This document shows positions 1 through 30,309 of a stretch of 30,309 bases of DNA, piece after piece. Every line of letters starts with the position of its first letter. Position 1 is the first letter of the stretch. A program made the translations under genes and the position numbers. Origin of the DNA: an uncultured Anaerolineae bacterium (lineage in GTDB: Bacteria; Chloroflexota; Anaerolineae; VGOG01); contig CAZGKH010000002.1 of assembly GCA_964525665.1 (NCBI GenBank), forward strand, positions 1 through 30,309, given 5' to 3'. The notes beneath the pieces were generated by a model. The model ran no database searches. It saw nothing but the letters and a program-made list of their open reading frames with translations, and was not told the DNA's origin.

Positions 1-1175
1 TGAGGATTGAGTTCGGCGGCAAGTACTCCCGCGCCTTCGAGTACCTGAAGATGTGCCCCATGGACGAGGTAGAAGACGGCAAGATCGAGGTCGTCGGCCC
101 CGGCATTGAGGACGTTGAAGATGGCGGATACATGGACCTGGGCATCGTCATCGAGGTGGCCGGGCGGAAGATGCAAGATGACTTCGAACCTGTGCTGGAG
201 CGACAGGTTCACTACTTCATCAACGGCGCGTCGGGCATCCAGCACATCGGGCAGCGCGACATCACCTGGATTCGTCTCAGCAAGGCTGCGGCCGACAAAG
301 GGTTCAACCTGGAGCACTTTGGCAAAATCCTCCACGCCCGCTTCCACTCCGACTTCGGAGCCATCGTGGACAAAGTACAGGTTACCATCGTCACTGAGCC
401 CGAGCTGTATGCTGAGTGGCTGGAGAAGGCCCGCGCGGCTTACGACTTCCGTAACAAGCGCCTGGCCGAGATGACTGATGAAAGCGTGGACACGTTCTAT
501 AGTTGCACTCTCTGCCAGAGCTTTGCGCCCGACCACGTCTGCGTGGTCAGCCCGGAGCGATTGGGGCTCTGCGGCGCTTACAACTGGCTGGACTGCAAGG
601 CTTCCTTCCAGATCAACCCCACCGGGCCAAACCAGCCCATTCTGAAAGGTGCGCCTATAGATCCTGCTAAGGGCTACTTTGAGGGAATCAACGAGTATGC
701 GCAGTCAGGTTCCCATGGGTCGGTGCAGGAGCTGGCCATGTATTCCATCATGGAGAACCCGATGACGGCTTGTGGTTGCTTCGAGTGCATCATGATGATC
801 GTCCCCGAGGCCAATGGTTTCATGATCGTCAGCCGTGAGGATACCAGCATGACTCCGGCCGGAATGACCTTCTCCACTCTGGCCGGCATGGCCGGGGGCG
901 GCATCCAGACGCCCGGAGTGATGGGCGTTGGAAAGTTCTTCATCCTCAGCAATAAGTTCATCCGCGCCGACGGGGGGCTCAAGCGGATCGTCTGGATGTC
1001 CAGCTTCCTCAAGGACAGTATGGCCGAGGAGATGAAGGCCGCCGCCGAGCGAGAGGGGGATCCTGACTTGGTAAACAAGATAGCCGACGAACGAGTGGCC
1101 ACCACCGTGGAGGAGCTTCTGCCCTTCTTGGAAGAGAAGGGACATCCGGCCCTGACCATGCCACCGTTGTTCTAG
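1..1175 (+). CDS. acsB: Acetyl-CoA synthase (CODH/ACS beta subunit), 5'-truncated by the window edge
   Basis: Frame is open from position 3 (RIEFGGKYSRAFEYLKM...). Contains A-cluster motifs SCTLCQSFAPDHVCVVSPERLGLCGAYNWLD and MTACGCFEC. TAG stop at 1173-1175. Followed by acsD and acsC. Confidence 0.96.
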   Translation, partial: RIEFGGKYSRAFEYLKMCPMDEVEDGKIEVVGPGIEDVEDGGYMDLGIVIEVAGRKMQDDFEPVLERQVHYFINGASGIQHIGQRDITWIRLSKAAADKGFNLEHFGKILHARFHSDFGAIVDKVQVTIVTEPELYAEWLEKARAAYDFRNKRLAEMTDESVDTFYSCTLCQSFAPDHVCVVSPERLGLCGAYNWLDCKASFQINPTGPNQPILKGAPIDPAKGYFEGINEYAQSGSHGSVQELAMYSIMENPMTACGCFECIMMIVPEANGFMIVSREDTSMTPAGMTFSTLAGMAGGGIQTPGVMGVGKFFILSNKFIRADGGLKRIVWMSSFLKDSMAEEMKAAAEREGDPDLVNKIADERVATTVEELLPFLEEKGHPALTMPPLF

Positions 1176-1176
1176 T

Positions 1177-1255
1177 GATTGGATATTGGAGATTAGATAT
1201 TGGAAGGTCTGGCAATTCAATCTCCAATACCCAATATCCAATATCCAACTTCCAG
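1177..1255. repeat. Intergenic inverted array of degenerate 7-mers (NATTGGA x4 ... TATCCAA-like x5), hairpin-forming
   Basis: gattgga tattgga gattaga tattgga (1177-1204) faces tctccaa tacccaa tatccaa tatccaa cttccag (1221-1255). Followed directly by the RBS caaaggaggataa (1256-1268). Confidence 0.85.
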
Positions 1256-1276
1256 CAAAGGAGGATAATAACGAGG

Positions 1277-2275
1277 ATGCCTGTCACAGTAGAGATACCC
1301 AAAGAAAAATGGACGGGCTCGGTGCGGGAGATCACCTTGGGTGCTACCGCCGAGCAAGGGGGTAGCAGGACCAAGACGGTCACTGTTGGCGGTGAGACCA
1401 CCCTGCCTTTCCTGCACTTCGAGGGGGGAATGCCTCACCCGCCCGTCATCGCCATCGAAATCCAGGACCATTATCCCGAAGACTGGTCGTCCCTTCTCAA
1501 GGAGGCCTGGGGCGACGCCCTGTACTGTCCCGTACAGGACAGTGCGCTCAACGATCCAGCCGCCTGGGCCGAGAAAGCCGAGGAATATGGCGCCGATCTC
1601 ATCATGCTGAAACTGAGGGGCGCCGATAACGAGGGCAACGAGACCACTCCCGAGGAGGCGGCCGCCACAGTCAAGAAAGTGTTGGCGGCGACGGGTCTCC
1701 CCTTGATCGTGCGTGGGCCCGGCCAGGCCGAGCTGGACAACGAGCTTTTAGTTGCGGCGGCCGAGGCTGCCAAGGGCGAGCGAATAGCCATGGGGCTGTG
1801 CGAGGACAAGAACTATCGCACTATCGTCGCTGCCGCTATGGCTCACGAGCAACTGGTCATCTCCAGCTCTCCAATGGACGTGAACCTGGCCAAGCAGTTG
1901 AACATCCTGATCAGCGACATGGCCTTCCCCCTGGGCCGTATCCTGATGGACCCCACCACTGGGGCATTGGGCTACGGGATCGAATATGGCTATTCGGTTA
2001 TGGAGAGATTGCGCGTAGCTGCCCTCAGCGGCGATGCTATGACCCAGCAACCCATGATCTGTTTCGCTGGTGAGGAGTCCTGGAGGCAGAAAGAGTCCAA
2101 GGCGGGTGAGGGCGTGCCTGAGGCCTGGGGCGACTGGGCCAAGCGAGGAGTTACCTGGGAGGCAATCACGGCCACCACTCTCCTCCAAACCGGCGCCGAT
2201 ATCGTTGCCGTACGCCACCCTGAGACAGTGGGAATCGTCAAGGGTTTCATTGAGAAGTTGATGGCGAGCGGTTAG
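1277..2275 (+). CDS. acsD: Corrinoid iron-sulfur protein small subunit (CODH/ACS delta)
   Basis: Start moved to ATG 1277 (MPVTVEIPKEKWTG) after a GGAGG RBS. Motifs VTVGGETTLPFLHFEG, PMDVNLAKQLN and ILMDPTTGALGYGIEYGYSVMERLR. The ORF-track extension from 1175 is repeat-derived. Confidence 0.95.
   Translation: MPVTVEIPKEKWTGSVREITLGATAEQGGSRTKTVTVGGETTLPFLHFEGGMPHPPVIAIEIQDHYPEDWSSLLKEAWGDALYCPVQDSALNDPAAWAEKAEEYGADLIMLKLRGADNEGNETTPEEAAATVKKVLAATGLPLIVRGPGQAELDNELLVAAAEAAKGERIAMGLCEDKNYRTIVAAAMAHEQLVISSSPMDVNLAKQLNILISDMAFPLGRILMDPTTGALGYGIEYGYSVMERLRVAALSGDAMTQQPMICFAGEESWRQKESKAGEGVPEAWGDWAKRGVTWEAITATTLLQTGADIVAVRHPETVGIVKGFIEKLMASG
1517..1543. repeat. 27-bp palindromic element inserted in-frame in acsD
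   Basis: gccctgtactgtcccgtacaggacagt encodes ALYCPVQDS between WGD and ALNDP. A near-identical copy lies at 22495-22521. Confidence 0.75.
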
Positions 2276-2288
2276 AAGAAGACCCGCC

Positions 2289-2561
2289 TTGAACATGATC
2301 CATTCTGCATCGGTTGATGAATTAGTAGAGTTCTTCGATACCCACGATCTGGGCGAATACTGGGATGAAATGTCCGAAGCCCATTTCGAGGTGGACATAA
2401 AGACAAAGACACACATCGGTAACCAGGGGTGCAACACGCAATTTTGCCTTGAGTGTAATGGCGAGGTGAAGGGATGGAGGTATTGCCACGATGATGAGAT
2501 ACTTCCAGAAATCAAGAATAGCCTTTGCGAGCTGATTCGAGAACAGCTTGGGCTCAAATGA
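2289..2561 (+). pseudogene. Probable chimeric remnant: central part of a CopG/BrnA-like antitoxin fused to unrelated sequence
   Basis: SVDELVEFFDTHDLGEYWDEMSEAHFEVDIK resembles the 'EFWDTHDLxDYW' antitoxin family, but the C-terminal RHH part is absent. AT-richer than the flanking acs genes. No partner toxin. Confidence 0.5.
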
Positions 2562-2594
2562 TAGCAAAACATCTTGACTAAGGAGACGATTAGA

Positions 2595-3944
2595 ATGGCA
2601 CTAAGCGGTCTTGCAATCTACAAACTGCTGCCTAAAACCAATTGTAAGGAGTGTGGGTTCCCCACCTGTTTGGCCTTCGCCATGAAGCTGGCAGCGAAGC
2701 AGGCTGAGCTTGTGGCCTGCCCCTACGTATCCGACGAAGCAAAGGAGTCCCTGGCCGCTGCTGCGGCTCCACCCATCCGCCTCGTCACTATCTCTAGTGA
2801 CGGTCGGAAGATCGAGGTGGGCAACGAGACGGTGATGTTCCGCCACGAGAAGACTTTCTACCATGAGCCGGGGTTACTGGTGCGGGTCAAGGACACCCAG
2901 CCGCTGGAGGAGTTCGAGGAGGTCGTCACCCAGGCGGCCAGCTACTCTGTGGAGCGGGTGGGGATGGAGTTGAGCGTCAGCGGCTTCGCGGTGGAGAACG
3001 CTTCTGGCGACGTTGCGCTGTTCGCTGAGCGCGTCCAGGCGCTGAAAGCTATGGCGAGTTTGCCCCTCGTTCTCATCTCCAAAGACCCCGCGGCCCTGGA
3101 GGCTGCCGTGACCAAGCTTGAGGGGACGGTTCCTCTGCTCTACGCCGCCGCCAGTGACAACTGGCAGGCCATGGCCGAATTGGCTAAGAAGCACAAGCTG
3201 CCCCTGGCGGTGCATGGGGACGGAGATCTCACCAACCTGGCCAATCTGGTCGAGCAGGTGAAGAACGCGGGCGTGGAGGACATCGTCCTCGATCCTGGAA
3301 CAAGAGGGCCAGTGGACACTTTGGCCAGCCTGATCCAGCTTCGCCGCCTGGCACTGAAGAAGAATTTCCGGCTGCTGGGTTATCCCGTCATCACCTTCCC
3401 CGGCGAAGGGGCTGCATCCGAGGCCGAAGAGGTAGCCCTCGCTGCCGAGCACATCGCCAAGTACGGTGGTTTTATCGTCCTCGACCACTTCGATCCAGCC
3501 ACCATGTACTCCCTGCTGACCCTGCGGCTGAACATCTACACCGATCCGCAGAAGCCCATCCAGATGGAGCCGGGAATCTATGAATTCGGCGAGCCAACGG
3601 CAGATTCGCCTCTCCTGACCACCACCAACTTCTCCCTGACTTACTTCAGCGTGGCCGGTGAGGTGGAGAGCTCTGGGATCCCGTGCTGGCTGTTGGTCTG
3701 TGATTCGGAGGGCATGAGCGTGCTCACTGCCTGGGCGGCGGGCAACTTTGATGCCGAGATCATAGCCAAGATGGTCAAACAGTTCAACGTGGCGGACAAG
3801 ATCGCTCACCGAAAGATCGTCATCCCCGGCTTCGTGGCTGTCATCTCTGGCGAGCTGGAGGACGAGCTGTCTGGCTGGCAAGTGCTGGTCGGCCCTCGCG
3901 AGGCCGTTGATATCCAGGCTTATCTGAAGCTCTGGCAAAGCTAG
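2595..3944 (+). CDS. acsC: Corrinoid iron-sulfur protein large subunit (CODH/ACS gamma)
   Basis: ATG 2595 after AGGAG. N-terminal 4Fe-4S motif LPKTNCKECGFPTCLAFAMKL. C-terminal TTNFSLTYFSV, GMSVLTAWAAG and GPREAVDI. Confidence 0.96.
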   Translation: MALSGLAIYKLLPKTNCKECGFPTCLAFAMKLAAKQAELVACPYVSDEAKESLAAAAAPPIRLVTISSDGRKIEVGNETVMFRHEKTFYHEPGLLVRVKDTQPLEEFEEVVTQAASYSVERVGMELSVSGFAVENASGDVALFAERVQALKAMASLPLVLISKDPAALEAAVTKLEGTVPLLYAAASDNWQAMAELAKKHKLPLAVHGDGDLTNLANLVEQVKNAGVEDIVLDPGTRGPVDTLASLIQLRRLALKKNFRLLGYPVITFPGEGAASEAEEVALAAEHIAKYGGFIVLDHFDPATMYSLLTLRLNIYTDPQKPIQMEPGIYEFGEPTADSPLLTTTNFSLTYFSVAGEVESSGIPCWLLVCDSEGMSVLTAWAAGNFDAEIIAKMVKQFNVADKIAHRKIVIPGFVAVISGELEDELSGWQVLVGPREAVDIQAYLKLWQS

Positions 3945-3959
3945 GTCGGATGGTTGGGA

Positions 3960-4028
3960 GCAACGGATAGGCAGCGGATAAGCGGATGCGAGGAACCCTC
4001 ATCCGCTTATCCGTTGTTTATCCGCTGC
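3960..4028. repeat. ~70-bp palindromic 'CGGATA/TATCCG' element, copy 1
   Basis: Perfect 11-bp inverted repeat ataagcggatg (3978-3988) / catccgcttat (4000-4010), with outer arms gcagcggata / tatccgctgc. Similar to the reverse complement of 11174-11240. Confidence 0.8.
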
Positions 4029-4046
4029 ATTGAGGGGGTACGCTGC

Positions 4047-5105
4047 GTGCTGAATTTCATATCTCCCCACCTAGCCACAAACTACTTCCTTTTGGCTTTC
4101 ATCACCATCGTGGGCGTTCTGCAATTCGTTGCTGCCCGCCATAGGCTGATAGGCCTTACCTTGACAGGAAGTGTCAGGAAACCTATCTGGGGTTACCTGT
4201 TGGCCGTAGTCCTCATCGTGGTGGCCTTCGCTTGGTTCTTCGCCGACACACCGGAAGTCTTCACCCCTGGCCTGGCCGGATCCGAACTGGTGCTCCTCTT
4301 TGGGGCAGCCGGTGTTTGCGCCCTGGCCTTCACTCTGCTCGTTTCCTCTGTTCTCCACGGGATCCAACATCGAGAGAGATCTGATCCGAAGGCCGGTGGC
4401 CGCCTTCGTCACGAGGCCGTCGCCTGGCAGCAGTTGCGGGGAACGCTCTACCTGCCTGAAGATGCGGTTCGGTCGGGGGCTGCCATCTGCGTCTTGCTCA
4501 GTCCTTTCGATGAAACCCCTTCCCCGCACTCTCTAGTGTCTAGCTTGATCGAGGAAGGCTTCATCGTCCTGGCTATGGATTGGGGCTCTGAAGATGAGAT
4601 TCGTTATCCTGCTGTACTGAGCCTGCTGCCCACTGCGGTTGCCTATCTGACGCGACGGAACGAGGTCAACCCTGAACGCATCGGCGTCCTGGGAATTGGC
4701 CTGGGCGGCGATCTGGCCATCCGGTCGGCTGGGACCGACCAACAGATCACGGCCGTGCTGGCCCTGGCTCCTTTTCTGGCCCAGGCCAACACCAGACCGG
4801 GATTGAGCATCTTGAAAGAAACTTCCTACCTGGGCGCTCTCCGCTGGGCCAATTCCCAGAAGCGAGGAAAGCTGGTGGCGGAGCTCGCTGCATCAGACTA
4901 CGTGAGCAAACTGGGGTCCCGCCCCTTGCTGCTGGTCTATGGTGAACAAGACGGCATAACCCCCGCCGAGGGAGCCCGTGTAACCCTCGGTGAGGAAATG
5001 GTGCAAGGAAGGCTGAAGTCATTGCCGGGAGAGGGGCATCTAAGCCTGCCTCATAGCCCGGCAACATCCGCTCTGGCAGTCCGCTGGTTCAAAGAGAATC
5101 TGTAG
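4047..5105 (+). CDS. Membrane-anchored alpha/beta-hydrolase-fold protein (about 3 N-terminal TM helices); nucleophile position is Gly
   Basis: GTG 4047 after gaggggg. Hydrophobic N-terminus. Contains VNPERIGVLGIGLGGDLAI (elbow), LLVYGEQDGIT (acid) and LPGEGHLS (His). Confidence 0.75.
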   Translation: MLNFISPHLATNYFLLAFITIVGVLQFVAARHRLIGLTLTGSVRKPIWGYLLAVVLIVVAFAWFFADTPEVFTPGLAGSELVLLFGAAGVCALAFTLLVSSVLHGIQHRERSDPKAGGRLRHEAVAWQQLRGTLYLPEDAVRSGAAICVLLSPFDETPSPHSLVSSLIEEGFIVLAMDWGSEDEIRYPAVLSLLPTAVAYLTRRNEVNPERIGVLGIGLGGDLAIRSAGTDQQITAVLALAPFLAQANTRPGLSILKETSYLGALRWANSQKRGKLVAELAASDYVSKLGSRPLLLVYGEQDGITPAEGARVTLGEEMVQGRLKSLPGEGHLSLPHSPATSALAVRWFKENL

Positions 5106-5106
5106 C

Positions 5107-5685
5107 ATGTCTTTAGATCTTCAGTTGTTTCAGTTGATCAATAACCTGGCTGGTCACAATGCTTTCCTGGATGGCCTGGCGCGCCTCTTGGTCAACGAGT
5201 ATTTTCTGACCACGATAATGTCCTTGATCCTAGTCATCTTCTGGTTCGAGGGTCAGGAGCGGGATCAAAGGGAACGAAATCAGAGCGCGATACTCCGAGC
5301 CCTCGTGGCCCTGTTGCTGGCTAATGTCATCTTGAAGCTGTGTAATCTGGTCTATTTTCGCCCTCGGCCCTTCGATAGCCACGAAGTCAATTTGCTCTTC
5401 TATAAACCTTGGGATTCATCCTTCCCCAGCAACCCAGCCACCGTTGGGTTTTCCGTGGCCACCGCCGTATGGCTATACAACCGACGACTGGGAGCTCTGC
5501 TCCTGGTGCTGGCTGCGTTGTTCGGTCTGTCCCGCATCTACTGTGGCGTTCACTATCCGGCGGACGTCGTCGCCGGAGCGCTGTTGGGTAGTCTGTCTGC
5601 CTACCTCGTGGTGAGGAAAGGCGGATTCATTGATCCCGCGATAAACCTGATAATCAGGATGGGGCGTAGGCTCTACCTGGCCTAG
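5107..5685 (+). CDS. PAP2-family membrane phosphatase (BcrC-like undecaprenyl-diphosphatase)
   Basis: C1 KLCNLVYFRPRP, C2 variant SSFPSNP, C3 SRIYCGVHYPADV. Multiple TM segments. Confidence 0.85.
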   Translation: MSLDLQLFQLINNLAGHNAFLDGLARLLVNEYFLTTIMSLILVIFWFEGQERDQRERNQSAILRALVALLLANVILKLCNLVYFRPRPFDSHEVNLLFYKPWDSSFPSNPATVGFSVATAVWLYNRRLGALLLVLAALFGLSRIYCGVHYPADVVAGALLGSLSAYLVVRKGGFIDPAINLIIRMGRRLYLA

Positions 5686-5757
5686 CCGATTGGCCAACTT
5701 TGCAGACCTAATTCTCGTTCTCCACGATACGTCTCCGGGCCTTTAGATGACCAAGTG

Positions 5758-5906
5758 TCAACTTACGAGAGCGATCCAGACTTCGGAGGTTTTCAGACAC
5801 GATTTCGCCAGCAAACCAACCAGATAATCCCTGTCCTGAGCCTGTCGAAGGGAACGTAACTTTGCCAGCAGAGACACTGCCGGAAACCTCCGAAGTCTTA
5901 AGTTGA
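5758..5906. repeat. ~150-bp MITE-like element with nested inverted repeats
   Basis: Outer IR tcaactta (5758-5765) / taagttga (5899-5906). Perfect 15-bp IR agacttcggaggttt (5778-5792) / aaacctccgaagtct (5884-5898). Encloses the 21-bp element at 5832-5852. Confidence 0.7.
5832..5852. repeat. 21-bp 'GTCCTGAGCCTGTCGAAGGG' element
   Basis: tgtcctgagcctgtcgaaggg is identical to 14191-14211. A variant lies at 17543-17563 on the minus strand. Confidence 0.85.
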
Positions 5907-5934
5907 ATGTTTACACGACCAGCTAGGGCATTGA

Positions 5935-5963
5935 GCCGCCTCCCACTGAAGTCGGGAGGCGAC
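5935..5963. repeat. GC-rich REP-like hairpin
   Basis: gccgcctccc-actgaagtc-gggaggcgac; arms pair at 9 of 10 positions. Confidence 0.55.
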
Positions 5964-5995
5964 TGTGTGCTCTTGGCCGAGGTCGCGGCCGAGCC

Positions 5996-6024
5996 TTGAC
6001 TTTTTGCGTTCTCAATAGTATCAT
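5996..6024 (+). promoter_or_regulatory. Sigma70-type promoter for the zincin/PsbP/WXG-like cassette
   Basis: TTGACT (5996-6001) - 17 nt - TATCAT (6019-6024). Confidence 0.7.
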
Positions 6025-6038
6025 TCATGGAGACCATC

Positions 6039-6482
6039 ATGGGCCAGCCTGGGGGAATCCAGAAACTTCAGGATGGCTTGGCAGCACTGGAGAAAGCGAG
6101 GGTGGGCCACTCAATTGCAGCAGCCATCCGTGAGCAAGGTACAACCGTGCGATTTGGCCAGGCAGGCGAAGACGCCATCGCCTGTTTTGATCCCGATAGG
6201 AACGAAATTGTAATCGGTGAAGGGTTGAAGGACGCTTCACTTAACGTTCTGGTTCAACACCTGGCCCACGAAGGCACCCATGTGCAATGGGATCGCCTTC
6301 CTTCCATTGATCAGGAATATCACGCCTTCAAGGCTGAAGCTGAAGTTTGGAATGAACTGAAAGGAAACGAGACGGACAAGCAATGCGATCAGGTTAGCGA
6401 GATGATCTCTTTAGGGAAGGCGGAAGCCAAGAAGGTGATCCGCCGTGCTCCCTCTTATCGGAACCTACCGGAGTACGCTTGA
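6039..6482 (+). CDS. Small stand-alone zincin-type metallopeptidase domain (HExxH), toxin-domain-like
   Basis: LAHEGTHVQW followed by SIDQEYHAF (candidate third ligand Glu). Start is ATG 6039 (GGAG upstream) or ATG 6027. No signal peptide. Confidence 0.65.
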   Translation: MGQPGGIQKLQDGLAALEKARVGHSIAAAIREQGTTVRFGQAGEDAIACFDPDRNEIVIGEGLKDASLNVLVQHLAHEGTHVQWDRLPSIDQEYHAFKAEAEVWNELKGNETDKQCDQVSEMISLGKAEAKKVIRRAPSYRNLPEYA

Positions 6483-6509
6483 GCAACACAGGCGAGGAGG
6501 TGATTCGTT

Positions 6510-7127
6510 ATGCTGCAAAAAGGTTACGTCCCATTTCAATCCAGTCAACCCCGCATACCATGCACCTTTCTCTATCCTGTTGGTTGGGATGTACGAGAGA
6601 TCGTAGAGGACGGGTATGTAGAGATTTTCATCCTCGGGCCCATTAGTCGGGCAGGAACCTATTCAACAACCTTGTCGGTAGGGGTGACCCGCACTGCGGG
6701 CCAAACACCGCTAGAGGCGGCGAATGCGCTGGTTTCCAAATACCGTGCTGCTTTCAAGGCCCAGGAACGGGGCCCGTTCTCTGCCACAGTAGCCGGAAGG
6801 CCAGCAGTGGAAGTGGAGATTGCCTATTCCATGCTCCTGCCGCTGAACAGTCTGGACGCCAAACAGACCCCAATTCGCGAACGGCGCATCTTTTTTGAGG
6901 AAGACGATCAACTTTACGAAGTGGATTACACAGCCCCGGAAGAGGATTATGAAACCTGGTTAGGGGCCTTCCGCACCTTGGTGCAGACCTTCGTTTTTCC
7001 GGAGGAACCCATCAAGAGAGTCCCTTATCGTCCGATCATAACAGCGGCCCCTCAGTACGTTAGCGAAGATACGATGGAATACGGGTCTGACAGGGGAGAA
7101 AGCGATGAGCAATCTGAACACCACTAG
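6510..7127 (+). CDS. PsbP/DcrB(DUF1795)-like fold protein, cytoplasmic
   Basis: Pattern FLYPVGW ... VAGRPAVEV ... LYEVDYTAPEEDYETWLGAFRTLVQTFVF. GAGGAGG RBS. No signal peptide. Confidence 0.55.
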   Translation: MLQKGYVPFQSSQPRIPCTFLYPVGWDVREIVEDGYVEIFILGPISRAGTYSTTLSVGVTRTAGQTPLEAANALVSKYRAAFKAQERGPFSATVAGRPAVEVEIAYSMLLPLNSLDAKQTPIRERRIFFEEDDQLYEVDYTAPEEDYETWLGAFRTLVQTFVFPEEPIKRVPYRPIITAAPQYVSEDTMEYGSDRGESDEQSEHH

Positions 7128-7320
7128 AGCTGAGTTACACGAATCCTGGCAGCGCGTGCGCCAGCGCTGGCAGGGGACGACGGCTCTTTGGAACGACTCG
7201 GTGCATCGGCAGTTTGAGCGGGAGTTCTGGCAGCCGCTGGAGGACCAGGTGCCGGCCACCCTGAAAGAAATGGAGCGGCTGACCGAGGTTATCACCCAGG
7301 CGCGGCGGAGCGTGAAGTAA
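7105..7320 (+). CDS. WXG100-like small helical-hairpin protein (W-x-D variant)
   Basis: 71 aa, two amphipathic helices around central LWNDSVHRQFE. Overlaps the upstream gene; GGAG RBS. Confidence 0.55.
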   Translation: MSNLNTTRAELHESWQRVRQRWQGTTALWNDSVHRQFEREFWQPLEDQVPATLKEMERLTEVITQARRSVK

Positions 7321-7334
7321 GAAAGTGAGGTGTT

Positions 7335-7757
7335 ATGATGACTGTCCAAACTGTGACGCTGAATATGCCGAGTATTCTCTATGACCGGATCAAACATCGA
7401 GCGGAGCAGACGCATCGCTCTGTCGAAGCGGAATTGCTCGAAGCAGTGGCAAGGGCTGTGCCAGTGGCGGATGAACTGCCGCCGGATTTGGCTGAGACGA
7501 TTTCTCCCCTTGCTCACTTGGACGACGGGACTCTGCAACGTGCTGCCCGCAGTCATTTCCCCACCGAAAAAGCAACCGAGCTAGAAGCGTTGCACCTCAA
7601 GCGTCAAGACGAAGGGCTGACTGAAGATGGAGCGCAAAGAGCAGCCGAGTTGACGCACCAGTATGAGCGAGCGATGCTTATCCGCGCGCAGGCAACGGCA
7701 TTGCTTATGCAGCGCGGTTACGATGTTTCTGCCCTGATTACGGCTGAGCCGGAATGA
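7335..7757 (+). CDS. Ribbon-helix-helix/Arc-like putative antitoxin paired with the HNH gene
   Basis: N-terminus TVTLNMPSILYDRIKHRAEQTHRSVEAEL. GAGGTG RBS. ATGA overlap with the HNH gene. Confidence 0.55.
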   Translation: MMTVQTVTLNMPSILYDRIKHRAEQTHRSVEAELLEAVARAVPVADELPPDLAETISPLAHLDDGTLQRAARSHFPTEKATELEALHLKRQDEGLTEDGAQRAAELTHQYERAMLIRAQATALLMQRGYDVSALITAEPE

Positions 7758-8179
7758 GCGAGTATATTCCCAAACCCTTGCGTGAGCGCGTCACCGTGCA
7801 AGCGCGACACCGCTGCGGCTACTGTCTGACATCCGAAGCGATTGTCGGCACACCAATGGAGATAGACCATATCGTCCCACGCTCGTTGGGTGGCCTGACC
7901 GAGGAAGACAACCTGTGGCTGGCGTGTTCGCTCTGCAACGAACACAAAGGCGTCCGCACGGTTGCGCTGGACCTGCTTACAGGCGAAATGGTGCCACTGT
8001 TCAACCCACGCCGTCAGGTCTGGCAAGAGCATTTCGAGTAGACAGCCGAGGGCGATCGCATCATTGGCTTGACAGCGATCGGACGCACAACATTCGTCGC
8101 ACTGAATCTGAACCGGCCATCGCTCGTCAAGGCACGTCAAGTATGGGTGGCGGCAGGCTGGCACCCGCCGAAAGACTAG
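7754..8179 (+). pseudogene. HNH endonuclease interrupted by an in-frame TAG
   Basis: RCGYC ... EIDHIVPRSLGG ... NLWLACSLCNEHKG. TAG at 8039-8041, after which the same frame continues TAEGDRIIGLTAIGRTTFVALNLNR...WVAAGWHPPKD to TAG 8177-8179. Confidence 0.8.
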
Positions 8180-8207
8180 AGGTTAGCTATCGGCTGCTCA
8201 TAGTGTC

Positions 8208-10163
8208 ATGGACAAACCAAAAGAGACGTACCATATCATCCTCAAGCCCTCGGGCAATCGAATAGAAGTCGGGGACGGCACGCTGCTGTCCGATGCCATT
8301 GACCAGGCACGTGTCCTGGACGGACAGTACAGGGCCGGGCTGGAACTCAACCTGCCCTGTGGCGGCCAGGGACGCTGCGGACGCTGCAAGGTGGTGGTCG
8401 AGGAAGGACAGGTCAAGCGTCGCTCCGTCAGCCGTCTCTCAAAGACGGAGCTGGAGCAGGGCTATGCTCTGGCCTGCCAGACCGTCATCGAGAGTGATCT
8501 GGCGGTCTTCATACCGCCACAGGAGGCGATCCTTCGCAAGCTGCCCAGCGAGAAGGAGGCCAAGAAGGTCATCACTCTGCCGGTGGAGTGTGACTGGCGG
8601 AAGAATCCAGTTCGCTCCTTCTTCCTGGAGATCGAGCCGCCCAGCCTGGCTGATAACACCACCGACTTCGAGCGTCTCAAGAGGGAGTTGGCCCGTCAAC
8701 ACGGTGTCAGGGGGCTGGTGGCTGACCTGCCCGTGATCAAGAAGCTGTCCCGCACCCTGCGAGACGCCGACTGGCGGGTGACCGCTGTCCTGGATATGAG
8801 CACCTGGGTCTCCCCCGATGGCCCTCCCCGGCTCATTGACCTGCGCCCCGGCGACCGCACGACGAGCTCCTGGGCAGTGGCCGTGGACATCGGCACCACC
8901 TCCAATGTGGTCTATCTGGTCAACCTTTTGACCAGCGAGGTGGTGGACACGGCCGCGGAGTACAACGGCCAGATCTCCTGCGGCGAGGACGTCATCTCCC
9001 GCATCATCTACGCCACCAAGCAGGAAGGGGGCTTAGACCACTTGCAGCGGCTGGTAGTGCAGACCATAAACGGACTCATTGATGAGTTGGTTGAGCGCAA
9101 CGGGATAGACGCGGCAGAGATTGACAAGATGACGGTGGCTGGCAACACCACCATGATCCACCTCTTTCTGGGCCTCTGGCCGGAGTCCATCCGCCTTGAA
9201 CCCTACGCGCCCACCATCAACCACCCGCTGCCCGTCAAGGCGTATGAGTTGGGCTTGCACATCAATCCCGAAGCCACGGTGGACTGCCTGCCCGGCGTGG
9301 GCGCCTACGTGGGGGCTGATACCACGGCGGGTGTTCTCAGCTCCCTCATGTATCAGACAGAGGCGTTGACGCTCTTCATTGACGTGGGCACCAATGGAGA
9401 GATAGTGTTGGGCAACTTCGATTGGCTTCTGTCCTGTGCCTGTTCGGCTGGCCCAGCCTTTGAGGGCGCAGGGGTGCAGTCAGGGATGAGAGCAACAATA
9501 GGAGCCGTCGAAGAGGTATGGATCAACACCAGGACTTACGAACCGACCTACCGGGTCATTGGCGATGTGCCTCCGCGAGGCATCTGCGGCTCAGGGATGA
9601 TCTCGCTGCTGGCGGAGATGTTCATCACCGGCATCGTTGATAAGGGTGGCAAGGTCAACCAGAGCCTGGACACGCCGAGGGTGCGTGTCGGTGAACATGG
9701 CCCGGAGTACGTGGTTGCCTGGGCCGAGGAGACGCGACGTAAGGCCAAGGACGTGGTGATTACCGAGGTGGACATCACCAATCTGATACGGGCCAAGGCA
9801 GCCTTCTACGCCGGTTTCTCGGTACTGACCCGCAGCGTGGGTTTGCAGTTGGCCGAGGTAGAGCAGGTGCTCATCGGCGGGGCCTTTGGCCAATACATCA
9901 ACGTGGAGAAGGCCATCCAGATCGGGCTGCTGCCGGACATGCCCTGGGAACGCTTCAAGTATCTGGGCAATACCTCGGCTATGGGGGCTTACACGGCCCT
10001 CCTATGCCCCGACATGCGCCAGGAGGTGATGGACATTGCCAGCAAGATGACCTACCTGGAACTGTCGGCCGATAACACCTTCATGGACGAGTTCATCAAG
10101 GCCCTATTCCTGCCCCATACTGACCTGGCCAGTTTCCCGTCGGTGGTCAGGCTGCTGGGCTAG
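8208..10163 (+). CDS. acsV: ASKHA-domain corrinoid reductive activator (RACo/DUF4445) with N-terminal 2Fe-2S ferredoxin
   Basis: LPCGGQGRCGRCKV...LACQ, VDIGTTS, FIDVGTNGEIVLG, CSAGPAFEG, GICGSG and IGGAFGQYI. Located in the acs cluster. Confidence 0.92.
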   Translation: MDKPKETYHIILKPSGNRIEVGDGTLLSDAIDQARVLDGQYRAGLELNLPCGGQGRCGRCKVVVEEGQVKRRSVSRLSKTELEQGYALACQTVIESDLAVFIPPQEAILRKLPSEKEAKKVITLPVECDWRKNPVRSFFLEIEPPSLADNTTDFERLKRELARQHGVRGLVADLPVIKKLSRTLRDADWRVTAVLDMSTWVSPDGPPRLIDLRPGDRTTSSWAVAVDIGTTSNVVYLVNLLTSEVVDTAAEYNGQISCGEDVISRIIYATKQEGGLDHLQRLVVQTINGLIDELVERNGIDAAEIDKMTVAGNTTMIHLFLGLWPESIRLEPYAPTINHPLPVKAYELGLHINPEATVDCLPGVGAYVGADTTAGVLSSLMYQTEALTLFIDVGTNGEIVLGNFDWLLSCACSAGPAFEGAGVQSGMRATIGAVEEVWINTRTYEPTYRVIGDVPPRGICGSGMISLLAEMFITGIVDKGGKVNQSLDTPRVRVGEHGPEYVVAWAEETRRKAKDVVITEVDITNLIRAKAAFYAGFSVLTRSVGLQLAEVEQVLIGGAFGQYINVEKAIQIGLLPDMPWERFKYLGNTSAMGAYTALLCPDMRQEVMDIASKMTYLELSADNTFMDEFIKALFLPHTDLASFPSVVRLLG

Positions 10164-10164
10164 A

Positions 10165-10228
10165 GATTAGAGGTTGGAGATTGGAGGTTGGAACGTCCAG
10201 CTTCCAATCTCCAACTTCCAACATCCAA
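10165..10228. repeat. Intergenic inverted 7-mer array (GGTTGGA ... CTCCAAC family)
   Basis: gattaga ggttgga gattgga ggttgga (10165-10192) faces cttccaa tctccaa cttccaa catccaa (10201-10228). Followed by caaaggaggataa (10229-10241). Confidence 0.85.
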
Positions 10229-10242
10229 CAAAGGAGGATAAC

Positions 10243-11172
10243 GTGTACATCATTGGCGAGAACATCCAGATCATATCCAATGTGGTGAAAAAGGCCGTAG
10301 GTGAGAGGGATGCCAAGCCTCTCCAGGAACTGGCCAAGAGGCAGGTCGAGGGAGGGGCTCAGATGATTGATCTCAACATCGGCCGGCGCAAGAAGGACGG
10401 GCACGAGGTCATGCCCTGGCTGGTCGAGGCCATCCACGAAGTGGCCCCCGACGCGGCCCTATCCCTGGACACCACCAACGCGGCGGCCATCGAAGCCGGC
10501 CTGAAACGCTGCCAAGAGCTGGGTATCGAGGCCATGATCAACTCTACCTCGGCCGATCCTGAGCGGTTGGAGGCGACCATGCCTCTGGCAGCAGAGTATG
10601 GTTCCAAGATCATCGCCCTCACTATGGAGAAAAGCATACCCGCCACAGCCGACGGCCGAGTGCAGTTGGCCATGGAGCTCATTTTGCCCAAGGCCATGGA
10701 GCTGGGAGTCCCCATGGAGAACGTCTACCTCGATCCGCTAGTAATGACAGTCAAAGGTATGCAAGATCATGCTCCGGAAAACCTCAATGCGATCCGCATG
10801 TTCAAGATCCTCAGCGATCCGCCACCCATGACCGTGGTGGGCCTGTCCAACGTGTCCAACAGTGTGCCGCACGAGAACCGCAGCCTGATCAATCGAACTT
10901 TCCTGGTGATGCTCCTGGCTGCCGGGCTTGACTCGGCCATCGCCGATCCCATGGACGAGGCCCAGAACGAGGTGATCCGCATTGTTGAGGAGCGGGACAC
11001 CAGCACCGCGGTAGGCCAGCTTGTGGTCAACCTCTACGACGCCACCGCCGCCATGGAGGAACTGGACCCATCCCTGGTGGACATGGGAGACCCCGACCAG
11101 GCGGCGATTTACAAGACCATTCAGATCCTGAATAACAAGGTAATCTATGCCGACTCCTATTTGAGGATGTGA
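10243..11172 (+). CDS. acsE: Methyltetrahydrofolate:corrinoid/iron-sulfur protein methyltransferase
   Basis: GTG 10243 after GGAGG. Pterin-binding barrel motifs YIIGENI, MIDLNIG, LSLDTTN, MINSTS, YLDPLV and GLSNVSNS. Confidence 0.9.
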   Translation: MYIIGENIQIISNVVKKAVGERDAKPLQELAKRQVEGGAQMIDLNIGRRKKDGHEVMPWLVEAIHEVAPDAALSLDTTNAAAIEAGLKRCQELGIEAMINSTSADPERLEATMPLAAEYGSKIIALTMEKSIPATADGRVQLAMELILPKAMELGVPMENVYLDPLVMTVKGMQDHAPENLNAIRMFKILSDPPPMTVVGLSNVSNSVPHENRSLINRTFLVMLLAAGLDSAIADPMDEAQNEVIRIVEERDTSTAVGQLVVNLYDATAAMEELDPSLVDMGDPDQAAIYKTIQILNNKVIYADSYLRM

Positions 11173-11173
11173 G

Positions 11174-11240
11174 GCAGCGGATATACAACTGACAAGCGGA
11201 TGAGGGGGCTTGCATCCGCTTATCCGTTTGCATCCGTTGC
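11174..11240. repeat. ~70-bp palindromic 'CGGATA/TATCCG' element, copy 2 (inverted relative to copy 1)
   Basis: gcagcggatatacaactgacaagcggatgagggggcttgcatccgcttatccgtttgcatccgttgc. Its reverse complement aligns with 3960-4028. Confidence 0.8.
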
Positions 11241-11257
11241 GGCGGATGGAGGTTTCC

Positions 11258-11821
11258 ATGATCACCGCACGTGTCTTGGACGGACAGCCCTCAGTCCTTT
11301 GGCCTGAGGACAAAGGGTACAGGGTAGGCATATTAACCGTTAGTGATAGCAGCTATCGTGGGGAGCGGGATGATTTGAGCGGGCCCCTCCTCCGCGAGAT
11401 GGCCGTTGAGCACCTGGGAGCCAAAGTGGAACTGCAGGCAGTGGTGCCCGATGAACTCGACATCATTAAAGACACGCTGATAGAGTGGGCCGACGAAGTG
11501 GGCCTTGACCTGATCCTCACCACTGGTGGAACCGGCTTTGCGCCTCGGGACGTTACGCCTGAGGCCACCAGGGAGGTTATTGAGCGGGAAGCGCCGGGAT
11601 TGGCTGAGACCATGCGGGCCAAGGGCCTGGAGATCACGCCCCATGCCATTCTCTCGCGCGCCGTAGCTGGCATCCGGGGCCGCACCGTTATCATCAACCT
11701 GCCGGGCAGCCCCAAAGCGGTGCGGGAGGACCTGGAGGCTATCTTGCCGGCCATCCCCCATGGGATCGAGTTGCTCAAAGGGGGGCTAGGGGGGCATGAG
11801 TATCGAGGCCACGGTGGTTGA
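11258..11821 (+). CDS. mog: Molybdopterin adenylyltransferase, MogA/MoaB family
   Basis: ATG 11258 after GGAGG. Motifs ILTVSD, DLSGP, LILTTGGTGFAPRDVTPEAT and IINLPGSPKAV. Confidence 0.9.
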   Translation: MITARVLDGQPSVLWPEDKGYRVGILTVSDSSYRGERDDLSGPLLREMAVEHLGAKVELQAVVPDELDIIKDTLIEWADEVGLDLILTTGGTGFAPRDVTPEATREVIEREAPGLAETMRAKGLEITPHAILSRAVAGIRGRTVIINLPGSPKAVREDLEAILPAIPHGIELLKGGLGGHEYRGHGG

Positions 11822-11842
11822 GTTGCTGTTTGCGCAACCTAA

Positions 11843-11877
11843 AACACCCCACATTGAAATCGTGGGGTGTTGCTTTT
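11843..11877 (+). terminator. Probable intrinsic terminator after mog
   Basis: Perfect 10-bp stem AACACCCCAC / GTGGGGTGTT with a 9-nt loop, followed by gcttttt. Confidence 0.65.
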
Positions 11878-11888
11878 TAGGGCCTCAC

Positions 11889-12032
11889 TACCGGACAGTT
11901 TTTGGAACACGAATGTCACGAATGAACGAATGACACGAATTCAGTCAAAAATTGATAGAAAAACATTCGTGAGATTCGCATATTCGTGCTATTCGTGATT
12001 AAAGCCTGCGCGTTTGGCAAAAGTGTCCGGTA
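11889..12032. mobile_element. ~140-bp MITE-like element with terminal inverted repeats, flanked by TA
   Basis: TA|CCGGACAGTTTT ... AAAAGTGTCCGG|TA (11 of 12 match). Internal facing arrays of (a)cacgaat and attcgtg. Confidence 0.65.
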
Positions 12033-12060
12033 CTGAATTTAGGGCTAACCTTCGCAAAGC

Positions 12061-12582
12061 TCAGGTGTACCTGATCACCTCGAAGCGGTAGAGTTCAATC
12101 GCTTCGTCGGGCCTTATGCCGGCCTTACGACGGGCGATGTCTACCTGGTACTCCACCGTGTCCACCCCCTCCAGATCTGGCAGGAGGAGTCCCCTTCGCC
12201 AATCCGTGGCGCTTCTCACGATGACGCCATAGCGTTTGGGATCCAGTTCCTCCAGGCCGTCCACCGGCTCAGGCTCTCCGAGGACATCTACTTTGATCTC
12301 CAGGTTGGCCAGTTCCTCCGGCCCAATCGGTGGAAAGCGGGGATCGCGGGTGGCGGCGGAGATGGCGTTCTGGATCACCTCCTGGGCCACGTTGGCCTGA
12401 GTCGGCTCGATGGTGCCGATGCAGCCCCGCAGCATCCCGTGCTTGTGGATGGAGACAAAGGCGCCGGCCTGCTTTTCCATTTCCGACGCCAGTTCTTTTG
12501 GCGGCTGGATAGTCGTCCCTTGGCGGACGTAGTTTTCGATGGTATCTTTGGCTAGTTGGACAAGAGGATGTGAGGTTGGCAT
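12061..12582 (-). CDS. amrA: AmmeMemoRadiSam system protein A (AMMECR1 domain)
   Basis: [35 protein letters not shown] and [10 protein letters not shown]. Confidence 0.9.
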
Positions 12583-12615
12583 GAGGACCCTCCTTAATTA
12601 CTGACTCTGACCATA

Positions 12616-12643
12616 ATTATACATTTCTTGTCCGTGTTGTCAA
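12616..12643 (-). promoter_or_regulatory. Sigma70-type promoter of amrA
   Basis: Minus strand TTGACA (12643-12638) - 16 nt - TATAAT (12621-12616). Confidence 0.65.
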
Positions 12644-12656
12644 TCGCCACAGGCAA

Positions 12657-13799
12657 CTACGGACCCAGCACCCGCCTGGCTATTACCAGCCTTTGGATCT
12701 GGCTCGTCCCCTCACCGATGGTGCACAGCCGCTGGTCTCGGTACATACGCTCCACGTCGTACTCCCTCATGTACCCATAGCCGCCGTGGATTTGAATGGC
12801 CTTGTGGCAGACTCGTTCCGCAGCTTCAGAGGCGTACATCTTGGCCATAGCTGCCTCTTTGGTGAACCGAGTGCCCTGGTCCTTGAGCCAGGCGGCGCGG
12901 TAGACCAAGAGCCGGGCAGCATCAATCTCAGTGGCCATCTCGGCGATCATCCACTGGATGGCCTGAAAGTTGGCGATGGGCTGACCGAACTGGACTCGCT
13001 CCTTGGAGTAAGCAACGGCCTTCTCGTAGGCGCCCTGGGCCAATCCCAACGCCATGCCCGCGATGGCGATGCGCCCCCCATCGAGGGTGACCAGGAACTG
13101 TTTGAAGCCCTCCCCCTCTTTGCCCAGGAGGTTCTCTTTGGGAACCCGGCAATCCTCGAAGAAGAGCGCGGAGGTGACTGAGCCTCTGATACCCATTTTC
13201 TCCTCTTTGCGCCCCGCACGAAAGCCCGGCGTACCCTTCTCCACGATGAAGCTGCTGATGCCTCGTGTGCCTTTTTCTGGGTCGGTCACGGCGGTTACTA
13301 TCGCCACTTCGGCTATAGGCCCGTTGGTGATGAACATCTTCTGACCGTTGATGACCCACTCGTCGCCATCTAGCACCGCCCGGGTCTTGGTCGCGCCCGC
13401 GTCGGAGCCCGCTTCCGGCTCCGTCAGGCCGAAAGCGCCTAGCTTCTCGCCCCTGGCCATGGGGACGAGGTACTTCTGTTTCTGCTCCTCGGTGCCGAAG
13501 AAGTAGATGGGCTCGCAGGCCAAAGACGTGTGGGCGTCCAGGGTCATGGCGGTGGAGCCGCACGCTCTGGCGATCTCCTCCATGGCGATGGCGAAGCTGA
13601 CGTTGTCGGCCCCGGCCCCGCCGTATTCCTCAGGGATGGGAAGGCCCAGCAAGCCCAGAGGGCCCATCTTGCGGATGGTCGGCCAGGGGAACTCCCCTTT
13701 CTCGTCTGTCTCCTGGGCGATGGGCGCGATTTCCTTCTCGGCGAAATCCCGCACCATTTTGCGGATCATCTGTTGCTCCTCGGTGAGTTCGAAGTTCAT
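12657..13799 (-). CDS. Acyl-CoA dehydrogenase (short-chain/butyryl-CoA type)
   Basis: GAFGLTEPEAGSDAG, WVINGQKMFITNG, LDGGRIAIA, RVQFGQPI, AIQIHGGYGY and IGEGTSQIQR. GGAGG RBS. Confidence 0.93.
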   Translation of the reverse strand: MNFELTEEQQMIRKMVRDFAEKEIAPIAQETDEKGEFPWPTIRKMGPLGLLGLPIPEEYGGAGADNVSFAIAMEEIARACGSTAMTLDAHTSLACEPIYFFGTEEQKQKYLVPMARGEKLGAFGLTEPEAGSDAGATKTRAVLDGDEWVINGQKMFITNGPIAEVAIVTAVTDPEKGTRGISSFIVEKGTPGFRAGRKEEKMGIRGSVTSALFFEDCRVPKENLLGKEGEGFKQFLVTLDGGRIAIAGMALGLAQGAYEKAVAYSKERVQFGQPIANFQAIQWMIAEMATEIDAARLLVYRAAWLKDQGTRFTKEAAMAKMYASEAAERVCHKAIQIHGGYGYMREYDVERMYRDQRLCTIGEGTSQIQRLVIARRVLGP

Positions 13800-13829
13800 C
13801 GCTAGTTCCTCCTTGGAAAGCGAATTGGT

Positions 13830-16800
13830 TCAGGGCGATACTGCTAACCCCTCAACAATCACTTTGTCGTCAACAACCTTCATCTCCTCGTCCAGCACCC
13901 GGAGGCGGGCCATAGTAGAGAGGAGATAGAGGCCGATCTCGATCTGGTATTCGCCTGGAGGCGCTTCGTAGGACAACTGCACTGAGTGGATGTCTTCGAC
14001 TATCTCTCCCTCCTTCCACTGGCTGGTGGGATAGGTGCCGTGGACAGGCCCGATGTCCTCCTGTCCCCAGATGCGCTGCTCCTGGTCTATGATGTGGACG
14101 AAAACAGTGTAGTCCTCGTCCATTCTCCGCAAGCCTTGCCAGGTGAGAGCAAGCTCCAGGGTCTCGCCGGGACGAAACTGCTGTCGGCGGTGTCCTGAGC
14201 CTGTCGAAGGGTCGAGGTCGTACCCTAGAAGTAGGATTTGGTTATCGAAATTGATGGCCGCATCGCCAGTCGGGGGCGCGCTGCGTACCTGGATGGGCCG
14301 CAGGGGGCACCAGTCGCTCAGGGGAGCCAGCCAGCGACTTCTCACCGGCAGCATCTCGCCCGAACCGTGGCTCAACCCGACCAGCAAACCAATCTCCCCG
14401 GCAGTCGAAGGCATGGTCAGGTCGTGGCTAGTCTGCACGATCTGCCCCACGCCCCAACGCGAAGTCGGATGCTCGCCGAAGAGGGGAGGGGAGGTCTCTT
14501 GCCACAGGGCCTTTCCGTTCCCATCAACCATTTGCAGGGTGACGTCGTAGTCCTCTGATCCCTCGCGCAGCCTTTGCCAGTAGAGGGTCAGAGTTGCCTG
14601 TCCGTTGGGTCGGACGAAGCTGGGCCGGTCGTAGCCCAGCAGAATCAACTCACCAGCAAAGCTGGCTCGCATGGGGTAGGGGATGTCGAGATCCTCCGGG
14701 GATTGCCAACCTTCTCCCTCCAGGACGTGAGCGCGGCCTATCTGGGCGGCAGACACTGCCTCCTCGCTGAAAGGTGGGAAAAGGCCCACTTCCAGTCTAT
14801 AGGTGCCAGGGGGCGTGGCCCCGCTGATAGCCAGCTCGTGGAAGTCGGGAACGATCTCCCCAGGGCGCCAGGCGACGGTTGGATAGTAGCCGTTTACGGG
14901 AGGGCGCCCCTCTTCCTCCAGCCAGACGTGGCCGTTGTCGCCCACCAGCCGCAGGCGAACATGATAATTGGCGTCTACTTTGTCCAGAGCCTGCCAGAAC
15001 AGGGTCAGGCGCAGATGACCCGGTGGCTTGATGGTCAAAGAATCTCTGTCGTAGCCCAGGAGACGAATGTTGTGTCCCAAGCCATCGGACTCAGGACTTA
15101 GGACTTCGGACTTAGGACTCCGGACTGTTGACGTGAGGGGTGTCGTACCCACTTCTACGAGGGGACCCAGAGAGCGCAAATGAAATCGCCACTCTAAGCC
15201 CGGCAGGTAGCGGGCCAAGTAGACTGGCTGATCCTGAGCCAGGCGGGTCTCCAATTGCTGGCGATAGCCCGCCTCGTCGCCCATGACGATGATGTCGAGA
15301 TCGGGCCGCATCCCCTCCACGCGCTGGAGGTAGTAAAGGGGAGCTATTTTCTCGCTATCGGCCAGGATCGCGGCCCCGGAGGGTAGATCCAGTCCCAGGA
15401 CGTATTGACCCCAGCGGTAGGCCTCCCAGCCGTGCTGGCTCATGTCCACCTGCGGGAGGTTGGTCCAGAGCAGGCTAAGCGGCAGGAGAGCAGCAAGGGA
15501 GCAAAGGAGCAGGGGAGCAAGAAAGTGAAAGTGTTGATTTGCTGATTTGCTGATTTGCTGACTTGCCCCGTGAAGCCCCGCACTGATCCAGATAGCGAAG
15601 ATCAGGTGGGCGGGGATGATGAAGGCCGAGATGTCGGGCACGTAGTAGTTGAGGCCGTAGATGAAGTAGGTGACATAAGCAACCAGCAGAAGAATGGCTT
15701 CCCGTCGTTTGTTCATAAGCAGCCAGACCAGTCCCAGCAGCCCCAGTCCCAACCCGACCCAACCGTACTGTTCCAGCATTAGACGGCCAAGTATGAGATA
15801 GCGCTCAGGGTCTTTGAGCCAGGCGTCCCAGTGGAGGGCACCGCGAAAACGGCTTCCCAGCACCAGGTTGGCAAATTCACTCAGAGATATGGACTGGCCG
15901 TGGAGGGCTGGCCAGCGCAGAGGGATGTAGAGGTATACCGACAGGCCCAGCAAGAAGAGGCCGGCTGTGATCAACATGGTTTTCAGGTTAGTGAAAAAAC
16001 GGCGCTTGGTAAGCAGTGAATAGATGAGTTTAGCCGGAGCCAGGAGGATCATCGTGAGATGGTTGGTCAAGCTGAGGCCGTAGACGAAGGCAATTTCGCC
16101 GATTCGCCGATTTGCCCCTCCAACCTCCAACCTCCAACCTCCAACTTCCAAAAGCAGATACAACACCAGAGCCACAAAGAACGCATTGAGCGTATACACT
16201 TCCGCGATCACCGCCTGCGACCAGAAGGTCCGTGAGAAGGCAAAGGTCAGGGCCGCCAGCAGGCTAACGACTCGATGGTGCGTCAGATGAGCCAGGCAGA
16301 GATAGAGGCAGACGACGGCCAAGCTAGCGAAGACGGGAGAGATGAGGTTAACCCGGTAGGCGACGTTGCCGATGGGGAGTAGAGTGAACAGCTTCCCCAG
16401 AAGGATGTATAGAGGGTAACCCGTGGGGTGAGCAATCCCCAAGGTGTGGGAGACGACCTGGAACTCGAAACTGTCGGCCTCGCCCAGTGTGGGCGAGAGG
16501 GTGCTCAGATAGACGGCGAAGGTCAGGGCCAAGAGACCTACGGGAATCGCTCTATCCACCCAACGCTGACGGACGACTCCCTTCCTGAGCAGGACTCCAA
16601 CTTTGAGGGCAATGACGATGAGGAGACAACTCCATAGTAGCACCTTAGCCTGCAGGGGGGTCACATCCCTTTGTACGAGGTAGATTAGTAGCAGTAAGAG
16701 GGGAGTGTAGGTGAGGGCGTCGTCGGCGAGGCTCTCATCCAGCGGTGTCTTGCCTCGTTTGGCGCAGGCTGCAGAATAAAGACGCCAGAAGGCGAGGATA

Positions 16801-16952
16801 GCCAGAGTGACAGCCGACGATAGGAGGGCTGTCTGGGGCAAGGAGTTGAGCCCTGATTGGGTACGGTAACAATTCTCGGCCAGGAAGCGACTGGTGAAAG
16901 CGCCTGAAGCCAGGCCTGCTCCCAGTACAAGAATCCAATATCGAATATCCAA
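13830..16952 (-). CDS. DUF2723/TMEM260-like GT-C membrane glycosyltransferase with C-terminal beta-sandwich repeats
   Basis: ADSFEFQ...LGIAHPTGYPLY, WSQAVIAEVYTLN and GLSLTNH. Three C-terminal repeats of the type LLGYD...LTLYW...Y.V...P..G.YPT..W..GE. Exact start (TTG 16952) is uncertain. Confidence 0.8.
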   Translation of the reverse strand: MDIRYWILVLGAGLASGAFTSRFLAENCYRTQSGLNSLPQTALLSSAVTLAILAFWRLYSAACAKRGKTPLDESLADDALTYTPLLLLLIYLVQRDVTPLQAKVLLWSCLLIVIALKVGVLLRKGVVRQRWVDRAIPVGLLALTFAVYLSTLSPTLGEADSFEFQVVSHTLGIAHPTGYPLYILLGKLFTLLPIGNVAYRVNLISPVFASLAVVCLYLCLAHLTHHRVVSLLAALTFAFSRTFWSQAVIAEVYTLNAFFVALVLYLLLEVGGWRLEVGGANRRIGEIAFVYGLSLTNHLTMILLAPAKLIYSLLTKRRFFTNLKTMLITAGLFLLGLSVYLYIPLRWPALHGQSISLSEFANLVLGSRFRGALHWDAWLKDPERYLILGRLMLEQYGWVGLGLGLLGLVWLLMNKRREAILLLVAYVTYFIYGLNYYVPDISAFIIPAHLIFAIWISAGLHGASQQISKSANQHFHFLAPLLLCSLAALLPLSLLWTNLPQVDMSQHGWEAYRWGQYVLGLDLPSGAAILADSEKIAPLYYLQRVEGMRPDLDIIVMGDEAGYRQQLETRLAQDQPVYLARYLPGLEWRFHLRSLGPLVEVGTTPLTSTVRSPKSEVLSPESDGLGHNIRLLGYDRDSLTIKPPGHLRLTLFWQALDKVDANYHVRLRLVGDNGHVWLEEEGRPPVNGYYPTVAWRPGEIVPDFHELAISGATPPGTYRLEVGLFPPFSEEAVSAAQIGRAHVLEGEGWQSPEDLDIPYPMRASFAGELILLGYDRPSFVRPNGQATLTLYWQRLREGSEDYDVTLQMVDGNGKALWQETSPPLFGEHPTSRWGVGQIVQTSHDLTMPSTAGEIGLLVGLSHGSGEMLPVRSRWLAPLSDWCPLRPIQVRSAPPTGDAAINFDNQILLLGYDLDPSTGSGHRRQQFRPGETLELALTWQGLRRMDEDYTVFVHIIDQEQRIWGQEDIGPVHGTYPTSQWKEGEIVEDIHSVQLSYEAPPGEYQIEIGLYLLSTMARLRVLDEEMKVVDDKVIVEGLAVSP
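14191..14211. repeat. 21-bp element in-frame within the GT-C gene
   Basis: tgtcctgagcctgtcgaaggg, identical to 5832-5852. Reads PSTGSGH in the protein. Confidence 0.85.
15086..15127. repeat. Six degenerate 7-mers (MGGACTY) in-frame in the GT-C gene
   Basis: cggactc aggactt aggactt cggactt aggactc cggactg; 42 nt; reads TVRSPKSEVLSPESD. Confidence 0.8.
15492..15566. repeat. Two adjacent 8-mer arrays in-frame in the GT-C gene
   Basis: agcaaggg agcaaagg agcagggg agcaagaa (15492-15523) and tgatttgc x3 + tgacttgc (15535-15566). Confidence 0.75.
16093..16152. repeat. 8-mer x3 plus CTCCAAC x4-5 arrays in-frame in the GT-C gene
   Basis: tttcgccg attcgccg atttgccc, then ctccaac x4 + ttccaaa (16118-16152). 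Reads LEVGGWRLEVGGANRRIGEI. Same 7-mer family as 10165-10228. Confidence 0.85.
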
Positions 16953-16959
16953 TATCCAG
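16932..16959. repeat. TATCCAA-family 7-mer array spanning the GT-C gene start
   Basis: aatccaa tatcgaa tatccaa tatccag; same family as 1221-1255. Confidence 0.7.
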
Positions 16960-16963
16960 ACTC

Positions 16964-17926
16964 TCAGGGCGCTACTTCGAGGGCCATGTTGTCCAGGTAT
17001 CCGAAAGACCGCTCAAAGCTGGGGCTTGTGTAGAAATACTCCCATCCGTCAAATGGATCGTTTACCCAGAAGCCCTCTTGATTGTAGCCGGTTACTACCA
17101 CCGCGTGCTCGTAATTGACCATCTTCACTTCTTGCCCTGTGCTCAGTGTGATTTCCACTGGCTTTTGCATGCGAAGTCTGTAGGTTACCCAGGCTATGAC
17201 CGGATGCTCTCGGTCCAGAGCTCTCTCTATTCCCTCTAGCCCGTCTTTTACATACGTAACTTCCAGGCCGTTTGCTATCAAGACTTCTCTTATAGGTTCG
17301 GCGTACACTCCATAATCCGTTAAACCGCCAGGGACGCCGTCCAGCCTACCCCTGAAGCCCAGGTAGGGGTTTTCGTTTCTCGGCAGCGCTTTGTTGATCT
17401 CTTCCTCGCTCAAGGGAACTCCATAGAAGTTGGCCACCATCGAGGCGGTCGAGGACTCGCAAGTTAGGCTATGAGCTTGTTTGTAACGTGGCACATCCAG
17501 CTTCACCTCTTTCGAAGAGCTTGTGCTGAGTCCCTCGGCTTCCCCTTCGGCCTCGCTCAGGGCGGAGTCTGGGATAGGCTCCGTCGAAGAATTCTCCTTC
17601 AGCCTTGCGCTCTTCAACGACTCCATCTCGCTGGCCAGGTCCTCGATTCCTGAGTGTATGATCGCTTGTTCTTGTCGAAGGGTTTCTATGTCCATCATGA
17701 GTGTAGCGACGTTCACGGTGAGGGTTACGATGTTTCGTTGGGTGAGTTCTTGCCTTTGTTTGAGGGCCTCTATCTCGGCTCTTAGGGCGGCGACTTCGCT
17801 GTTCTTGCGGTCAGAATAGAATATAATGGCCACCAGCGAGGTCGCCAGGAGAGCACAGGCAACCATCACAACTAGCGAGATAGTTAGGATCCGTGAAGAG
17901 ATGGCAGAGTTTTGCTTTGATTCCAC
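16964..17926 (-). CDS. Membrane-anchored coiled-coil protein with C-terminal C39-like (papain-fold) peptidase
   Basis: Probable GTG 17926 after GGAG. One TM helix, a heptad coiled coil, then YKQAHSLTCES (Gln/Cys) and EHAVVVTGY...WVNDP (His/Asp). Confidence 0.8.
   Translation of the reverse strand: MESKQNSAISSRILTISLVVMVACALLATSLVAIIFYSDRKNSEVAALRAEIEALKQRQELTQRNIVTLTVNVATLMMDIETLRQEQAIIHSGIEDLASEMESLKSARLKENSSTEPIPDSALSEAEGEAEGLSTSSSKEVKLDVPRYKQAHSLTCESSTASMVANFYGVPLSEEEINKALPRNENPYLGFRGRLDGVPGGLTDYGVYAEPIREVLIANGLEVTYVKDGLEGIERALDREHPVIAWVTYRLRMQKPVEITLSTGQEVKMVNYEHAVVVTGYNQEGFWVNDPFDGWEYFYTSPSFERSFGYLDNMALEVAP
17543..17563. repeat. Variant 21-bp element in-frame in the C39 gene
   Basis: Minus strand gccctgagcgaggccgaaggg, reading ALSEAEG in the Ser-rich linker. 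Followed by a second partial unit (gaagccgagggactcagc). Confidence 0.7.
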
Positions 17927-17933
17927 AATAAAC

Positions 17934-19916
17934 TCACTCCGGTGAACTAGATTCTGGGGTTGGCGTGGGCTGCGGTTCGGGTATATCGAAATAATAGCGC
18001 AGGATATCGGTGGCGATAGGCACAGCGGTGATCGTTCCCTCGCCTCCGCCGGCAACGAAGATCACCAGGGCGATCTCTGGTTCCTCGGCAGGAGCGACGG
18101 CCGTGAACCAGGCATGGGTGGGCAGATGTCCTTCATCGTCAATGGGAGGACCGGGGTACTCAGCGGTGCCTGTCTTGCCGGCCACCGCTACCCCCTCTAG
18201 GTTGGCCCCCCAGCCGGTACCCCATTCAACGGCCGCCCGCAGTCCTTCGCGAACCAGGGCCAGGTTTTCCTCTGAAACGGGTATCTCGCCGAGAACCTCT
18301 GGGGTGAAAGGGCGGGTCACTACGCCATCTGCATCGGTTATCTGGTAGACGATCTGGGGGCGGTAGAGCGTTCCTCCATTGACCACTGCTGCGGTAGCGT
18401 TTAGGAGTTGCAAGGGGGTGACCAGGATGAAGCCCTGGCCGATGGCTACGTTGTAAGTGTCGCCAGTAGCCCAGCTCTCGGAGTAGTTCAGCCGCTTCCA
18501 CTTTTTAGTAGGCACCAGGCCACTGGCCTCTCCCGGAAGATCAATGCCTGTCGGTTGGCCCAGTCCAAAAGCGTGAGCATATTCGGCCAATCGTTCCAAT
18601 CCTAAGCCCTGGAACTCTTCGAGGCCTCCCGCGACTTGATAGAAGAAGATGTCACAGGATTGAGCAATACCTTGAATGATGTTTAGCCAACCGTGGCCTC
18701 GACCATACTTGTGGATCCAGCAGTAAAACTGCTGGGCCAACTCAGGATCGTCGGGGAAGTACTTGTTGGGCAGCCAGAGGGTGCCCTCGCAATTCAGGGT
18801 CGTCTTGCTGTTGATAACACCCTCTTCCAGAGCAGCGGCGGCAGGGACGATCTTGAAGGCGGAGCCTGGCGGATATTGGCCGCTGACGGCGTGGTTTACC
18901 AAGGGTTTGCCGGGATCTTCTGTCAGCAAAGCCCAATCCTCTTGGGAAATGCCGCTGGCAAACAGATTGTTATCATAACTTGGCAGAGACACGAAGCTCA
19001 GAATCTCACCAGTTTGGGGATTCATGACGATGGCCACGCCGCTTTCGACGCGACTGGCCTCGCCATAGTAGGCCTCGGCTTCCTCCATGCCCTGGCGCAG
19101 GGCGTCCTCTGTGAACTTTTGTAGATCTAGATCAATTGTGAGGATCAGGTTGTGGCCTGGCAGGGAAGGCTGGGGGTCTCCCACCGCTCTGATCTCGCGG
19201 CCGGCTACGTCCACCTCGCTATACTTGAACCCTTTGCTGCCGCGTAGTTCCTCCTCGAAAGTCAGTTCCACGCCAGTCAGCCCCACCTTGTCGCTGTTGG
19301 GGTCATAGCCCTGACTGGTGTACAGCTCGGCCTGCGCGCCAGGGATATGCCCCATATAGCCGATGATGTGGGAAGTCAGTGCCGCGCTGGGGTATTGGCG
19401 GATAGGCTCTATCTCAATAAGCACTCCAGGCAAGCCCAGGTGCTCCTCTTCAATGATGAAAACGGTGTCGCGGTCTACGTTAGTTTTGAGGGTGAGGGGG
19501 CGATACGGGGCGGTATCGCGTGCCTCGCCCACTATCTCTTTGAGCCCTCGTTGGGGGGGAGCGGGGTCGGCAGAAGCAGTCGCTGCACTGATGGGAATCT
19601 CAAGCAGGGCTGATAGCCGGGAGAGGATGGTCATTTCCTCTTGCTCGTCCTCTGGCAAATAGGCCGGGATTATCGTGACAGTGAAGCTGGGGATGTTCCG
19701 TACCAGAATACGCCCGTGGCGGTCGTAGATAACCCCGCGGGCGGCCTGAATAGGCATCAGGCGGAAGCGGTTGCGGTCAGCCAGCATTCGATAGTACTCG
19801 CCCTCGGCGATTTGCAGCCGCCACATTTGGAGGGCAAAGATCAGGAAGACCAAGATGACGATGCCACGAAAGACCCAGAGTCTTCTCCTAAGGCTAAGAT
19901 CGGCTAATGGGCTCAT
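17934..19916 (-). CDS. mrdA: Penicillin-binding protein 2
   Basis: N-terminal TM helix, RGVIYDRHG, SxxK (GSAFK), SxN-position SCD and KTGTAE. Downstream of mreBCD. Confidence 0.95.
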   Translation of the reverse strand: MSPLADLSLRRRLWVFRGIVILVFLIFALQMWRLQIAEGEYYRMLADRNRFRLMPIQAARGVIYDRHGRILVRNIPSFTVTIIPAYLPEDEQEEMTILSRLSALLEIPISAATASADPAPPQRGLKEIVGEARDTAPYRPLTLKTNVDRDTVFIIEEEHLGLPGVLIEIEPIRQYPSAALTSHIIGYMGHIPGAQAELYTSQGYDPNSDKVGLTGVELTFEEELRGSKGFKYSEVDVAGREIRAVGDPQPSLPGHNLILTIDLDLQKFTEDALRQGMEEAEAYYGEASRVESGVAIVMNPQTGEILSFVSLPSYDNNLFASGISQEDWALLTEDPGKPLVNHAVSGQYPPGSAFKIVPAAAALEEGVINSKTTLNCEGTLWLPNKYFPDDPELAQQFYCWIHKYGRGHGWLNIIQGIAQSCDIFFYQVAGGLEEFQGLGLERLAEYAHAFGLGQPTGIDLPGEASGLVPTKKWKRLNYSESWATGDTYNVAIGQGFILVTPLQLLNATAAVVNGGTLYRPQIVYQITDADGVVTRPFTPEVLGEIPVSEENLALVREGLRAAVEWGTGWGANLEGVAVAGKTGTAEYPGPPIDDEGHLPTHAWFTAVAPAEEPEIALVIFVAGGGEGTITAVPIATDILRYYFDIPEPQPTPTPESSSPE

Positions 19917-19932
19917 CCTTTTCCTCGGAATC

Positions 19933-20433
19933 TTACCAAGCCATCTCCTCCCGTCCCGTTTTACGGTGGAGCCAAAGCAGGGCTCTGTAAACGAAAGGTG
20001 ATAGCAACACGTTGAGCAGGGTAGAGGGCAGCACTATTTTGATCAAGCTATCTGTCCAGACTATCGAATAGCCCCTCACATACAGCAGGAAGAGGAAGAA
20101 CAGGTCGTAGACCAGGGTGGCAACTAGAGTCGCTATCAGGGGGAGGGCGATATGGGTGCGGAAGACGCTCAGCTCTCCCAAGCCAGCCACCAAACTAAGG
20201 GCCACGAGGATCACTGTAGATGTTCCAAAGGGGGCGCCTGAAAGCAAATCCAGTCCAATTCCGCCGACCAGGGCCCAGATCATGCCCTCTTTTGATCCCC
20301 GCAACAGGCTCCAGGAGATCACCATCAGGAGCATGAGGTCGGGCTTCACTCCCAGGATGGTCAGATAGGGCATTGCTGTAGCTTGTACTATGGCGATGGC
20401 ACCTAGCAGCAGGATAGTGGCGTAGATGTTTAT
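19933..20433 (-). CDS. mreD: Rod shape-determining protein MreD (probable non-canonical ATA start)
   Basis: GVKPDLMLL...GLDLLSGAPFG. The frame extends upstream of ATG 20373 through a hydrophobic helix (NIYATILLLGAIAIVQAT) to ATA 20433, 6 nt after a GAGGTGA RBS. TGA two codons further upstream. Confidence 0.88.
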   Translation of the reverse strand: MNIYATILLLGAIAIVQATAMPYLTILGVKPDLMLLMVISWSLLRGSKEGMIWALVGGIGLDLLSGAPFGTSTVILVALSLVAGLGELSVFRTHIALPLIATLVATLVYDLFFLFLLYVRGYSIVWTDSLIKIVLPSTLLNVLLSPFVYRALLWLHRKTGREEMAW

Positions 20434-20488
20434 GGTGACTCACCTCGATCAGACGTAGCGCTTCGTCCTAACGTTAGCGCGCCCCCGC

Positions 20489-20692
20489 TTACCAGTCTTG
20501 AACCGCTAGAGCCGGTTTCATCTCCAGCTTGGTGGGTGGAATACGCTTGGGGGGAAATGAGACTTTCTTACGTTGGTTTTGGTCTTCTTGCGCTTTCAAG
20601 GCGTGGTGAATAGCTCGCAAATCAAAGTTAAACTCTGCTGCGTGGGCTTCTCGCGCTTGACGTACTTCCGCAACAATTGGATCTTGCCACAT
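20489..20692 (-). CDS. Small partner protein of the PIN-domain gene
   Basis: MWQDPIVAEVRQAREAHAAEFNFDL, 3 nt downstream of the PIN gene. This type of small ORF is recalled as commonly following such PIN genes. Confidence 0.6.
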   Translation of the reverse strand: MWQDPIVAEVRQAREAHAAEFNFDLRAIHHALKAQEDQNQRKKVSFPPKRIPPTKLEMKPALAVQDW

Positions 20693-20695
20693 TTC

Positions 20696-21168
20696 CTATT
20701 CCTCCAGTAGCTCTTGAGGCGTGCAGATAATTGGTGGTTCATAATCTGCCAAGCGACAAACGCGCTCGATTTTGTAGCGCATTCTCGCATTCGCAATGTG
20801 CTTGAAGTTCCACGTAAGCAAGTAGTCCATACCGTTGAGTGTCGCCACGGCAACGTGCAGAGCATCCTCTACTGCCTTTTGGGGTATAGGGCCTTCTTTG
20901 ACCAGTTTTTCCGCCAGGGTAACCGCTTCTTCACTCAATGTCAGCAATGGGATGTCCGCAACTGCTTGCAAACGTTGCTGCGCTGCGTTCTCATCGCCTG
21001 CGCTCGCTTCTTGGATAACCAGTTGGGAGATGAACAAGTCAAAATCCTGACGACGCGCTTGCCACCACTCCTGGGTGAGCTGTTGGTTAGCTGCAACAAT
21101 CAAATCACGACTAGGCGCGAGTTTAAGTAGCTGATAATTGATGTTTCAAGATAGACTTTGGGTTTCAT
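20696..21168 (-). pseudogene. PIN-domain protein, frameshifted near the 5' end
   Basis: ATG 21168 gives MKPKVYLETSIISYLNSR then stops (TGA 21102-21100). Another frame continues PSRDLIVAANQQLT...EDALHVAVA...LLTWNFKHIAN...ICTPQELL. Apparent 1-nt deletion near 21113-21124. Confidence 0.8.
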
Positions 21169-21440
21169 TGCACTCCCCTGATGCCCAGCCATCTGCGTTC
21201 GGCGATGTCGAGAGTCTCGCGGCTGGTGTGGAAAACGTACAATTCGCGTTCTGGGGCTTCGCGACGAAGTTGAACGTAGCTTTTCATGGCGGTAACTGAA
21301 TCGGGAAAGGTGCTTACAACGGCCAGTTGCTCCAGAATTCAGTACGTCCCCGACACGTTTGCTTCCGAATGGGCTTTGATGGCCTCAACTAAGAGCCATT
21401 GCTGAGGGTAGTGCTTGCGGATTTCTTGCCATTTCATCAT
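21165..21440 (-). pseudogene. Small conserved-type hypothetical gene interrupted by an in-frame TGA
   Basis: MMKWQEIRKHYPQQWLLVEAIKAHSEANVSGTY, TGA at 21341-21339, then ILEQLAVVSTFPDS...ELYVFHTSRE...RRWLGIRGVQ ending in an ATGA overlap with the PIN start. Confidence 0.65.
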
Positions 21441-21448
21441 TGAATCTA

Positions 21449-21524
21449 CTGAAAAAAGCTCCCGCAGCCGTCCCCGGGTGCGGCAATCGGCCCGAGGACG
21501 GGCCTCAGAGCAGGCTTTTTTCAG
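21449..21524. repeat. 76-bp hairpin/MITE-like element
   Basis: Perfect 11-bp terminal IR ctgaaaaaagc / gcttttttcag. Inner IR ccgtccccggg / cccgaggacgg (1 mismatch). Confidence 0.7.
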
Positions 21525-21590
21525 GGAAGTCATCATTAGTTCTCCCAGGCATCTGTCGATGTAATTCTACACCATACCTTGTACCGATTC

Positions 21591-22436
21591 TCATGGGACC
21601 ATCCTCTCAAAATCAGCAGGCAAGAAGTTGGTAATGACCAGGACTATCTCCAGGTTGTTGAAATCCACGGTGGGCCGAATATCGGCTTGCTGGAACATCT
21701 CAATGTCGCGCTGGTGGATGGCCGTAACTTGGCCGATTATCAACTTCTTGGGGAAGTTGCCGCCCAGGCCCGACGTTAGGACTATGTCGTTGATGTTGAC
21801 CGTATCTTCTTGGGGAATGTATTTCATTAACAGGCTCCCGCCGACCCTGCCTTCTACGACCCCTGTGGCCCGGGAGGTCTGGACGAGAGCGTTCACGGAG
21901 CTGGAGGGGTCTATGATCAGCATCACCTTGGCCCAGTTGGAGCCTACGTCGGTGATGCGCCCCACCAGCCCACGCTCGGTTACTACCGGCATGCCCTGCT
22001 CGATTCCTTGCAGGGAGCCTGAGTCAATGATGAGGTAGCTTAGGAAGTTATTGGGGTCGCGGCCGATGACCCGGCCTTTTACTTCGGCCGCTTTGTAAGT
22101 GTTAGTGGGGTTAGCTTGGGTGAAGTCTAGCAGGCTGCGCAGGGTCTCGTTCTCAGACTCTATTTCCTTCAGCCGTACGTTCTCAATCATCAGACTATCG
22201 GCCAGACCCTGCAGCTCTTCGTTGCGCCGGTGCAGTTCACCGATGTCTTGCGTGGTCTGGGTCAAGTCTTGGATATTGTTGGCCAGGGAGGTAAGCTTCT
22301 CTTGAATGGGGACCACGAAGCGCAGTGCTAGATCTTCAATGGGCTGCAAGTCTTCATTCTGATCTAAGACAATTGCGACTAGGCTCAGCAGGATGAGGAT
22401 GATTAACACGGTGGAGCTGGTTGGCATACGCTTCAC
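21591..22436 (-). CDS. mreC: Rod shape-determining protein MreC
   Basis: TM helix plus coiled coil, then VIGRDP...IIDSGSLQGIEQGMPVVTERGLVGRI, VLTSGLGGNFPKKLIIGQV. Confidence 0.95.
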   Translation of the reverse strand: MKRMPTSSTVLIILILLSLVAIVLDQNEDLQPIEDLALRFVVPIQEKLTSLANNIQDLTQTTQDIGELHRRNEELQGLADSLMIENVRLKEIESENETLRSLLDFTQANPTNTYKAAEVKGRVIGRDPNNFLSYLIIDSGSLQGIEQGMPVVTERGLVGRITDVGSNWAKVMLIIDPSSSVNALVQTSRATGVVEGRVGGSLLMKYIPQEDTVNINDIVLTSGLGGNFPKKLIIGQVTAIHQRDIEMFQQADIRPTVDFNNLEIVLVITNFLPADFERMVP

Positions 22437-22480
22437 CAGAGCTCACTCCTTTGTTTCGACAACCTCAACATAAGGGCTCG

Positions 22481-22534
22481 ACCCTGTACTGTCCGCCCTG
22501 TACTGACCGTACAGGACAGTGTCCAGGACACGTG
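22481..22534. repeat. Nested copy of the acsD 27-bp element in the mreB-mreC spacer
   Basis: accctgtactgtcc [gccctgtactgaccgtacaggacagtg] tccaggacacgtg. Confidence 0.75.
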
Positions 22535-22557
22535 TTGCCAGCCATAATCGGGCCTCA

Positions 22558-23601
22558 TTATGCCACACTGGCCAATATTTTGCTCAAGCTGTCCAGATCT
22601 TCTAGCACCTTGCCAGCTCCGAGGGCCACGCACGTCATCGGATCCTCGGCGACGTACACATGCATCTTTGTTTCGTCGGACAGCCGTTCGGCCAGACCCC
22701 GCAGTTGGCCCACTCCGCCAGCCAAGGCGACGCCTTGCTCCATCAGGTCGGCCACCAGCTCGGGGGGAGTCTCGTCGAGGGCGCTTTTGACCGTATCTAC
22801 AATGACGTTCACAGAGCCAGATAACGCTTCTCTGATCTCTATGCTGCTCACTTCGATTGCTTGTGGCAGACCAGTGATGAGGTTACGTCCCCGCAGGATC
22901 ATGGTCTTTTCCTCTGGCAGGGGATAGGCGGAGCCTATTTCGATCTTCGTTTTTTCGGCCATTCGCTCGCCAATGAGGATGTTGTACTTCTGGCGGGTGT
23001 ATTGAATTATGTCTTCGTCCAGCTCATCGCCAGCCACACGGATTGAGCGGCTGACCACGATCCCGCCCAGGGCGAAGACGGCTACCTCCGTCGTGCCGCC
23101 ACCGATGTCTACGATCATGCTGCCCATTGCCTCGGTGATGGGCAGCCCTGCTCCCAGCGCAGCAGCCATTGGTTCTTCGATAAGGTAGGCCTCGCGGGCC
23201 CCGGCCGAGACGGTGGCGTCGTAGGCGGCCCGTTTCTCCACCTCGGTGCAGCCGTTGGGGATGCCGACCACCACCCTGGGGCGGGGAATGGGAAAGATCA
23301 CCTGGTCGTGCACTTTGGCGATAAAGTAATGGAGCATCTTCTCGGTGATGTCGAATTCGGATATGACGCCATCGCGCAGAGGGCGGATGGCCACGATGTT
23401 GGCCGGGGTACGTCCCACCATTTCTTTGGCTTCATTGCCGATGGCTAGTACTTTCTTGGTTTTCTTTTCGATGGCTACCCAGGATGGCTCGTTAATGACT
23501 ATACCTTTTCCGCGTACGTTAACCAGGGTGTTGGCAGTGCCCAGATCTATGCCGATGTCCAGTGAAAACAGGCCAAAAAGGGCGTTTAGTGGATTAAACA
23601 C
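22558..23601 (-). CDS. mreB: Rod shape-determining protein MreB
   Basis: GTG 23601 after GAGGAGG. Motifs IGIDLGTANTL, PLRDGVI, IEEPMAAALGAG and VDIGGGTTEVAV. Confidence 0.96.
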   Translation of the reverse strand: MFNPLNALFGLFSLDIGIDLGTANTLVNVRGKGIVINEPSWVAIEKKTKKVLAIGNEAKEMVGRTPANIVAIRPLRDGVISEFDITEKMLHYFIAKVHDQVIFPIPRPRVVVGIPNGCTEVEKRAAYDATVSAGAREAYLIEEPMAAALGAGLPITEAMGSMIVDIGGGTTEVAVFALGGIVVSRSIRVAGDELDEDIIQYTRQKYNILIGERMAEKTKIEIGSAYPLPEEKTMILRGRNLITGLPQAIEVSSIEIREALSGSVNVIVDTVKSALDETPPELVADLMEQGVALAGGVGQLRGLAERLSDETKMHVYVAEDPMTCVALGAGKVLEDLDSLSKILASVA

Positions 23602-23655
23602 GTAATCCTCCTCATCATCATCGTTGGCTAATGCTCTATGTCCCAAACTATCCAA

Positions 23656-23705
23656 ATTATACCACAAATCACGTAATTGACAAAAAAACAGCAGTGAGGT
23701 AGAAT
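23656..23705. promoter_or_regulatory. Back-to-back divergent sigma70 promoters with overlapping -35 boxes
   Basis: Plus strand: TTGACA (23677-23682) - 17 nt - TAGAAT (23700-23705). Minus strand: TTGTCA (23683-23678) - 16 nt - TATAAT (23661-23656), with an extended -10 TGn. Confidence 0.7.
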
Positions 23706-23761
23706 GGGGGCCGAACCATGATTAGCCATCCGAGGGATAAAACTACTCAGGAGGTGACTCA

Positions 23762-24010
23762 GTGGAGAGGAAAGTGGGAAAGGTGACGCACTATTGGGGC
23801 AAGATCGGTGTGGCTGGCATCAAACTCACCGCTGCCTTGAGCCAGGGTGACGCCATCCGCATCAAGGGGGCCACTACTGACTTCGAGCAGACCGTGGGCT
23901 CCATACAGATTGAGCATCAGAATATTGAGACCGCCAAAAAAGGCCAGGAGATCGGCCTCAAGGTCGCGGGGAAGGTGCGCCGGGGGGATACGGTGTACAA
24001 GGTAGAATAG
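23762..24010 (+). CDS. Small beta-barrel protein ('translation elongation factor-like', U32 C-terminal-like domain)
   Basis: VGKVTHYWGKIGVAGI...GDAIRIKG...FEQTVGSIQIEH...GQEIGLKV. GGAGGTG RBS. 1-nt overlap with tilS. Confidence 0.75.
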   Translation: MERKVGKVTHYWGKIGVAGIKLTAALSQGDAIRIKGATTDFEQTVGSIQIEHQNIETAKKGQEIGLKVAGKVRRGDTVYKVE

Positions 24011-25491
24011 TGGATGTCCTGCTGAAGGTCCGCCAGTCAATTGACCGACATGATCTCCTGGCTGGGGGCGGGACGGTGGTGGTCGGCGTCTCCGGCGGAC
24101 CCGATTCCCTCTGCCTGTTGCACGTCCTGAACCGCCTGCGCGAGGTTTACGGGATCGAGCTGCACGTGGCCCACCTCGATCATCGCCTCCGTGGTGAGGA
24201 GTCAAAGAAGGATGCGACTTTCGTGGCTCGGCTGGCCGAGGAATGGGGATTGCCGGCCACCGTCGAGGCCCGCGACGTACCGAGGCTGGCCAGGGAGAGC
24301 AAACTGGCCATCGAAGAGGCAGCCCGCCAGGCCCGCTACTCGTTTTTGGCCCAGACCGCCCTGGCGGTGGGGGCGGAGAGAATCGCGGTAGGCCACCACG
24401 CCGATGACCAGACGGAGACCATCGTCATGCATTGGCTGCGGGGGGCGGGGTTGGCTGGCCTGCGGGGAATGTTGCCTCAGACCAATCTGGGACAGATGCG
24501 CCTGGAGGCCGCCTGGCCCGATCGTCCTCCCCTGCACCTTCAACTGATTCGCCCGTTGCTGGAGACATCCCGAGCCGAGATCGAAGCCTATTGCCGAGCG
24601 CATGGGTTGAAGCCCCGCTTTGATCTTTCTAACCTGGACACCACGTATTACCGCAATCGCCTTCGCCACGAGCTGATCCCCTACCTGGAAAGCTACAACC
24701 CCAACATCCGGCAGGTGTTGCGCCGTTCGGCTCAGGTCATCGGCGACGACTACAGCTTTTTGCAGGCCGAGTTGGAGCGCGTCTGGGGCGCGGTGGTCTC
24801 TTCGGAGTCGGAGGAGGCCATCACCTTCGATCTGGCCTGCTGGCGAGGCTTGCCTACCAGCCAGCAGCGTTCCACCCTGCGGGAGGCCATCCATCGCCTG
24901 CGCCGCTCCCTGCGTAACATCAACTGGATCCACATTGAGAACGCCCTGCCGGCCTTGAGGGCCAAGCCAGCGGGAACCCAGGTCACCTTACCCCAGGGCC
25001 TGATGCTCTCCATCGGCTATGACGATTTCACCGTAGCCGGCGAAGGTTACGTGCCCGAAGTGGACTGGCCGCTTCTCCTCGTGGAACGCCTGCCCGTGAC
25101 AGTGCCGGGGGTTACAGAGCTTCCCGATTCTGGCTGGTGCCTTGAATCTGCCATCATTGAGCGGAAGGATTGTGGCGAGGAGTATCTGGGCAACCCCAAT
25201 CCCTGGCAGGCGTTTCTCGACTATGAGGTGGCAGGTTCAGGGTTAATGCTGCGGCAGCGACAACCTGGCGATCGTTTCCAACCGCTGGGCCTGGGGGGCC
25301 ACGAGAAGAGCCTCCACACCTTCATGATTGATCACCATATACCGCGCTCCCTGCGGGGTTTCGTTCCCATCGTGGTCTCGCCACGACACATCGTCTGGGT
25401 GGCCGGCTGGCGCATTGATGAGCGGGCCAGAATCACCGCTGCAACAGATCGTGTTCTGCATCTAGCCTTCCGCTCATGTCTTGACGTTTGA
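24010..25491 (+). CDS. tilS: tRNA(Ile)-lysidine synthetase
   Basis: PP-loop VSGGPDS, GHHADDQTET, IRPLL, RNRLRHELIP and C-terminal domain RQRQPGDRFQPLG...IVWVAG. Confidence 0.95.
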   Translation: MDVLLKVRQSIDRHDLLAGGGTVVVGVSGGPDSLCLLHVLNRLREVYGIELHVAHLDHRLRGEESKKDATFVARLAEEWGLPATVEARDVPRLARESKLAIEEAARQARYSFLAQTALAVGAERIAVGHHADDQTETIVMHWLRGAGLAGLRGMLPQTNLGQMRLEAAWPDRPPLHLQLIRPLLETSRAEIEAYCRAHGLKPRFDLSNLDTTYYRNRLRHELIPYLESYNPNIRQVLRRSAQVIGDDYSFLQAELERVWGAVVSSESEEAITFDLACWRGLPTSQQRSTLREAIHRLRRSLRNINWIHIENALPALRAKPAGTQVTLPQGLMLSIGYDDFTVAGEGYVPEVDWPLLLVERLPVTVPGVTELPDSGWCLESAIIERKDCGEEYLGNPNPWQAFLDYEVAGSGLMLRQRQPGDRFQPLGLGGHEKSLHTFMIDHHIPRSLRGFVPIVVSPRHIVWVAGWRIDERARITAATDRVLHLAFRSCLDV

Positions 25492-25522
25492 CGTTTCATG
25501 TCTCACGGCTTCACGCTTTACG
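25480..25522. repeat. Degenerate 7-mer array across the tilS stop
   Basis: cttgacg tttgacg tttcatg tctcacg (g)cttcacg ctttacg. Confidence 0.45.
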
Positions 25523-25529
25523 TTGTCGT

Positions 25530-25558
25530 TTGCCTTTTTCGCCAAAAGCGTGTAGAAT
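25530..25558 (+). promoter_or_regulatory. Sigma70-type promoter upstream of the riboswitch
   Basis: TTGCCT (25530-25535) - 17 nt - TAGAAT (25553-25558). Confidence 0.6.
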
Positions 25559-25576
25559 AACCACGTCAACCACATA

Positions 25577-25714
25577 GTTCGTTCTCCGAGCCAGGCGACC
25601 TAAGGGTTGCAAGGGCCTATGGCGCATGGCCGCAGTGGGTGCCTGCATTTGGCAGAGCACCCCAACGGTACGGATGGAAACGTCCGTGCCCCCCGTCATT
25701 TGGAAAGGAGGACT
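25577..25714 (+). ncRNA. Moco/Wco (molybdenum cofactor) riboswitch-class RNA motif
   Basis: CTCCGAG; 11-nt tetraloop receptor CCTAAG (25599-25604) ... TATGG (25618-25622); GAAA tetraloop stem 25670-25687; 3' GCCCCCCGT...TGGAAAGGAG. Lies upstream of Mo/W uptake genes. Confidence 0.88.
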
Positions 25715-25729
25715 GAAACCACTGTCTGT

Positions 25730-25762
25730 CAGCGCTCTCTTTCCATGGGGACGCTGTTTTTT
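25730..25762 (+). terminator. Intrinsic terminator forming the riboswitch expression platform
   Basis: cagcgctctc-tttccat-ggggacgctg followed by tttttt. Confidence 0.7.
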
Positions 25763-25845
25763 GTTACATAGGATTCACGGTGAGAACTCATTCGGGTAAC
25801 CGCAGGGTCGTTCTCATTGCAATACTGCTTGAGAGGTGGGGATAG

Positions 25846-26232
25846 ATGAAGCAGGAAATCGCAGAGCGTATCAAGGCGTCATTGACCGAAGGCAAGTTGC
25901 CCTGTCCATCGGCCTTCAAAGTCGCACGGCGGTTAGAAGCCAGCCCCCAACAGGTGGGCGAGGTGGCTGATGAGCTCAACGTCAGAATCTCCCGCTGTCA
26001 ATTGGGCCTCTTCGGCTACGGGTCCAACAAAGGCAAGGCGTTGGGGCCAGCACAGGGGGTTGGGGAGGGTTTGGAAGCCAGGATCAGGGAGAGGGTGGTT
26101 GATGGACGGCTACCCTGTGTAGTGGCCTGGGGCATTGCCAGCGAGCTAACGATGAAGCGGATTGACGTGGCCAGGGCGGCTGAGAGCTTGGGCATCAGAA
26201 TCACTCAATGCCAGTTGGGGTGTTTTGCGTGA
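25846..26232 (+). CDS. Hypothetical protein with two tandem Cys-containing repeats (LPC...CQLG)
   Basis: GKLPCPSAFKVA...RCQLGLFG and GRLPCVVAWGIA...QCQLGCF. GAGGTGGGG RBS. First gene after the riboswitch; GTGA overlap with tupA. Confidence 0.75.
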   Translation: MKQEIAERIKASLTEGKLPCPSAFKVARRLEASPQQVGEVADELNVRISRCQLGLFGYGSNKGKALGPAQGVGEGLEARIRERVVDGRLPCVVAWGIASELTMKRIDVARAAESLGIRITQCQLGCFA

Positions 26233-27143
26233 AACAACAACGGATTAGGAATAAAACAGATAAGAACACGAAATCCGTTCCTTTCTCAATCCGATGTAGT
26301 GTTGTTTGGACTATCGTGGCGTTGGTGCTGGTGCTTGCCACAGCAGTGGGCTGTGGATCCACGAGGAAGCCCATCTCACCGACATCAACCCCCAGGCCAC
26401 AGAAGCTGATCCTGGCCACCACCACCTCCACCTATGACTCGGGCTTGCTGGACTATCTCCTACCCGACTTCGAGGCCCAGTACAATGCCCAGGTGGAGGT
26501 CATCGCCGTGGGGACGGGCCAGGCTATCAAGACTGGCGAGAAGGGCGATGCCGACGTCATTCTGGTGCACGCTCGCGCCAGGGAGGACAAGTTCGTGGCG
26601 GAGGGCTATGGTGTCAACCGCCAGGATGTGATGTACAACGACTTCGTCATCGTCGGGCCGGAGGATGACCCGGCCGGCATCCAGGGGATGACGGACGCAG
26701 CGACGGCCTTGGCCAGAATCGCTGAAGCCCAGGCTCCCTTCGCCTCGCGGGGCGATGAATCGGGCACCCACAGCAAGGAGAAAGCGATTTGGGAGAAAGC
26801 AGGCGTCGAGCCTGGCGACGACTGGTACCTCTCGCTGGGCCAGGGGATGGGAGCAACTCTGACTTTTGCCAATGAGAAAGGGGCCTATACCCTCACTGAT
26901 CGGGGCACGTATCTATCTCGCCAGGAGGGATTGGAGCTGCCCGTCCTGGTGGAGGGGGATCCCATCCTCTTCAACCCCTATGGCGTCATCGCCGTTAATC
27001 CGGAGAAGCATCCCCACGTCAAGTATGAGTTCGCCATGAAGTTCATCGAGTGGCTCACCTCGGTGGGCGCCCAGGAAAAGATTGGGGAATTTGGGGTCGA
27101 AAGGTTCGGTCAACCCTTATTCTATCCCAACGCTACGAGATGA
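26229..27143 (+). CDS. tupA: Tungstate ABC transporter substrate-binding lipoprotein
   Basis: Lipobox AVGC. LATTTSTYDSGLL (TupA TTTS motif), VGTGQAI, MYNDFVIVGP, SRGDESGTH and LFNPYGVI. Confidence 0.88.
   Translation: MKQQRIRNKTDKNTKSVPFSIRCSVVWTIVALVLVLATAVGCGSTRKPISPTSTPRPQKLILATTTSTYDSGLLDYLLPDFEAQYNAQVEVIAVGTGQAIKTGEKGDADVILVHARAREDKFVAEGYGVNRQDVMYNDFVIVGPEDDPAGIQGMTDAATALARIAEAQAPFASRGDESGTHSKEKAIWEKAGVEPGDDWYLSLGQGMGATLTFANEKGAYTLTDRGTYLSRQEGLELPVLVEGDPILFNPYGVIAVNPEKHPHVKYEFAMKFIEWLTSVGAQEKIGEFGVERFGQPLFYPNATR
26232..26307. repeat. Palindromic element in the tupA 5' end (CGGAT/ATCCG family)
   Basis: Terminal IR aaacaaca / tgttgttt. Inner IR aacggatt (26239-26246) / aatccgtt (26272-26279). 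AT-rich relative to the rest of the gene. Confidence 0.5.
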
Positions 27144-28288
27144 GGAAACACGGGGATTTCGAATTTAACTTGCGAGAGCTAGCGGGCTCCATGGGAGATT
27201 TTGGGACTCTCTTCCCCTTGGCCATTGGCTATATCGTGGTGAACGGGATCGATCCAGCAGGCCTTTTTGTGATGATGGGCTTGGTAAACATCGCTACTGG
27301 CCTCGTTTATCGCCTTCCTATGCCTGTGGAGCCCAAGAAAGTGGTAGCAGTGACGGCTATTACTCAAGGGTGGCCTGCCCCCATGGTCTACGCTTCCGGG
27401 TTAGGCCTGGGGATCACTTGGTTCCTGTTGGTGTTCACGGGCCTACTGCGCAAGATCGTGGAGTGGACTCCTCTCTTTGTGGTACGAGGTATCCAGTTGG
27501 CCCTGGGGGTGATGCTAGCCTGGCAGGGCCTTGAAATGATGCGTCCCGATCCATTGCTGGGGCTCTTGGCCGTCGTTATCGTATTGGCCTTGCGCGAGAA
27601 TCGCTACGCACCAGCGGCCATTGTCCTCATGGCTCTGGGCTTGGTCGTTATCGGCTTGAGAGGAGAGCTGCCGCCCGCCTTGGAGCTAGCTATCACTTTG
27701 CCACCCTTGACAGTGCCGCGCCTGGAGGATGTGTGGAAGGCCATGCTCTTGGCCGGCTTTGCTCAAATCCCACTCTCCATCACCAATGCGGTGATCGCTA
27801 CCGCGGCTCTGATCCGAGATTATTTTCCTGACAAGCCAGTTACCGAGCGGCAGTTGATGCTCAACATGGGCTTCATGAATGTTATCCCAACCTTCTTTGG
27901 TGGGATGCCCATGTGCCATGGCGCTGGCGGGTTAGCAGGGCAGTACTACTTTGGTGCCCGTACGGGTGGAACCAACATCCTGGAGGGCTTGATCGAGATC
28001 TGCCTGGGGCTCTTCTTGGGGAAGTCTCTGCATAACCTGCTGACTGCCTTTCCCTTGGCCGTTGTGGGCGGGATGATGTTCCTCGTCGGCATAGAACTGC
28101 TCAAGGTCGTCAAAGGGCTGCAGGGCTGGGGGGCACGGATAGCGGTTTTGACGGCAGCGGTCTCCTTGATCAGCAACATGGCCGTGGGTTTTGTCGTGGG
28201 AATGGTCGCTGCTTATCTTGTCCGGCACCTCCTCCACCGGGATGTGCTCTCGTGCGCCTGCCGTAAGCCTCAATTAGTCCAAATATAG
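27140..28288 (+). CDS. MOT1-family (sulfate/molybdate) secondary transporter
   Basis: ELAGSMGDFGTLFPL, PMPVEPKK and GGMPMCHGAGGLAGQYYFGARTG. ATG 27140 overlaps the tupA stop (ATGA). Confidence 0.88.
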   Translation: MRKHGDFEFNLRELAGSMGDFGTLFPLAIGYIVVNGIDPAGLFVMMGLVNIATGLVYRLPMPVEPKKVVAVTAITQGWPAPMVYASGLGLGITWFLLVFTGLLRKIVEWTPLFVVRGIQLALGVMLAWQGLEMMRPDPLLGLLAVVIVLALRENRYAPAAIVLMALGLVVIGLRGELPPALELAITLPPLTVPRLEDVWKAMLLAGFAQIPLSITNAVIATAALIRDYFPDKPVTERQLMLNMGFMNVIPTFFGGMPMCHGAGGLAGQYYFGARTGGTNILEGLIEICLGLFLGKSLHNLLTAFPLAVVGGMMFLVGIELLKVVKGLQGWGARIAVLTAAVSLISNMAVGFVVGMVAAYLVRHLLHRDVLSCACRKPQLVQI

Positions 28289-28291
28289 GAG

Positions 28292-29005
28292 GTGATCTCC
28301 ATCATCAACGAGATCGGACATGGTTTTATCCAAGCTTTTCAGCTCCTTGTCAGTTTAGACCCGGAGTTGATCCGCATTGTGAGTCTCTCTCTGCGGGTCA
28401 CGGGGGCAGCCTTGCTCTTCAGTACCCTGGTTGGTATCCCTCTGGGCAGTTGGTTGGGATTGAGGCGCTTCGTTGGGCGACAGTTGGTGGTTGCCCTTCT
28501 CTACACTGGCATGGGGTTTCCGCCGGTCGTCGTCGGCCTCTTTGTCTACCTGATGTTGTCGCGCAGCGGCCCTTTGGGTTCTCTGGGCTGGCTTTTCACT
28601 CCGGCGGCCATGGTTGTCGCCCAGATGATCATTTCCCTCCCTTTGGTCTCAGGCTTCACCATGGCGGCGGTGATGGGAGTGGATCCCGACCTCCGTCAGC
28701 AGGTCCTCTCTCTTGGAGCGACCGACTGGCAGGCAACTCTGGCTGTTCTGAAGGAGGCGAGGGTAGGAGTCATGGTCTCGGTCATCGCTGGCTTTGGCAG
28801 CATCATCTCCGAGGTGGGGGCGGTGATGCTGGTGGGAGGCAACATCCAGGGCTCGACCCGGGTGCTGACCACGTCAATTGTGCTTGAAACGCGAAAAGGC
28901 AATTTCGACTTAGCTATTGCCTTGGGGGTTGTTCTCCTGTCGCTCACGTTTCTCGCCAACCTGGCCATGCTGCGTTTGCAGGGGAGGGCTTTCGAGCATG
29001 CATGA
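28292..29005 (+). CDS. tupB: Tungstate ABC transporter permease
   Basis: GFPPVVVGLFVYLMLSRSGPLG, SEVGAVMLVGGNI and TRVLTTSIVLETRKG. Start codon uncertain. Confidence 0.88.
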   Translation: MISIINEIGHGFIQAFQLLVSLDPELIRIVSLSLRVTGAALLFSTLVGIPLGSWLGLRRFVGRQLVVALLYTGMGFPPVVVGLFVYLMLSRSGPLGSLGWLFTPAAMVVAQMIISLPLVSGFTMAAVMGVDPDLRQQVLSLGATDWQATLAVLKEARVGVMVSVIAGFGSIISEVGAVMLVGGNIQGSTRVLTTSIVLETRKGNFDLAIALGVVLLSLTFLANLAMLRLQGRAFEHA

Positions 29006-29732
29006 CGACATAGCATACCGGCTGCACAAGGTAGTCAAGGCCTACGGCGGGGGAGAGGTTCTACACGTTGATAGCCTGGATATCCACTGGGGCGAGGTTT
29101 TTGGCATAGTGGGCCCCTCCGGCAGCGGCAAGAGCACGCTGTTGCGCCTCCTCGATTTCCTGGAGCCACCGACGGCGGGGCGGATACATTTCCACGACCA
29201 CTCCGTCAATGGCGCTGGCTCGGTCCCCCTGACCATCCGGCGCCAGGTGACCACCGTCTTCCAGAAGCCTGTCCTCCTGAACACGACGGTTTACGGCAAT
29301 GTGGCCTACGGCGTCAAGATTCGGGGGGAGAAAGAAGTGGAGGTCAAGGTCAACGAAGCTCTGGCGCGGGTGGGTTTGATGGAGTTTGCCAACGCTCCAG
29401 TTAGGACGCTGTCTGGAGGCGAGGCTCAGAGGGTGGCTTTAGCCAGGGCCATGGTCGTCGAGCCGCAGGTGCTCCTGCTGGACGAGCCGACAGCTAACCT
29501 GGATCCTTACAACGTGGGGCTAATCGAAGGCATCGTAGCCGACCTGAACCGCAGAAAGGGCACGACCATCGTCCTGGTTACTCACAACGTCTTCCAGGCC
29601 AAACGGTTGGCCCATCGGGTGGCGTTGCTCCTGGAGGGTAGGATCGTCGAGGTGTCCCCCGCCGAGCGGTTCTTCTCTTCGCCGTCCGATCCGCGCACCC
29701 TGGCCTTCGTGCAGGGGGAAATGGTTTACTAG
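28998..29732 (+). CDS. tupC: Tungstate ABC transporter ATPase
   Basis: ATG 28998. Walker A GPSGSGKST, signature LSGGE, Walker B LLLDEP, H-loop VTHN. Confidence 0.88.
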   Translation: MHDDIAYRLHKVVKAYGGGEVLHVDSLDIHWGEVFGIVGPSGSGKSTLLRLLDFLEPPTAGRIHFHDHSVNGAGSVPLTIRRQVTTVFQKPVLLNTTVYGNVAYGVKIRGEKEVEVKVNEALARVGLMEFANAPVRTLSGGEAQRVALARAMVVEPQVLLLDEPTANLDPYNVGLIEGIVADLNRRKGTTIVLVTHNVFQAKRLAHRVALLLEGRIVEVSPAERFFSSPSDPRTLAFVQGEMVY

Positions 29733-29734
29733 GG

Positions 29735-29810
29735 GGAGTAGAGCTTGACTTCGGGCAATGGGGTAGTGCTTGGTGTTATAGGTGAACAGAGGGAGATGTT
29801 CGATCATCGC
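29735..29810 (-). pseudogene. C-terminal remnant of a VapC/PIN toxin
   Basis: AMIEHLPLFTYNTKHYP resembles the PIN C-terminal 'TxNxKHY/F' motif. The rest of a PIN gene is missing. Confidence 0.5.
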
Positions 29811-30093
29811 TTGTCCCTTCTATCCTGGCGTTGGTGGAGGCGCGGATTTCTTTGAGCCAGTTTCTCACATCCTCTTGGGTTTGCAGTTCAGGATGGTTCT
29901 CGTCGGTCCATGCACCTCTCGACTCCCGCAGAGCCTTTTGCTGCTTGAGCTGAAGGAGTCTCTGGGCGGTAGCTTCGGTGATGAAACTGCTGCGCTCGCG
30001 GGGGGGCACCAGCTCCCTCAGTTCGGCCAGGAGAGATGAGGGCAGAAGGACGTTGATCCGTTCTTTTTTCTCTACTCGTTCAGCAATAGACAT
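29776..30093 (-). CDS. CopG/RHH-type antitoxin (C-terminus runs into the toxin remnant)
   Basis: ATG 30093. RINVLLPSSLLAELRELVPPRERSSFITEA and GAWTDENHPEL...WLKEIR. Confidence 0.7.
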   Translation of the reverse strand: MSIAERVEKKERINVLLPSSLLAELRELVPPRERSSFITEATAQRLLQLKQQKALRESRGAWTDENHPELQTQEDVRNWLKEIRASTNARIEGTSDDRTSPSVHL

Positions 30094-30119
30094 ATGAACA
30101 CCTTCATTTTTACACACTT

Positions 30120-30147
30120 ATTATACACAATTTTTATGGTTAGTCAA
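30120..30147 (-). promoter_or_regulatory. Sigma70-type promoter of the antitoxin gene
   Basis: Minus strand TTGACT (30147-30142) - 16 nt - TATAAT (30125-30120). Confidence 0.55.
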
Positions 30148-30169
30148 AATGCTCACAGGGTAGAGCTAT

Positions 30170-30309
30170 ATGCCATATTCAGATAGCTTCAATCGCCCCA
30201 TCAGCTACCTGCGGGTTTCGGTGACCGACCGCTGCGACCTGCGCTGCGTCTACTGTATGCCGGCTGAGGGAATCCACTGGCGCCCTCACGGGGACATCCT
30301 GCGTTATGA
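30170..30309 (+). CDS. moaA: GTP 3',8-cyclase MoaA, 3'-truncated by the window edge (absent from the ORF track)
   Basis: ATG 30170 gives [31 protein letters not shown], with the radical SAM CxxxCxxC and the MoaA YLRxSVTDRC motif. Confidence 0.9.

Follow-up and report, generated by a model that had tools for sequence, protein, structure and literature searches.

The cassette of three genes at positions 5996-7320 of the window (the whole stretch of 30,309 nucleotides analysed here, from an uncultured Anaerolineae bacterium) is probably what reductive decay has left, as an orphan, of a polymorphic-toxin island in the acs cluster that was type VII-like, with WXG100 and an FtsK/SpoIIIE ATPase. Comparison with related genomes gives the ancestral order as promoter, WXG100 gene, effector gene (an export domain of ~185 aa followed by a zincin of ~147 aa), gene B, gene C, a gene for a protein with one transmembrane (TM) helix and the ATPase gene. 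A single deletion took the WXG100 gene and the export domain and so placed the toxin domain directly behind the operon promoter. Most of the PMT_2 gene was lost in a further event, and the TM protein and the ATPase in another. An earlier note, made from the letters of the window, had proposed a self-contained minimal unit of type VII-like descent. The descent is borne out, as homologues of A, B and C occur in loci with Pfam-positive WXG100 genes and an FtsK/SpoIIIE ATPase, but the unit is not self-contained, as A represents only residues ~186-333 of the ancestral effector and N-domain, WXG100 and ATPase have left no trace in the window.

All three reading frames lie on the forward strand and are tightly linked, in agreement with the earlier description. 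Gene A (6027-6482, 151 aa) encodes a standalone zincin of the minimal gluzincin type related to DUF6782, gene B (6510-7127, 205 aa) a predicted cytoplasmic protein of PsbP/DcrB fold with a conserved, disordered acidic tail, and gene C (7105-7320, 71 aa) a W-x-D protein that resembles a divergent, short WXG100 protein and carries the residues WND at 7189-7197. A and B are separated by 27 nt, while B and C overlap by 23 nt. An alternative in-frame ATG of A at 6039 (147 aa), with GGAG upstream at 6029-6032, corresponds to the start position used by a standalone homologue (L015; the locus census comprises 49 sources, the window and 48 loci cited by L numbers, which are not phylogenetically independent). 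None of the three genes contains a stop or a frameshift, and all of them show signs of purifying selection, with dN/dS values of 0.08-0.37 across A, B and C, standalone copies included, and of 0.08-0.20 for A, given for computable pairs only as dS was saturated in several. Inspection of A and B reveals no hydrophobic N-terminus; NCBIfam and PADLOC gave no match for A, B or C and Rfam none within or close to the cassette. A phage or viral origin of A was considered and rejected, since no relative of A was found in IMG/VR.

The protein encoded by A has the hallmarks of a gluzincin, namely an HExxH motif, a glutamate on the following helix and a modelled zincin fold, from which metal binding and catalysis are predicted. 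The residues of HEGTH (6267-6281) and the third ligand E97 (6315-6317), that is H81, E82, G83, H85 and E97, show no variation among 32 homologues, and the AlphaFold2 model (pLDDT 94) places them on helices 72-88 and 94-111. The best fold matches in the PDB are the minigluzincins selecase, jannalysin and abylysin; they are weak (E 0.01-0.06, TM-score 0.45-0.6), although all top matches are zincins. The HExxH...E domain described in the earlier note is confirmed. Every one of 32 family members matches Pfam DUF6782 at E<0.1 (best 7.4e-9), covering only the first ~40% of the model (profile positions ~20-109), and the window copy, with 23.8 bits, stays below the gathering cutoff of 27 bits, as does the effector of L001 (26.6 bits). 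On these profile comparisons the A family is a shorter family related to DUF6782. It shares with minigluzincins and DUF6782 the downstream glutamate on the helix next to HExxH, a three-stranded sheet and a very small catalytic domain, but differs from them in that it occurs as the warhead of a secretion system. Indeed, in tblastn searches A matches residues 186-333 of the effector of the relatives at 61% identity and none of residues 1-185, which identifies A as the putative C-terminal toxin tip of this 331-333-aa protein.

In related Anaerolineae MAGs the acs slot, which lies between PAP2 and RACo, contains PMT_2, WXG100, the 331-333-aa effector, B, C, a one-TM protein and an FtsK/SpoIIIE ATPase. 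The order in L023 is PAP2, PMT_2, WXG100, the fused N-domain and A, B, C, RHH, HNH, TM166, FtsK and RACo, and subsets of this gene set are found in the same order in L006, L008, L009 and L011. One or two WXG100 genes lie directly upstream of the effector; their products score 27.6-34.6 bits against a Pfam cutoff of 27.3 bits and match HP0062 (E 1e-9), EsxB (E 9e-6) and also EsxA in the PDB. The ATPase (FtsK_SpoIIIE, E 2e-41, 920-1322 aa) is syntenic in L008 and L023, and at least 15 other related loci carry one as well. It is membrane-anchored only in L049, where it is fused to two TM helices; in Anaerolineae it has 920-960 aa and no TM helices, and a separate one-TM protein is present.

The effector itself is a fusion of a helical N-domain of ~185 aa and the zincin of A. 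The N-domain, which bears the motif C-x-ASGY...YH-x-PDCS, has no Pfam match, LXG was undetected in it even at E<=1 and a PDB profile search returned no meaningful match. At least three different C-terminal domains are combined with it, namely the zincin (331-333 aa) and two tips of other kinds, seen in L002 (350 aa) and L036 (275 aa), and in L049 it stands alone (190 aa). The relatives therefore possess what is expected of polymorphic toxins, a putative delivery domain with interchangeable tips, of which the window keeps only the tip, and the earlier view of the zincin as such a tip is supported by its C-terminal position in a modular protein whose N-domain carries other tips too.

The upstream junction of the cassette reveals how the tip became separated. 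Nucleotides 5912-5995 are a 3' remnant of the PMT_2 glycosyltransferase gene with 82-85% blastn identity to L009, L012 and L015, the matching parts of which are the 3' end of the gene plus the intergenic region, and a terminator-like hairpin is located at 5972-5993. From 5912 to 6025 the window aligns with the sequence that precedes WXG100 in L009, and from 6058 onward with the C-terminal toxin domain, indicating a clean deletion of ~907 nt. The idea that A is a one-off truncation was rejected because an identical junction is present in L015-L017 and L012-L014.

Between the PMT_2 remnant and A lies a sigma-70-type promoter candidate (5996-6024, TTGACT, 17 nt, TATCAT) that agrees with the consensus at 10 of 12 positions. 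No other site of this kind occurs within 3.4 kb, but the count is not above that of shuffled sequences (1 found versus 1.7 expected). The real evidence for promoter function is not this motif count but conservation: the stretch GCCTTGACTTTTTG...TCTC(G/A)ATAGTATCATT is invariant across six loci with diverging flanks, WXG100-led as well as standalone, in which the hexamers and most of the spacer are kept while divergence sets in right after the -10 hexamer. The near-consensus promoter described earlier is thus supported by its relatives, in which, as read from these alignments, 5996-6024 is the promoter that drives the WXG100-effector operon, whereas in the window it is joined straight to the toxin domain. 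As the -10 hexamer ends 2 nt before the ATG at 6027, a transcript from the predicted promoter would be nearly leaderless.

Decay has also affected the downstream side. A pair of genes for an RHH protein (Arc/FitA-like by Pfam; 7335-7757) and an HNH endonuclease is inserted in the island at 7335-8179, and the HNH gene is interrupted at 8039-8041 by an in-frame stop codon, on account of which a frameshift in this gene was rejected. RACo starts at 8208, where relatives have the TM protein and the FtsK ATPase. In L009, L011 and L023 the same RHH-HNH pair comes after C and before TM166 and FtsK, and next to RACo the A-B loci of the L015 type still carry 30 codons from the start of TM166. Among the population variants in metagenomes of marine and vent origin are the fused form, one in which B directly adjoins RACo, C, RHH and HNH being absent, and forms that lack the whole cassette. 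At the DNA level B of the window is ~92% identical to B of the intact island L023 (89-94% over 6399-6938), and the sequence is a recombination mosaic. A MITE-like insertion is found in the flank of the cassette. Altogether the window lacks WXG100, the N-domain, most of PMT_2, the TM protein and the ATPase; no N-domain, no WXG100 (PF06013) gene and no FtsK/SpoIIIE ATPase gene was found in its 30 kb, so that neither of the two features by which a type VII locus is recognized, the ATPase and a PF06013 gene in the locus, is present. From this synteny the cassette is a deletion derivative.

Such decay might suggest that the cassette is mere debris, neither transcribed nor translated and heading for loss. 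The MITE-like insertion, the PMT_2 remnant and the premature stop in HNH testify to decay in the flanks, strains from which the whole cassette is missing exist and A has almost no leader. However, A, B and C themselves are free of stops and frameshifts, their dN/dS values lie well below 1, the catalytic residues are invariant in many standalone copies and the promoter is conserved, and we therefore consider non-functional debris highly improbable.

The AlphaFold2 model of B (pLDDT 82, core >90) has a disordered tail at residues 166-205, and Foldseek retrieved cyanobacterial PsbP (2xb3, E 1.1e-7, TM-score 0.56/0.71) and DcrB (6e8a, E 1.8e-4), with EagT6, SciW, LpqN and the immunity protein Tsi3 among the further matches. 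In addition, 24 of 27 relatives of B match Pfam PsbP weakly (best 3.5e-5). The model thus agrees with the alpha-beta-alpha sandwich of the PsbP/DcrB/Mog1 fold, and the PsbP/DcrB-like protein of the earlier note is confirmed at this level. B resembles EagT6, SciW and Tsi3 in fold (Foldseek E 1e-7 to 1e-3) and in being encoded beside a secretion-system effector, but in sequence it is only 8-20% identical to the fold matches and it bears an additional conserved acidic tail of ~40 residues.

As to its role, B follows A in 45 of 46 cases, at a distance of at most 170 nt and across three N-terminal contexts, and is absent from cassettes in which the same N-domain carries a non-zincin tip. B thus tracks the zincin whatever the N-terminus of A, a behaviour like that of an immunity protein or inhibitor, and by genetic association B has the place of the co-varying downstream immunity gene expected in polymorphic toxin loci. 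We consider it the probable cognate immunity protein or inhibitor of the zincin. Of the adaptor or immunity role put forward in the earlier note, the immunity part agrees better with the data than the adaptor part, since B is linked to the zincin and not to the N-terminus. It could be objected that B is a chaperone or adaptor of the Eag/DUF1795 type that stabilizes the effector for export, as the fold is common to B, EagT6 and SciW and the conserved disordered tail could serve for docking. This is quite unlikely: B accompanies the zincin in every N-terminal context, even at loci without secretion genes, and is missing where the same N-domain has another tip. Eag chaperones bind N-terminal transmembrane helices, as the titles of PDB entries 6xrf and 6xrr state, whereas inspection of A shows no hydrophobic segment, and a link of B to an effector N-terminal TM region was not seen by gene association. 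Besides, Tsi3, which has the same fold, is an immunity protein, and in its gene associations B matches an immunity protein rather than the Eag chaperones of N-terminal helices. What speaks against immunity as part of the orphan reading is that in the two non-zincin cassettes no gene with an obvious immunity role lies between effector and C, and the rule of immunity after toxin is hence not general in this system.

Gene C belongs to a large family of 1,238 representative clusters (50% identity, exhaustive search), nearly all of 70-72 aa. A word-indexed homologue search underestimates such numbers, yielding 22 clusters for C and leaving the fused effectors of A unlisted, and statements on abundance do not rest on it. 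Among 55 diverse relatives the only invariant columns are W29 and D31 of the window motif W29-N30-D31, and inspection of the alignment shows the conserved hydrophobic positions in a heptad pattern on either side of it. Pfam finds no PF06013 match in C of the window, while 10 of the 55 relatives match PF06013 weakly (E 2.5e-4 to 0.1) and two match WXG100_2. Aligned to local WXG100 proteins with hhalign, C gives P values of 5.5e-5 and 7.4e-5 and a probability of 62-66% with the motifs in register, and the C profile also aligns in register with S. aureus EsxA (E 0.26); the hhalign alignment to WXG100, however, requires a gap of 10 residues in the second helix. PDB sequence searches with C alone or a close C profile gave no meaningful match. 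The neighbouring PF06013-positive WXG100 proteins likewise read W-R/Q-D. The affinity of the C family to WXG100 thus appears weak but consistent and is moderately supported, and while the 71 residues and the WND motif reported earlier are correct, the WXG100 link proposed with them holds only to this extent. Like members of the WXG100 superfamily (EsxA/EsxB, H. pylori HP0062), C is small, has heptads flanking a central W-x-(G/D) turn motif and is linked to FtsK-type ATPases in relatives. Unlike them, it has 71 instead of ~95 aa, is PF06013-negative in the window and belongs to a distinct, large family of uniform length.

The distribution of C differs from that of B. C is present in all 18 complete loci with a fused N-domain and in only two of 20 without it, the exceptions being the window and L035. 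This virtual restriction to N-domain loci is the behaviour of a secretion accessory such as Lap1/Lap2, and C probably assists in secretion by way of the N-terminal export domain, which the window lacks. The same counts contradict the earlier assignment of C as the WXG carrier of the zincin.

A working effector unit that relies for its export on type VII machinery from another part of the genome, as envisaged in the earlier note, would agree with the intact reading frames, the purifying selection and the conserved promoter; moreover, some related MAGs hold more than one locus, and L035 contains a second standalone A-B-C trio at another genomic site. It is nevertheless very unlikely, as A lacks the ~185-aa domain of every fused effector and its WXG100 partner, C is associated with the N-domain and not with the zincin, many A-B loci have no C and it is precisely this locus that has lost the ATPase and TM genes.

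A different question is whether A and B came first. They might be an autonomous intracellular pair of protease and inhibitor, housekeeping or toxin-antitoxin-like, that the type VII-like system repeatedly captured as a warhead, that would still do its first, cytoplasmic work in the window and to which C is irrelevant. At least 80 homologue clusters of A exist, mostly standalone proteins of 145-155 aa with invariant catalytic residues; the pair occurs without nearby secretion genes in L018, L030, L037 and L041 and with a different ATPase, DUF87/HerA, in L020 and L042-L044; and dN/dS between standalone copies is 0.13-0.20. Yet the standalone copies of the acs slot share one junction with the promoter of the fused operon, the TM166 relic indicates that they derive from the island and not the reverse, the N-terminus in L018 still has the linker motif of the fused form and presence/absence polymorphism in the population argues against housekeeping. 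We regard an autonomous origin as unlikely.

The reading as an orphan of a decayed island, which we prefer, implies the following scheme. A would be the domain of a zinc metalloprotease toxin acting in the cytoplasm, and B would bind and neutralize it as cognate immunity protein or inhibitor. In intact islands C and the upstream WXG100 protein would bundle with the export domain and target the effector to the ATPase, as Lap1/Lap2 do for LXG toxins. A of the window would no longer be exportable by the route of WXG100, N-domain and ATPase, and its canonical export without the N-domain is unlikely. The retention of A and B is probably due either to B shielding its host from the matching toxin of strains nearby or to an addictive toxin-antidote relation between the two, and C of the window would be a leftover or spare part. 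Some observations fit this scheme less well: the numerous standalone copies of A all keep their catalytic residues, with which an intracellular function of its own fits equally, the promoter geometry leaves A nearly leaderless, no RNA run was found to contain the sequence, so that its expression is a prediction, and the kinship of C with WXG100 is only moderately supported.

Orphan toxin-immunity modules are known from polymorphic toxin loci such as CDI and Rhs, and the window resembles them in having a toxin tip without delivery domain, a cognate downstream gene at a variable locus and a mosaic sequence. It differs in that the orphan replaces the full-length gene and inherits its promoter, in that the machinery of the locus is gone and in that one truncated form is common to several lineages. 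Small WXG100-like targeting partners, Lap1/Lap2 (DUF3130/DUF3958), have been described for the LXG toxins of T7SSb (PMC9600955, PMC10801868), and T7SSb strains without a given toxin keep its immunity genes (PMC10765036). The islands of the relatives are comparable in that small WXG100-like helical partners are encoded beside the effector, the toxin gene has a specific small gene behind it, the locus encodes an FtsK/SpoIIIE ATPase and the hypervariable 3' region contains C-terminal fragments of the ATPase and orphan modules. They differ from T7SSb by an N-domain without LXG, Pfam or PDB match and with a motif of its own, by a partner (C, 71 aa, W-x-D) encoded downstream of the immunity gene, by the Anaerolineae ATPase without TM helices next to a separate one-TM protein and by their hosts, which are Chloroflexota and one Verrucomicrobiota MAG instead of Bacillota; the window, for its part, retains toxin tip, B and C only.

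[quoted passage not shown] A survey of 2024 that names T7SSa to T7SSj found the subtypes only in these two phyla (PMC11217815), and for Chloroflexota only a few WXG100 sequences are noted in the papers found (PMC3935865, PMC10765036). We tentatively suggest, at somewhat less than even confidence, that the relatives define an uncharacterised type VII-related secretion system which delivers polymorphic toxins beyond Bacillota and Actinomycetota. Its four-gene core, under the same reservation, would consist of a W-x-D WXG100 protein, the ~185-aa helical protein or domain, the 71-aa W-x-D protein (>1,200 clusters) and an FtsK/SpoIIIE ATPase, the membrane anchor of which is separate in some cases and fused to it in others, and would reach from Chloroflexota to a Verrucomicrobiota MAG and the L049 lineage. 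If this is true, the toxins delivered would include a new minimal zincin neutralized by an immunity protein of PsbP fold, and orphan A-B(-C) modules like that of the window would be footprints that immunity has left from such warfare within anaerobic communities of vents and the sea.

For annotation, it would be wrong to describe A, B and C as a working module for secretion in the genome of the window, which is itself a decayed copy. Several uncharacterised families, namely the export domain, the 71-aa W-x-D partner, the DUF6782-like zincin and the PsbP-fold partner, accompany WXG100 and an FtsK-type ATPase in uncultured Anaerolineae and elsewhere, and a single chromosomal site displays every stage in the decay of such an island. 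Testable hypotheses follow on the targeting of effectors by small helical partners, on the inhibition of a protease by a PsbP fold and on the persistence of remnants that bear immunity.

The plus strand of the window carries three open reading frames between 5996 and 7320. In detail, gene A (6027-6482; 151 aa, or 147 aa if translation starts at the in-frame ATG 6039) encodes the HEGTH zincin, gene B (6510-7127; 205 aa) starts 27 nt past A and encodes a PsbP/DcrB-fold protein, and gene C (7105-7320; 71 aa) overlaps B by 23 nt. The earlier note described this cassette correctly in all checkable details, including its setting in an acs cluster, which is confirmed by the genes on both sides: ACS beta, two CdhD-type subunits, an alpha/beta hydrolase and a PAP2 phosphatase upstream, and an RHH/HNH pair, RACo, a pterin-binding methyltransferase and a MoCF gene downstream. 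A promoter-like element, TTGACT-17-TATCAT, is located at 5996-6024 on the same strand. A single such site in 3.4 kb is not above what shuffled sequence gives; the element is accepted as a real promoter because it is invariant in six related loci despite their differing flanks.

The AF2 model of A is confident (pLDDT 94) and its best PDB fold matches are zincins throughout, with the minigluzincins selecase, jannalysin and abylysin on top, at weak E-values of 0.01-0.06. HEGTH (6267-6281) and Glu97, 12 residues further on, are invariant in 32 homologues. Pfam DUF6782, of which no mention was found in the literature searched, is matched by 32/32 A relatives, with coverage confined to the first ~40% of the model, and A of the window scores below its cutoff. 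By tblastn, A corresponds only to residues 186-333 of a 331-333-aa protein (61% identity), which identifies it as the tip, at the C-terminal end, of an effector built from modules. We infer that A is a metalloprotease toxin domain.

The loci encoding this longer protein were reached through homologues of C in other Chloroflexota MAGs, where the order is WXG100 (PF06013), the 331-333-aa protein, B, C, a protein with one TM helix (TM166) and a 940-960-aa FtsK/SpoIIIE ATPase. With WXG100 and ATPase genes present in these relatives, the type VII-like ancestry that the earlier note proposed on the sequence alone was the correct call. In the intact island L023, PAP2 and RACo enclose PMT_2, WXG100, the helical N-domain (~185 aa) fused to A, B, C, RHH, HNH, TM166 and FtsK, and parts of this order are found in L006, L008, L009 and L011. 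The N-domain, which has no match in Pfam or PDB, LXG included, also bears two unrelated tips, in a 350-aa protein (L002, L004, L005) and a 275-aa protein (L036). The architecture is that of a polymorphic toxin system joined to a type VII-like core.

In the distant lineage represented by L049-L051 (GCA_054870525.1 and relatives), a compact four-gene unit comprises WXG100, the N-domain alone as a 190-aa protein (in L049 between WXG100 and C), a 70-aa C homologue and an adjoining 1322-aa FtsK/SpoIIIE ATPase with two TM helices, which points to the N-domain protein and C as core components of the system and to the Anaerolineae ATPase as a split form of the longer one. The same system is seen in a Verrucomicrobiota MAG (L048; DAOPPX010000001.1, 5766-11761), presumably from a diderm phylum, with genes for FtsK, a proline-rich TM protein, WXG100, an N-domain::zincin fusion (HEATH), an unrecognised ~170-213-aa ORF in the position of B, and C; a 184-aa ORF after C may, by eye, be ADP-ribosyltransferase-like. 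In L002 (14191-14562) and L004 (10612-10983), a 123-aa ORF downstream of the second effector cassette is an extra copy of the FtsK-type ATPase's C-terminal end, resembling the essC 3' fragments of variable T7SSb loci. A second context of A and B exists in Anaerolineaceae, Longilinea and Ca. Aquidulcis MAGs (L020/L038, L042, L043, L044), where a 916-aa DUF87/HerA-type ATPase directly precedes an A homologue, extended at its N-terminus by an acidic stretch of ~45-60 aa, and a short B homologue; two paralogous zinc-ribbon/TM proteins precede the ATPase in L020/L038, with a related gene in L043. Here the same warhead may serve another translocation system.

Co-occurrence was surveyed with profiles of A, B, C, WXG100 and the N-domain in 49 sources, the window plus 48 loci; the loci are not independent samples. 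A was followed by B in 45/46 cases with enough downstream sequence, and this pairing is kept in all three settings of A (N-domain fusion, standalone, acidic extension), whereas non-zincin cassettes lack B, with C overlapping or directly adjoining the effector gene. B thus clearly goes with the zincin. Its AF2 model (pLDDT 82, core >90) matched cyanobacterial PsbP in Foldseek (E 1e-7), followed by DcrB, LpqN, the Eag chaperones EagT6/SciW and the immunity protein Tsi3; Pfam PsbP is matched weakly by 24/27 B relatives, and the last ~40 residues are predicted to be disordered, yet contain nearly invariant positions. The fold is therefore shared by immunity proteins and chaperones alike. Adaptor and immunity had both been proposed; as B tracks the zincin, an adaptor is less likely, and the gene associations fit a cytoplasmic immunity protein or inhibitor of A. 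Among the main weaknesses of this toxin-immunity account are that non-zincin cassettes have no obvious immunity gene and that nearly no leader is left for A behind the promoter.

C alone matched nothing in Pfam or PDB. An exhaustive profile search delivered 1,238 representative clusters, nearly all of 70-72 aa, with W29 and D31 as the sole invariant columns. Against the WXG100 proteins of related loci, hhalign gave P-values of 5.5e-5 and 7.4e-5, aligning W-N-D to W-R/Q-D; PF06013 is matched by 10/55 C relatives and every other family by far fewer, and the second PDB match of the C profile is S. aureus EsxA, with motifs in register (E 0.26). This is consistent, at moderate strength, with C being a shortened WXG100 relative. 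C was present in 18/18 complete loci with a fused N-domain and in 2/20 without, namely the window and L035, whose A-B-C trio lies within a fatty-acid synthesis cluster. C thus clearly goes with the export domain and B with the zincin, so the neighbourhood survey upholds the linkage of A and B and gives no support to C as their WXG carrier.

Nor is the cassette self-contained as had been suggested: tblastn detected nothing in the window matching the first 185 residues of the 331-333-aa protein, a WXG100 gene or the ATPase. On sequence comparison, the locus is a decayed copy of a type VII-like island. Window DNA at 5912-6025 matches the 3' end of PMT_2 together with the intergenic stretch that precedes WXG100 in L009, and from 6058 onward it matches the toxin domain, so ~907 nt (WXG100 and N-domain) are missing, with the break immediately past the -10 hexamer. 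Most of PMT_2 is also gone, and no TM166 or ATPase gene lies between HNH and RACo. The junction is common to the standalone A-B loci L012-L017, indicating an inherited arrangement rather than a private accident, and L015-L017 retain the first 30 TM166 codons beside RACo, which marks the change as loss rather than gain. Independently assembled vent metagenome contigs cover 5877-7197 with a single mismatch, which excludes an assembly artefact at the junction. Strain variants in marine and vent metagenomes include the fused form, B joined to RACo without C, RHH and HNH, and the promoter or PAP2 joined directly to RACo.

Recombination has made the cassette a mosaic, with 83-89% identity to L008 at 6039-6218 and 89-94% identity to L023 at 6399-6938; the B 3' end and C are closest to L009. 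As noticed at 6166-6479, A and B diverge from their relatives at different rates, amino acid identities to the same loci being 50-61% for B, 63-75% for A and 68-82% for C. Identity also switches abruptly along the cassette, pointing to frequent recombination among strains. Nested terminal inverted repeats (outer 5758-5768/5896-5906; inner 5778-5792/5884-5898, 15 nt, perfect) mark a ~150-nt element at 5753-5906, which has 5-10 times the depth of its flanks in four metagenomes and many different flanking sequences, and thus looks like a multi-copy MITE-like insert at the former PMT_2 site; a minus-strand ORF crossing it (5708-6040) has no homologues and is probably spurious. The RHH/HNH pair is an insertion common to the window, L009, L011 and L023. 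HNH (7754-8179) is interrupted by an in-frame stop (8039-8041) in place of the Trp of relatives (HFAW to HFE*); as the remaining frame is intact, the stop is either a sequencing error or a nonsense mutation of very recent date. Elsewhere, the window contains a Moco (molybdenum/tungsten cofactor) riboswitch at 25572-25726 (61.9 bits; gathering score 36). In related MAGs the ACS/CODH beta-subunit gene carries an intein (L012/L013, 1-2063, weak Intein_splicing and LAGLIDADG_3 matches in a 1286-aa product; L015, 1-2042, a faint Intein_splicing match alone, 904 aa), and toxin-antitoxin pairs (BrnT/CopG, PIN-like, MNT/HepT, HicB) occupy the same intergenic slots of the acs cluster.

In intact islands, C and the upstream WXG100 would bundle with the N-domain and bring the effector to the ATPase, in the manner of Lap1/Lap2 with LXG toxins (PMC9600955, PMC10801868), while B would neutralise A in the cytoplasm. 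As A of the window has no export domain, its secretion is unlikely. The dN/dS values of 0.08-0.37 for A, B and C, comparisons between standalone copies included, indicate purifying selection. A further weakness of the toxin-immunity account lies in the many conserved standalone copies of A, which leave room for an intracellular role of A itself. Under the toxin-immunity account, the pair may persist because B protects against the toxins of neighbours, its closest relative (~92% DNA identity) being located in an intact island; in T7SSb, immunity genes are retained in toxin-less strains (PMC10765036). Alternatively, A and B may persist as an addictive pair. C would be a relic or spare part.

Chloroflexi and some Gram-negative phyla reportedly figured among the sources of WXG100/FtsK pairs in a 2011 survey by Sutcliffe; in the literature found, Chloroflexota appear only as the source of a few WXG100 sequences. 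Toxin-immunity orphans and type VII-like loci are already known kinds; the N-domain, the 71-aa W-x-D family, the DUF6782-like warhead and its PsbP-fold partner are uncharacterised component families.

Follow-up and report, generated by a model that had tools for sequence, protein, structure and literature searches.

We asked why a riboswitch of the Moco class that bears the P3 element should head genes for tungstate-type transport, and why a gene of the MOT1 family should lie among them, between tupA and tupB. The locus is located in a stretch of 30,309 nucleotides (hereafter, the window) from an uncultured Anaerolineae bacterium (Chloroflexota) known from metagenomes of hydrothermal vents and marine sediments. 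According to the published rule, P3-bearing aptamers are associated with molybdenum and P3-less aptamers with tungsten and tup genes (PMC2408646, PMC11725836); in the 2008 survey by Regulski et al., P3-bearing RNAs occurred only with Mo/Moco genes (PMC2408646). The simplest reading of the sequence would place an ABC system and a secondary carrier under one riboswitch, and we consider it probable that the locus is a single transcription unit governed by a terminator-type riboswitch, with an inserted MOT1 gene, whose two routes of Mo/W uptake are turned on together at cofactor shortage. The operon type is common; the variant described here is genuine but rare, and it does not amount to a new kind of system.

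Organisation of the operon

The promoter-like site, Moco-class RNA, Cys-repeat gene (CysRep), tupA, MOT1, tupB and tupC listed in the original prediction are all present with the tight junctions described, and an intrinsic terminator is located between the aptamer and the first gene (Table 1). The stop codon of CysRep overlaps the start of tupA (GTGA), the stop of tupA overlaps the start of MOT1 (ATGA), tupB starts 3 nt after the MOT1 stop, and tupB and tupC overlap by 8 nt. MOT1 has no space for a promoter of its own, and a consensus scan of 25560–29732, tupA included, detected no promoter-like site. The sequence gives good support to the proposal of one cofactor switch for both uptake routes, and co-transcription of the five genes is predicted; the assignment of Mo and W within that proposal was assumed. 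An assembly artefact as the source of the gene order was ruled out, because both MOT1 junctions recur, with 0–2 differences, in a separate assembly, the Logan contigs of run X1. As for mog and moaA, both previously placed in the window, a Mog/MoaB-like gene is indeed there, and moaA is present as a fragment only.

Table 1. Positions of the features in the window
Feature	Position	Strand	Basis and remarks
Sigma-70-like promoter (predicted), TTGCCT-17-TAGAAT	25530..25558	+	Consensus scan, 9/12 matches
Moco-class riboswitch aptamer (RF01055), P3-bearing variant	25572..25726	+	Rfam covariance model
P3 hairpin, GGGUGC/GCACCC + CUGC/GCAG	~25635..25663	+	Covariation
Candidate anti-terminator, GGAAAGGAGG (25702-25711) with CUCUCUUUCC (25735-25744)	25702..25744	+	Minimum-free-energy fold
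Intrinsic terminator, CAGCG.CUCUC / GGGGA.CGCUG then U6	25730..25762	+	Fold and conservation
CysRep, 128 aa, two repeats	25846..26232	+	Homologue alignment, AlphaFold2
tupA, lipoprotein-type tungstate/molybdate binding protein (predicted)	26229..27143	+	PBP_like_2, 181 bits
MOT1/SulP-family secondary carrier (predicted), 382 aa	27140..28288	+	PF16983
tupB, ABC permease	28292..29005	+	NF038017, 263 bits (cut-off 100)
tupC, ABC ATPase, 244 aa, without TOBE domain	28998..29732	+	ABC_tran, 118 bits
Mog/MoaB-like gene (MoCF_biosynth)	11210-11821		
moaA, approximately first 46 codons only	30170-30309		Identified via longer identical contig (L081)

The product of the first gene, CysRep, consists of two repeats resembling winged helix-turn-helix domains, each with a CQLG[LC]F motif, and has four invariant cysteines (C20, C51, C91 and C122). 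No Pfam or NCBIfam family matched it, and no fold match in the PDB was found; its AlphaFold2 model has a pLDDT of 76.5. All of its 427 homologues are annotated as 'hypothetical', and 1093 cluster representatives were counted at E<=1e-3.

Riboswitch leader

The assignment to the Moco class was borne out by a full-length match to RF01055 (61.9 bits, E 8.5e-13, model positions 1–135 of 135, not truncated; Rfam gathering score, 36), and a custom model (R1) scored the aptamer at 127 bits. Helices P1, P2, P3, P4 and P5 covary in P3-bearing relatives; among 11 P3-bearing aptamers, compensatory changes were found in 21 of 39 predicted pairs, including those of P3 (exchanges GC/AU, GU/GC/CG and UA/CG). 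The long P3 formerly placed at 25630–25668 was recovered at nearly the same position, as a covarying 35-nt element between P2 and P4 (25631–25665). Upstream, the promoter-like site is kept in four of six related leaders, with the same -35/-10 boxes ahead of the aptamer in L092, L171 and L173.

The terminator is conserved in five leaders; in four of them (L092, L083, L084 and L087) its hairpin is a perfect 10–13-bp stem with compensatory changes and a U-run. Segments of related leaders fold at -21 to -30 kcal/mol, flanking sequence included, versus -12.7 kcal/mol (z -2.6) for the window terminator, which has one C.A mismatch; because of this mismatch and the weaker hairpin it may leak. The 3' side of the aptamer core, GGAAAGGAGG, can pair with CUCUCUUUCC in the 5' half of the terminator, and this pairing is the minimum-free-energy fold of both 25690–25775 and 25700–25768, with the pyrimidine tract of the candidate anti-terminator kept in the same four leaders. 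We infer that it acts as an anti-terminator. The predicted expression platform coupling the aptamer to the genes would thus comprise the terminator, its U-run and the competing pairing with the aptamer core.

The Tup system

TupA aligned with the solved TupA proteins of Geobacter sulfurreducens (3LR1; 289 bits) and Desulfovibrio alaskensis (5MY5; 240 bits). The site residues listed in PMC5517513 (the TTTS motif, His59, Arg118 (SRGD), Thr124 and Asp170) are all kept in the alignment to 3LR1, in which ATTTST, VHAR, SRGDESGTH and TLTDRGTY are conserved stretches; L092 and L087 share the N-terminal extension that begins at GTG 26229. TupA and TupB score below the equivalog cut-offs of the best-scoring specific NCBIfam models (NF041772, 225 bits vs 400; NF041773, 170 bits vs 320), these cut-offs being naming thresholds and not functional criteria. 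TupB passed the subfamily model NF038017 and is 70–95% identical to 80 metagenomic TupB genes located in tup operons. Characterised TupA proteins bind molybdate with nanomolar and tungstate with picomolar Kd (PMC5517513), and the division of labour originally proposed, tungstate via Tup and molybdate via MOT1, is an assumption.

P3 and the choice of metal

P3 ahead of tup genes had been regarded as an anomaly of this operon, which it is not: the same arrangement occurs in relatives without MOT1. In a clade census, the P3-bearing aptamer was paired with CysRep as the first gene in all 13 distinct cases, followed by tupABC without MOT1, tupBCA, wtpABC or an ECF-type system, and ModABC was not seen behind this pair. 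MOT1 as the explanation of P3 before tup genes was rejected, since the P3-bearing aptamer tracks CysRep whatever transporter follows. The equation of P3 with molybdenum and of its absence with tungsten is too simple, as in Anaerolineae both Tup and Wtp systems are preceded by P3-bearing aptamers. The ligand of the window aptamer is uncertain, because the published rule stands against the tungsten-type importers found here.

The most serious alternative, to which we would give a modest chance at best, is that the ligand of the P3-bearing aptamer in this clade is the tungsten cofactor, alone or along with the molybdenum one, and that the operon serves tungstate throughout, with MOT1 as a low-affinity tungstate route beside TupABC and P3 as no discriminator between the metals. 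The systems behind CysRep-linked P3-bearing aptamers all prefer W (TupABC, TupBCA and WtpABC, the last above its equivalog cut-offs, e.g. WtpA with 418 bits vs 355), and five further P3-bearing aptamers immediately precede tupA or tupB. The window also encodes a Wood-Ljungdahl cluster, and in Eubacterium limosum the formate dehydrogenase feeding this pathway is a tungstoenzyme (PMC11725836). However, in the same data set of Chloroflexota metagenome loci, all 29 distinct P3-less aptamers directly precede tupA or tupB and none precedes CysRep. Furthermore, at four loci both types share one operon, in the order P3-bearing aptamer, CysRep, tupBC, P3-less aptamer, tupA, which argues that they read different signals; such operons are natural pairs that make the Mo/W discrimination of riboswitches testable. 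Characterised MOT1 proteins, moreover, carry molybdate (Arabidopsis MOT1.1, Km 20 nM; PMC10780190).

MOT1 as an insertion

The MOT1 protein matched PF16983 in two stretches (172.6 bits; Pfam gathering score, 30) and, more weakly, Sulfate_transp (36.7 bits), without a Pfam match to a STAS domain. Both MOT1 family motifs are present, PMPVEPKK (residue 60) and FGGMPMCHGAGGLAGQYYFGARTG (residue 253); their exact wording reportedly goes back to the work of Tejada-Jimenez in 2007. The existence of two such motifs is mentioned in 10.1101/102517. The gene has a GC3 of 0.69, similar to its neighbours, and more than 5000 homologues at E<1e-20.

The gene order proved as uncommon as the original prediction supposed. 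MOT1 was absent from all 80 closest TupB loci; conversely, tupA, CysRep and a Moco aptamer (the last within 5 kb) were all missing from each of the 80 loci closest in MOT1. The order tupA-MOT1-tupB was found only in the lineage of the window and in one relative from an independent sample, L082 (identities of 85% for TupA, 88% for MOT1 and 90% for TupB). Where L093 has a 72-nt spacer between tupA and tupB, the window has MOT1 in exactly that place and no added non-coding DNA, and the TAG stop codon of MOT1 lies within the Shine-Dalgarno sequence of tupB (TAGGAGG). L093, together with L091, L092 and L173, represents the empty site, with tupA followed directly by tupB. In the marine run X4, 27082 is linked to 28304 in a contig with a depth of 79, and the depth is 0–6 across MOT1 vs 80–400 on the tup flanks. 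MOT1 is present in some related populations in metagenomes and absent from others. As judged from dN/dS (0.17 for MOT1 against L082; 0.14 for tupA and 0.10 for tupB), it is under purifying selection.

Another possible explanation, which we hold to be improbable, is that MOT1 has nothing to do with Mo/W, being a carrier of sulfate or another anion, or an exporter, or that it is expressed from a signal of its own in tupA. The 80 closest homologues are mostly flanked by unrelated ABC exporter genes and, as they also have no Moco aptamer, the Mo/W role of this MOT1 clade is not secure; the weaker Sulfate_transp match points the same way. Against this stand the exactness of the integration, the preservation of the order in two lineages at the above dN/dS, the MOT1-specific motif FGGMPMCHGAGGLAGQYYFGARTG, a ModE-N-like regulator immediately upstream of MOT1 in five of the 80 closest loci and the negative promoter scan of tupA.

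That the carrier is fed by TupA, which would then serve an ATP-driven and an ion-driven channel, is suggested by the position of MOT1 right behind tupA, where the ATGA overlap suggests coupled translation, and by a 60%-identical MOT1 in a tup unit immediately ahead of tupB (L079), but appears very improbable, since the 80 closest homologues have no adjoining tupA, so the family works without TupA, L079 has no tupA upstream of its MOT1, and dependence on a binding protein is, to our knowledge, without precedent among SulP- and MOT1-family carriers. If true, it would be the first binding-protein-dependent secondary transporter of the SulP/MOT1 type, with one periplasmic receptor for ATP-driven and ion-driven entry under one cofactor switch.

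Proposed working and origin

On the reading we prefer, a single riboswitch-controlled unit with two uptake routes, a sigma-70-like promoter would drive the Moco-class riboswitch, with the intrinsic terminator as expression platform. With the cofactor bound, the aptamer would hold GGAAAGGAGG, the CAGCG...CGCUG-U6 hairpin would form and transcription would stop (OFF). At low cofactor, GGAAAGGAGG would pair with CUCUCUUUCC, block the terminator and allow expression of five translationally coupled genes, encoding CysRep, TupA, the MOT1-family carrier, TupB and TupC. Shortage of the pterin cofactor would in this way turn on two routes for Mo/W oxyanions together, one driven by ATP with a high-affinity binding protein, the other a secondary carrier. 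Like the switch logic, the direction of transport and the metal carried by each route are predicted.

The ancestral unit, common in the clade, was probably P3-bearing aptamer-CysRep-tupABC, flanked by tilS and moaA. An Anaerolineae-type MOT1-family gene would then, in one sub-lineage, have taken the place of the short tupA-tupB spacer and would have been retained under purifying selection since.

Comparison with known systems

The leader resembles that of Escherichia coli moaA, a Moco riboswitch (PMC2408646), in the cores CUCCGAG, GGAAAC, CCCGU and GGAAAGGAG, in having P3, in preceding cofactor-related genes and in being a predicted repressing (OFF) element. It differs in its long P3 (~29 nt), in its platform, a transcription terminator, and in heading tungstate-type transport genes, the first gene encoding an uncharacterised Cys protein. 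With the P3-less 'Tuco' riboswitch of E. limosum (PMC11725836) it shares the control of tupABC by an RF01055-class RNA, whereas the window aptamer has P3 and a terminator and the E. limosum switch is proposed to be translational; the E. limosum tupABC locus has neither the MOT1 nor the CysRep of the window.

The transport genes are like those of the TupABC systems of Eubacterium acidaminophilum, D. alaskensis (5MY5) and G. sulfurreducens (3LR1) in the site residues, the short ATPase without TOBE domain and the overlapping genes, and unlike them in the secondary-carrier gene between tupA and tupB and in scores below the narrow NCBIfam equivalog cut-offs.

MOT1 is regarded as an exclusively eukaryotic family in two recent comparative surveys (PMC6147048, PMC13144720), bacterial homologues have been predicted in sulfate reducers (PMC5840216), and no functionally characterised bacterial MOT1-family protein was found in the literature searched. 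The window carrier has the features of plant, algal and fungal MOT1 (PF16983 in two stretches, both motifs, no STAS domain) but is bacterial, lies inside an ABC importer operon and is predicted to be coupled to tupA in translation. Its closest parallel in context is Cabys_2008 of Caldithrix abyssi, a PF16983 protein encoded near a Moco riboswitch (PMC5317091): both are linked to such a riboswitch and to Moco genes, although the C. abyssi riboswitch is 1130 nt upstream, within a Moco biosynthesis locus (PMC5317091). Further ties of MOT1 homologues to Mo/W are the ModE-N-like regulators at five of the 80 closest loci and the adjacency of MOT1 and tupB in L079. The window MOT1, embedded in tup genes under a cofactor riboswitch and retained by selection, provides the clearest argument from genomic context met here for Mo/W oxyanion transport by bacterial MOT1 proteins, and a compact construct for testing their function.

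Operon architecture and genomic context

As the original prediction had it, a promoter and a Moco RNA precede CysRep (the two-repeat protein with four cysteines), tupA, a carrier gene of the MOT1 family, tupB and tupC, which follow one another with overlaps or a short gap. A small reverse gene, and then moaA, lie downstream. Mog and moaA had also been placed in the window; the Mog/MoaB-like gene is indeed there, whereas the window ends after ~46 codons of moaA, a gene identified through a longer identical contig (L081). The window also encodes mreBCD and a PBP2-type penicillin-binding protein. Nearest relatives of its genes are found in Anaerolineae MAGs, and its sequence in hydrothermal-vent and marine metagenomes, the vent runs being X1-X3 and X8. 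In the related contig L173 (7839-8505), a PIN-domain gene and a small partner occupy the place of the small reverse gene and look like a toxin-antitoxin pair.

Features of the window and of compared loci (window coordinates unless a locus is named)
Feature	Position	Strand	Evidence or remarks
Wood-Ljungdahl cluster	51-11172		acsB (ACS/CODH beta), two CdhD-family subunits, RACo activator, pterin-binding methyltransferase
Mog/MoaB-like gene	11210-11821		after Wood-Ljungdahl cluster
tilS	24010-25491		upstream neighbour of operon
Sigma-70-like promoter site	25530-25558	+	TTGCCT-17-TAGAAT; consensus scan
Moco RNA motif RF01055	25572-25726	+	Rfam, 61.9 bits (gathering score 36), E 8.5e-13, full model
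P3 stem	25631-25665	+	35-nt element between P2 and P4; pairs covary in 11 P3-bearing relatives
Candidate anti-terminator	25702-25711 with 25735-25744		minimum-free-energy fold
Intrinsic terminator	25730-25762	+	CAGCG.CUCUC/GGGGA.CGCUG + U6; predicted fold -12.7 kcal/mol
CysRep	25846-26232	+	128 aa, two repeats; without Pfam or NCBIfam family
tupA (TupA-type binding protein)	26229-27143	+	start overlaps CysRep stop (GTGA)
MOT1-family carrier	27140-28288	+	PF16983, 172.6 bits; start overlaps tupA stop (ATGA)
tupB (TupB-type permease)	28292-29005	+	begins 3 nt past MOT1 stop
tupC (TupC-type ATPase)	28998-29732	+	8-nt overlap with tupB
Small reverse gene between tupC and moaA	29776-30117	-	without Pfam match
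Strong promoter-like site of small reverse gene	30147-30120	-	11/12 matches
P3-bearing aptamer-CysRep leader module	25572-26232; L083, L084-L086, L087, L089, L092, L095, L097, L098, L104, L158, L171-L174		
Two-riboswitch operons	L089 1365-4663; L095 432-4183; L098 2504-4901; L104 378-4032		
ECF-type variant, first cargo gene	L083 731-2092; L171 5399-6784		ABC_cobalt (PF09819) + Oxidored_molyb-like stretch, E 5.5e-7
ModE-N-like regulator	L079 4321-4941; also L071, L073, L041, L040		~110 aa; TIGR00637, 77 bits

Leader, aptamer and terminator

The riboswitch was confirmed by Rfam, RF01055 being the only family matched in the window. Rfam's register for P3 was mis-paired for this sequence, and the helix was left out of the structure for building our own aptamer model (R1). 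Since the element is present and its pairs covary among relatives, the P3 stem is, on this comparative evidence, real. The promoter boxes are kept in L092, L171 and L173, and the terminator hairpin is common to the leaders of L092, L083, L084 and L087, with perfect stems of 10-13 bp, a U-run and compensatory changes. A single C.A mismatch, absent from the relatives, distinguishes the window terminator: position 25751 has GGGGACGCUG versus GGGGGCGCUG in four relatives. As the mismatch weakens the hairpin, the switch may be leakier in the window.

Transcriptional OFF switches are commonly built on competition between an anti-terminator and a terminator. In the window, the candidate anti-terminator joins GGAAAGGAGG, from the aptamer's conserved 3' core, to CUCUCUUUCC, the 5' half of the terminator. 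The cofactor-bound aptamer would permit the terminator (OFF), and the cofactor-free RNA would adopt the anti-terminator pairing; this OFF-switch logic is predicted from the fold. A search for transcripts found the window sequence in no RNA run.

A rare gene order

In the best 80 of 393 MOT1 loci (56-79% identical), taken from species-representative genomes, neither tupA nor CysRep adjoins MOT1, and a search of 692 kb gave no Moco aptamer within 5 kb of it. Likewise, of more than 525 metagenomic TupB loci, the best 80 (70-95% identical) contain no MOT1 homologue, and in the nearest, L091, L092 and L093 (TupB 89-92% identical), tupA is followed directly by tupB. The order tupA-MOT1-tupB is thus not common: among the loci examined it recurs only in L081, of the same lineage, where all five operon proteins are 100% identical to those of the window, and in L082 from another sample (TupA 85%, MOT1 88% and TupB 90% identity).

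ABC ATPase genes flank MOT1 in many of the best 80 loci (of L001-L078). In L052 (1278-7825), the sole locus annotated in detail, each end of MOT1 overlaps an ABC exporter gene, with two ABC_membrane+ABC_tran genes on its 5' side and ABC_tran and ABC2_membrane on its 3' side. In L079, MOT1 (60% identical) is directly followed by tupB (72% identical); this unit has a promoter-like region of its own and is preceded by a ModE-N-like regulator, and a riboswitch search of the locus found none. Five of these best 80 loci (393 in all), in Chloroflexota and Thermodesulfobacteriota/Syntrophobacterales MAGs, have such a regulator gene directly 5' of MOT1.

The P3-bearing aptamer accompanies CysRep

In the literature, RNAs with P3 accompany Mo and Moco genes, and those lacking it accompany tungsten genes, tupABC for example (PMC2408646; PMC11725836). 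The suggestion that P3 in the window reflects the presence of MOT1 was not borne out by a census with a covariance model from 16 aptamers, run over all Tup and CysRep loci. Aptamers directly 5' of CysRep carried P3 in 13 of 13 distinct cases, and all 29 distinct P3-less aptamers preceded tupB or tupA, none CysRep. Five further P3-bearing aptamers lie immediately 5' of tup genes (L099, L106, L107, L149 and L152). The cargo behind the P3-bearing aptamer and CysRep is tupABC in L092 and L173, and elsewhere tupBCA, wtpABC-moaA (WtpA at 418 and WtpC at 462 bits exceed their equivalog cut-offs) or an ECF-type system. Because every CysRep aptamer bears P3 and the cargoes differ, the P3-bearing aptamer, as far as locus comparison can tell, goes with CysRep and not with MOT1; the module is constant, usually just 3' of tilS, and the transporter behind it is variable.

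By the same comparison, P3-bearing control of W-type importers is evidently normal in the window's clade. Either P3 does not discriminate cleanly between Mo and W, or the coupling of W-type importers to Moco status is deliberate in these cells. Four loci hold both aptamer types in one operon, in the order P3-bearing aptamer-CysRep-tupB-tupC-P3-less aptamer-tupA, and L093 has a P3-less aptamer between CysRep (itself behind a P3-bearing one) and tupABC. The two-riboswitch operons suggest two separate inputs on one transporter, possibly Moco and the tungsten cofactor. In the ECF-type variant, the first cargo gene combines a membrane domain (ABC_cobalt) with a stretch resembling a molybdopterin-binding domain (Oxidored_molyb), and a double ATPase and CbiQ come next; the system could be an ECF transporter for a pterin cofactor or for Mo/W.

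Origin of the MOT1 insertion

L093 and the window have the tupA 3' end and the TAGGAGGTGAT tupB leader in common, and the MOT1 reading frame exactly substitutes for the 72-nt spacer found between tupA and tupB in L093: its ATG overlaps the tupA stop, and its own stop is the TAG of TAGGAGG. An assembly artefact is ruled out by the identical ENA contig L081, the diverged L082 and the junctions in vent run X1, whose Logan contigs span both with 0-2 differences at a depth of about 5. Composition gives no sign of a foreign origin (GC3 0.69, like the neighbours), and Anaerolineae supply the closest MOT1 homologues (79-81% identity). In the comparison of the window with L082, MOT1 has a dN/dS of 0.17, near the values for tupA (0.14) and tupB (0.10). 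In the marine run X4, depth is 80-400 on the tup flanks versus 0-6 on MOT1, and in one contig, at depth 79, position 27082 is joined to 28304, so that tupA passes into tupB with MOT1 skipped. The gene is polymorphic between populations, as the related population in X4 mostly goes without it; judged from the dN/dS values and from this presence and absence in metagenome contigs, MOT1 is a selected accessory insertion of one sub-lineage.

Encoded proteins and interpretation

The window TupA aligns with those of G. sulfurreducens (289 bits) and D. alaskensis (240 bits) and keeps the proposed oxyanion-binding residues (TTTS, His, Arg of SRGD, Thr and Asp). Characterised TupA proteins bind tungstate with picomolar and molybdate with nanomolar Kd (PMC5517513), so Tup need not be tungsten-exclusive, and the proposed division of tungstate to Tup and molybdate to MOT1 is not supported. 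Both family motifs occur in the MOT1 protein, which lacks a STAS domain, and no solved structure related to it by sequence was found. Published bacterial cases are annotations only, among them that of a Caldithrix abyssi gene close to a Moco riboswitch (PMC5317091); no assayed bacterial member was found in the literature searched.

CysRep, which has four invariant cysteines and whose two repeats each contain a CQLG[LC]F motif, is modelled as helix-strand-helix-helix-strand per repeat (pLDDT 76.5). It matched nothing in Pfam or NCBIfam, nothing in the PDB below E 0.3 by Foldseek, and nothing significant in a PDB profile search (best match RacA, E 0.18); a per-member scan gave only weak DUF7645 and wHTH matches. 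Its family comprises 1093 cluster representatives; the genes of more distant members (L175-L177) are solitary and have no aptamer. Rare fusions (P0350, P0383 and P0288) to the hydrogenase maturation protease HycI, a GTPase domain of CobW/HypB type and a HemD fragment could be gene-calling errors; taken at face value, these sequences hint that CysRep has a part in metal-centre maturation.

Of the interpretation first offered, what survives is control of two uptake routes by one cofactor-sensing switch, which is the best reading of the sequence and in our judgement a fairly probable one; the W/Mo assignment and the link of P3 to MOT1 do not. Being rare and cleanly integrated, the operon is a useful test case. 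Its parts are known, namely a riboswitch of class RF01055, TupABC and a carrier of family PF16983; their combination is new but does not amount to a new type of system.
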